A stretch of DNA of 64,000 bases, taken from assembly GCA_950097015.1 (NCBI GenBank), contig CATNEN010000039.1, forward strand, positions 4,402,001-4,466,000. Reading direction: 5' to 3'. The DNA is from Macrostomum hystrix. Taxonomy: Eukaryota; Animalia; Platyhelminthes. Both the position numbers and the translations under genes were made by a program. Below, one piece after another: positions 1 to 64,000 of the stretch (positions are counted from its first letter, which is position 1; each line of letters begins with the position of its first letter). Below the pieces are notes generated by a model. It was not told where the DNA came from, did not search any database, and saw only the letters and a list, made by a program, of their open reading frames with translations.

Positions 1-159
1 GTGGATGTAGCGGCCTTTCATTTCTTCCCTTTTTTATCATTGGTGCATCTTGAGGCCAGTGCTTAGCACACACGCCCATGTAGTCTGTCACGGTTCTAAC
101 ACGGTCTGTCACGTCACAGATGTCAGAAAACAGTTTCGTAACAGCTCCAGTACTCAGGG

Positions 160-1509
160 TCCAGTGGAAAAGTGCAGGTGGAATGCACAGTTGTAAAATG
201 TCCCATTGATGGCGGAACGATGACAAATTCATCGCATGCATGCTGGCTTGAATCGTACGGTCCAGGTCAGGATTCGACGGCCCAGGCTGGTCAGGAGTCG
301 TCATTGCACCAGCCCCAACAGAGGGTCTTGCGGCAGGCAAGGCGATTGATGCGACTGCCTTGGTATTGTCATTGCGTCCGATGGAACTGATGACGCTTGA
401 TAAATTTGCCATTTCAGCATCGCGCTTCCGACTGTGCCGAAGGTAGCGCTCAGTGGCAGTCACGGACTTATGGCCAGTTATTGATCCAATGTCCTTGAGG
501 GGTACACCATTTGCGTCGAGTTCAGTGACCACAGTAGCCCGGATGCAGTGTCCTGTGCACCTCTTGGTAAGCGCAGCAGCAGCAGAAATATAAGACATCA
601 TATTTCCGAGCGTGTTGTGGCCAACAACCTACTTTGCAAAGACCAAGAAGCGTCTAATCCACGTGTGCGTGGGCGTAGAAAGAAATGCGCGCTGTTGACA
701 TTCTCCTTGGACTTGGCCTCACCGATTTTCGTCATGTAGGTATCCAGCGCAGTATAGGGGCAGGGGCAACTAGCATTTCCAGTCTCAGCAAGCACCGACT
801 GCTTCCTGTCTTCGCTAGTCTTCGTCTCCAGGCTGCCCCGAACATTTTTGGTTTCCATAGGAACGAGCTTAAAAGCTCGGCGACCGTTAATTAAAATTCT
901 CTCAAAGGATTCCATGGAAAGCTTACGAAGCCATTCGCATCCTCGTAGTCCGAAGTGAAGCGCGATGAGATAGTAGACTTCGTGCTGTAGTTTTGTGGGA
1001 GTGGTACGATCGAACTAGTAGCGTAGTTTCGCACGTTTCAATCGACACAAACTGACGTACGGCGCCTCCGTTCTTCACAAAAGGCTGGCAGTGACTCGGA
1101 GCATCCTGTTTGCATTTGCGAATTGCTCATCAGCGATTATGTTGATCCCACGATTGCGCAGAAGGTAGCGAAAAAGGCCGGCTCTGGCTGTGATGAGCGT
1201 AGCAGGTGCATATAACGAGCCGTCCAGCTTCCGAATGAACGCATAGAAAATGCGTAAGGCCACAGCCAACTGTTCTACTTCGGCAGTAGCCAAAACACAG
1301 GCAACACCCTTCGCTTGCAAGACTTCACCAAACTTACGGACAGCCCAGTCCTCCTGCCTCATAGCTGATTTCGGCAAATTCTCCATTTCAAGTTGGTTCA
1401 GCTGTTCAGTCATTGTCTCAATCGTCGGATCATCTTCTTGAAAAAGTTCGTCAATAGCCGCAAGAGCCGCCTGATCCATATCGTCCACATCGAGTATCAT
1501 GGCGTCCAT
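160..1509 (-). mobile_element. Crypton-type (DUF3504-like) tyrosine recombinase, frameshifted remnant
   Basis: ORF 1075-1509 (ENLPKSAMRQEDWAVRKF...LRIFYAFIRKLDGSLYAPATL...AGLFRYL) and ORF 598-915 (...CPYTALDTYMTK...FFLRPR). A third frame read from 598 downward gives YR catalytic boxes TGHCIRAT...GVPLKDIGSITGHKS...ERY. A shifted frame near 170-210 gives GTFYNCAFH, a Crypton-like C-terminus. Frames are broken. Confidence 0.8.
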
Positions 1510-2207
1510 ATCCTTTCACGATCCATGCGATCCTTTATTTCGTATCAAGTAGAACCAGTCACATCACCTTACGACAGGTGAATCAACCCTAATGGGTATG
1601 AACAAGGCATGCCTCTGCCAACGGTTTTATACGATTATCACAGCTTAATCTATTCTCAGTGTGCCAGTTTTCTGTCACTTTCTTCCAACTAATCTGGACA
1701 AGAAAACTTCGCCCATAGACAGCCTTAGCGGTCATCAATCAAAATTCAAATTGGTGACCGCTGAAAGGCGTAGACTAAAACAAGCTACACCTTTTTCCAT
1801 TCTATTTTGGCAATCGTGCAATCAAAGTCAAAATCTTTTCATTCAATTCAGACAGTTTATGGTAGTTCTTGGCCGGACGTGCATTCAATTCCGACAAATG
1901 TGCTTTCAAAAGCGACAATTTTCAAACAAAGCAAACAAGCTACCACGAGAAACTGACACTTTGCAATCAATTCAAACAATTTGCAATCAATTCCGACACT
2001 TGGCTATGAATTGGCTTTTTCTGTCCACCTATCTATGGCTCATACTGCGAAATTTCCAATCAATTCCGACAAATTTCAATCTATTTAGACAAGCCATTGG
2101 AGTACATACTACATGTACTGTACATTTACAGTATACTTCAAAATGCAACACGACAACTAAAACTGAAATAGTCAGCAGAGTTCATGAGGTTCATAAAGAT
2201 TCAGCAG

Positions 2208-2870
2208 TCAGATTTTAGCCATCATCGGCACTTCCGCAATGCAGCGCGGTACATAAGTCAGACAATGGTTGTACCAAGCCCTGCAGTTGGCTCCGGTGAC
2301 GACGTTTACAGTACTATTCGTTACTCCCTCAAGCATATCACGCCGATATGCTGCTTTGGTTCGTCCAGCAAGAGCTTGCTGGTCGGGGTTCAGAAAGACG
2401 TCGATGTTTGTGGCTAGCTCGACTTTAATCGCAGCCTTCCAAGCCGATATCGCATTCTCGACGGGTGTCATGGTTAGGATTAGGGTGGGCTATAGGGAGG
2501 CAGGCGTCGCATCTCGATAACTCCAGGAAGTTCCTGATCTTCTCCGTCGTTATGACTACTTACGTTGTCATAAATGACAAAGGCTGGCTGGTTGAATGCT
2601 GACAAAAGAAAGATTCGCGGAATTTCTTAACATCTTGGTCGGCAACATACAAGAAGCATTCAACCAGCCAGCCTTTGTGACCGCTAATGTGATAATTTTT
2701 AGAAGCACTCTTTCGGACATAATACAATGCCAAAGAAGACTGGCTATTTGGGCATCAATGTCTATGACCTCGGGCGCTGCGCGCCCTCGGTCACAGACAT
2801 TGATGCCCGCATAGCCGGTCTTCGTTACACCATAGAACAATGCTTTTAAACGAGCCTCATACTTTTTTCG
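2208..2870 (-). mobile_element. Tc1/IS630-like DDE transposase remnant
   Basis: Minus-strand fragments FVIYDNVSSH, IEMRRLPPYSP..MTPVENAISAWKAAIK and NCRAWYNHCLTYVPRCI. Interrupted by a micro-inversion and a 14-nt insertion. Confidence 0.8.
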
Positions 2871-2891
2871 CCATGAATTGGCTCGTTTCCG

Positions 2892-2946
2892 GTCCTGAGC
2901 ACAGATACTATAATAACTGTGGTATTATAGTATCTGTGGTCCTGAG
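2892..2946. mobile_element. 39-bp hairpin with 8-bp TSD; candidate P-element-type excision footprint
   Basis: gtcctgag | cacagatactataata actgtgg tattatagtatctgtg | gtcctgag: perfect 16-bp inverted repeat and perfect 8-bp direct repeat. Confidence 0.7.
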
Positions 2947-2974
2947 TTATTAAGTTGTCCTTGAATAGACAGTA

Positions 2975-4057
2975 CACCATTTTACCTCCTATTTTGAACA
3001 AAGTCTTGTTCAAAAGAAACAAACAGAACTTCAGTTCAAAACACTTAAAGAAATATCAGCGCTTGCGGAAATTCAGTTCAAACAAAGTCCCTTTCTACTG
3101 AAACAGAAGAAATTCAATTCAGACTGTCTATGGCCAAAATTGTCCCCGAGTGACGCGCACGCGCAAACTTGAAATTCAAAAGAAACAAAGTCACATTCTA
3201 TTTCAACAGAGATTTTTGACACAGATACAATTTTTATTACATTAGTCTAACTTTTAGTTTTTCCTGCACTGCATAACTGAGCAATCTTTGCGCAATAAGA
3301 AACGATATGAATGCTGAAGATCAGATTGAAGAAGACGATGAATTGCTGGAAGAAGAAGGAATCGATGAATTTGAAGCAGAAGTCGATGGAGATATCGTGG
3401 AACAGCAGCCTCGTCGGTACGCTACTGTAAGCAACAGCGACAGAGACCGTATCATCAAGACTGCTGATCGTGGGGATGACTTTGTGGAACTGGCGCGCCA
3501 ACTTGCAGTCAATATGTCAATTGCAGTCAACGGCGTACACAATTGTGAGGTCAGGGAGGGAATCAATTGTGAGGGAATCAGTCGATGACGGCCTATCGGC
3601 GAGACATTCTGTACAACATGGTGGACAGAACCATTGGCTGCATCTCTGCGGACAAGTGCACTGAGTGGTTCAACCATGTATTTACATACATCCCTCACTG
3701 CCTTGGTGGACAGGCAATTGATGGTTAGGTGTCGCATTGAAGTTGACCAACTGACACTGTCTTGTACCTGTTTTTCATTTTACTCTTACGTTCGTCGATT
3801 TGTTGTGTTTTACCTCTTGAGTCTGTTGAAATAGAATGTGACTTTGTTTCTTTTGAATTTCAAGTTTGCGCGTGCGCGTCACTCGGGGACAATTTTTGCC
3901 ATAGACAGTCTGAATTGAATTTCTTCTGTTTCAGTAGAAAGGGACTTTGTTTGAACTGAATTTCCGCAAGCGCTGATATTTCTTTAAGTGTTTTGAATTG
4001 AAGCTCTGTTTGTTTCTTTTGAACAACACTTTGTTCAAAATAGGCGGTAAAATGGTG
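2975..4057 (+). mobile_element. Internally deleted Tc1/mariner-like element with about 236-bp TIRs and TA TSD
   Basis: TIRs 2975-3210 and 3822-4057 (ta|caccattttacc ... ggtaaaatggtg|ta). Inside are an N-terminal HTH-like remnant (ORF 3307: RYATVSNSDRDRII...LARQL) and a C-terminal remnant (ISADKCTEWFNHVFTYIPHCL, about 3600-3730). The DDE core is missing. Confidence 0.9.
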
Positions 4058-4267
4058 TATTTTCGCTATCAAATTCTTCTTCCATCGCGGTGTGGTTTAA
4101 GAGAAAGCTACAAAACAAAGTAATTCGGATTTCGTCTAGCTAATACTGTCTTAAATTTATGGAAAATTTATCTATGGTTCCAATGTGGGGCCCGATGGCT
4201 GCACCGCATTCGGCGTGGCTCAAGAGGAAAATAAGCAAAACAAAACAAAAATAAGCAATTCGGATTC

Positions 4268-4439
4268 ATATAAGATCACGGTAGTTTAATGTGCATTCTA
4301 TGGTAAAAGGTCCTCGGCCACACTTAATGGTCCTCGAGGACCTCGAGCCGATCGGCTCGCTTCGCTTGCCTCGTGACCATCAAATGCAGCCTCGGACTTT
4401 CTAACCCTAGAATGCGCATTAAACATCCATCATCTAATA
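4268..4439. repeat. Imperfect palindrome of about 170 bp (MITE-like)
   Basis: The arm tttaatgtgcattctatggtaaaaggtcctcggccacacttaatggtcctcgagg pairs imperfectly with cctcgtgaccatcaaatgcagcctcggactttctaaccctagaatgcgcattaaa. Confidence 0.7.
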
Positions 4440-5048
4440 CTTCTCGATTTCACTGCTATATTTTACGGTAGCTCGCCCATCAAAAACATCTCTTGCCCTC
4501 GATCTCTAACTTTATCGCAAAACCTGTCTATCTATTCTGTCACAATTTCTGAGTACGATACGAGTTTTATCGTTGCAACTTCTGTCTAAAATACACTATT
4601 TGTTGCATTCATTCGTTTTCTGATTGTAGGTCATATTTCTAGTTCTGATTTTATTTCATGGATATAAAAAAGCAATCAAATGAGCTAAAGAAATGAGCTC
4701 ATGGTGATACTGATTTAGCAATAATTTTTAGCAGATTTTTAGCAGATTTTTGGCTTACGGTAATTATTGTCCACTTATCATTTTTTAACAAACATGACGA
4801 GCATGGTTGAACAGATCATTGTGAAGCTTGCGCAGAGTATTAAAAAACCATTCAGCACAGAGAGTTATATGCTTATTAATTATTACGAGCCCGGCATGCT
4901 AGAGATTTGCAACGGAAATCAGTCAGCTTTTTTAATTCAGAGGAGACTATCAGCGCATTTTCAAAACTTTCAAAATACTGAATTTTCGAAAAAAAACTAC
5001 TAAATACTTTCAGTTCATTCAATGCCTCAATTCAATTCTTTAATAAGC

Positions 5049-5160
5049 TTCAACACATTCAACACCTTCAACACATTCAACACCTTCAACACATTCAACA
5101 CCTTCAACACATTCAACACATTGAACACATTCAACACATTCAACACATTCAACAAATTCA
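5049..5160. repeat. 9-bp tandem repeat (ttcaacacm)n in the putative mucin 3' UTR
   Basis: About 12 copies of ttcaacaca/ttcaacacc. Confidence 0.9.
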
Positions 5161-5271
5161 AAACATCAGTACATCAAATTATAACAGCGCACAAAAATTT
5201 GAATGTCAGCGTAGAGTTTACAGCGCAGGCATCAGCATCGCGAGCAGCAACATGCAGCCCAGAAAAACGGA

Positions 5272-8200
5272 TCAGAAAGGTAAAGCAGTCGTGCTTGCAC
5301 CGGCAGAAGTCATAGTTTTACGCGCAAAAGTCGTTATTGCACCCGCTGATGTCGTGATTGCACCGGCAGCAGTCGCTCTTGCACCGGCATTAGTAGTGGT
5401 TGCACCTGCAGCAGTCGTGATTCCACTCGAAGCAGTCGTGGTTGCACCGGCAGCAGTCCTGGTTGCACCGGCAGCAGTCGTGGTTGTACCCACAACAGTC
5501 GTAGTTAAAACTGCGGCAGTCGTGATTTTATCCGCATCAGTTTTGGTTGCACTCGCTGTAGTCGTGGTTGCAGCTGCAGCAGTCGTTGTTATTGGAATGC
5601 AATCAGTTTTGTCTGCGTTTGGTGTACACTCAAAAACTTCGTGCGACCTGTACCATCCAGCTGGGAAGACCTGATAAGAGCGTAGCTTTTCAGTGATGGT
5701 AGTTTCGCATCCGATTTCGGTCAATATAAACTGTGAGCTAATATTTTTGCCTGCATTCATATAAGCTTTCAGCATTTGACACTTCTCTGTAGGAGGACAA
5801 AAAATTAAAGCTGCGGTCGTTGAATTTATGTTACGTTCACCCTTGTCACTATTGTGCTTGAAGTACAGGCATTCTACTAGATTATCGGTCATTTTTAATA
5901 AACTCTCTTTATTGCAGTCATCACCGGTGCAGTCTTTGCAATATTTCGAATCCTCCGTTGCGTGACAGGCGCCGCAACCATATTCCAGTCTCTGAAAAGA
6001 GTTTCCGCTTGCAAAATGAAGCTTCACGAATTGGAATTTATAAGCTAATTAAATTACTTTTACTTCATTCAGTCGCTTACCACTTCGCCGCATGGAGAAT
6101 ATTTCGCTTTACACTTGGTGACATTGATTCTACAATGGGTAGAATTATTGTCATTCTTATACGTAGCAACAGATTGTTTTCCAATCGCCGAGATACATCG
6201 CCGAGATGCACCAGGAGCAGTCGTGGTTGTTCCGGCAGCAGTCATGGTTGCACCGGCATTAGTCGTGGTTGCACCGGCAGCAGTCGTGCTTCCACCCGCA
6301 GCAGTCGTGGTTGCACCGGCAGCAGTCGTGACTTCACCCGCTGATGTCGTGATTGCACCGGCAGCAGTCGTGTTTGCACCTGCAGCAGTCGTGGTTGCAC
6401 CTGCAGCAGTCGTGTTTGCACCTGCAGCAGTCGTGGTTGCACCTGCAGCAGTCGTGATTCCACTCGAAGCAGTCGTATTTGCACAAGCAGCATTTGTAGT
6501 TGTATCCGCAGCAGTCGTGATTTCACCCGCTGATGTCGTCATTGCACCGGCAGCAGTCGTGGTTGTACCAGCATTAGTCGTGGTTGCACCTGCAGCAGTC
6601 GTGGTTGCACCGGCAGCAGTCGTGGTTGCACCTGCACCAGTCGTGGTTAAACCGGCATTAGTCGTTGTTGCACCTACAGCAGTCGTGTTTCCACTCGAAG
6701 AAGTCGTGGTTGCACCGGCAGCAGTCGTGGTTGCACCGGCAGCAGTCGTGGTTGCACCGGCAGCAGTCGTTGTTGCACCGGCAGCAGTCGTGGTTGCACC
6801 GGCAGCAGTCGTGGTTGCACCGGCAGCAGTCGTTGTTGCACCGGCAGCACTCGTGGTTGCACTTTCAGCACTCGTAGTTGCACCGGAAGCAGTCGTGACT
6901 TCACCCGCTGATGTCGTGATTGCACCGCCAGCAGTCGTGGTTGCACCTGCAGCAGTCGTGGTTACACCGGCATTTGTCGTGGTTGCACCTGCAGCAGTCA
7001 TGATTCCACTCGAAGCTGTCGTGCTTGCACCGGCAGCATTTCTAGTTGTATCCGCAGCAGTCGTGATTGCACTGGCAGCAGTCGTGACTTCACCCGCTGA
7101 TGTCGTGATTGAAACGGCAGCAGTCGTGGTTGCACCTGCAGCAGTCTTTGTTACACCGGCATTAGTCGTGGTTGCACCTGCAGCAGTCTTGGTTGCACCG
7201 GCATAAGTTGTGGTTGCACTGGCAGCAGTCGTGACTTCACCCGCTGATGTCGTGATTGAAACGGCAGCAGTCGTGGTTGCACCTGCAGCAGTCTTTGTTA
7301 CACCGGCATTAGTCGTGGTTGCACCTGCAGCAGTCTTGGTTGCACCGTCATAAGTTGTGGTTGCACCTGCAGCAGTCGTGGTTAAAGCGGCATTAGTCGT
7401 TGTTGCACCTGCAGCAGTCGTGATTCCAATCGAAGAAGTCGTGGTTGCACCGGCAGCAGTCGTGGTTGAACCTGCAGCAGTCGTGATTCCACTCGAAGCA
7501 GTCGTGGTTGCACCGGCAGCAGTCGTGCTTGCAACAGCAGCAGTCGTGGTTGCACCGGCAGCAGTTGTGACTTCACCCGCTGAAGTCGTGATTGCACCGG
7601 CAGCAGACGTGGTTACACCTGCAGCAGTCGTGGTTAAACCGGCATTAGTCGTGGTTGCACCTGCAGCAGTCGTGGTTGAACCTGCAGCAGTCGTGATTCC
7701 ACTCGAAGCAGTCTTGGTTGCACCGGCAGCAGTCGTGGTTGCACCAGCAGCAGTCGTGGTTGCACCGGCAGCAGTCGTGACTTCACCCACTGAAGTCGTG
7801 ATTATACCGGCAGCAAACGTGGTTGCATCAGCAGCAGTCGTGATTGCACCGGCAGCAGTCGTCACTTCACCCGCTGAAGTCGTGATTGCACCGGCAGCAG
7901 ACATGGTTGCACCTGCAACAGTCGTGGTTAAACCGGCATTAGTCGTGGTTACACCTGCAGCAGTCGTGGTTGAACCTGAAGCAGTCGTGATTCCACTCGA
8001 AGCAGTCGTGGTTGCACCGGCAGCAGTCGTGGTTAAAATGGCATTAGTCGTCGTTGCACCTGCAGCAGTCGTGGTTGAACCTGAAGCAGTCGTGATTCCA
8101 CTCGAAGCAGTCGTGGTTGCACCGGCAGCAGTCGTGGTTGAACCTGCAGTAGTCGTGATTACACTCGAAGCAGTCTTGGTTGAACCTTCAGCAGTCGTGA

Positions 8201-11200
8201 TTCCACTCGAAGCAGTCGTGACTTCACCCGCTGAAGTCGTGATTGCACCGGCAGCAGTCGTGGTTGCACCGGCAGCAGTCGTGGTTGCACCAGCGGCAGT
8301 CGTGGTTGCACCGGCAGCAGTCGTGACTTCACCCGCTGAAGTCGTGATTATACCGGCAGCAAACGTGGTTGCAACAACAGCAGTCGTGATTGCACCGGCA
8401 GCAGACGTGGTTGCACCTGCAGCAGTCGCGGTAAAACCGGCATTAGTCGTGGTTGCACCTGAAGCAGTCGTGGTTGAACCTGCACCAGTCGTGATTCCAC
8501 TCGAAGCAGTCGTGGTTGCACCGGCAGCAGTCGTGGTTGCACCAGCAGCAGTCGTGGTTGCACCGGCAGCAGTCGTGACTTCACCCGCTGATGTCGTGAT
8601 TGCACCGGCAGCAGTCGTGGTTGCACCGGCATAAGTTGTGGTTGCACCTGCAGCTGTCGTGGTTGAACCTGCAGCAGTCGTGATTCCACTCGAAGCAGTC
8701 GTGGTTGCACCGGCAGCAGTCGTGGTTGCACCAGCAGCAGTCGTGGTTGCACCGGCAGCAGACGTGGTTGCACCTGCAGCAGTCGTGGTTAAACCGGCAT
8801 TAGTCGTTGTTGCACCTGCAGCAGTCGTGATTCCACTCGAAGAAGTCGTGGTTGCACCGGCAGCAGTCGTGGTTGAACCTGCAGCAGTCGTGATTCCACT
8901 CAAAGCAGTCGTGGTTGCACCGGCAGCAGTCGTGGTTGCACCAGCAGCAGTCGTGGTTGCACCGGCAGCAGTCATGGCTTCACCCGCTGAAGTCGTGATT
9001 GCACCGGCAGCAGTCGTGGTTAAACCGGCATTAGTCGTTGTTGCACCTGCAGCAGTCGTGATTCCACTCAAAGAAGTCGTGGTTGCACCGGCAGCAGTCG
9101 TGGTTGAACCTGCAGCAGTCGTGATTCCACTCGAAGCAGTCGTGGTTGCACCGGCAGCAGTCGTGGTTGCACCAGCAGCAGTCGTGGTTGCACCGGCAGC
9201 AGTCATGGCTTCACCCGCTGAAGTCGTGATTGCACCGGCAGCAGACGTGGTTGCACCTGCAGCAGTCGTGGTTAAACCGGCATTAGTCGTGGTTGCACCT
9301 GCAGCAGTCGTGGTTGAACCTGCATCAGTCGTGATTCCACTCGAAGCAGTCGTGGTTGCACCGGAAGCAGTCGTGCTTGCAACAGCAGCAGTCGTGGTTG
9401 CACCGGCAGCAGTTGTGACTTCACCCGCTAAAGTCGTGATTGCACCGGCAGCAGACGTGGTTACACCTGCAGCAGTCGTGGTTAAACCGGCATTAGTCGT
9501 GGTTGCACCTGCAGCAGTCGTGGTTGAACCTGCAGCAGTCGTGATTCCACTCGAAGCAGTCTTGGTTGCACCGGCAGCAGTCGTGGTTGCACCAGCAGCA
9601 GTCGTGGTTGCACCGGCAGCAGTCGTGACTTCACCCACTGAAGTCGTGATTATACCGGCAGCAAACGTGGTTGCACCAGCAGCAGTCGTGATTGCACCGG
9701 CAGCAGTCGTGACTTCACCCGCTGAAGTTGTGATTGCACCGGCAGCAGACGTAGTTGCACCGGCAGCAGTCGTGGTTAAACCGGCATTAGTCGTGGTTGC
9801 ACCTGCAGCAGTCGTGGATAAACCGGCATTAGTCGTGGTTGCACCTGCAGCAGTCGTGGTTGAACCTGAAGCAGTCGTGATTCCACTCGAAGCAGTCGTG
9901 GTTGCACCGGCAGCAGTCGTGGTTGAACCTGCAGTAGTCGTGATTACACTCGAAGCAGTCGTGGTTGCACCGGCAGCAGTCTTGGTTGAACCTTCAGCAG
10001 TCGTGATTCCACTCGAAGCAGTCGTGACTTCACCCGCTGAAGTCGTGATTGCACCGGCAGCAGTCGTGGTTGCACCGGCAGCAGTCGTGGTTGCACCAGC
10101 GGCAGTCGTGGTTGCACCGGCAGCAGTCGTGACTTCACCCGCTGAAGTCGTGATTATACCGGCAGCAGACGTGATTGCACCAGCAGCAGTCGTGGTTGCA
10201 CCGGCAGCAGTCGCGACTTCACCCGCTGAAGTCGTGATTGCACCGGCAGCAGTCGTGGTTGCACCGGCAGCAGTCGTGACTTCACCCGCTGATGTCGTGA
10301 TTATACCGGCAGCAGACGTGATTGCACCAGCAGCAGTCGTGGTTGCACCGGCAGCAGTCGCGACTTCACCCGCTGAAGTCGTGATTGCACCGGCAGCAGA
10401 CGTTGTTGCGTCGGCAGCAGTCGTGGTTAAACCGGCATTAGTCGTGGTTGCACCTGCAGCAGTCGTGGTTGAACCTGCAGCAGTCGTGATTCCACTCGAA
10501 GCAGTCTTGGTTGCACCGGCAGCAGTCGTGACTTCACCCGCTGAAGTCGTGATTGCACCGGCAGCAGACGTGGTTGCACCTGCAGCAGTCGTGGTTAAAC
10601 CGGCATTAGTCGTGGTTGCACCTGCAGCAGTCGTGGTTAAACCGGCATTAGTCGTGGTTGCACCTGAAGCAGTCGTGATTCCACTCGAAGCAGTCGTGGT
10701 TGCACCGGCAGCAGTCGTGCTTAAAATGGCATTAGTCGTCGTTGCACCTGCAGCAGTCGTGGTTGAACCTGAAGCAGTCGTGATTCCACTCGAAGCAGTC
10801 GTGGTTGCACCGGCAGCAGTCGTGGTTAAAATGGCATTAGTCGTCGTTGCACCGGCAGCAGTCGTGACTTCACCCACTGAAGTCGTGATTATACCGGCAG
10901 CAAACGTGGTTGCACCAGCAGCAGTCGTGATTGCACCGGCAGCAGTCGTCACTTCACCCGCTGAAGTCGTGATTGCACCGGCAGCAGACGTGGTTGCACC
11001 TGCAACAGTCGTGGTTAAACCGGCATTAGTCGTGGTTGCACCTGCAGCAGTCGTGGTTGAACCTGAAGCAGTCGTGATTCCACTCGAAGCAGTCGTGGTT
11101 GCACCGGCAGCAGTCGTGGTTAAAATGGCATTAGTCGTCGTTGCACCTGCAGCAGTCGTGGTTGAACCTGAAGCAGTCGTGATTCCACTCGAAGCAGTCG

Positions 11201-14200
11201 TGGTTGCACCGGCAGCAGTCGTGGTTGAACCTGCAGTAGTCGTGATTACACTCGAAGCAGTCGTGGTTGCACCGGCAGCAGTCTTGGTTGAACCTTCAGC
11301 AGTCGTGATTCCACTCGAAGCAGTCGTGACTTCACCCGCTGAAGTCGTGATTGCACCGGCAGCAGTCGTGGTTGCACCGGCAGCAGTCGTGGTTGCACCA
11401 GCGGCAGTCGTGGTTGCACCGGCAGCAGTCGTGACTTCACCCGCTGAAGTCGTGATTGCACCGGCAGCAGACGTTGTTGCGTCGGCAGCAGTCGTGGTTA
11501 AACCGGCATTAGTCGTGGTTGCACCTGCAGCAGTCGTGGTTGAACCTGCAGCAGTCGTGATTCCACTCGAAGCAGTCTTGGTTGCACCGGCAGCAGTCGT
11601 GACTTCACCCGCTGAAGTCGTGATTGCACCGGCAGCAGACGTGGTTGCACCTGCAGCAGTCGTGGTTAAACCGGCATTAGTCGTGGTTGCACCTGCAGCA
11701 GTCGTGGTTAAACCGGCATTAGTCGTGGTTGCACCTGAAGCAGTCGTGATTCCACTCGAAGCAGTCGTGGTTGCACCGGCAGCAGTCGTGCTTAAAATGG
11801 CATTAGTCGTCGTTGCACCTGCAGCAGTCGTGGTTGAACCTGAAGCAGTCGTGATTCCACTCGAAGCAGTCGTGGTTGCACCGGCAGCAGTCGTGGTTAA
11901 AATGGCATTAGTCGTCGTTGCACCGGCAGCAGTCGTGACTTCACCCACTGAAGTCGTGATTATACCGGCAGCAAACGTGGTTGCACCAGCAGCAGTCGTG
12001 ATTGCACCGGCAGCAGTCGTCACTTCACCCGCTGAAGTCGTGATTGCACCGGCAGCAGACGTGGTTGCACCTGCAACAGTCGTGGTTAAACCGGCATTAG
12101 TCGTGGTTGCACCTGCAGCAGTCGTGGTTGAACCTGAAGCAGTCGTGATTCCACTCGAAGCAGTCGTGGTTGCACCGGCAGCAGTCGTGGTTAAAATGGC
12201 ATTAGTCGTCGTTGCACCTGCAGCAGTCGTGGTTGAACCTGAAGCAGTCGTGATTCCACTCGAAGCAGTCGTGGTTGCACCGGCAGCAGTCGTGGTTGAA
12301 CCTGCAGTAGTCGTGATTACACTCGAAGCAGTCGTGGTTGCACCGGCAGCAGTCTTGGTTGAACCTTCAGCAGTCGTGATTCCACTCGAAGCAGTCGTGA
12401 CTTCACCCGCTGAAGTCGTGATTGCACCGGCAGCAGTCGTGGTTGCACCGGCAGCAGTCGTGGTTGCACCAGCGGCAGTCGTGGTTGCACCGGCAGCAGT
12501 CGTGACTTCACCCGCTGAAGTCGTGATTATACCGGCAGCAAACGTGGTTGCAACAACAGCAGTCGTGATTGCACCGGCAGCAGACGTGGTTGCACCTGCA
12601 GCAGTCGCAGTAAAACCGGCATTAGTCGTGGTTGCACCTGAAGCAGTCGTGGTTGAACCTGCACCAGTCGTGATTCCACTCGAAGCAGTCGTGGTTGCAC
12701 CGGCAGCAGTCGTGGTTGCACCAGCAGCAGTCGTGGTTGCACCGGCAGCAGTCGTGACTTCACCCGCTGATGTCGTGATTGCACCGGCAGCAGTCGTGGT
12801 TGCACCGGCATAAGTTGTGGTTGCACCTGCAGCTGTCGTGGTTGAACCTGCAGCAGTCGTGATTCCACTCGAAGCAGTCGTGGTTGCACCGGCAGCAGTC
12901 GTGGTTGCACCAGCAGCAGTCGTGGTTGCACCGGCAGCAGTCATGGCTTCACCCGCTGAAGTCGTGATTGCACCGGCAGCAGACGTGGTTGCACCTGCAG
13001 CAGTCGTGGTTAAACCGGCATTAGTCGTTGTTGCACCTGCAGCAGTCGTGATTCCACTCGAAGAAGTCGTGGTTGCACCGGCAGCAGTCGTGGTTGAACC
13101 TGCAGCAGTCGTGATTCCACTCAAAGCAGTCGTGGTTGCACCGGCAGCAGTCGTGGTTGCACCAGCAGCAGTCGTGGTTGCACCGGCAGCAGTCATGGCT
13201 TCACCCGCTGAAGTCGTGATTGCACCGGCAGCAGACGTGGTTGCACCTGCAGCAGTCGTGGTTAAACCGGCATTAGTCGTTGTTGCACCTGCAGCAGTCG
13301 TGATCCCACTCAAAGAAGTCGTGGTTGCACCGGCAACAGAGGTGGTTGCACCTGCAGCAGTCGTGGTTAAACCGGCATTTGTCGTGGTTGCACCTGCAGC
13401 AGTCGTGGTTGAACCTGCAGCATTCGTGATTCCACTCGAAGCAGTCTTGGTTGCACCGGAAGCAGTCGTGGTTGCACGAGCAGCAGTCGTGGTTGCACCG
13501 GAAGCAGTCGTGACTTCACCCACTGAAGTCGTGATTATACTGGCAGCAAACGTGGTTGCACCAGCAGCAGTCGTGATTGCACCGGCAGCAGTCGTGACTT
13601 CACCCGCTGAAGTCGTGATTGCACCGGCAGCAGTCGTGGTTGCACCGGCAGCAGTCGTGACTTCGCCCGCTGATGTCGTGATTGCACCGGCAGCAGTCGT
13701 GATTACACCGGAATTTGTCGTGGTTGCACCTGCAGCAGTCGTGGTTGCACCTGCATTAGTCGTAATTGCACCTGCAGCAGTCGTGGTTAAACCTGCAGCA
13801 GTCGTGATTCCACTCGAAGCAGTCGTGGTTGCACCTGCATTAGTCGTAATTGCACCTGCAGCAGTCGTGGTTAAACCTGCAGCAGTCGTGACTTCACCCG
13901 CTGATGTCGTGATTGCACCGGCAGCAGTCGTGGTTGCACCTGCATTAGTCGTAATTGCACCTGCAGCAGTCGTGGTTAAACCTGCAGCAGTCGTGATTCC
14001 ACTCGAAGCAGTCGTGGTTGCACCTGCATTAGTCGTAATTGCACCTGCAGCAGTCGTGGTTAAACCTGCAGCAGTCGTGACTTCACCCGCTGATGTCGTG
14101 ATTGCACCGGCAGCAGTCGTGGTTGCACCGGCATAAGTTGTGGTTGCACCTGCAGCTGTCGTGGTTGAACCTGCAGCAGTCGTGATTCCACTCGAAGCAG

Positions 14201-17200
14201 TCGTGGTTGCACCGGCAGCAGTCGTGGTTGCACCAGCAGCAGTCGTGGTTGCACCGGCAGCAGTCATGGCTTCACCCGCTGAAGTCGTGATTGCACCGGC
14301 AGCAGACGTGGTTGCACCTGCAGCAGTCGTGGTTAAACCGGCATTAGTCGTTGTTGCACCTGCAGCAGTCGTGATTCCACTCGAAGAAGTCGTGGTTGCA
14401 CCGGCAGCAGTCGTGGTTGAACCTGCAGCAGTCGTGATTCCACTCAAAGCAGTCGTGGTTGCACCGGCAGCAGTCGTGGTTGCACCAGCAGCAGTCGTGA
14501 TTGCACCGGCAGCAGTCGTGACTTCACCCGCTGAAGTCGTGATTGCACCGGCAGCAGACATGGTTGCACCTGCAGCAGTCGTGGTTAAACCGGCATTAGT
14601 CGTGGTTGCACCTGCAGCAGTCGTGGTTGAACCTGAAGCAGTCGTGATTCCACTCGAAGCAGTCGTGGTTGCACCGGCAGCAGTCGTGGTTAAAATGGCA
14701 TTAGTCGTCGTTGCACCTGCAGCAGTCGTGGTTGAACCTGAAGCAGTCGTGATTCCACTCGAAGCAGTCGTGGTTGCACCGGCAGCAGTCGTGGTTGAAC
14801 CTGCAGTAGTCGTGATTACACTCGAAGCAGTCGTGGTTGCACCGGCAGCAGTCTTGGTTGAACCTTCAGCAGTCGTGATTCCACTCGAAGCAGTCGTGAC
14901 TTCACCCGCTGAAGTCGTGATTGCACCGGCAGCAGTCGTGGTTGCACCGGCAGCAGTCGTGGTTGCACCAGCGGCAGTCGTGGTTGCACCGGCAGCAGTC
15001 GTGACTTCACCCGCTGAAGTCGTGATTATACCGGCAGCAAACGTGGTTGCAACAACAGCAGTCGTGATTGCACCGGCAGCAGACGTGGTTGCACCTGCAG
15101 CAGTCGCAGTAAAACCGGCATTAGTCGTGGTTGCACCTGAAGCAGTCGTGGTTGAACCTGCACCAGTCGTGATTCCACTCGAAGCAGTCGTGGTTGCACC
15201 GGCAGCAGTCGTGGTTGCACCAGCAGCAGTCGTGGTTGCACCGGCAGCAGTCGTGACTTCACCCGCTGATGTCGTGATTGCACCGGCAGCAGTCGTGGTT
15301 GCACCGGCATAAGTTGTGGTTGCACCTGCAGCTGTCGTGGTTGAACCTGCAGCAGTCGTGATTCCACTCGAAGCAGTCGTGGTTGCACCGGCAGCAGTCG
15401 TGGTTGCACCAGCAGCAGTCGTGGTTGCACCGGCAGCAGTCATGGCTTCACCCGCTGAAGTCGTGATTGCACCGGCAGCAGACGTGGTTGCACCTGCAGC
15501 AGTCGTGGTTAAACCGGCATTAGTCGTTGTTGCACCTGCAGCAGTCGTGATTCCACTCGAAGAAGTCGTGGTTGCACCGGCAGCAGTCGTGGTTGAACCT
15601 GCAGCAGTCGTGATTCCACTCAAAGCAGTCGTGGTTGCACCGGCAGCAGTCGTGGTTGCACCAGCAGCAGTCGTGGTTGCACCGGCAGCAGTCATGGCTT
15701 CACCCGCTGAAGTCGTGATTGCACCGGCAGCAGACGTGGTTGCACCTGCAGCAGTCGTGGTTAAACCGGCATTAGTCGTTGTTGCACCTGCAGCAGTCGT
15801 GATCCCACTCAAAGAAGTCGTGGTTGCACCGGCAACAGAGGTGGTTGCACCTGCAGCAGTCGTGGTTAAACCGGCATTTGTCGTGGTTGCACCTGCAGCA
15901 GTCGTGGTTGAACCTGCAGCATTCGTGATTCCACTCGAAGCAGTCTTGGTTGCACCGGAAGCAGTCGTGGTTGCACGAGCAGCAGTCGTGGTTGCACCGG
16001 AAGCAGTCGTGACTTCACCCACTGAAGTCGTGATTATACTGGCAGCAAACGTGGTTGCACCAGCAGCAGTCGTGATTGCACCGGCAGCAGTCGTGACTTC
16101 ACCCGCTGAAGTCGTGATTGCACCGGCAGCAGTCGTGGTTGCACCGGCAGCAGTCGTGACTTCGCCCGCTGATGTCGTGATTGCACCGGCAGCAGTCGTG
16201 ATTACACCGGAATTTGTCGTGGTTGCACCTGCAGCAGTCGTGGTTGCACCTGCATTAGTCGTAATTGCACCTGCAGCAGTCGTGGTTAAACCTGCAGCAG
16301 TCGTGATTCCACTCGAAGCAGTCGTGGTTGCACCTGCATTAGTCGTAATTGCACCTGCAGCAGTCGTGGTTAAACCTGCAGCAGTCGTGACTTCACCCGC
16401 TGATGTCGTGATTGCACCGGCAGCAGTCGTGGTTGCACCTGCATTAGTCGTAATTGCACCTGCAGCAGTCGTGGTTAAACCTGCAGCAGTCGTGATTCCA
16501 CTCGAAGCAGTCGTGGTTGCACCTGCATTAGTCGTAATTGCACCTGCAGCAGTCGTGGTTAAACCTGCAGCAGTCGTGACTTCACCCGCTGATGTCGTGA
16601 TTGCACCGGCAGCAGTCGTGGTTGCACCGGCATAAGTTGTGGTTGCACCTGCAGCTGTCGTGGTTGAACCTGCAGCAGTCGTGATTCCACTCGAAGCAGT
16701 CGTGGTTGCACCGGCAGCAGTCGTGGTTGCACCAGCAGCAGTCGTGGTTGCACCGGCAGCAGTCATGGCTTCACCCGCTGAAGTCGTGATTGCACCGGCA
16801 GCAGACGTGGTTGCACCTGCAGCAGTCGTGGTTAAACCGGCATTAGTCGTTGTTGCACCTGCAGCAGTCGTGATTCCACTCGAAGAAGTCGTGGTTGCAC
16901 CGGCAGCAGTCGTGGTTGAACCTGCAGCAGTCGTGATTCCACTCAAAGCAGTCGTGGTTGCACCGGCAGCAGTCGTGGTTGCACCAGCAGCAGTCGTGAT
17001 TGCACCGGCAGCAGTCGTGACTTCACCCGCTGAAGTCGTGATTGCACCGGCAGCAGACATGGTTGCACCTGCAGCAGTCGTGGTTAAACCGGCATTAGTC
17101 GTTGTTGCACCTGCAGCAGTCGTGATTCCACTCGAAGAAGTCGTGGTTGCACCGGCAGCAGTCGTGGTTGAACCTGCAGCAGTCGTGATTCCACTCGAAG

Positions 17201-20200
17201 CAGTCGTGGTTGCACCGGCAGCAGTCGTGGTTGCACCAGCAGCAGTCGTGGTTGTACCGGCAGCAGTCATGGCTTCACCCGCTGAAGTCGTGATTGCACC
17301 GGCAGCAGACGTGGTTACACCTGCAGCAGTCGTGGTTAAACCGGCATTAGTCGTGGTTGCACCTGCAGCAGTCGTGGTTGAACCTGCAGCAGTCGTGATT
17401 CCACTCGAAGCAGTCGTGGTTGCACCGGCAGCAGTCGTGGTTGCACCAGCGGCAGTCGTGGTTGCACCGGCAGCAGTCGTGACTTCACCCGCTGAAGTCG
17501 TGATTATACCAGCAGCAAACGTGGTTGCAACAACAGCAGTCGTGATTGCACCGGCAGCAGTCGTGACTTCACCCGCTGAAGTCGTGATTGCACCGGCAGC
17601 AGACGTGGTTGCACCGGCAGCAGTCGTGGTTAAACCGGCATTAGTCGTGGTTGCACCTGCAGCAGTCGTGGATAAACCGGCATTAGTCGTGGTTGCACCT
17701 GCAGCAGTCGTGGTTGAACCTGAAGCAGTCGTGATTCCACTCGAAGCAGTCGTGGTTGCACCGGCAGCAGTCGTGGTTAAACCGGCATTAGTCGTGGTTG
17801 CACCTGCAGCAGTCGTGGTTGAACCTGAAGCAGTCGTGATTCCACTCGAAGCAGTCGTGGTTGCACCGGCAGCAGTCGTGGTTGAACCTGCAGTAGTCGT
17901 GATTCCACTCGAAGCAGTCGTGGTTGCACCGGCAGCAGTCGTGGTTAAAATGGCATTAGTCGTCGTTGCACCTGCAGCAGTCGTGGTTGAACCTGAAGCA
18001 GTCGTGATTCCACTCGAAGCAGTCGTGGTTGCACCGGCAGCAGTCGTGGTTGCACCGGCAGCAGTCGTGGTTGCACCGGCAGCAGTCGTGGTTGAACCTG
18101 CAGTAGTCGTGATTACACTCGAAGCAGTCGTGGTTGCACCGGCAGCAGTCTTGGTTGAACCTTCAGCAGTCGTGATTCCACTCGAAGCAGTCGTGACTTC
18201 ACCCGCTGAAGTCGTGATTGCACCGGCAGCAGTCGTGATTCCACTCAAAGAAGTCGTGGTTGCACCGGCAACAGAGGTGGTTGCACCTGCAGCAGTCGTG
18301 GTTAAACCGGCATTTGTCGTGGTTGCACCTGCAGCAGTCGTGGTTGAACCTGCAGCATTCGTGATTCCACTCGAAGCAGTCTTGGTTGCACCGGAAGCAG
18401 TCGTGGTTGCACGAGCAGCAGTCGTGGTTGCACCGGAAGCAGTCGTGACTTCACCCACTGAAGTCGTGATTATACCGGCAGCAAACGTGGTTGCACCAGC
18501 AGCAGTCGTGATTGCACCGGCAGCAGTCGTGACTTCACCCGCTGAAGTCGTGATTGCACCGGCAGCAGTCGTGACTTCGCCCGCTGATGTCGTGATTGCA
18601 CCGGCAGCAGTCGTGATTACACTGGAATTTGTCGTGGTTGCACCTGCAGCAGTCGTGGTTGCACCTGCATTAGTCGTGGTTGCACCAGCAGCAGTCATGA
18701 TTCCACTCGAAGCAGTCGTGGTTGCACCGGCAGCAGTCGTGGTTGAACCTGCAGCAGCCGTGATTCCACTCGAAGCAGTCGTGGTTGCACCGGCAGCAGT
18801 CGTGGTTGCACCAGCAGCAGTCGTGGTTGCACCGGCAGCAGTCGTGACTTCACCCGCTGATGTCGTGATTGCACCGGCAGCAGTCGTGGTTGCACCGGCA
18901 TAAGTTGTGGTTGCACCTGCAGCTGTCGTGGTTGAACCTGCAGCAGTCGTGATTCCACTCGAAGCAGTCGTGGTTGCACCGGCAGCAGTCGTGGTTGCAC
19001 CAGCAGCAGTCGTGGTTGCACCGGCAGCAGTCATGGCTTCACCCGCTGAAGTCGTGATTGCACCGGCAGCAGACGTGGTTGCACCTGCAGCAGTCGTGGT
19101 TAATCCGGCATTAGTCGTTGTTGCACCTGCAGCAGTCGTGATTCCACTCGAAGAAGTCGTGGTTGCACCGGCAGCAGTCGTGGTTGAACCTGCAGCAGTC
19201 GTGATTCCACTCAAAGCAGTCGTGGTTGCACCGGCAGCAGTCGTGGTTGCACCAGCAGCAGTCGTGGTTGCACCGGCAGCAGTCATGGCTTCACCCGCTG
19301 AAGTCGTGATTGCACCGGCAGCAGACGTGGTTGCACCTGCAGCAGTCGTGGTTAAACCGGCATTAGTCGTTGTTGCACCTGCAGCAGTCGTGATTCCACT
19401 CAAAGAAGTCGTGGTTGCACCGGCAACAGAGGTGGTTGCACCTGCAGCAGTCGTGGTTAAACCGGCATTTGTCGTGGTTGCACCTGCAGCAGTCGTGGTT
19501 GAACCTGCAGCATTCGTGATTCCACTCGAAGCAGTCTTGGTTGCACCGGAAGCAGTCGTGGTTGCACGAGCAGCAGTCGTGGTTGCACCGGAAGCAGTCG
19601 TGACTTCACCCACTGAAGTCGTGATTATACCGGCAGCAAACGTGGTTGCACCAGCAGCAGTCGTGATTGCACCGGCAGCAGTCGTGGTTGCACCGGCAGC
19701 AGTCGTGACTTCGCCCGCTGATGTCGTGATTGCACCGGCAGCAGTCGTGATTACACCGGAATTTGTCGTGGTTGCACCTGCAGCAGTCGTGGTTGCACCT
19801 GCATTAGTCGTAATTGCACCTGCAGCAGTCGTGGTTAAACCTGCAGCAGTCGTGATTCCACTCGAAGCAGTCGTGGTTGCACCTGCATTAGTCGTAATTG
19901 CACCTGCAGCAGTCGTGGTTAAACCTGCAGCAGTCGTGATTCCACTCGAAGCAGTCGTGGTTGCACCTGCATTAGTCGTGGTTGCACCTGCAGCAGTCGT
20001 GGTTGCACTTGCAGCAGTCGTGATTCCACTCGAAGCAGTCGTACTTGCACGAGCAGCATTTGTAGTTGTATCCGCAGCAGTCGTGATTTCAGCCGCTGAT
20101 GTCGTGATTGCACGAGCAGCATTTGTAGTTGTATCCGCAGCAGTCGAGACTTCACCCGCTGATGTCGTGGTTGCACCGGCAGCAGTCCTGGTTGCACCGG

Positions 20201-23200
20201 CAGCAGTCGTGGTTGTACCCACAACAGTCGTAGTTAAAACTGCGGCAGTCGTGATTTTATCCGCATCAGTTTTGGTTGCACTCGCTGTAGTCGTGGTTGC
20301 AGCTGCAGCAGTCGTTGTTATTGGAATGCAATCAGTTTTGTCTGCGTTTGGTGTACACTCAAAAACTTCGTGCGACCTGTACCATCCAGCTGGGAAGACC
20401 TGATAAGAGCGTAGCTTTTCAGTGATGGTAGTTTCGCATCCGATTTCGGTCAATATAAACTGTGAGCTAATATTTTTGCCTGCATTCATATAAGCTTTCA
20501 GCATTTGACACTTCTCTGTAGGAGGACAAAAAATTAAAGCTGCGGTCGTTGAATTTATGTTACGTTCACCCTTGTCACTATTGTGCTTGAAGTACAGGCA
20601 TTCTACTAGATTATCGGTCATTTTTAATAAACTCTCTTTATTGCAGTCATCACCGGTGCAGTCTTTGCAATATTTCGAATCCTCCGTTGCGTGACAGGCG
20701 CCGCAACCATATTCCAGTCTCTGAAAAGAGTTTCCGCTTGCAAAATGAAGCTTCACGAATTGGAATTTATAAGCTAATTACATTACTTTTACTTCATTCA
20801 GTCGCTTACCACTTCGCCGCGTAGAGAATACACCGCTTTACACTTGGTGACATTGATGCTACAATGGGTAGAATTATTGTCATTCTTATACGTAGCAACA
20901 GATTGTTTTCCAATCGCCGAGATACATCGCCGAGTTGCACCCGGAGCAGTCGTGGTTGTTCCCGCAGCAGTCGTGGTTGCATCGGCATTAGTCGTGGTTG
21001 CACCGGCAGCAGTCGTGATTCCACTCGAAGAAGTCGTGGTTGCACCGGCAGCAGTCGTGGTTAAACCTGCAGCAGTCGTGGTTGCACCGGCAGCAGTCAT
21101 GATTCCACTCGAAGCAGTTGTGCTTGCACCGGCAACATTTGTAGTTGTATCCGCAGCAGTCGTGACTACACCCGCTGATGTCGTGATTGCACCGGCAGCA
21201 GTCGTGATTCCACTCGAAGCAGTCGTGGTTGCACTTGCAGCAGTCGTGGTTGCACCGGCATTAGTCGTGGTTGCACTTGCAGCAGTCGTGGTTACACCGG
21301 TAGCAGTCGTCGTTGCACCTACAGCAGTCGTGGTTGCACCGGCATTAGTCGTGGTTGCACCTGCAGAAGTCGTGGTGAAGCCGGCATTAGTCGTGGTTGC
21401 ACTTGCAGCAGTCGTGGTTACACCTGCAGCTGTCGTCGTTGCACCTGCAGCAGTCGTGATTCCACTCGAAGCAGTCGTACTTGCACGAGCAGCATTTGTA
21501 GTTGTATCCGCAGCAGTCGTGATTTCAGCCGCTGATGTCGTGATTGCACGAGCAGCATTTGTAGTTGTATCCGCAGCAGTCGAGACTTCACCCGCTGATG
21601 TCGTGGTTGCACCGGCAGCAGTCCTGGTTGCACCGGCAGCAGTCGTGGTTGTACCCACAACAGTCGTAGTTAAAACTGCGGCAGTCGTGATTTTATCCGC
21701 ATCAGTTTTGGTTGCACTCGCTGTAGTCGTGGTTGCAGCTGCAGCAGTCGTTGTTATTGGAATGCAATCAGTTTTGTCTGCGTTTGGTGTACACTCAAAA
21801 ACTTCGTGCGACCTGTACCATCCAGCTGGGAAGACCTGATAAGAGCGTAGCTTTTCAGTGATGGTAGTTTCGCATCCGATTTCGGTCAATATAAACTGTG
21901 AGCTAATATTTTTGCCTGCATTCATATAAGCTTTCAGCATTTGACACTTCTCTGTAGGAGGACAAAAAATTAAAGCTGCGGTCGTTGAACTTATGTTACG
22001 TTCACCCTTGTCACTATTGTGCTTGAAGTACAGGCATTCTACTAGATTATCGGTCATTTTTAATAAACTCTCTTTATTGCAGTCATCACCAGTGCAGTCT
22101 TTGCAATATTTCGAATCCTCCGTTGCGTGACAGGCGCCGCAACCATATTCCAGTCTCTGAAAAGAGTTTCCGCTTGCAAAATGAAGCTTCACGAATTGGA
22201 ATTTATAAGCTAATTACATTACTTTTACTTCATTCAGTCGCTTACCACTTCGCCGCGTAGAGAATACACCGCTTTACACTTGGTGACATTGATGCTACAA
22301 TGGGTAGAATTATTGTCATTCTTATACGTAGCAACAGATTGTTTTCCAATCGCCGAGATACATCGCCGAGTTGCACCCGGAGCAGTCGTGGTTGTTCCCG
22401 CAGCAGTCGTGGTTGCACCGGCATTAGTCGTGGTTGCACTGGCAGCAGTCGTGATTCCACTCGAAGAAGTCGTGGTTGCACCGGCAGCAGTCGTGGTTAA
22501 ACCTGCAGCAGTCGTGGTTGCACCGGCATTAGTCGTGGTTGCACTGGCAGCAGTCGTGGTTGCACCGGCAGCAGTCGTGGTTGTACCCACAACAGTCGTA
22601 GTTAAAACTGCGGCAGTCGTGATTTTATCCGCATCAGTTTTGGTTGCACTCGCTGTAGTCGTGGTTGCAGCTGCAGCAGTCGTTGTTATTGGAATGCAAT
22701 CAGTTTTGTCTGCGTTTGGTGTACACTCAAAAACTTCGTGCGACCTGTACCATCCAGCTGGGAAGGCCTGATAAGAGCGTAGCTTTTCAGTGATGGTAGT
22801 TTCGCATCCGATTTCGGTCAATATAAACTGTGAGCTAATATTTTTGCCTGCATTCATATAAGCTTTCAGCATTTGACACTTCTCTGTAGGAGGACAAAAA
22901 ATTAAAGCTGCGGTCGTTGAATTTATGTTACGTTCACCCTTGTCACTATTGTGCTTGAAGTACAGGCATTCTACTAGATTATCGGTCATTTTTAATAAAC
23001 TCTCTTTATTGCAGTCATCACCGGTGCAGTCTTTGCAATATTTCGAATCCTCCGTTGCGTGACAGGCGCCGCAACCATATTCCAGTCTCTGAAAAGAGTT
23101 TCCGCTTGCAAAATGAAGCTTCACGAATTGGAATTTATAAGCTAATTACATTACTTTTACTTCATTCAGTCGCTTACCACTTCGCCGCGTAGAGAATACA

Positions 23201-23360
23201 CCGCTTTACACTTGGTGACATTGATGCTACAATGGGTAGAATTATTGTCATTCTTATACGTAGCAACAGATTGTTTTCCAATCGCCGAGATACATTTAAT
23301 ACATTCAGTTAGCTGAATGCCTCCAAGTGCAAGTAACACGCCAACAGTAGCCAGCTTCAT
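5272..23360 (-). CDS. Giant secreted mucin-like protein, about 5,910 aa, with four tandem [three-finger/Ly6-like domain + 6-Cys domain + Thr/Ala stalk] modules
   Basis: Exons (minus strand): 23360-23178, 23088-22246, 22156-20810, 20720-6081 (14,640 nt) and 5991-5272. They are joined by four 89-nt phase-0 GTAAGC...TTTTCAG introns (23177-23089, 22245-22157, 20809-20721, 6080-5992). Splicing gives a signal peptide MKLATVGVLLALGGIQLTEC and restores an 8-Cys domain ending CKDCTGDDCN (three-finger-like). Many N-X-S/T sequons. The splice model is inferred from sequence only. Confidence 0.85.
6200..20320 (-). repeat. Coding 21-bp tandem repeat (heptapeptide GATTTAA and variants), roughly 670 units, with higher-order duplications
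   Basis: Plus-strand unit gcagcagtcgtggttgcaccg. The minus frame is open throughout. Identical antisense ORFs at 12817 and 15316 show a 2,499-bp period. Confidence 0.95.
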
Positions 23361-24139
23361 AATCGTTTTGATTGCCAGCTTCGATTCCGAATGGCCCAGT
23401 TAGATTTGGTCGAGAAGCTGGCAGTTGGCAGTTGATTTGCAGTCAATTATTGATCTGTTTTTCAACGGCTGGGTAGAATCGGCTGAAATGCTTTTTCGAT
23501 CGTTGTCGGTTGTTGAATTTTATTCTTCTTTTCGGGCCGCTGCCCCTTCTAAATGCTGCTGAAAATGCAGGTCCGAGCCGGCCCAGTCTATGGCAGCGCT
23601 GGCTGACGCAGGGGCACCCGCCTTTTGTCTATGTCGAATTTCACCTCTTCTTTGCTTTTTGCCTGCTCGACTTTTCTGATATTAGCTTTTCGGTTTGTAC
23701 TATTAGAAAACTTTCTAGCTTATAGGAGTTTCTCTCTACACATTTTTTCGTTCAATTTCAAACAAACGCTCATTCAATTTCAGCAAGCTTGCAATCAAAT
23801 TCACCAATCTATTTTTAGCCAGTCAGACCAGCATCCAAATTAGGCAACCTCGCATTCGACTTCAACAAAAGACGTTCATTTTCAGCAAAGTGCACTCAAT
23901 TTCAACCGGTCACATTTTTCTTGTATTGTCTATGGCAAAAATTTGTCGCAGCGTGTGAAAAGAGTCATTCGATTTCAACAATTTGCACTCAAATTTAACA
24001 TTTTCATTGTTATTAAACAGAACTGAGCAGTTGCACAAACTGTTTACTGTTAACAAACAATCCGAGTTAGCTTTGAAAACTTGAGACGAAAAGGAAAGAA
24101 TCGATCATTGCCTCATTTTTACTCAGTCGGCACTATTCT

Positions 24140-24246
24140 AATCTCCGTTGATTACCATTTCAGACAGGCATCTTGGCACAAAGCTGAAGCAGTGGTTGTA
24201 CCACAATCCGTGTGCTGTTCAAACACGGATTGAACAGCACAGGATT
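24140..24246 (-). mobile_element. C-terminal remnant of the same Tc1-like transposase family
   Basis: Minus frame reads WYNHCFSFVPRCLSEMVINGD*, matching the remnants at 2208 and about 3650. Confidence 0.65.
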
Positions 24247-24646
24247 TGGCATTTTTGGCTCCCTATTGTATTCGGTTGTCGCTCAGGGAATGTAGTTTTT
24301 CGATTGTCTAAAACTTGTAAACCAATCAGTGTTGTACTCATTACAAGTACCTACAGGGCTGAAGTAAACAAACGCCCTGATTTTTCTCGCATTGCCTATT
24401 CCAAATCTCCTTGGATTGAAATTGGATGGAATTCTGCGACCTTTAACACTATTAACTCCAGACACAGAAGTGGCAGTTGGAATCCTTAGCCGCTGTTGAA
24501 TTGAAATAACCAAATCGAAGACATCATTTGCGGGTGTCAAATTCAAGCAAAAAATTTGGGAATCAAGAGTTGTTTACAATTTACATTATAAACATTTTAT
24601 AAATTCTGTATACAGATTTTGACTCTGTGTTTTTGTTTGTCTGTTC

Positions 24647-25157
24647 CTATTGAAGTCCCCTGAGTACACTATCGCTCGGACTCGGCTCTTGCGGGATCCA
24701 CGGGATGAATACCTGCCGGGTACGGTAGACACCAGCGGCAACCTCCACCAGAAGGATATTGTCACGCAGTTCGCGCAGCAGCAGCCGTGTCCCATTGCAC
24801 AGCAAAGGCGGGTCCAGATTGCGCATCATCATCACTGGCATGCCGACCTTGAGCTCCAGCCGGTGATATGGCAGGCCGTTGGGATCCAGCCGGTTTAGCA
24901 GCCCCGGTGGAAAGTTGGTCGCTGCCGTATTGGGTCTACCTGTCGACGGACAGGTAGACCCGACTCGCACCTGGGAAGAGCGCCAAGCAGGCGGCGTTGA
25001 TCTCGTCCACGGTCCTGTTAAGTGGCGTCAGGATGCTCCGCTCCGCGAACATCATATCACGTTCGACGCTCGGCTCGAAGGACGGGTAGACGTGCTGGAT
25101 AAGCTGCTCAGTGGTTGTGTCATCGGGCAGGATGATCTCGCTAGGCAAGGACGCCAT
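24647..25157 (-). pseudogene. Helitron PIF1-like helicase fragment (frameshifted)
   Basis: ERSILTPLNRTVDEIN and LDPNGLPYHRLELKVGMPVMMMRNLDPPLLCNGTRL lie in different frames. Element termini were not identified. Confidence 0.85.
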
Positions 25158-25709
25158 GCCCTCTTCGTCCTCTGGCAGCTCTCCGTTGCCAACCTGAGGG
25201 CAAAATATAGTAATTTATGAGACAAAAAGCAAATAATAGAGTAAAACTTTTTGCGAAAGCAGAAGCTTTTTGCAAAAATTACAATTCTCTCTTCATTATT
25301 CAAAAAACATTAAAGTAAAAATTTCTGACCGCATAAGCATATTTTGATGCATGCCCTAGCTACAAAGTGACACCTCAGAAATTTAAATTAGTCTGGTACT
25401 TTTATAGGTATTCACATATAAAGTGTGCTTTGACAGCTTATTTGTTTCTGTAAAATTTGTAAAAAATGTCTTCACCTGCAAATCCTTATGAAAAAAGTCG
25501 GGCTTCTTGAACTTTAATCCTATAAAATACTTCAAGTATTCCAATCAACTTCAAACTTCATCCACACCTTGTCAGAGACGGTTGACGGTCATTTCGTCAT
25601 TCCCCTTTTCGTCTGGCACCTCTTCGTCTGCCAATATATGATATAGTCCATTCATGTGCTTAACGTAGGCATTAGTCTGAATAACTAGTCATATCATCCA
25701 GCTTCGTAT

Positions 25710-25862
25710 TCGGCGACTTGTCTCATCGGTTCGGCAGCCTGTCTCATCGGGTTGATGACCAGTCTCATCGGTTCGGCGACTTGTCTCATCGGTTCGGCAG
25801 CCTGTCTCATCGGGTTGATGACCAGTCTCATCGGTTCGGCGACTTGTCTTATCGGTTCAGCG
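25710..25862. repeat. 21-bp minisatellite with a 63-bp higher-order unit
   Basis: gtctcatcggttcggcgactt / gtctcatcggttcggcagcct / gtctcatcgggttgatgacca, repeated about 2.3 times. Confidence 0.85.
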
Positions 25863-27894
25863 ACCCGTGCTGTGCAAAATCAACTGGCCAACATCTTCCG
25901 AGTTGAGATCTGCCATCGTGCAGCCGCAGGTACCCGTGCCTTAGGTGGTGAGCACACAAAGCAAGAATCTGACAATGCTGGCATACTGCATCTCTGCATC
26001 ACTTGCCTCCGACACTAGTCTCCGACACTAGCCTGTACAAATTGCGGCCTACTCATTCTTTATATCCGTTCAAAGTAAGAAGGCATCGGCAACTTCAAAT
26101 TTGAAGAGGTGGCGGAGCGGTGCGGACAGACTAATGATGAGGTGAATCGGATTGCTGCATTTCTCAATATGTGAATTTGAATAATTCTTTTTTGAATTGC
26201 CTTGCCTTTTGTCGTTTTGGAACTGCATTTTGCCTATAATATAATTTTCGAAAATCAAAGATTGCGCTGTACCTATACTGCCACTTTTTGTAAGTTGTAA
26301 TTACTCATCAACGCATGTATTCGTATTCTCAATCTAATGTTTTCTGTTCCTTTTTCGCTGGCTTTTTCGTTCCCTTCATTTTCTTTATTTTTGAGCTTGT
26401 GAGACATCCCATTTTGCGGTGTCGGCCCTCGAAAGCCGAACGCCATATTGGCGTTTCTCAGCGTTCAATGCTTTGTCTGTGTGCCTGTTTCTTCTGCGCC
26501 TGTGTGCGCGTTCATTCGCTGGGCGGCTTCTGCGTCCATCGCAGCGCGCTTGACCTCTCATTGACCTCTCGTTGCTACGTTATTCATCCTCAGATACCGG
26601 TTTGATTGCTTCACTTCAATTGTGACTTGCTACAGCTTTCTCAATGCTTATTATAAAATGCTATTTGCCAATATTAATCGTTTGCTTTTTTGCTACTCAG
26701 AGTAGTGTAATTCGAATTGTGTAAAACATCCACGTACTAATTGTATTTGAACCAATCGTATATGTACCTACGATTTTTTGCATAAGCTTTCGTCGTATCA
26801 ATATAGATCGCTTCCTTTTATTTTACTACTCATAGTGGTGTATGTCGGTAAACTTAGTCAACCATGTCTATTGTTTATTTTACTCCTGCTTTGCCAATAC
26901 TAGAATCCACACTGCTCGTTGCTCAATCTTTGAAATTTTGCTCGCAGTCGCTTTCGACCCATTGACTAATGAATACCTTCGTCATTTAAAAACATCGTAG
27001 CAAATTATAATCACTCCTTATTCGCAACTTTTGCGTCCTTTGCAAGCTCTATTCCTCGACCTCAACTATTTATGGTAGAGAGGCGGGTGTGACAGTGTTC
27101 GTTTTTCGTAGCCGTATAATTCTTGAAAATACTTACTTTCTTACTTTTTATTATAATAATACATTATCCGAAATATTATGTACGGTAAACTATTTTGGTT
27201 TCTACATTTTTGTATTTTGTACTTCACTCTTCATATGTATTCACAAGCTTTCTGCGCTATATTTATTTTATTCAGTGACTAGAAAGTAGAACTTGGCTCT
27301 GAGCTTGACCCTATATTCTGATTGGTTTATTTCAGGCCAATCACAACAACACTGATTGGTGATTGGTCTAAAACACAACATAACACTACACAACAGGGGC
27401 GTAGCTAGGGGGGGGGCAAGGGGGGCCGCGGCCCCCCCAAACGGCTGGCGAACTTTGCGGCGCCTCCCCTCAGCCTCAGCCTCAGCCGCGATGGCGCCCC
27501 CCACCCGTCCTCCACAGACATACTTTTGTGGCCCCTCAAGCCATCCTCCTTGCCCTATGTACAGAGGGCCCACTGATAGGGCATCACTCCACTCACTTGC
27601 TGTGTTAGAAAATGAGGGAAGGGGTAATAAAACTGATGTGTATACTGTATAGCATAGCAGAGTGCCTTTTTGGTTTGGGGTCTGCAGGAGGAGGGGGTCG
27701 GAGGTCTGGGGAGGAGGTCTTTGTCTGTGAAGTTAGGTCTGTTATAGTATTAGCGGAGGGCTGTGGGAGGAGGAGGGGTTGGGGTTGGGGACTGCGGTTG
27801 GTTGCTTAAGTAATTTTAAAGCCACGCTAAAGCAACACTGGCTGCACATAATCTGACCGTGCTAACTTTATTCTTTAGCTGTTACACGTTATTA

Positions 27895-30800
27895 ATGGAA
27901 AACAACATTGGGGCATCAGCTGTCCCTGCACAAGAATGCGTGGCTTCAAGCAACAAGAGGAAGCGTTCCGGAGCAGAAAATCGCCATCAGAAGCAAGCAA
28001 AGAAACTAAAGGCTAGCGCTTCAGGCTGCATGAAACTAACGTCTATGTTTGAGTCAAGAAAAGACCGAACAGAAAGCAGGGCTGCTGGCGCCCTTGCTGC
28101 CGGTGACGGCGCCCTTTCTGCCTGTGACGGCGCCCTTGCTGCCGGTGACGGCGCCCTTGCTGCTGGCGCCCTTGCTGCCGGTGACGGCGCCCTTTCTGCC
28201 TGTGACGGCGCACTTGCTGCCGGTGACGGCGCCCTTTCTGCCTGTGACGGCGCCCTTGCTGCCGGTGACGGCGCCCTTGCTGCTGGCGCCCTTGCTGCCG
28301 GTGACGGCGCCCTTTCTGCCTGTGACGGCGCACTTGCTGCCGGTGACGGCGCCCTTTCTGCCTGTGACGGCGCCCTTGCTGCCGGTGACGGCGCCCTTGC
28401 TGCTGGCGCCCTTGCTGTCGGTGACGGCGCCCTTGCTGCTGGCGCCCTTGCTGTCAGTGACGGCGCCCTTGCTGCTGGCGCCCTTGCTGTCGGTGACGGC
28501 GCCCATGCTGCCTGTGATGGCGCCCATGCTGCCTGTGACGGCGCCCTTGCTGCCGGTGACGGCGCCCTTGCTGCTGGCGCCCATGCTGCCTGTGATGGCG
28601 CCCATGCTGCCTGTGATGGCGCCCATGCTGCCTGTGACGGCGCCCATGCTGCCTGTGATGGCGCCCTTGCTGCCGGTGACGGCGCCCTTGCTGCTGGCGC
28701 CCTTGCTGTCGGTGACGGCGCCCTTGCTGCTGGCGCCCTTGCTGTCAGTGACGGCGCCCTTGCTGCTGGCGCCCTTGCTGTCGGTGACGGCGCCCTTGCT
28801 GCTGGCGCCCTTGCTGTCAGTGACGGCGCCCTTGCTGCTGGCGCCCTTGCTGTCGGTGACGGCGCCCTTGCTGCTGGCGCCCTTGCTGTCGGTGACGGCG
28901 CCCTTGCTGCTGGCGCCCTTGCTGCCGGTGACGGCGCCCTTGCTGCTGGCGCCCTTGCTGCCGGTGACGGCGCCCTTTCTGCCTGTGACGGCGCCCATGC
29001 TGCCTGTGATGGCGCCCATGCTGCCTGTGATGGCGCCCATGCTGCCTGTGATGGCGCCCATGCTGCCTGTGATGGCGCCCATGCTGCCTGTGATGGCGCC
29101 CTTTCTGCCGGTGACGGCGCCCTTGCTGCTGGCGCCCATGCTGTTGGTGATGGCGCCCATGCTGTTGGTGATGGCGCCCATGCTACCGATGCACCCCTCG
29201 CAGATATTGGCCTTGCAGTACAAAAGATGCATATGTTGTCAAGTGAGGAACGCAGTAATTTTTGTGAGCCATGGAGGCCTCTTCATGAAAGTGACTATCC
29301 TTTTTCACTGCATCAAGTGCAAGGGCGGTCACGTAAGAGAAAGCTGCTGCCGTTGCATCTTAAGCGATTTCCTTGGTTGTCGGTGATTAAAGTGGCTGGA
29401 CTAGAGGAGCGTTCTGTACACCATGTGTTCTGTTTTCCTCGGCCACAGGTGTTGGTGGCCGCACTAATGGTTGTGGGCAGCAAGCCGGTGCACTTGTTCG
29501 GAAGCCTCTGAAGAGGTTTGATGACTTAACTGGAAAGGAAGGCGTGCTTTCACTGCATGAGAAAAGCGAGTACCACAAGAAAAGCGCTGAAAAAATGGAC
29601 GAGTTTTTGAGACGCACTCACAAGGGAGAAAGTGCGCAAGACATTCGATCGCAGCTCAAGACCACAAGGCAGCAGGAGATCATGAAGAATCGCGCAGGTC
29701 TAATCCCAATAATTGATTCTGTTCTGACGTGTGCTCGCCAGAACATGGCACTCCGTGGTCACCGCGGAGAGAATCAGCCAATGCAGTTGGATGCTGGAGA
29801 GACTGAAAAAATGATGGGAACTTTCGGGCGCTGCTGCGTTTCTGAGCTCGAGGAGGCGATGCTGCTCTTTCTAACCATGTGAGCCAATCTTCTGCCAATG
29901 CAACTTATCTGTCTCCACAGATTCAGAATGAAGTCTTGGATGTTGCATTGAAATTAATTCGAGAGAAGGTCGTAATGCGGGTTCAACGTGCCGAATGCTG
30001 GGCTCTGATAGTTGATGAGACAATGGATCTGCAGAAGAGAGAGCAACTTGTCATTGTTGCCCGCTATCTGTCTGATGCTACTGACGGCTCTGTGCAGCAG
30101 AATGAGGACCCAGTGGCAATGCTAGACCTTGTATCCGACATCGCTGGCGGTATCGACTCATGGGAAGATGTTCGGCTAAGTGGCGAGAACATCGCTGCAG
30201 CAATTGTTCGCCGGCTGGAGGTGCTGGGGCTTAATCTCACCAGATGCGTGGCTCCGTGTTATGATGGTGCCTCTGCAATGGCCAGTGAGAGAGTGGGTGT
30301 TGCTGCACACATTCGGAGACATGCTCCCCAGGCCGACTACTTCCACTGCATGGCCCATTGGCTAAATCTGAGTGCAGTGCGTGCCGTTAAAATCCCGACT
30401 GTCAGGAACTCGCTCGGAGTCATTCAAGAAGTTGTTGCCGCATTTCGGCCAAGTAGCAAAAAGACATTCCTACTAAAGCAGATAATTGAAGAGTCAAATG
30501 AGACTGTCGGATCAAAGCGGCAGCTTGCGAGTCTGTGTGAGACGCGGTTTTTGGAACGACACACTTCCATCGTCACGTTTCGGCAACTTTTCAATCACGT
30601 TGTGCATGCGCTGGATGAAATGAAGACCTGGCAAGGATCAGATGCGGCTCGATCAGCGACAACTCTGCATGCTGCAGTTCACAATTTCGAGTTCATTGTT
30701 GGAATGATCATCCTTGAGAACCTTGCCGGCTTACTACTGCCAGTGTCGAGGCGACTTCAAGCTGCAGACAATGAGCTTGTCGAAGCTGTCCGTGAGGTGA

Positions 30801-31545
30801 AAGAACTGCTGTCAGCGCTGGAGTCACTGCGAAGCGAGCAGCAGTTTCACGAGTTGTTTAGGGAAGCGCGGGCTCTCGCTCTTCAACTTGACATTGATCA
30901 GAAAATTCCTCGCCAAGGACGCCACGTTGCACGTTTTCAGACGGCGCAAGTGGCGCAGGCGCAGACGCAGCCCACCACCACTAGTGCCGAGGATCACTAC
31001 AGAACTTCTGTGTACTTTCCGGCAGTGGATGCTATAGCAGCCGACATCATGCTACGGTTCGGAGTGCCACAGCAGCGTGCCTTCAATCTCAGCTGTCTGC
31101 TGCCAGTGAACTTTGATGACTCAAAGCTGGACGCGCAGCTAACCTCTGTGCAAGAAGCAGCAGAGAAGTACTGCAGCCTGCTGACGGATCCGTTCGTTGT
31201 TGTAAAGCAGGAGTATATACTATGGCGACAACAGTGGTCAACAGTCGCTGCTGAACAACGTCCGGGTACAGCGGTACTAGCCTTGCGAGCCTGTAGGAAA
31301 GTTAAGTTTCCAAACATGTACCGCCTACTGGCTGTCTCTGCTATACTCTGCCTGTGTCGAACTGCGAGCCAGAGAGAGTATTTTCAAAGCCGAAGCAGAC
31401 ATTGACATGTTGTCGGAGCACAATGGGTGAGGGACGCTTGGAATCTCTGCTTCTACTTCAGTGTCACCGAACTGACTGCCCCACTCCAGCAGAGGTTCTG
31501 GACTTGTTTGCCACATCGGCTCGTCGATTGAAGTTGCTTCTTTAA
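27895..31545 (+). pseudogene. hAT transposase (TTF-type Zn finger, DUF4371-like region, hAT dimerisation domain), disrupted
   Basis: Motifs FPWL..GAFCTPCVLF, HEKSEYH, ALRGH, YLSPQIQNE, IVDET, CYDGA, HCMAHWLNL, CETRF and NCEPERVFS. Frameshifts near 29405, 29810 and 31350, and an in-frame TGA at 29843. Confidence 0.9.
28081..29185 (+). repeat. GC-rich 21/15-bp VNTR inside the transposase N-terminus
   Basis: Units ggcgcccttgctgccggtgac and ggcgcccttgctgct, in frame (DGALAAG / ALAAG). Confidence 0.95.
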
Positions 31546-33192
31546 GAAGCTCCACATTCACAATGCTTTTGTGCGCTTCGTGTCAGGTGATTTGACTACA
31601 AACACACAGGCCTATCTAATTTTTATCAGTTCAGCACCTTATCTTTTTGTGTTCTTTCTGAGTTCATGTTAAATATTTTTAATTCCCTACGAGTATTCGA
31701 TTCAATATATTCGTATGCATGCAGTGACACACTTTCTCGCATGATCTCTCACTGATCATCGACTGATTCAAGTCAACCTCGCGCTGTCGCACATTCTTAT
31801 TTATTTTTCTCAGTGTTCTCAACTGCTTACTTTTGAAATTCCGTAAAGTGCAGTAGTAAAAATGGTGACTACGATCAAACATGTATTTTGCAATTTCATT
31901 TAACAGTGTTCGTTGCCCAAAAGTGAAGATATTAGTCAATGAAATATGCACATTGGCATTGGATAAGAGTTCTTTCTTGCTCAGAGAAGGGTAAAATTTC
32001 GGTCCTAAAATTAACATATTGGCGCCCCCCTGGGAAGCGGCCCCCCCAATAAGAAATCCTGGCTACGCCCCTGCTACACAACAACACTAAGTAACTCGTC
32101 ACACTGTACATAACTTTTTAATGAAGAATTAAATTGAAACTAGTGCGACTTGACCAAATTTTTGTCGCTTTGCAAATAAAAACACTATAAAATATATTTT
32201 AAAAGACTATTTATTTGACTGCATTCAAGAAAAATTAAGTTATCTTACATAATACAGAATTTTACAAGGTAATTTGTTTTAAAATAACAAAAAACTCAAT
32301 TACATACATTTTGCATTTTCTAAGTTTGCAGTTTGCAGTTTGACTTTGACACGTTATCTCTTCAACACCGTCGCTCCCTAATATTATTATTTTGCAAAGA
32401 TACTACCTTAAACACCTTTTGTTAATACAGTAAGTAATTCAACCTTTTATTACTATCAAATTAACTAAAATGTAAGCTTCACGCCAATGATCGTGTTGTT
32501 GCTGAGTTTTGTCACACTTGTCATGGTTTCTATTCATATTACTTTTGTGTTACCCCCAAGAATCCCTTGAGCCGTTATGTAATAAATAGGATTGATATTC
32601 AATAGATCCCTATGCCTCTAATTAAGTACAATCCTATTAATTCTACACACACATAGTTTCGCCTAGCTAGCTACCCAAAACCATTTATTCTATGTTTCAC
32701 TTGTGTGTTAGCTATTCTTAGCGATGTTTGGGTACCCACAAAAGCCATTAGGCCCACACAATAATGGGCCATTAGGCCCACACAATAATATATTGGATTA
32801 ATCTTCATTAGGTACAGTACCCATGTCTCTAATAAAGATTGATCCTATTTATTTTTCTCCTATATTAAATTACCCCACCCAAAACCCCATCCCCTTCCCC
32901 ATGTTCTACTTAGTATGGTCATCCTGTGATGGGGAGTCATTCCATATAAAGTTGTTGGACATAAGACAAAATGTGTTGTTTTTTTAATTCTGCATACTAA
33001 AAACCCAAAAGGCCACAAGTTTATGTACAGAAACTATTTCATAGGATTAAAGTTCAAGAGGCCTAAAATTTCATCCCACATATTTTTCATTCTGAGCTTG
33101 CTGTTAGAGCTATCTAGAAAGCTATCTATCTAGAACAGAATAGTGCCAAGTACATTGGTGGGGTAGAGCTGCTGCCAAAGATAGGCCTACTA

Positions 33193-34389
33193 TACCTTTT
33201 CAACTTCAGATTCATCAAAAGTGGCTTCAAATTTGTCAGTGTATATAAAAAATATAGAGCGTTCAAGGGAATGAGAAGGGGTGTCTATGGTAATTTCTTT
33301 TGAGAAAGTAACTTCAAATTTGTCTAAGTGAGTGAAATTTGTCAAAGTCAGCAATCTTTCATTACTTATTGTTGTCAGAGGTGTCATATATGAGAATTTT
33401 GTTTGTGGATTGTTCCTAGACTAGTGCAATGTTTTCAACAGGGACAAGACTGGAGACTTCTCACAGTTGAACTGGACATCAAGAAGATGACTGCCAATGA
33501 CATTATCATTATATATGTAGATGAAGATAGTATTCATCTAATAATGCATAAGGTGTGGTGAGACCAAAGTTCACTGAGGAGATGCTCAAAGCATTGACAA
33601 GGCACGTGGAAAAGAAGCCGACTGTAGGCCTAATGCTAAAAGAAATGCAGCAAAAGCTTGTGGCAGACTTTCCTGTTGCTCCTGTTGTGACAACGCAGGC
33701 AATTTGTCATCAGCTTGACAGGACTTTGTGCATTACATTGAAATATGTATGGTGGTTCACAGAGATTGGAATAGTGATGTGACAAAAGAAGCTAGATTTC
33801 TACACATGACCTGGATGCTAGAAACTGGACTGCTTATGTAGAATTTAATCTATGTAGATGAGTGTGGGTACAACCTATGGACGGCACAAACTAAAGGATG
33901 GGTGGATTTCGGCAATCATGCAGTAATGATTGCAAATTCACAATGTGGGCAAAACTGATGGTAGCACTTGCTGTTAGCCCACATTTGGGCCTAGTCTACA
34001 ACCTCATCTTTGTTGGTGGCTTTACAGCAGGGAGGTTTTGTGAGTTTATAATTGAAGTTGGGACCCTTTTTGACATTGATGACTTTAAAGTGTGATATTA
34101 TGTGTCTGTTTTCCTGTTCTGTTTGTTTAGTTGCTGTTTTACTTCACAATTGACAATATATACCACAGATTCTATATTACCTATATTACCTATATTATAT
34201 ATAGGTAATATAAATCTGTGATATATACTGGTTGCACTGACAAATTTCAGTTACTTAGACAAATTCAAAGTAACTTTCTCAAAAGAAATTACCATAGACA
34301 CCCTTCTCATTCCCTTGAGCACTCTATAGTTTTAAATATATGCTGACAAATTCGAAGTCACTTTTGATGAATCTGAAATTGAAAAGGAA
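33193..34389 (+). mobile_element. Degenerate Tc1/IS630-like element with TIRs of about 155 bp
   Basis: 33195-33347 is an inverted repeat of 34237-34387, with TA flanks. Internal remnants RPKFTEEMLKALTRHVEKKP and NLIYVDECGYNLWT. Confidence 0.85.
34156..34228. mobile_element. 57-bp hairpin with 8-bp TSD; second candidate P-type footprint
   Basis: atatatac | cacagattctatattac...ggtaatataaatctgtg | atatatac. Confidence 0.65.
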
Positions 34390-36168
34390 TATTCAAGATT
34401 ACTCTGAAACAGCTTCGGATATGCCAAGCATTTTCTGAATTTTCTGCTTTGCATGGGCCCAACTCAAACTCAATAGTTTTGGCCATAGACAGATAATGTG
34501 GCATGATTAATTGGGTTAAATTCAGACTCTGATGTATATGCAGCATAAAAAATAATTGTGCAAAACAAACTGCAGTAATGCCTAGGTTTTTTATATGTAG
34601 ATCTTTATAAGTGAAAAGTAACATTTTAGCATTCTAGTTGTCACAAACATTTTCAGATAATAAGCTAGGACCCTACTTCCATGTTTAAATGTTTAGCCTA
34701 ACTCAATCTTGAATCTACTACTGAAGTCTAGCTACTGATCTATCTAAACATTTTAGCCAATCTAGCAACAGGAGGATATTGTGTAATGTAGGCTAATTTT
34801 TTTGCACCTGGTTGACATTAACAATAAGATGACTGCCATTGAAAAAGCTGACTTTTGTATTGCTAGTGACCTTCTGTGTACTGTAGCCTGCAGTTATAGG
34901 TATGGTTTCATCATAGACAATGCTCAAAACCACTCGTGGTGAATAGTATATGTGGTTTGTATTACACCCAGGCCAGGCATTGCTATCACCAAATTGGGCT
35001 CCATCTTGCCTCTGTATCTATTTTGTATAAGTGCCAGTAAATTTGTCTACCTCCAGTTTATCTTCTGAGCATATAAAAATGTAAATAGATTTCTCTGCCT
35101 ACTAATAATGATGGCATTATATTGGATGTCATCAACACAAGCTTGCATAATACTGTCCTAATATAATTAGATTCTAATTTTAAAGAACTTAAACATACAT
35201 CTGATTTTGAGTTGGCCATGCCTTATGGGAATAAGTTAACAATCTGCAGATGGCATCTATTGAAATTTTGGGATTTTTCCTAAGTGCAGAGTGTGCAAAA
35301 CACTTTTCCTACTTAACTGATGCTAAAAACACTTATGGGCAGCCAGCAGAAGCATGGACTAGCTCTGAAGACAGGCACAAACTTTTGGACACATTGCATT
35401 GTGTTCTAGGTGCTAGACTAAAGTGCACCATTGTCCAGACCATGCTGGCCATATACAAGGTGGATAAATAGCACCAAGGCTATTAGAATATTTAGTAAGT
35501 TTTAGACCCTATGGATATGCGAAATATTGTGTCAAATATGTTTAATCGGTTAAAATCTTAAAATCACAAAAGCAGATATCCCAATTTGTGACACTGCAAC
35601 ACTGATTATCTATATATATAAAAGTGAAAACTCTGTCTGTCTGTCTGTCTGTCTGTGTGCAACCTTTTGTCTTTATAGACGCCGAAACCGCTCAACCAAA
35701 TCGCACCAAACTTTGCACATACCTAAAACCACCTACGCTGAGTGCAATAGGCTACTCAAATTCCCGAAAAATCATTTCCTTCCTGCTCAAAAGTGCAAAA
35801 AACTGCTCAAAAATCGTCAAAAAATCACTCAATTCGACATATCGTCGCCCCACTTTGTCAGATTTTCTCCAAATTTGATCCACTTACACTTTACATGTTT
35901 TCCAACAATGCTGTCAATTTTGAACATCTCTACTCAATCCAGAGCAAAGCTGCATCATCTCAAAGTGAGTCACTTTTTGTTTTCCGAGGACAGCCACCCC
36001 AACTCCCCTCCGCCACTCTGCGGGCCAAATTTTATTACAGCCACCCCCTCCCTTCCCCGGGCGCCGAAGCCCCAGACTGTACATTGTATTTCAAGCCGTG
36101 AATGTACACAGCCCAAACCCCTAGACTGTCTACTGGCCCCCAAGCAGCACTGAGACTGAGTGCGGTGA

Positions 36169-36864
36169 GTGCGGTGGCGTCCCAGTGCGCAGGGCTCTCC
36201 GGTCGATATTTCTCTCCAGCCAGCCTATTTCTCTCGATATGCTGACGTTGACTGGCTGTCAGAGAGGGCAATTCTGTGTCCTAGAAATGATGCCACCAAC
36301 GAAATTAACTACCAACTGCTTCAGGAGTTGCCAGGTGCAGTTTTCACCTACAAGTCAATTGATACAACGTTGACTGATGACACCGCTGTGGAGTATCCTG
36401 TTGAGTTTCTGAACTCTCTAGATCCTCCTGGAACTCCATCGCACAACTTGCAGCTGAAAGTTGGGGCACCAATTATGCTCCTCCGCAACCTGAATGCGCC
36501 AAGGCTGTGTAACGGCACCAGACTGATAGTCAGGCGGCTCTTCCCACACGTGATTGAGGCCACGATAATGACTGGATCTGGCAGAGGAGAGTCTGTGTTC
36601 GTTCCCCGGATTCCAATTATCCCCACGGACCTGCCATTTCAGTTCAAGCGACTGCAGTTCCCTGTGAGAGTGTGCTTTGCGATGACTATTAACAAGGCTC
36701 AGGGACAGTCGCTGAAGGTGGCTGGCATCAACCTGGAGACTCCTTGCTTCTCGCATGGGCAGCTTTATGTCGCCTGCTCCCGTGTTGGAACTCCAGCTGG
36801 CCTATTCATTTTCGCACCAAGGGGAAGAACGAAGAATGTGGTGTATCCCCAGGACTTGAGGTGA
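36169..36864 (+). pseudogene. Helitron PIF1-like helicase C-terminal fragment
   Basis: WLSERAILCPRN, LKVGAPIMLLRNL..LCNGTRL, FAMTINKAQGQSL and FSHGQLYVACSRV. No Rep domain and no N-terminal helicase motifs. Confidence 0.9.
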
Positions 36865-37016
36865 CTCGCAAGCAATTAATAGAAAAGTAGTCACGAATTG
36901 ACCTTGACCTGTCTAACTCTGAACTCTGAAACAGTTTAATTTTGTTTCTTTGACATTGTTATTGTTATGCCATGGCTATTTTCCTTATGTATACGCGTGT
37001 ACATGCATACTGTATA

Positions 37017-37290
37017 CAGAGGCAGATTTAGGGGGGGGGCGGGGGGGCAGTCGCCCCCCTAAATTTTAATCATGGGAATAAGATGCCCCCACCAGGGGCG
37101 CCAGTCGCAGCACTGGCGCTCCTTTTCGGCCGCTGGCGCCCCTTTTTCAGCCGCTGGCTCCCGTTTTTCAGCCACTGGCGCCCTTTCTTGGCTCCTGGCG
37201 CCCTTTTTCGGCCGCTGGCACCCCCTCTGTGATTCTCATGGCGCTCCCCTGACAGACCGCCCCAAAACAAAATTCCTGGATCTGCCACTG
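37017..37290. mobile_element. hAT-type MITE nested in the Helitron
   Basis: TIRs cagaggcagatttagg and cctggatctgccactg. 8-bp TSD actgtata at 37009-37016 and 37291-37298. Confidence 0.9.
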
Positions 37291-37857
37291 ACTGTATAGA
37301 GGAGTGGCTAAGAGACATGTTTCTAAAGAAGTAATCAAGAGGGGGCTGTTTGGACAAACTTTTCACTTATTTTTTACTTAAAACGCCCTTAAACAAACTC
37401 TTCACTTTTCATTAATGCAGTAAATAAATAAATGGTGACCATCACTACAAAGTTAATACAGAGACGTGAATTGCTTACTGCTTTGCTTTAAATTTCTGCC
37501 CCAAAAACAACGGGCAAAAAAAGCTAGTATATATATATAAGTACATTTCTGTCTGACCGATACATTGAGGTCCTGTTTTTATCTCTCTAATAGGTATAAT
37601 TTTAAATTATAGTGTTGGCTACTCCTGTCTGACACATTAAAAAAACAGATACTGTATAAGCAAACATTATGCTTTTTATAAATTCTGTAAAATAGCAACT
37701 TAAAATTTCAGGCTTTACCTGGACTCTATTTAATTGAAAATGTCTATAGTGTACATTTACAATAACAATTATATGATATCAGCTTTTTATTTCTACTTAC
37801 ATTTGTATGAGCTTGCAGCTTTTTAATCACCAATGTTTGTTACACTTTCCAGCTTAA

Positions 37858-40155
<2,298 letters not shown>

Positions 40156-42113
40156 CCTGCGTGTTCTAGTTCAAGACTTTTAGAAATTATCAATTAGTTT
40201 TCTACAAACAAAAAGTTACTATAAAGTTTCATTACAAAGCGTGTGGGTATATACATTTGGGTATAAGCGTGTGGGAATAGTTAAATTAAATATATATATG
40301 CTTCTTTAAATAATTCCCCAGCATGTCTTCGAAACTGCTCGAGTTTAATGCTTAAATTGTCTTGATAAACTCAGTTTTCTTGGAAAACGCTCCTAGTTTG
40401 TAAAACAGTCGTGTTTTCTTGGAAAACGCTCTAGTTTTCTTAACAAAAAGCTTCTATAATATTGCATCAAGTTTTTCTTAGAAACTTCCTTCGCTGAATG
40501 AATTGTTTAAACGTTTCGCTTGTTGTTGTTCATTTAAACGTAACTAGCAATGGTTTTTACTCCTGCTGTGTTGTATTTTTTCATTTTGTGTTCTCAACCG
40601 GTTCCAAAGTCTCCAGGCAGCAGGGCAACTCTCGCTCTATTGAGAATCTTCTGCTTTGTTTCTCCCTAACTTTAGTTCACCCGGCGAAAAATTCTGGCCT
40701 AGATCAGGAAATTCTAGTGTTGAAAATTTTGACGGGAAATATTTCTGTCTGGAACATTGCTTGCTTACAATAGTGTTGCTTTCTTTAATCGATGTCTAGC
40801 AGTCGCATATTGCCTTTGGCATGTATTTTCTAGGCTGGTTAGAAACCTATGTGTTACCTTTTGTGTCACTCGGCTGCAATGTGGAGCTTGAAATACAAGC
40901 ATTTCTAATGCATGTCAATCTTAAATAAGTAAATTATTACGCCAGTTCAATCTGTTAATTCGTTTTACTTAGCACGTTTGGCTATATTTAGCGAGGACTG
41001 CCAGCTGCGAGAGGATCACACATGTACACTAGTCAAGCTCGAGCGTGGACAAGAAAAAAACAGATTCACGTTAATAGCATTGTTTTTACTAATGTCACTT
41101 AACTGGCATTCCGCTGCATTAAGCAATTGTTGCATCGGTCGCTATAATTCAGTTAGGTTAAAAAAATTGTTGGTAGTAGCAACCAACCATTCAGTCCATG
41201 GACTGGACAGTCTTTCGATGCGCATACATTTATAGCTATTGCAGTGCAGTGGATGGCGTTGTATCAATGTAAAAACTGGGTTCCAGTGCTGACGAGTTCC
41301 GTTCCGTGTTAGAGTCCAACTAGTTGACTTTAATTGTAATTACAAACTGCTACGTTAAGTTCAAGAGCTAAGGCGCCAGAGAAGTCATAATAAGTCCTAA
41401 CTGAAGAAACGGCATGGAAAAGGCTTTTGAGTACATGCTACGGTCTCTGTAAGAATTATAATGTAAAACAAACTAGTTATAGCTGCTAACCATTACGTAA
41501 GTAATTGGTGTAACGCACAGTAAACTGCAACGACGGAATCATTGATTGGTTAGAACTGTCACAATAATCGCCACCTAATTCGATTCGATGGCTACAAAAG
41601 AATTAGGGTCGATTAGCTAGAAGTAAAGTAGCGGATTTTAATTTAGTCGTACACCGAATTCATGATTTATTAGACCCAGTGCTGCATATGCCTACAAGGT
41701 TCATCTCCATTGCTCGAACAGCTCAACCGTTTTAAAACCTGTGCTAGGTTCTCTTTTATTTTTACATTTTTTCTAGTTATCAAGAAAAAGAAAAGAAAAA
41801 GCCACTATTTTCGTTGTTTCGAATACTACCTAAGGTATTCCAGGTAGCACTCCAGTAACTCCAAACAACGAGGCTTGCTGGATCAAAGAATTTACTCTCC
41901 AAATCTGTGAGATTTCGTACAGCAGACCCCCGAGATCTAAGAGGTGGCGGTGTCTAGATAATCAACGAATCAGTGTCGTTCTATAGGCAGAAAATTCTGA
42001 GGAAGTGTGCTCGGATCGGATAGATGGAACGAAGGTGCATCATTTGAATGCTGTTTTTCCAAATTTCCTCGGATCAGAGCCTCTAAGTATAGGCAATTTT
42101 TGGAAACAAAAAA

Positions 42114-43250
42114 ATGGTGGAAAACTCTGACAAATGGATTCTCCAAGTCGACATGCTAGATTGGCGTCTCGGCCCCCATCGCAGCAGTAAAAACGCGACT
42201 TCCCCGATGCACGCCTACATCGGCTCCGAAATTGTGGCCATCGTTTACGCGTACTTTCTGCCGGTGTTAGTTGTCGTTGGCTTCCTTGGTAACGCATTCG
42301 TCGCCTATATAAATCTGAAGCGTAGGACTCCACTGACGAGACAGAATGCTTATATTGGTTGCCACGCTTTGATTAACGCAGCCTGTATGACGGTCTTCGG
42401 GATGATCGCCTGCTTCCTGAACAAGGGCCTGCCGTTACTCAGCGGCGGCACTGTTGGCTTCTTCTTCAGCGATCACGGAGATTTGGGCTGCAAGTGTTTC
42501 TACCTGATTGCTTGCCTGTGCCAGGTTCTCCCAGTTGTAGGTCTGCTGATCATGGTCCTGGATAGGACACTGTCGTTGCTGGTCCCATCCAGCATTGGTC
42601 GTTTGAGTCCTCGATTTGCTTTCGCAGCTCTGCTTGTCTCGGGCATATTGTGCATAGCTATGTGCATTCCACCAGCGGCTTTTAGCAGCCAGGTTACACT
42701 AAAGGTCAACAATGTCAGCACTCTGGCAACTGGCTGTTACTTTCAGAGCGACAATCAGGTGCTGTACATGAGCCTGGTCTGCAATCCGCCAACTGTGTTC
42801 CTACTGCTGACGCTGCTTGTGGATTTCTCGCTGCTTCTCAGCGTAATCCGAGCGGCCAAGAAGCGCAGGCAAAATCTGGCTGCTCCGAACATCAATCTAA
42901 GCGGCTCCGTTAGCGCTCTGTCGCTGTCAACGGCCGCACTATTCGTCGACCTGCCTCTGCTAGCTCTTCGCTGGGCCCTACAAATCAACATCAATAATTC
43001 AATTGCTGATTTAGTCTTAAAAAGCAGCAACACAAGAGTGCTTGCTGAGGTCATTGTGTCCATCAAGACAGTTTCAATGCTGAGCCAGTCATTCAGCCTG
43101 CCGGTGTTAATGTGCCGCAACCGCAGCTTCAGAGCCACCGTGTTCAACTGCTGCTTGATTAACTCCGAACCGACCGAAGGACCATCGGGCCACCATAGTC
43201 TCGAGATGCGCGAACCAGAAGGATGTCGCAGAGAAGCCAGCACAGCATAG
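42114..43250 (+). CDS. Intronless divergent rhodopsin-like (class A) GPCR
   Basis: About 7 hydrophobic segments, TM1 GFLGN, GCK before TM3, DRT at the DRY position, helix-8-like NRSFR. NPxxY is absent. The start codon is uncertain. Confidence 0.85.
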   Translation: MVENSDKWILQVDMLDWRLGPHRSSKNATSPMHAYIGSEIVAIVYAYFLPVLVVVGFLGNAFVAYINLKRRTPLTRQNAYIGCHALINAACMTVFGMIACFLNKGLPLLSGGTVGFFFSDHGDLGCKCFYLIACLCQVLPVVGLLIMVLDRTLSLLVPSSIGRLSPRFAFAALLVSGILCIAMCIPPAAFSSQVTLKVNNVSTLATGCYFQSDNQVLYMSLVCNPPTVFLLLTLLVDFSLLLSVIRAAKKRRQNLAAPNINLSGSVSALSLSTAALFVDLPLLALRWALQININNSIADLVLKSSNTRVLAEVIVSIKTVSMLSQSFSLPVLMCRNRSFRATVFNCCLINSEPTEGPSGHHSLEMREPEGCRREASTA

Positions 43251-43429
43251 GAATGCGAGTTAGAGCCAACAAAACCTAGCCTAGCAACATGTTAGAGGAC
43301 ATTATTGTACATGATCGCAATCTACAGTAATGTTTTTGCTAATAAAAATATATTCTTGGTATTCCCACTTTCTATAATTATAAACAAAATAATAAAGACT
43401 TCATTGACTAGAGGCGCTTTTGTAAAGGC

Positions 43430-44100
43430 TACAGGTTGCATGTGATGGACCTGTACAGCGATTCCAGGGCGTTTGTCGAGACAAGCGACGGCCCGACCGA
43501 GGACTTCAGCACAAACTCCGTCGTCCTGCAGCGCGACACCCTGGCCCCTTGCTCTTCATCATGGTCGTGGATTATGTGTTGCGCTGCTCCCTTCAAGAGG
43601 ACGACAGCTACATGCTGGTCCCACACTGAAGCTGCCGACACTCCTGCTGTTCCGCTACCTGCTCTCGCGTATGCCAACGACATCGCGCTCCTCTGTCGTG
43701 ACCCAGCTGCTGTCCAACGCGCTCTTTCCCGGCTCTGTGAGGAGGGCGCCCGAGTGGGGCTTATGGTCATCGTGCGCAAGTCAGAGGTGCTGCACGTGGG
43801 CACTGATACCGCCCGGCATTTGCGCTGGCCTGCGGAGACGTCACCGCCGTGTGGAATTCCGGTACCTCGAAACGCTAGTTATGAGCCGGGACTCCATCGT
43901 CTCTGACAGGAGGAATCAGGCCTGGCGCGCCGCGCACCTGCTCAGGAGCGTCTTCAACTCAGAGGGACGGCCTGAAGGTGCGCCTCTTCCGCGCGCCGTT
44001 AAGCCGATCCTACTGTACGGCATGGAAGCGGTGCTGATGACCGTCACACGAGAGCGAACCCTGGACGCGCTCTACAGGTCCGTGCTGCGCTACCCCTACC
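43430..44100 (+). pseudogene. Non-LTR retrotransposon reverse transcriptase fragment (RTE-like)
   Basis: VLQRDTLAP (QGD.L.P motif), LAYANDIALL (YADD motif), EFRYL and VKPILLYGME, across several frameshifts. Confidence 0.85.
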
Positions 44101-44762
44101 CCTGGGCGTGCTCTGCCCCAAAAGATTGCCGTTCAGAGACCACCTGCACCAGCCGACGGAGCGGTAGGCGCCGAGGCTAAGGGCGAACTGTGACGCTGAA
44201 TGACTGCCTTGCTGAATGTGGCTGACTTGCAATCGCTGGGTCTCAGCCCCGAGCTAGCGCGTGTGCGGAAGAGCTCATTAGCCCTTGTGTGCCTGTTTCC
44301 ATCTACGAGCGGCGCTTGTATCGTCTTAAAATTAGTTTTAAGTCGAAAATGACGTCACGCTCTGTAAGTCACCGTCTACCTTTTATAATCAAACAACTGT
44401 ATAGTTCCATCCCAATAATCAAAGACAGTCAATTTATTTCATGCTTAATGGGACATTTAACTGTTCCATTAAGCAATTTGAGATACAAAGATTCAAGCTA
44501 CAAAGGTCGGTGAGTTTTACTCGTAAATTAAATCGAAGTGAAGTGATTTTCAAGGGTATCTTATTACAAAATTCCACCTGTGATTAACCAAGTTGTTCTG
44601 GGGGTTCTCTTGCTTGCTGCAAATTATCTCTGCAACTGTCACTAAGTTGTTTTAGCTTCTTAATTTTAGTACAATCGGATCCTATTTAATCGTCTGATGA
44701 TTATTATACTCTGTAATATCTAATTACAGGATTGATTCTCCCTGTGGGTTTATGTTCAATAA

Positions 44763-45064
44763 GGTTTACTCCCGATTCGCCGAATCCCGATTCGCCGAAA
44801 TTCCCGATTCGCCGAAATTCCCGATTCGGGAATTCGGGAAATTCGGGAATTTCGGCGAATCGGGATTCGGCGAATCGGGAATTTCGGCGAATCGGGATTC
44901 GGCGAATCGGGAATTTCGGCGAATCGGGAATTTCGGCGAATCGGGAATTTCGGCGAATCGGGATTCGGCGAATCGGGAATTTCGGCGAATCGGGATTCGG
45001 TGAATCGGGAATTTCGGCGAATCGGGATTCGGCGAATCGGGAATCGGCGAATCGGGAGTAAACC
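44763..45064. mobile_element. Foldback/MULE-like non-autonomous element
   Basis: Perfect terminal inverted repeats ggtttactcccgattcgccga and tcggcgaatcgggagtaaacc. Interior made of 15/17-bp subrepeats. 9-bp TSD gttcaataa at 44754-44762 and 45065-45073. Confidence 0.9.
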
Positions 45065-46429
45065 GTTCAATAAAAGACCAATTTTATTGCTTCTTTCACG
45101 CCGAAGCGCGTTGATTCAGCTAAAAGAATCCCAGTTTAGCAATATTTACTGCGGTAGCGTTTCTCCTTGCTAAGTCCATGATCTTAGCAGCTGGGTTCTT
45201 GCTCGGCTCGAGCGGTTTGTTGCAATTGCCGATTTCGTCTCCAGTCTCACTGGGCTCCGCATGACTTATTCGCACGGCTAAATAATGAACTCTTGAACTA
45301 GCTTTCTGTCTGTATATAACTCAATCCATTATTATTTGCATTAATTGCTTTAGCTAAGAGAAGCAGGTCGCATTGTTGATTTTCCACTTTCAAACGGACG
45401 CCAATTTGTTGTAGATTGTAAATTGTAGCACAATTTATTGTCGTTGAGAAAGTGAAGTTTAAAACAAATATCGAATTGATAAAACAAACAAAACGATTTG
45501 ATAATTGGCAGTAGTTCAAATACTAGATGATAAGTCGTGATATTATGTTGATTAAAATAAAATAACACCGAATTAAATGAAGAAAACTAATTTTTTGTTT
45601 TTCAAACTATAAAAACTGCGCGCGAATCTTAATACATTGATACCGTGTGATATTACATTAGTTTTAGCAATTTTTTATGATAATTTACACGTGTTCTTAG
45701 GAACAGTGACTTGGTAGCACATCGTATTCAAACAGTTTCACTATACGAGAATAAAAATTATCTTTCGCCATGCAACAGGTACCTGAACTCAGCTAACTCA
45801 GGTATGTTATAACAAACCCGACAATTGCAACCCAACCTCAGACGACTTTACATTCGCAAATTCATGTTCACGTTAATGGTCACACTTGCATATTAGATAG
45901 ATTGACGATTGAGAACTGAGGTGAAGAGAACCTTGGTGATGACAACTTACATCAAGGTGTGAGATTCGAAATACTGGTAGCCCGCATGAGTTTAGTTCCG
46001 CTGTCATCAACCTGAGCAGTCGACTCAATCAAGCCGTTCTGAGCGGCATTGCAACTGTATCTGCTGACTGTGCCTGCCATGGGAGTGAGTGATCGTGTTT
46101 GACCCAGACTTCCTGTTTGGCATTGCCGCTTGGATAATTCAAGGACATGAGAAGATGCCCGAGGAAGGGCGATTGAAGCTCTGTGAATCTTTGAATTTCC
46201 GATAGTCTCCTAAAAGTGAAGAGGCCATTCTGTGAGATTTGAGTGCATGGTGGTAATTCTCAGTGGAGATTATTCTCAGAAAGGCTTATTTTCTGTATAG
46301 TCATTCTCAGGGGGTATCATTGTAGATTTTTTATAAATTGATTCTCCCTGTGGGTTTATGTTCAATAAGGTTTTACTTATTATCTGATGAGGATAATGAG
46401 GATGAGGGTTGAGGATTATCTGATGAGAC

Positions 46430-46478
46430 AGATAAATGATAAATGATAAATGATGATAAAATGATAAATGATAAATGA
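46430..46478. repeat. 7-bp microsatellite (gataaat)n
   Basis: About 6-7 imperfect copies. Confidence 0.8.
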
Positions 46479-48050
46479 TTTTTGATAAAAATACGAGTCT
46501 CGTATAGAGATCATTTGCATAAGAAGTGGCGGAAAGCTGGTAAATATGCTACCTCCCTGATAAATCTGAGGCAGTTTCGAATTTGAATTCACGCGCTTTA
46601 TAAACATCGTCCTTGCAACGCTATCCTCGTCTCTGTAGTTTTCTATTCTCGTCCCCGCGTGTATTTTTATTGGCTCAGCTAAACCTCCCCCCTTCTGCGC
46701 CCCACTATAAATAGCGACGTTTTTAGCCATGAGGGCGCAACCGTGGTGGCCGTGCCTGACTTATCTAGAAGCAGTGCTCTGGCCTTAATAAACGAGAAGT
46801 TTGTTCCGAGAAGCAATTTAAAACTTGTGTTGTATAATTACTTAGTTCCGCTCTTGGATCCTATAAACTCTCCCATTTCCCAAAATCCCAGGATTGTCCT
46901 CCCATTATAAGAGATTTTGCGTTCACTGGGCAATCTTAATTCATCTGAGACGCCCATAGGACTGAGGATTAACCCTGCCAGAAATACCATGCACGCAGCT
47001 AGTGTCTTACCGCTCGGACATTAGCGCTACCAGGAGTCTCCCGTAAGCGTATGAGGAAGCTCACACTGCCATTAAAACCTCCCAAATAAGATTCCCTGGC
47101 AGAGGAGAAGACGGCCCTACAACACATGCAAGTACAGCGATTCTAGCAGCGACAAAAGTAGAGCGGATGTACCTTAAATGCGCTACTAACGGGGCTATAA
47201 AAAGAATTTTTACTATAATTACAGAGTTTTAATTAAAAAAATAGATTATTTCTTCTCGCTCCAAGAAGCGAGATATTGTTATCCTAACTCTGTTATTCTG
47301 GTATTTTGTTATCCTAACTCTTTGCCACTTTAAATAGTTCTGATTAAAGCGATAGAGATTTTGAGTACTTTCTTTATTCTTGGTATTTTGTATATGAACT
47401 AGCAAAAATGCCCCCTCCCAACGAAATGAATAGAAATTCGTTGATGATGAAAAAAAATATTAATTGAACTCTATCTGAAACAATTGCACGCATTTACCCT
47501 GTGTACTCTGACTAATTAGAATAGACATTCCGTCACTTCCTGCCAAACTGCGCACCATTTTCCGGTTGGCTTTGGCTGCAGAACTCGCCAAGTCGATTCG
47601 GCTCTGTTTGTGCAACAAACAACAGTCAATTACACGCTATTAGGAAGAGCACAATTAGGAAGAAATGCACAATGCATATAAAAAAGAAGTTAAGAACTAC
47701 TAGCACCATAAGAGCTGTAATAATATGAAATATTAGAGAACTAGAGAAATTGAAAGGCATGTTACAAGTTGAACGGGACTAGCCTTTTAAATAGAAAGGT
47801 TAGAAGAAGACACATACTGTACATTCTCAGCTATGAGGTGGCGGGCAGCTCAACCCCTAACCCCACTCCCCCGTTAATGGCCAAGAAGCGCGGCCAGATG
47901 TACATTGGCAGCTCATTAAACTGCTTGGGCCTCGCGGTTGGCATAGCCGTTTTTATCGCAACCCCTCCCCTAGCCCAGGCATAACACGGCCCAGAGCAGC
48001 GACATGTCACAATAGGAAGGCGGAGAGGAGAGAGAACGAACACTGAGAGA

Positions 48051-48085
48051 GTATAAAGCAAGCAGGACTGAGCCGGTGCAGTATT
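48051..48085 (+). promoter_or_regulatory. Candidate TATA box and initiator of the EGFR-like gene
   Basis: TATAAAG at 48052, with gcagt about 27 nt downstream and about 115 nt before the ATG. Motif spacing is the only support. Confidence 0.4.
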
Positions 48086-48193
48086 AGTGCTTCAAACATT
48101 CAACTCTTCGATTCACCTTTCGTGCTAAACACAGATTAACCCGGCTGAAACACATGCTCCATCAAAGCAGATAAAGCAGCGAGTCAATCAGCC

Positions 48194-51100
48194 ATGGCCG
48201 CTCTGTACCAGCTTCTGCAGCTGCTGCTGACTGCAAGCATCTACAGCTCTGCTGCTCAACAACTGACAGCTTACAGCAAGCTGTGCAAGACACTAGAACT
48301 CACCGACATGGACTATGTCAGCCATCTGAACGCAAGTCGGCTGCATCAACGCCTGACGGAGCTTGTAGGCGGCTGTCAGTACCTGCACGGCGACCTCATC
48401 ATTAACTGGTGGGGCATTGATCGCAACTCTGGGCGAAGGCTTGGCGGCGATGTGCGCAGCATGCCCACCGACTTCTTTGACAGCCTGGTGGAGATTAGCG
48501 GCAGCCTGGTTGTCATGCAGGTATTTTATTATTATTATTTTCTTCTGTCATGCAGAAGAAATGAGACAGGAGACAGAAAACTCACGAGAGATTAGACAAG
48601 AAAGATGAGACTGGACTTTGAAATATGAAACAGTAGAGAGATGAGACAGTAGAGAGGTGAGACGGGAGAGAGATGAGACAGGAGAGAGATGAGACAGTAG
48701 AGAGATGAGACAGGAGAGAGATGAGACAGTAGAGAGATGAGACGGGAGAGAGATGAGACAGGAGAGAGATATGACAGGAGAGAGATGAGACAGTAGAGAG
48801 ATGAGACAGGAGAGAGATGAGACAGTAGAGAGATGAGACAGGAGAGAGATATGACAGGAGAGAGATATGACAGGAGAGAGATGAGACAGGATAGAGATGA
48901 GACAGGAGAGAGATGAGACAGGAGAGTGATGAGACAGTAGAGAGATGAGACAGGAGAGAGATGAGACAGTAGAGAGATGAGACAGGATAGAGATGAGACA
49001 GTAGAGAGATGAGACAGGAGAGAGATGAGACAGGAGAGAGATGAGCCAGGAGAGAGATATGACAGGAGAGAGATGAGACAGGATAGAGATGAGACAGGAG
49101 AGAGATGAGACAGGAGAGAGATGAGACAGTAGAGAGATGAGACAGGAGAGAGATGAGACAGTAGAGAGATGAGACAGTAGAGAGATGAGACAGGAGAGAG
49201 ATATGACAGGAGAGTGATGAGACAGGATAGAGATGAGACAGTAGAGAGATGAGACAGGAGAGAGATGAGACAGTAGAGAGATGAGACAGGAGAGAGATTA
49301 GAAAGGAAAGAGATATGACAGGAGAGTGATGAGACAGGAGAGAGATGAGACAGTAGAGAGATGAGACAGGAGAGAGATGAGACAGTAGAGAGATGAGACA
49401 GTAGAGAGATGAGACAGGAGAGTGATGAGACAGTAGAGAGATGAGACAGTAGAGAGATGAGACAGGAGAGAGATGAGACAGTAGAGAGATGAGACAGTAG
49501 AGAGATGAGACAGGAGAGAGATGAGACAGTAGAGAGATGAGACAGTAGAGAGATGAGACAGTAGAGAGATGAGACAGTAGAGAGATGAGACAGGAGAGAG
49601 ATGAGAAAGGAAAGAGATATGACAGGAGAGAGATGAGACAGGAGAGAGATGAGACAGTAGAGAGATGAGACAGGAGAGAGATGAGACAGTAGAGATCGAG
49701 ATGAGACAGGAGAGAGATATGACAGGAGAGTGATGAGACAGGAGAGAGATGAGACAGTAGAGAGATGAGACAGGAGAGAGATGAGACAGTAGAGAGATGA
49801 GACAGTAGAGAGATGAGACAGGAGAGTGATGAGACAGGAGAGAGATGAGACAGTAGAGAGATGAGACAGGAGAGAGATGAGACAGTAGAGAGATGAGACA
49901 GGAGAGAGATGAGACAGTAGAGAGATGAGACAGTAGAGAGGTGAGACAGTAGAGAGATGAGACAGTAGAGAGATGAGACAGTAGAGAGATGAGACAGTAG
50001 AGAGATGAGACAGTAGAGAGATGAGACAGTAGAGAGATGAGACAGTAGAGAGATGAGACAGGAGAGAGATGAGACAGTAGAGAGATGAGACAGGAGAGAG
50101 ATATGACAGGAGAGAGATGAGACAGTAGAGAGATGAGACAGTAGAGAGATGAGATAGGAGAGAGATGAGACAGGAGAGAGATGAGACAGGGAAGGTGAGT
50201 TAAGAACAGTTAAGAAGACCAGCAGGAGGAAAGGTGCCATAGCCTGGCCCACGGATTCTCGACTTCGCCACTATCCCCTCTCTCCATTCCTAGCAATAAT
50301 CCTACTAAATTCCTTTAAAAAATCCCCCAACAGGCAAACGTCGCTCGAATCGAGTTGCGAAACCTTCGCGCAATTCGCGGCTTCGGGACCAGCGACGACA
50401 AGCCGGCTATTGAGCTGGGCCAGTGTGCCCACCCCATCCAGCTGGTGCTGCCCCGCCTGGCCGCCATCGCCAAAGGCGGCGTCAGGCTCTACAGCGCCAC
50501 CGACCGCGGCCTCTACTGCCGCATTAGCCGCAGCGTAGCCTGGTCCAACCTGTTCCAGCAGCCGCTGCGTCAGCGACTCGACTATACGGGCGTCAGCGCG
50601 TGCACTCAGGACAGCAGGCAGCTGAACACCTGCGGCTCCTGCACCGCCGATGCCGATGTGGCCTGCAGTGCCGCCTGCAGCAGTGGCGCCGGCTGCTGGG
50701 CTGAAGACGCGTCAGCCTGTCAGGTGTGATGCGTGAAGCCCAGACAGTTTATCACTAGAATCTGGGACAGTTTATCACTAGAATCTAGGACAGTTTATCA
50801 CTAGAATCTAGGACAGTTTATCACTAGAATCTGGGACAGTTTATCACTAGAATCTAGGACAGTTTATCACTAGAATCTGGGACAGTTTATCACTAGAATC
50901 TGGGACAGTTTATCACTAGAATCTAGGACAGTTTATCACTAGAATCTGGGACAGTTTATCACTAGAATCTGGGACAGTTAATCACTAGAATCGAGGACAG
51001 TTTATCACTAGAATCTGGGACAGTTTATCACCAGAATCTAGGACAGTTTATCACCAGAATCTAGGACAGTATATCACTAGAATCTAGGACAGTTTATCAC

Positions 51101-54100
51101 CAGAATCTAGGACAGTTTATCACTAGAATCTAGGACAGTGTATCACAAGAATCTAGGACAGTGTATCACTAGAATCTAGGACAGTTTATCACCAGAATCT
51201 AGGACAGTTTATCACTAGAATCTAGGACAGTCTATCACCAGAATCTAGGACAGTTTATCACCAGAATCTAGGACAGTTTATCACTAGAATCTAGGACAGT
51301 TTATCACCAGAATCTAGGACAGTTTATCACTAGAATCTGGGACAGTTTATCACTAGAATCTAGGACAGTTAATCACTAGAATCTAGGACAGTTTATCACT
51401 AGAATCTGGGACAGTTTATCACCAGAATCTAGGACAGTTTATCACCAGAATCTAGGACAGTTTATCACTAGAATCTAGGACAGTTTATCACCAGAATCTA
51501 GCACAGTTTATCACTAGAATCTAGGACAGTGTATCACAAGAATCTAGGACAGTGTATCACTAGAATCTAGGACAGTTTATCACTAGAATCTGGGACAGTG
51601 TATCACCAGAATCTAGGACAGTTTATCACCAGAATCTAGGACAGTTTATCACTAGAATCTAGGACAGTTTATCACCAGAATCTAGGACAGTTTATCACTA
51701 GAATCTAGGACAGTGTATCACAAGAATCTAGGACAGTGTATCACTAGAATCTAGGACAGTTTATCACCAGAATCTAGGACAGTTTATCACTAGAATCTAG
51801 GACAGTCTATCACCAGAATCTAGGACAGTTTATCACCAGAATCTAGGACAGTTTATCACCAGAATCTAGGACAGTTTATCACCAGAATCTAGGACAGTTT
51901 ATCACTAGAATCTGGGACAGTTTATCACCAGAATCTAGGACAGTTTATCACCAGAATCTAGGACAGTTTATCACTAGAATCTAGGACAGTTTATCACTAG
52001 AATCTGGGACAGTTTATCACTAGAATCTGGGACAGTTATCACCAGAATCTAGGACAGTTTATCACAAGAATCTAGGACAGTTTATCACCAGAATCTGGGA
52101 CAGTTTATCACTAGAATCTGGGACAGTTTATCACTAGAATCTAGGACAGTTTATCACTAGAATCTAGGACAGTTTATCACCAGAATCTAGGACAGTTCAT
52201 CACAAGAATCTAGGACAGTTTATCACCAGAATCTAGGACAGTTTATCACAAGAATCTAGGACAGTTTATCACCAGAATCTAGGACAGTTTATCACCAGAA
52301 TCTAGGACAGTTTATCACAAGAATCTAGGACAGTTCATCACAAGAATCTAGGACAGTTTATCACCAGAATCTAGGACAGTTTATCACCAGAATCTAGGAC
52401 AGTTTATCACCAGAATCTAGGACAGTTCATCACAAGAATCTAGGACAGTTTATCACTAGAATCTGGGACAGTTTATCACTAGAATCTAGGACAGTTTATC
52501 ACCAGAATCTAGGACAGTTCATCACTAGAATCTAGGACAGTTTATCACCAGAATCTGGGACAGCCTGGCGCCAGAATCTAAAAAAATGCATCCCAATCCC
52601 TAATTTTCGCTTGTCCCCAGGCCTCCGGCCGCTGCCGCAAACGCTCCTGCTCCGCCTGCTACTCGAACGGCGCGGACCCCGATGCGGAGGAGTGCTGCCA
52701 CTCGGCCTGCCTCGGCGGCTGCGTCGGTCCGACAGCGCGCGACTGTTTCTCCTGCCGAGGCGTCTCCTTCAATGGCGAATGCCGTGAAACCTGCCCCAGG
52801 GAGTACTATGATACCGAGAGCGCCCGCGTTATCGAGGTCGCCGAGCCGATGGTGCAGGTAAGGCTGTCGGGACTGTCAAAAATGTTTGGGCTTGTCGAGA
52901 TGATCTTCCAGTCACGTGATGCCATTCCCGCTTTGCGTTGACCCTCAGTCACGTGATACCATTCCAGTCTTTAGTTATACTTTCAGTCACGTGATTCCAT
53001 TCCAGTCTTAAGTTATACTTTCAGTCACGTGATGCTATTCCAGTCTTGGGTTAATGATCTTTTAGTCACGTGATGTCACGGGATTCCATTCCAGTCTTTA
53101 TTTGACCTTTCAGTCACGTGATTCCATTCCAGCCTTGGGTTGACCTTTCAGTCACGGACCTTCCATTCCGCTGACCCTGAGCACACATTCACACAGGTGT
53201 GCGTGCATGCTTGGCCGCTGGTCTGATCCCCATAGTTGCTGAAGCAGCTCCAGAATCGCCAATCCTCCCCCCGCAGGTTGGCAACGTGTGCATGCGCCGC
53301 TGCCCGGCTCCCTTCGTACTGGACTCTCGCCGGCGCTACTGCCTGTCCGAGTGCCCAAATGGCGAGCTGCCGGTTGACGGCAACTGCACCGCCTGCAGCG
53401 ACACCAGCAGAGACGGCGCCGGCATCGGCTGCCGCGTCTGCGAGAGCGCGGAGCGCCGTCTTGGCGACGCTATGTCGGACACCTTCGCCAACTGCTCAGT
53501 CTGGAAGCTGAATGGCGGCTCCTTCAGTCTGGATGGCTCCGCCGTGTCGGACTCGGCTTGGAGCAGCGTCAGCTCGGCCCGGATCATCTACTCCAGCTCG
53601 GTCATTGTGACCCGCACCCAGGAGCGGGCTGCCAATCTGTCGGCTTTGCGCAGGTTCGAATTGTTCCAGATACTAATCCTTTGTTTAAGATGCTTAATCC
53701 TTTGTTCCTGATACTTAATCCTTTGTTTAAGATGCTTAATACATTGTTCCAGGTACTTAATCCTTTGTTTAAGATGCTTAATACATTGTGCCAGGTACTT
53801 AATCCTTAATTCTTGATCCTTGAACCTCTAATCCGAAATCCTGAATCCACCGATCTAAATCCCGAATCATGTGATCCAAATCCCGAATCATGTGATCCAA
53901 ATCCTGATTTCTCTGATCCAAATCCTGAATCCTCTCGTCCAGGTTGGTCTACGTCTCCGGAGAGCTGATCATCAACCAGCTGAGTGCCACTTACCTGGGC
54001 CTATCCGGTCTACGCAGTGCAAAGCGACTGTCGATTTTCAACGTTCGCGGACTTTGCCGGGCCTGGTTTCCGTCTGAACACCTGAACTCCAGCTCCATCG

Positions 54101-57100
54101 GATTCCCTGTCTCCTACGGCAACCTGGAGTTCGCTGACTGTCCCGACGCCGCCTGTCATCAGTTCTGCCGCGGCGGCTGCTGGGGACCCGGCCCCGGACT
54201 CTGTGTGGCCTGCGCCAACGCCACAGTTAACGGCGTCTGCTATGCGGAATGCCGACATGTGAGGAGGGCTGCTCCCAGATCTCTGATCCCAGATCTCTGA
54301 TCCCAGATCTCTGATCCCAGATCTCTGATCCCAGATCTCTGATCCCAGATCTCTGATCCCAGATCTCTGATCCCAGATCTCTGATCCCAGATCTCTGATC
54401 CCAGATCTCTGATCCCAGATCTCTGATCCCAGATCTCTGATCCCAGATCTCTGATCCCAGATCTCTGATCCCAGATCTCTGATCCCAGATCTCTGATCCC
54501 AGATCTCTGATCCCAGATCTCTGATCCCAGATCTCTGATCCCAGATCTCTGATCCCAGATCTCTGATCCCAGATCTCTGATCCCAGATCTCTGATCCCAG
54601 ATCTCTGATCCCAGATCTCTGATCCCAGATCTCTGATCCCAGATCTCTGATCCCAGATCTCTGATCCCAGATCTCTGATCCCAGATCTCTGATCCCAGAT
54701 CTCTGATCCCAGATCTCTGATCCCAGATCTCTGATCCCAGATCTCTGATCCCAGATCTCTGATCCCAGATCTCTGATCCCAGATCTCTGATCCCAGATCT
54801 CTGATCCCAGATCTCTGATCCCAGATCTCTGATCCCAGATCTCTGATCCCAGATCTCTGATCCCAGATCTCTGATCCCAGATCCGCATTCCACATGCCTA
54901 TCCTAGATCCCCATTCCACTTTCCACATGCCTATCCTAGATCCCCATTCCACTTTCCACATGCCTATCCTAGATCCCCATTCCACATGCCTATCCTAGAT
55001 CCCCATTCCACATGCCTATCCTAGATCCCCATTCCACTTTCCACATGCCTATCCTAGATCCCCATTCCACTTTCCACATGCCTATCCTAGATCCCCATTC
55101 CACTTTCCACATGCCTATCCTAGATCCCCATTCCACTTTCCACATGCCTATCCTAGATCCCCATTCCACATGCCTATCCTAGATCCCCATTCCACATGCC
55201 TATCCTAGATCCCCATTCCACTTTCCACATGCCTATCCTAGATCCCCATTCCACTTTCCACATGCCTATCCTAGATCCCCATTCCACTTTCCACATGCCT
55301 ATCCTAGATCCCCATTCCACATGCCTATCCTAGATCCCCATTCCACATGCCTATCCTAGATCCCCATTCCACTTTCCACATGCCTATCCTAGATCACCAT
55401 TCCACATGCCTATCCTAGATCCCCATTCCACTTTCCACATGCCTATCCTAGATCCCCATTCCACTTTCCACATGCCTATCCTAGATCCCCATTCCACTTT
55501 CCACATGCCTATCCTAGATCCCCATTCCACTTTCCACATGCCTATCCTAGATCCCCATTCCACTTTCCACATGCCTATCCTAGATCCCCATTCCACTTTC
55601 CACATGCCTATCCTAGATCCCCATTCCACATGCCTATCCTAGATCCCCATTCCACTTTCCACATGCCTATCCTAGATCACCATTCCACATGCCTATCCTA
55701 GATCCCCATTCCACATGCCTACCCTAGATCCCCATTCCACTTTCCACATGCCTATCCTAGATCCCCATTCCACATGCCTATCCTAGATCCCCATTCCACA
55801 TGCCTATCCTAGATCCCCATTCCACATGCCCATCCTAGATCCCCATTCCACATGCCTACCCTAGATCCCCATTCCACATGCCTATCCTAGATCCCCATTC
55901 CACATGCCTATCCTAGATCCCCATTCCACATGCCCATCCTAGATCCCCATTCCACATGCCTACCCTAGATCCCCATTCCACATGCCTATCCTAGATCCCC
56001 ATTCCACATGCCTACCCTAGATCCCCATTCCACATGCCTATCCTAGATCCCCATTCCTGAATCATTTCCCATCCCTATCGCCAGGCCGGTCACTACCGCA
56101 GTCCCGTCGCTGAGGATGCCGGCCGCTGCCTGCCCTGCCACAATGAGTGCGGCGCCTCTGGTGGTTGCTATGGCCCGGGGGCTCACGAGTGCGCCAGCTG
56201 CCGCGCCTATCGGCAGGACGGGGTCTGCGTGGCGGCCTGCGCCGGCCACCTGGAGCCGGACACCTACGGTGTTTGCTACCCGGCATCCGCGGTGCGGCTG
56301 GGCGGCCTGGCTGCCGGCCTGGCGCTGCTGCTGCTGCTGGCGCTGCTGGCCGGCTTGGTCGCCTGGCGCTACTATCAGCGACGAGTGCACAGGTGCGGCC
56401 AAGGCAGCCTTTCTGGGAGAATCGCTAACAGTTTTTTGCTCATTGTACAGTGAACTTTGATCACTTAGCAACCACCCCAAACTCTCAGGTACGACGTAGT
56501 CGATTTGGACGACTATCTCGGCGACACAGGCAGTCCTGGCGACATGTCGCAGCTTCTCATTGTCAACGACGACGATCTGATCAAGCAGAAGGAAATTGGC
56601 AGCGGCGCCTTTGGCACCGTGTACAAGGGAGTCCTGCGCTCGGAGACTGATCGCGGCTACAAGGAGCTGCCTGTGGCGATCAAAGTGCTGCGCGGCAGCA
56701 ACCCCAAGCTGGGCCAGGAGCTGCTCAACGAGGCCAGCGTGTTGGCCAGGTGCGTCTGTAACGCTATGAGATCTTAACCTTCCAGAGCAACAAACATTGG
56801 ATAGCTAGAGTGGAATATTATAACCTGGGTAAACAACACTGTACAGGGATACTTTCATGGCGATTGGATAAATATTTAGGGAGATCCAGAAAAACATTGG
56901 ATACTTGAAATACCCCTTTCTACTTTCAATGAATCTAAAAAGTGTGTAGTTTTTACTCGTTTTAGTGGCAAAGCAGAGTCGCTGATTGGAAACGCTTCAA
57001 GCTTAGCGTTAAACAAAACATAATTTACTCTTTAATTAGGTGACAACGGTGATATCTATGTTGATATCTATATCTATATCTATTGATATCTATATCTATC

Positions 57101-59304
57101 TATATCTATATTTATTCGCTTTCATTTTTATTAGAATCTAAATAAAAGTATTGGGCAAGATTTTCGCAGCCAATGGGAGTAAAGAATTCCACTGTTCTAA
57201 AAATAGCCTAAATTCAACGCAGCCAATGCGAGTAAAGTGTTTCCCTTTCTGAAAATAACGCATGCAAACTCATTTGTACAGAGTAAGATTCTAACCGTTT
57301 TTAGAGTGAAGCACCCGTACTGCATCCGACTAGTAGCTCTGTGCCTAACGCAGGAGGTGCAGCTGGTCACTAATCTGATGCCCCGCGGCTGCCTATTGGA
57401 CTTTCTGCGCGCTCGCCAGAGCGGCGGCATCGGCGCCAGGCGAATGCTAACCTGGGCCCTGCAGGTGGCCGAGGGCATGGCCTATTTGGAGAGCATCAAC
57501 ATTGTGCACCGCGATTTAGCCGCAAGAAATGTGCTGCTGAAAACTGTAGACGAGGTCAAAATCACGGACTTCGGCCTGGCCAAATTGTTGCAGAATAGCG
57601 AGCGCCAGCTGATGTACACATCGGGCGCAATGCCGGTGAAATGGCTCGGCATCGAGTGCTTCGAGTCCGGCGTATTTAGCCACAAGTCGGACGTCTGGAG
57701 CTACGGCGTACTGCTCTGGGAGATCTGCTCCTATGGCGAAGCGCCGTACAAGTGAGCCCACATTTTTGTAGCGTTCTAGAGCTTCGGAATTTTTACCTAG
57801 ACATCCGGAGTTCGAATCTCATCCTTGAGATACTTAATACACATAATTCCCTTTATTAACAGTAAGACTACCTAGCCATTTTGCCGACCGTTTTATACCA
57901 AGGGGTGGACAAATATTTTTTGCTGCTCAATATTTTTTAGCAACGCAAGCACACGAAAGTCAAGAACACAGGCCAAATTTTTGTTGCGCATCTTCTGAAA
58001 CAAGAACTAAGTCGCCAGCCCTTCAGACCATCAAGATTAGCACTTGAATTAGCACTGCGCCTCAGTGCGGCCTTGCCAGGCCTTCAAACTTTATCAGCAC
58101 GTCACCCGTATGTGCCTACATCATCTCCGACTTCGGTGCAGTCACCGACTTTTATCTAGGATTCTAGAATTTATTGAATGTATGATCCGCTCTAATTGAA
58201 CTTATGAATTATCTAGAATTTAGCTAAAATAATTACCAGAGGGGAATTTCCCATTGGCAGTTCTACTGTTAAGTGCTTTAATTCATCCAGCTGTAGAACT
58301 CATCAGTGAGGATGGGGATCTAGGAAACATCTCATAGTCTTCTCAATTTTTTCTCTAGGTAAAAAACCGCATAGCAAAAGAAATCCCATTTTGCCCTGAC
58401 GCGCAGGCCCTACCGGATCTCCTCGGTGGACGACATCTCCGGCCTGTTGCGCAAAGGCGTCCGACTTAGCCAGCCGCCTGTGTGCAGCGTGGACTTCTAC
58501 AACATAATGCTGTCCTGCTGGCTGCCCAATCCGGCTTCTCGGCCTGACTTTGCCGAGCTGGCGGCAAGCATGAAGGACTGCCTGGCCTCGCCTAGCGCCT
58601 ACATCGCCTTCGGGCCCGGCATGGGCGGCGACGCCGAAGACGAAGACGGTGCCGGCGACGCCCTAGACGACCCGGACGCGGTCGTGCACATCCGAGAACG
58701 TCTTGGAACGCCGTCGGCCGTTATCAGCAGTCGGTCGACCAGCGCTTCGGGCAAACTGGCGTCGGTAGACCAGGGCTACACTCCAATGAGCAGCACGATG
58801 GACCCGGATGAGAAGGCCGGCCTCATGACAGCAACGTCCGCGCCTTCAACGAATAACTACGTGAATGATCCACTGCTGTATCAGCAGCAGCAGCAGCAGC
58901 AGCAGCGTCGGACTCGTATGGGCTCCACATCGCCTGTGCGTACTCGTCGGCAACAGCAGCAGCAGCCGCCTCAGAAGCAGCAGCAGCCTCAAAAGCAGCA
59001 GCAGCAGCAGCAAAAGACCCCCAGAGCTCCGGTGCCTCCGCCGATTTACACTCTGCCAATGAGCGAGTCAGACAACGGTTACCTGGAGCCTATCAAATCT
59101 CCGTCTGCAGCCCAGCAACCATCGAGTCCTTCATCTATTCCGGAGGAAGGCGACGACGACTTTGTTGACGACGATTATCTTGTGCCGGGCGACGCCGTTG
59201 GTAGCGGATCCGGACCTGTGCCACTCGACGACGATTATCTTGTTCCGGGCGGTGCCGGACCTGTGCCACTCGACGACGACTACTTGGCGCCGACTAAATG
59301 CTGA
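48194..59304 (+). CDS. EGFR: EGFR/ErbB-family receptor tyrosine kinase, about 1,186 aa
   Basis: Nine GT-AG exons stay in frame: 48194-48520, 50334-50723, 52621-52857, 53277-53653, 53943-54258, 56085-56392, 56489-56749, 57305-57751 and 58407-59304. Encodes a signal peptide, L domain (GCQYLHGDL; LRNLRAIRG), furin-like repeats (CCHSACLGGC; GGCWGPGP), a TM segment, and kinase motifs GSGAFGTVYKG, VAIK, HRDLAARN, KITDFGLAK and SDVWSYGV. Confidence 0.95.
48600..50190. repeat. 16-bp purine-rich minisatellite, EGFR intron 1
   Basis: (gagacagkagagagat)n, roughly 100 copies. Confidence 0.97.
50743..52580. repeat. 23-bp minisatellite, EGFR intron 2
   Basis: (ctagaatctaggacagtttatca)n, roughly 80 copies. 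Confidence 0.98.
52908..53156. repeat. Degenerate repeat of about 37 bp with TCACGTGA core, EGFR intron 3
   Basis: cagtcacgtgattccattccagtctt..., 6-7 copies. Confidence 0.85.
53660..53932. repeat. Degenerate 21-bp repeats, EGFR intron 4
   Basis: cttaatcctttgtttaagatg-type units, then atcccgaatcatgtgatccaa-type units. Confidence 0.75.
54274..54882. repeat. Perfect 14-bp minisatellite, EGFR intron 5
   Basis: (cccagatctctgat)n, about 43 identical copies. Confidence 0.98.
54888..56057. repeat. 26/33-bp minisatellite, EGFR intron 5
   Basis: (ccacatgcctatcctagatccccatt[ccacttt])n, about 40 copies. Confidence 0.98.
57050..57110. repeat. (atatct)n microsatellite, EGFR intron 7
   Basis: gatatctatatctatatc... 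run. Confidence 0.75.
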
Positions 59305-60794
59305 ATTAATTGACTATTACGCGATAAAAAATGAAAACATTGCTTGGGTCTCTTGGATAAAGGGTTGAATTTTGTGCCTAATTTAACAGTTGAGTGCGCT
59401 GTCATTCGTTAGACACTTTGCGCTGGTTCGCAGCCTCGGGACCGCTTTTTACTCGTACTATGACAGAACGGGGAGGAGTGGTTGTAGGATGGCTGTAGGA
59501 GTGGTTTGATAAGCGAGTTTGATAGTTGGAGGAGGGAGGTGGCTAGAGGAGTGGGGTCGCTGGAAGTTTTGAATGGAAAATAATGTACAGCTTGGCGCAA
59601 GTTAAATTTTATCGCTTTATTTTTTATGAGCTAAGTCGGATTGAAACCTTTTTTACTCTGAATTTTATAGCTTTGTTTTTTATGCACCATTGACCTTTTA
59701 AAAAACTCTTACTTATTATTACTGTCCTTATCCACTGTCAAATCAAAATAATTTTAGCGGAAATGAATTCACCAAGCGTATTACCACTGTCGTTGCTAAT
59801 AAAATTTTAATTAGAATGTACTTTTTAAGGCTTTTACGCATATTATTCATATAATTTTGTTTACTTGTTTTGTTATGCAAATTACTCCGAAATTTAGCAT
59901 TCACTTCCAATTTACACAGCGAACTCGTTCTGGCGGTCCACTTCCATCATCCTGTGCTTTTTGTGCGTCATCTTTATCATCGCAGCCACCAGTACAGTTG
60001 AAGCACGCCTCAACTTACGCAACATTTCATCAGCTCATCATTCTCGCTGATCACTATTGACATCAATGGCATCCGTGACATAAAGCGCTTATGCAATAGC
60101 TGCCTGCAGGATCCAATAATCCTTATTATATTCTGAAGAGCTGGGCTATACTAATTAACAATGTTACCAGTATTTACACTATCTAACTTCGACCCTGTAT
60201 ATAAATCAAATATAATAGATAACAACAAATAAAATATAAATGGACTTCTCCTATTGGCTATAAATATTAGTTGCCAAAGCTGACTGACTAAACAGATTTC
60301 TGTAAGAATTTTACAGTCGTGGCCTGAGCGCCTGCCCGATCTAAGAAAGTCGCAGAATTTTGGTTGGTCAGTTGAAAAATAAAAGTACATGCTCCAGGGT
60401 GACCGCCCTGTGACCGCTATAAATGTGTAGTGTTCTTAAGACAAGTGAATTTACTTTAATGCTGAACACCGCGCTTTTGGTGGGGTGGGTCGGACTTTTT
60501 TTGGCCAGGGGGCAGAGAAAGAGAATATTGATTTTTGTGTGCCTGAACTATTTTGTCTATGGCCGAGACTGACTCGTTGACTCGCAGCTGAAAATGCAGG
60601 GTCAGCCGGGGCGCGGCAGTTAGACCGTCCCCTCCCTTTCTCGCTCACTCGCTCGCTATTAACAGTTAGCTGCACCCCCCACTTTTCCTCAACTGAAGCC
60701 GAGAAAGGACAGCAGAGAAGCTAAGCGTAGGCGAAACAGTCATCGGATAGAGATCAGTGTCTAGACAGAACAGGACTGCGCTCCCCTGCCAGAT

Positions 60795-62366
60795 ATGTGG
60801 GAAGACGATGCTTGTGACTTTGGCGGCCAGACCAACGGCGATTCCGGAGACTCCGGACTGGACAGCGCCGGAGCCCTTGACCTGGGCCAGTCGGAGCTCA
60901 TGTACGGCACCTTCATGGACCCGACGGTAGCCTGCAGTAGCGTTGCCTGGGATGGCCGATTTGGCTTGAACCAGCTTCAGCCGCCTCATCATGACAATGA
61001 GTATCAGCAGCACGGAATTCAACAGTTTTCAGCCGGGCTCCGAAGCGACGATCAAGACGATGCAGTCAGGGTTGCAGCCAGCATCGATAACTCAGCAGCT
61101 CTTCACGCCGTCAGGGTCGATGATCCGTCAGAGGAGAGCAAAGTATTCTGGGCACAAGAGGCTGCTTCAGCCACCGCCAGAGCTTCCGCTGCTGCTAATG
61201 CTGCTGCTGTTGCTGATGCAGCAATTAATTCTTCTCGGTCCATGCAACAACATTGTATGCTGCCTTCCGTGCCAGAACTAACGAGCTGGTGGGGCTCGGG
61301 TGCGTCTACACGTCAAGCCGTCAGTAGAGGCGGCAACGGCGACGAAAGAGGCGTCGACGGCGTTGATGACAGCGAAGCTTCAATCGGCACCCACTGGACG
61401 CCAGGCATTGCGAATCACCAGCAGCAGCCGCAGCCGCCGCCATCAACTGAGCCCGTGTCCGAGCGCGAATTCATCATCGTGCGAAAGGCCAAAACCAACG
61501 GCATCAACTGGGACGGGTCACCGGTTACCGATTCCGCAGTGGTGTACGAGTGCCGCATCTGCGGCCGCCAATGCCGCTGGCGTTCTAGCATCAGCGTCCA
61601 CGTGCGAACCCACACTGGGCGCAAGCCTTACCAGTGCCGAGTTTGCCACCACCGCTTCGCTGACAGCAGCACGCGCAAGAAGCACGAGAAGAAGACGCAC
61701 GGCTGCGTCATACCGTGCAACAAGAAGGCCGCGGAAATTGACGGCCAAATGGCTGCCACGGCGACCTCCGTCCTCCAGCAACAGTCGGAACCCAGCCCAA
61801 CCTGTCACCTGTGCTTCGCCATGCTACCAACCCAGTCGGAGCTTACCAAGCACCTGTACGAGTATCACAATCACTTAACGCCGACCGATTTCGGCGCTCC
61901 CTTGGCAGGAGCCGCCGACGAGGTACCGTTGCTTGTCACTCCGTTGAGGCGTCCCGTAGCCAGGCATTCGAGCGAGCCGTCTATCTTCCAGCAGCAGGAA
62001 CTACTCGGCGACGGCGGCTGCGGGCACAGCGTCTGGCCGGAGTTTGACGACGCCTGCAATCAGAATCAGCAGCATTCCCAGATGCAGCACCTTCAGCTCC
62101 AACATCGTCAGCAGCAGCATCAGCAGCAGCGCCTGGTTGGCATTCCGCTGCCCGCTGTGTCGCAGAGCGCAGCTGCTCGCGAAATCGACCAAAACATCGG
62201 CGCGGTTGATCAGCTGCCGGAGCACCAGCAGGACGGGCAGGACCTGCTCTATCCGTACGAGATCGGCTGCCTGGGCCGCGACCTGCATGGCATTGAGAGC
62301 ATCCTGGATGAGGGCCGGCTGACTAGCTACAATCAGCACCTGGAGTTTGACAAGCTGGACTGGTGA
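60795..62366 (+). CDS. Intronless C2H2 zinc-finger protein, 523 aa
   Basis: Two linked fingers YECRICGRQCRWRSSISVHVRTH-TGRKPY-QCRVCHHRFADSSTRKKHEKKTH, plus an isolated finger CHLC...KHLYEYH. Gln- and Ala-rich tracts. Confidence 0.9.
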   Translation: MWEDDACDFGGQTNGDSGDSGLDSAGALDLGQSELMYGTFMDPTVACSSVAWDGRFGLNQLQPPHHDNEYQQHGIQQFSAGLRSDDQDDAVRVAASIDNSAALHAVRVDDPSEESKVFWAQEAASATARASAAANAAAVADAAINSSRSMQQHCMLPSVPELTSWWGSGASTRQAVSRGGNGDERGVDGVDDSEASIGTHWTPGIANHQQQPQPPPSTEPVSEREFIIVRKAKTNGINWDGSPVTDSAVVYECRICGRQCRWRSSISVHVRTHTGRKPYQCRVCHHRFADSSTRKKHEKKTHGCVIPCNKKAAEIDGQMAATATSVLQQQSEPSPTCHLCFAMLPTQSELTKHLYEYHNHLTPTDFGAPLAGAADEVPLLVTPLRRPVARHSSEPSIFQQQELLGDGGCGHSVWPEFDDACNQNQQHSQMQHLQLQHRQQQHQQQRLVGIPLPAVSQSAAAREIDQNIGAVDQLPEHQQDGQDLLYPYEIGCLGRDLHGIESILDEGRLTSYNQHLEFDKLDW

Positions 62367-64000
62367 CTTTGAGCTGAAAAGAATGATTGGCTCACCTGAC
62401 CTGGTTCATCTGATGCCATAAAGTTACACGTGACAAGCACCCACTCGAGTGTCCCCATAACCATTGTTTTGTGTTTTGCCCACATTTTCCTGAAAGGCCT
62501 CCTGTTTTACTATTGAGCAGTTAACTAGCCCGTGCTGCTGATTGTTAGTATATTCAATCTTTTTATAAACAACTGCAAAAGAGTTTAACAGACTTCTAAA
62601 GATACTTCTATTGAGCATAGACAAATTCGCAATAATCTCTTCTGATAAAAATATGTTTCTGTCGTTAATTATAGTAGTACGTTCGTCTGCGCTGTTTAAC
62701 AATTTTGCTAATAAATCATATTCATTAATATAACTACTGGACCTGAAGATTTGCTGTTTGAGTTATGAAATTCTGAATTGCGCTTTAATATTTAGAAAAT
62801 TGCTAATAATATTCTACAGGTTGCTTTAATCGGCCTACAAATACAAATGTAGCACTTCTGTTTGTCTGAGAATGTTGAAAAAAAACCTCAAAACTAAGAA
62901 GTAAATTTTTGTACATATTTGAAGTCATATTCTGCCGTGAATTAATATTGTTTAATTAGGTATATATTTACGTGAGTACAGTCATACAGTCATAGTGTTT
63001 GACCATATGAGTGACTGAATGTTAGTGGTCTCTGTAAGCACATCCGCCCTGTCATGTCATCAGACAGTGTCTGTATGTGCTTTTAGCCCAGGTCGGCTTG
63101 TCCTATAATAATTTAATACCGTCCCCAATTTCCTGTCCTCTCAACTGTTTAACTCCCACTGAGTCCAAGCTTTAAGGCACTCTGCGGCTGACAGAATTGA
63201 AATCCCAGAACCAAATCCCGAATCCCATTCTCAATATTGACACAACTCCGCTTTTGTCTCCGTTTACCAAGGCGCGAACTGGCTTCGCACTGAGGGCGGC
63301 TGCTTACCTGCCCTCATGCACCTCTTCTCCTGTCCCGTTGAGTCAGTATAGGCTCATGCACTCCGTATGAGTGTACTCAAGAGCAGCCCAGAGCACTCCC
63401 GGCTGCAGCATATGGAGTAGAGCTGAGTACAGTCTTTGCCTTTCTATTTGCTCTTCTTTTTCTAAACTCATCGTGCCATTTTTCTCTGGTGGGACTTTTA
63501 GGCAATGGGTAGCAAATTGTTGGGTAGGGAAAGCAAGGGCAGCTCAGATTTTCTCTCCCTCCCTGTATATCTCTGATCCCCGCCAAGCCAACCGTTGTTT
63601 GGTTGTCATGGGCGACAGCAGCGACTGGGGCGTTTACAACCTGTCCCTGCGCACGCGAGCTGGCGGGGACGACGGGGCGAAGAAGGGATTTGAGGAGCCG
63701 GGCTATGCGGGGAAGAAAACTAGGTTGGGTAATTGTCCCTACGCCCGTCTCTCCCTCTGAAGCCGGTTCTCTCGCCCGCAACTCCCCAGCCCATATATCG
63801 CCTGCTCCCTCAGAGCTCTTCCCAAGCTCCAAGCTAATTCCCTAAATTGCGATCTGGCCGAGAACCAAGTTCGGGTACGTGTCACCGAGATTATCCCACA
63901 TTACTGCCCCTTTGTTCCTATTTGTCATAGAATTTTTTAGATCACCTCTCCAAACCCGCTAGAAAAACTAAATTCAGAGGTGAGTTTAGCTGCTCGAGTT

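Follow-up and report, generated by a model that had tools for sequence, protein, structure and literature searches.

Described LU Proteins, Mucins and Adhesive Proteins

Known LU (three-finger) domains are small binding modules that sit on short tethers. Their Cys consensus comprises 8–10 Cys, in which C-x2-C comes early, C-x5/6-C midway and C-x4-CN last. In mammalian gel-forming mucins, Cys-rich domains interrupt O-glycosylated repeats. Human C4.4A (LYPD3) is made of a signal peptide, two LU domains, a Ser/Thr-rich O-glycosylated region of the mucin type and a GPI anchor (PMC7053344). In LU genes two exons encode the mature domain, with an intron that interrupts loop 2 at its tip, and the last exon carries the anchor signal (PMC6600238). 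Where a protein has several LU domains these abut, and long mucin spacers between pairs are present in none (PMC6600238). For flatworms, a 2026 survey of invertebrate LU architectures names only the LU-only and receptor-kinase types, with none that is spaced by mucin regions (PMC13719153). The Macrostomum glue proteins ap1 and ap2 contain sets of vWD, TIL, C8, LDL, TSP-1 and EGF domains, and their repeats are GRK or 221–255 aa (PMC8621496).

The locus described here lies in contig 39 of Macrostomum hystrix, in a stretch of 64,000 nucleotides that we call the window and whose numbering is used throughout. We put at roughly 0.7 the probability that it is a single expressed gene for a mucin-like protein, in which four cassettes, each with a pair of LU domains (A and B), are carried on heptad stalks, and which derives from a membrane-anchored family and is itself likely secreted.

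The order of parts in C4.4A is that of one cassette plus the tail found in this family. However, C4.4A has a single unit whereas four follow one another in one chain here; its mucin-type region has about 80 aa whereas the stalks here have 106–4,706 aa and are nearly Pro-free; and C4.4A is GPI-anchored, whereas here a stop codon interrupts the anchor signal. There is no detectable sequence similarity between C4.4A and the giant protein. A previous reading of the locus, made from the sequence only, had not recognised the architecture; a single cassette with an anchor does have a described counterpart in C4.4A. The LU-like nature of the 6-Cys domain, the family of about 45 genes and the stop that cuts a readable GPI-type tail had also been overlooked. 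Giant mucins of the bead-on-a-string kind likewise combine a signal peptide with a Thr-rich repeat of great length that small disulfide-rich globular domains interrupt, but the beads here would be LU-like pairs instead. Identity with ap1 or ap2 was considered and rejected, since none of their domains or repeats is present in the product of the giant gene.

Anatomy of the Gene

The five apparent ORFs form one five-exon gene on the minus strand, 23360–5272, with the start ATG at 23360–23358 and the stop TGA at 5274–5272 (Table 1). All four introns read GTAAGC...TTTTCAG, are in phase 0 and 99–100% identical, and each splits a domain A. The sequence-only reading had proposed just this joining of five ORFs by four near-identical 89-nt GT-AG introns, and the intron boundaries confirm its splice product, in which GEV is followed by RLEYGCG. 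The exons sum to a predicted product of 5,910 aa (roughly 5,900 had been proposed), without an internal stop in any exon. It comprises a signal peptide and four times domain A, domain B and a stalk of TTTAAGA heptads, with 33% Thr, 27% Ala and 0.4% Pro. Its mass is predicted at ~533 kDa before glycosylation, and the full-length spliced mRNA at 17.7 kb.

Table 1. Predicted features of the giant gene and its 3' flank (positions in the window).
Feature	Position	Strand	Description
Exon 1	23178..23360	-	61 aa: ATG, signal peptide MKLATVGVLLALGG..., N-half of domain A
Intron 1	23089..23177	-	89 nt, GT-AG, phase 0
Exon 2	22246..23088	-	281 aa: C-half of A, domain B, stalk of 107 aa, next N-half of A
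Intron 2	22157..22245	-	89 nt, identical to intron 1
Exon 3	20810..22156	-	449 aa: cassette like that of exon 2, stalk of 275 aa
Intron 3	20721..20809	-	89 nt, identical to intron 1
Exon 4	6081..20720	-	4,880 aa: cassette like that of exon 2, stalk of 4,706 aa
Perfect tandem duplication	12087..17106 (approximate limits)	-	2,499-nt block inside the exon 4 repeat
Intron 4	5992..6080	-	89 nt, one base off the other three
Exon 5	5272..5991	-	239 aa + TGA: C-half of A, domain B, stalk of 106 aa, stop
Putative tail remnant	5218..5271	-	17 in-frame codons past the TGA (SVFLGCMLLLAMLMPAL) + TAA
9-nt tandem repeat	5049..5166	-	3' flank; also in paralogue 3' flanks

The Cys regions of the cassettes differ from one another by 0–3 changes per 557 nt in pairwise comparison, in agreement with the near identity noted before. 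Exon 1 supplies 4 Cys of domain A (C-x2-C ... C-x6-C); exon 2 has 5 Cys in the C-half of domain A, which ends in CN, and 6 in domain B. Domain A, which had been described as an 8-Cys domain, has 8 Cys in cassettes 2 and 3, but 9 in cassettes 1 and 4. The ninth belongs to the CIKC start in cassette 1 and to KYSPCGEV in cassette 4, whose N-half of domain A forms the final 45 aa of exon 4. The predicted product has 59 Cys in total, an odd number. The 3' flank that holds the 9-nt repeat is probably the 3' UTR.

RNA Support for Splicing

RNA-derived contigs of 720–816 nt in each of four public runs (X1–X4) skip exactly 5992–6080, with GT..AG ends. In them the end of a stalk runs into the N-half of domain A; after the 89-nt skip come the C-half of A, domain B and the beginning of the following stalk (SAGEVSTAAD), and intron depth is zero in the RNA of the four runs. 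Because the contigs skip exactly one intron and have stalk sequence upstream, an internal cassette junction is spliced, as the earlier reading had anticipated for junction reads; the four junctions are not distinguished, since the contigs bear upstream letters of other cassettes and thus do not specifically represent the intron 4 junction. The letters that mark the end of exon 4 are missing from the RNA of all four runs, and the unique 3' part 5155–5357, which holds the TGA, has no RNA contig in any of them, which leaves the final junction, the stop and the 3' end without RNA support. Words of the stalk repeat have high depth in the same runs, which suggests that RNA of the long stalk exists, although such depth is a poor measure.

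That the gene gives mainly short isoforms like ordinary family members (exon 1 joined to exon 5, for example, about 300 aa) instead of the 5,910-aa form, we regard as rather doubtful. The splice sites are identical and in phase 0, and skipping any combination of exons 2, 3 and 4 would keep the frame and rebuild a whole domain A. Upstream letters in the RNA contigs are of the type found at the end of exon 2, and they run on into downstream letters as at the start of exons 4 and 5. However, the contigs are majority-path assemblies, which cannot phase near-identical cassettes, and a mixed contig is what such an assembler would give when the telling letters are 237 nt apart, beyond its word length. 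Exon skipping as an explanation of the mixed letters was rejected for this reason. The depth of the stalk repeat words, within the limits of that measure, also speaks against mainly short products.

The splicing of a single gene has support from its relatives as well. The exact skip of 5992–6080 in RNA and the recurrence of the intron position within domain A in about 45 paralogues indicate that the gene anatomy is not due to chance. The introns are conserved above the coding loops in 171 of 171 paralogue pairs. As a possible RNA element, the conserved intron matches nothing in Rfam and lacks a stable fold (z = 0.78), and the idea that it hides an RNA was dropped on these grounds.

Domain A and Domain B

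Across the splice, domain A reads C-x2-C-x20-C-x6-C-x15-C-x2-C-x9-C-x2-C-x4-CN. This is the LU pattern, except that the usual CC doublet is C-x2-C here. The intron lies 10 residues past the fourth Cys and 5 before the fifth, which we read as LU Cys V and VI; it is thus at about the position expected from the two-exon LU plan, and it is so in all paralogues examined. Unlike in LU genes, the signal peptide shares exon 1 with the domain, and domain B is intronless. In the ESM Atlas the nearest clusters of exon 1 all belong to families of the three-finger clan, with weak scores (0.76–0.83), and each exon queried separately has neighbours in that clan. The C-half of domain A by itself has no predicted fold (pLDDT below 50). 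The Cys pattern, the intron position and the weak language-model neighbours fit a Ly6/uPAR-type three-finger identity for domain A.

Domain B has 6 Cys and no CN, and so departs from the LU Cys consensus. In its AF2 model (pLDDT 81.8, pTM 0.72) part of finger 3 is replaced by a helix. The best eight Foldseek rows are uPAR, CD177 and GPIHBP1 (E 0.14–0.5), and the best four of 48,161 chains in VIA-align are TEX101, CD177 (twice) and GPIHBP1 (Z 5.6–4.5). A further structural comparison gave TEX101 with Z 6.0 and C4.4A, thereby among the best matches, with Z 5.4. Among these, uPAR, CD177 and TEX101 are also proteins of the secretory pathway with several LU domains in series. The model fits a three-finger (LU-like) fold, the best matches all being LU proteins, with modest scores (Z ≤ 6.0, Foldseek E ≥ 0.14) in a range that may reflect a common arrangement. 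The three-finger reading proposed earlier, to be checked with AlphaFold and Foldseek, fits: it has the predicted fold of domain B and the Cys pattern, intron and weak language-model neighbours of domain A in its favour, and the Pfam search against it.

In that search no family was found in exons 1, 2 and 5 at E up to 10, PF00021 included; the scan was made per exon, which is unfair to domain A, with half in each exon, and a real miss for domain B. The same scan of exons 1, 2 and 5 contained none of the vWD, C8, TIL, cystine-knot and SEA domains of gel-forming and membrane mucins, while exons 3 and 4, outside the scan, read as the same cassette plus stalk repeats. The sequence-only reading had likewise seen no vWD, SEA or cystine-knot domain. 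A phmmer search with the Cys region against 1.84 billion representatives returned one spurious repeat protein only, and a profile of 25 paralogues found nothing in a library of 5.8 billion clusters. These blanks say little about novelty, since a control ORF from the window was also unmatched and Macrostomum may be missing from both libraries. A profile search of PDB sequences gave a chance-level row and nothing credible.

The Stalks

The stalks of cassettes 1–4 have 107, 275, 4,706 and 106 aa, so that the order and scale given before (109, 277, 4,708 and 108 aa) stand, with slightly different lengths. Every stalk consists of 21-nt (7-aa) tandem repeats without indels, and that of exon 4 has 671 heptads in a single register. 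They are rich in Thr, Ala and Gly, with 35–43% Thr, 6–8% Ser and 0–0.9% Pro. Unlike classical mucin domains, the stalks are thus nearly Pro-free. Antifreeze glycoproteins are also Thr/Ala-rich and Pro-poor. The likeness is in composition only, the repeat unit being different, and this candidate was set aside.

The repeat of exon 4, when compared with itself at an offset of 2,499 nt, is 100% identical over about 2.5 kb and about 79% identical elsewhere. This perfect duplication, together with the near identity of the cassettes, might mean that cassette number and stalk length are partly artefacts of long-read assembly over 14 kb of 21-nt repeats, which we consider very improbable. The repeat units are only about 79% alike and would offer plenty of anchors for reads, and the cassettes are set apart by fixed letters and by their different stalks. 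In addition, RNA shows at least one internal stalk-to-domain junction, and the published assembly, in 42 contigs, shows low k-mer multiplicity (PMC10468722).

A Family of Single-Cassette Genes

The M. hystrix genome has a family of about 45 two-exon, single-cassette genes related to the giant gene, mostly on contig 39 at 13.5–17.5 Mb. There are 47 genome matches to exon 2 and 48 to exon 1, and every exon 1 match adjoins an exon 2 match. The paralogues are 37–50% identical to the cassette (E down to 1e-24) and have in common the motifs YGCGAC, CKDCTG, CN and FCPPSEKC. They also have a Thr-rich stalk, homologous tails and homologous 3' flanks. The giant gene follows the family plan, namely signal peptide and N-half of domain A, intron, C-half of domain A, domain B, Thr-rich stalk and a remnant of the tail, with the family motifs. 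It is, however, the only multi-cassette member: in no other does the N-half of domain A recur internally, and all others have a single cassette with a signal peptide and a tail of the GPI-like or TM kind. Its stalk is by far the longest in the family. In the family tree the cassette groups with long-stalk genes of contig 11 (support 88/93), on a very long branch. With introns better conserved than coding loops, the parent family evolves fast, in a pattern typical of recognition, toxin or reproductive proteins.

A Stop Codon at the Start of the Anchor Signal

Past the TGA, the tail can be aligned codon by codon with those of paralogues L005, L006, L016, L020 and L024; it ends where those of L016, L020 and L024 do and keeps the hydrophobic pattern of these three. 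The most natural interpretation of 5218–5271 is a remnant of the hydrophobic GPI-type tail of the family. In the paralogues the position of the TGA is GGA or GTA (Gly/Val), at the start of the GPI-type tail, and the giant gene is the only member seen with a stop inside the tail. Since the TGA replaces a Gly/Val codon at this point, the protein is probably secreted rather than membrane-anchored.

The same alignment bears on the possibility that the product is still a membrane-tethered giant glycocalyx mucin, the TGA being a polymorphism, an assembly error or a site of read-through, and the 17 codons a working GPI signal. The tail is open, and the TGA is one base from the GGA of the closest relatives, at a codon over which there is no read evidence. 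However, the assembly reads TGA, and a recent nonsense change would likewise leave the tail looking intact. TGA-TCC is not known as a leaky stop context. We consider a tethered product unlikely.

The stop can also be taken as a sign of decay, the locus then being a young chimera of tandem members that is transcribed but, its anchor gone, would serve no function of its own. The odd total of Cys, with a new one in cassette 4, and the very long branch in the tree agree with this, and an open frame over ACN/GCN/GGN repeats, whose composition resists stops, is weak evidence of constraint. But the frame is intact over all 5,910 codons, as are the four pairs of splice sites and, in the eight domains, each conserved Cys, and splicing and expression are seen in four samples. 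A decaying chimera is in our judgement distinctly improbable.

Origin and Significance

The reading that we prefer, a secreted protein with four LU-pair cassettes, would have the following origin. A single-cassette, membrane-anchored member would have fused in frame to a tandem copy, the stalk running into codon 23 of exon 1, with loss of the signal peptide and the first Cys of the downstream copy. Unequal crossing-over in the 21-nt stalk repeats may then have multiplied the cassettes and let one stalk grow to 4,706 aa. The stalks would be densely O-glycosylated and stiff, the long one spanning about 1 micrometre, and would hold the four LU-domain pairs apart as multivalent binding knobs. With a TGA at the start of the GPI-type tail, the product would most likely be released and not tethered, and could serve as a soluble component of a coat or of mucus that stems from a fast-evolving family of surface receptors.

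A far more speculative idea, to which we give very little credence, is that the locus provides a hypervariable system of three-finger recognition with a multivalent arm that can be tuned: exon skipping would set the number of pairs and the stalk length, and read-through of the TGA would act as a switch. If so, one locus would offer 1–4 domain pairs on a stalk of about 0.1 to 5 thousand residues, and the switch would decide whether the product is shed into mucus or tethered by GPI in a coat.

The LU reviews and the 2026 invertebrate survey consulted contain no report of LU pairs as repeated beads on mucin stalks of micrometre scale, the arrangement that is predicted here. Since evolution of the kind seen in the parent family is typical of proteins used in recognition, as toxins or in reproduction, a derivative that is secreted and multivalent might be a decoy, a coat or a lectin of the mucus. 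The locus would show very clearly how a giant modular protein can arise in one species lineage from a small surface-receptor gene: by fusion in frame, amplification of the cassette, growth of the repeats and, recently, loss of the anchor. Macrostomum is amenable to RNAi and in situ hybridisation, so these ideas are testable.

Gene Structure and Cassette Organization

The gene lies on the minus strand between 23360 and 5272, and its landmarks are collected in the table together with other features of the window. The four introns are identical but for one base in the last, and removal of all four joins codon to codon in phase 0, bringing ...GEV directly onto RLEYGCG... at each junction, just as the sequence-only reading had it. 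In conceptual translation the five exons give 61, 281, 449, 4,880, and 239 residues, 5,910 in sum, with no internal stop in any of them. Protein totals here are summed exon by exon, and searches and folds were run on separate exons.

The mature protein is four repeats of a cassette comprising two small Cys-rich domains, A (8-9 Cys, interrupted by the intron) and B (6 Cys), and a stalk. The stalks are 107, 275, 4,706, and 106 residues long, within two residues of the lengths first read by eye (about 109, 277, 4,708, and 108). They are 21-nt tandem repeats without indels, the longest being made of 671 heptads that all keep one register, with GATTTAA the most common. Over its full length the protein contains 32.6% Thr, 27.2% Ala, 12% Gly, 7.8% Ser, and just 0.4% Pro, and its computed mass is ~533 kDa before any glycan. 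The near-identical unit around each donor extends ~265-310 nt upstream and ~660-860 nt downstream, and the cassettes differ at 0-3 places across 557 nt of Cys-coding sequence. Cassette 4 stands apart in its N-half of domain A (6081-6215), which departs from the other three (CRINVTKCKAKYSPCGEV) and has acquired one more Cys, close to what is presumed to be the tip of finger 2. The protein has 59 Cys, an odd number that would leave room for an intermolecular disulfide. Within the 14-kb repeat of exon 4, a 2,499-nt block is perfectly duplicated in tandem (12087-17106), either by a very recent unequal crossover or as an assembly effect.

Features of the gene and of the rest of the window
Feature	Position	Strand	Description
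Exon 1	ATG at 23360	minus	61 codons; typical signal peptide and first four Cys of a small domain
Introns 1-4	23177-23089, 22245-22157, 20809-20721, 6080-5992	minus	89 nt each, GTAAGC...TTTTCAG
Stop	TGA 5274-5272	minus	followed by 17 codons, a hydrophobic tail, ending in TAA
Short tandem-repeat blocks	27859-29511, 48582-50252, 54010-54985	both	open in several frames; probably satellites rather than genes
Mobile-element remnant	29879-31405		read from translation as hAT-type transposase long ORF
Mobile-element remnant	36169-36864		read from translation as Pif1/Helitron-like helicase fragment
Mobile-element remnant	43436-44180		read from translation as reverse-transcriptase fragment
Other gene	42114-43250		seven-helix receptor-like ORF, judged by eye; no database match
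Other gene	57237-59304		putative tyrosine kinase exons, judged by eye (HRDLAARN and DFGLAK motifs)
Other gene	60795-62366		putative C2H2 zinc-finger protein, judged by eye

The three tandem-repeat blocks are of GDGALAA-, SLLSHLS-, and IWDQRSGIRDLGSE-type and have a strong GC skew.

Splicing of an Internal Junction

RNA was available as contigs from four small runs of one 2020 study, in which 64-74% of the words of 22100-23450 are present. On 4900-6400 every run contributes a single contig, 720-816 nt long, which covers 5435/5460-5991, skips exactly 5992-6080, and resumes to 6252-6291. The skipped segment ends CT..AC on the plus strand, which is GT..AG in the sense of the gene, and RNA depth across it is zero. 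The upstream part of the contig carries the ten letters that identify exon-2 and exon-3 ends; the signal-peptide exon is ruled out as the source of this part, since 56 differences would then be expected. Downstream, the contig matches exons 4 and 5 perfectly and reaches the start of the exon-3/4 stalk (SAGEVSTAAD). The RNA thus holds an internal junction, running from stalk through the N-half of A, the splice, the C-half of A, and domain B to the next stalk, and a multi-cassette transcript is therefore required. For an internal cassette junction, the splicing proposed from sequence is borne out in all four runs, with exactly 89 nt skipped.

The contigs are majority-path assemblies that cannot phase cassettes, and in none of the four runs do they show the letters that distinguish the exon-4 end. 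Nor does any run have a contig over 5155-5357, the unique end of exon 5 with the TGA and proximal 3' flank. The last junction, the stop, the 3' end, and the full length are consequently without RNA support. Run X1 does include the distal 3' flank (4900-5077), with roughly the depth that a single-copy stretch of this gene should show. Filtering, a difference between strains, or another 3' end could account for the gap at 5155-5357.

A Family of Single-Cassette Paralogues

In its own genome (about 220 Mb in 42 contigs; PMC10468722), the exon-2 Cys region has 47 matches and exon 1 has 48, most of them at 13.5-17.5 Mb on the same contig and three on contig 11. In the paralogues examined, the exon-1 match lies ~90-135 nt upstream of the exon-2 match. 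The 24 that were dissected are built alike. Exon 1 encodes a signal peptide and the N-half of A. Exon 2 begins with the C-half of A and continues through domain B into a stalk rich in Thr/Pro or Thr/Ala, about 10 to >500 residues long; the hydrophobic tail behind it either ends the protein (GPI-like) or precedes a few basic residues (transmembrane). The intron falls at one shared codon position and measures 88-135 nt in the 20 genes with a correctly placed donor; a simple donor rule placed the other four too early. At two loci of contig 39 (L029 and L031, ~10.12-10.13 Mb) the simple rule started exon 2 after AC, not AG, so the true acceptor is probably a few bases away. Their tails have a basic cytoplasmic stub, KKRKR, and are thus transmembrane rather than GPI-type. 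Genome-wide, only the gene under study was found to repeat the N-half of A in continuation of an open frame lying upstream. In a tree its cassette sits on a very long branch and joins the contig 11 genes that have long stalks (support 88/93).

The family also bears on the stop codon. In a codon-by-codon alignment of the tails, the TGA position is GGA in the closest relatives and GTA in other paralogues, and homology to these genes extends over the remaining tail and the 3' flank, 9-nt repeat included. This suggests that one base change cut off an otherwise intact GPI-type signal, the simplest consequence of which would be a secreted protein. The protein may still be tethered through polymorphism, error, or read-through at the TGA. 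Secretion is the reading we prefer.

The domain A intron (23089-23177 in the window; paralogue loci L005-L032) is better conserved than the coding sequence beside it in every one of the 171 pairs formed by 19 paralogues, mean nucleotide identity being 91% for the intron versus 70.6% for the Cys-coding exon. It has no RNA family match and no unusual fold. Across paralogue pairs the median dN/dS is 0.71, with values >1 in 18%. Such a combination of frozen frame and fast loops is familiar from families of toxins and of recognition proteins. Across the paralogues the signal peptide, too, is nearly frozen.

Identity of the Cys-Rich Domains

A model of domain B from a 25-paralogue alignment has pLDDT 81.8 and pTM 0.72. 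In Foldseek against PDB, its eight best rows are uPAR, CD177, and GPIHBP1 (E 0.14-0.5). An independent structural alignment with 48,161 chains places TEX101, CD177 (twice), and GPIHBP1 on top (Z 5.6-4.5); snake three-finger toxins, Lypd6b, and Lynx rank lower. A second comparison gives mouse TEX101 (Z 6.0), C4.4A (Z 5.4), and uPAR (Z 5.3). Although these scores are modest and in a range that carries a tool warning, the top ranks are uniformly LU (Ly6/uPAR), and domain B is read as LU for that reason.

Domain A has the LU signature: C-x2-C, C-x6-C, a last Cys four residues on, then Asn. Its intron falls between the Cys read as LU Cys V and VI, a position close to that in LU genes, which have an intron about the tip of loop 2 (PMC6600238). 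The C-half alone is unfolded in the model in which domain B folds well. With exons 1 and 2 submitted separately to the ESM Atlas, the nearest named neighbors are only three-finger-clan families, at weak scores (0.76-0.83). Single-exon queries and a paralogue profile gave no match to Pfam or PDB sequence profiles, and two huge protein libraries yielded no detectable relative. A control ORF from the same window was likewise matchless, so the libraries probably lack this genus. A three-finger assignment is favored by the predicted fold of domain B and by the Cys pattern and intron position of domain A but gains nothing from sequence profiles. In our reading, domain B, from its model, and domain A, from its Cys spacing and intron, would both fold and work like LU domains.

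Comparison with Known Proteins and Proposed Origin

[quoted passage not shown] Flatworm architectures in a 2026 invertebrate survey are only of LU-only and receptor-kinase types (PMC13719153). Nothing like the full gene appears in that survey or in an LU review (PMC6600238); neither reports four copies of the unit in a single chain, stalks reaching 4,706 residues with almost no proline, or a stop inside the anchor signal. The searchable literature has no paper linking Macrostomum with LU proteins. The known glue proteins ap1 and ap2 were rejected as identities.

At each internal joint, the stalk passes into exon-1 sequence directly after the signal peptide and first Cys. Such a joint looks like the product of an in-frame fusion between two tandem family members; later unequal crossing-over among the stalk repeats would have added cassettes and lengthened one stalk. 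The Thr-rich stalks would be expected to be O-glycosylated and extended, and at ~0.25 nm per residue the long one would span ~1 micrometre. Four LU pairs would be displayed along a bottle-brush, an arrangement that would suit a multivalent coat, mucus, or cross-linking role.
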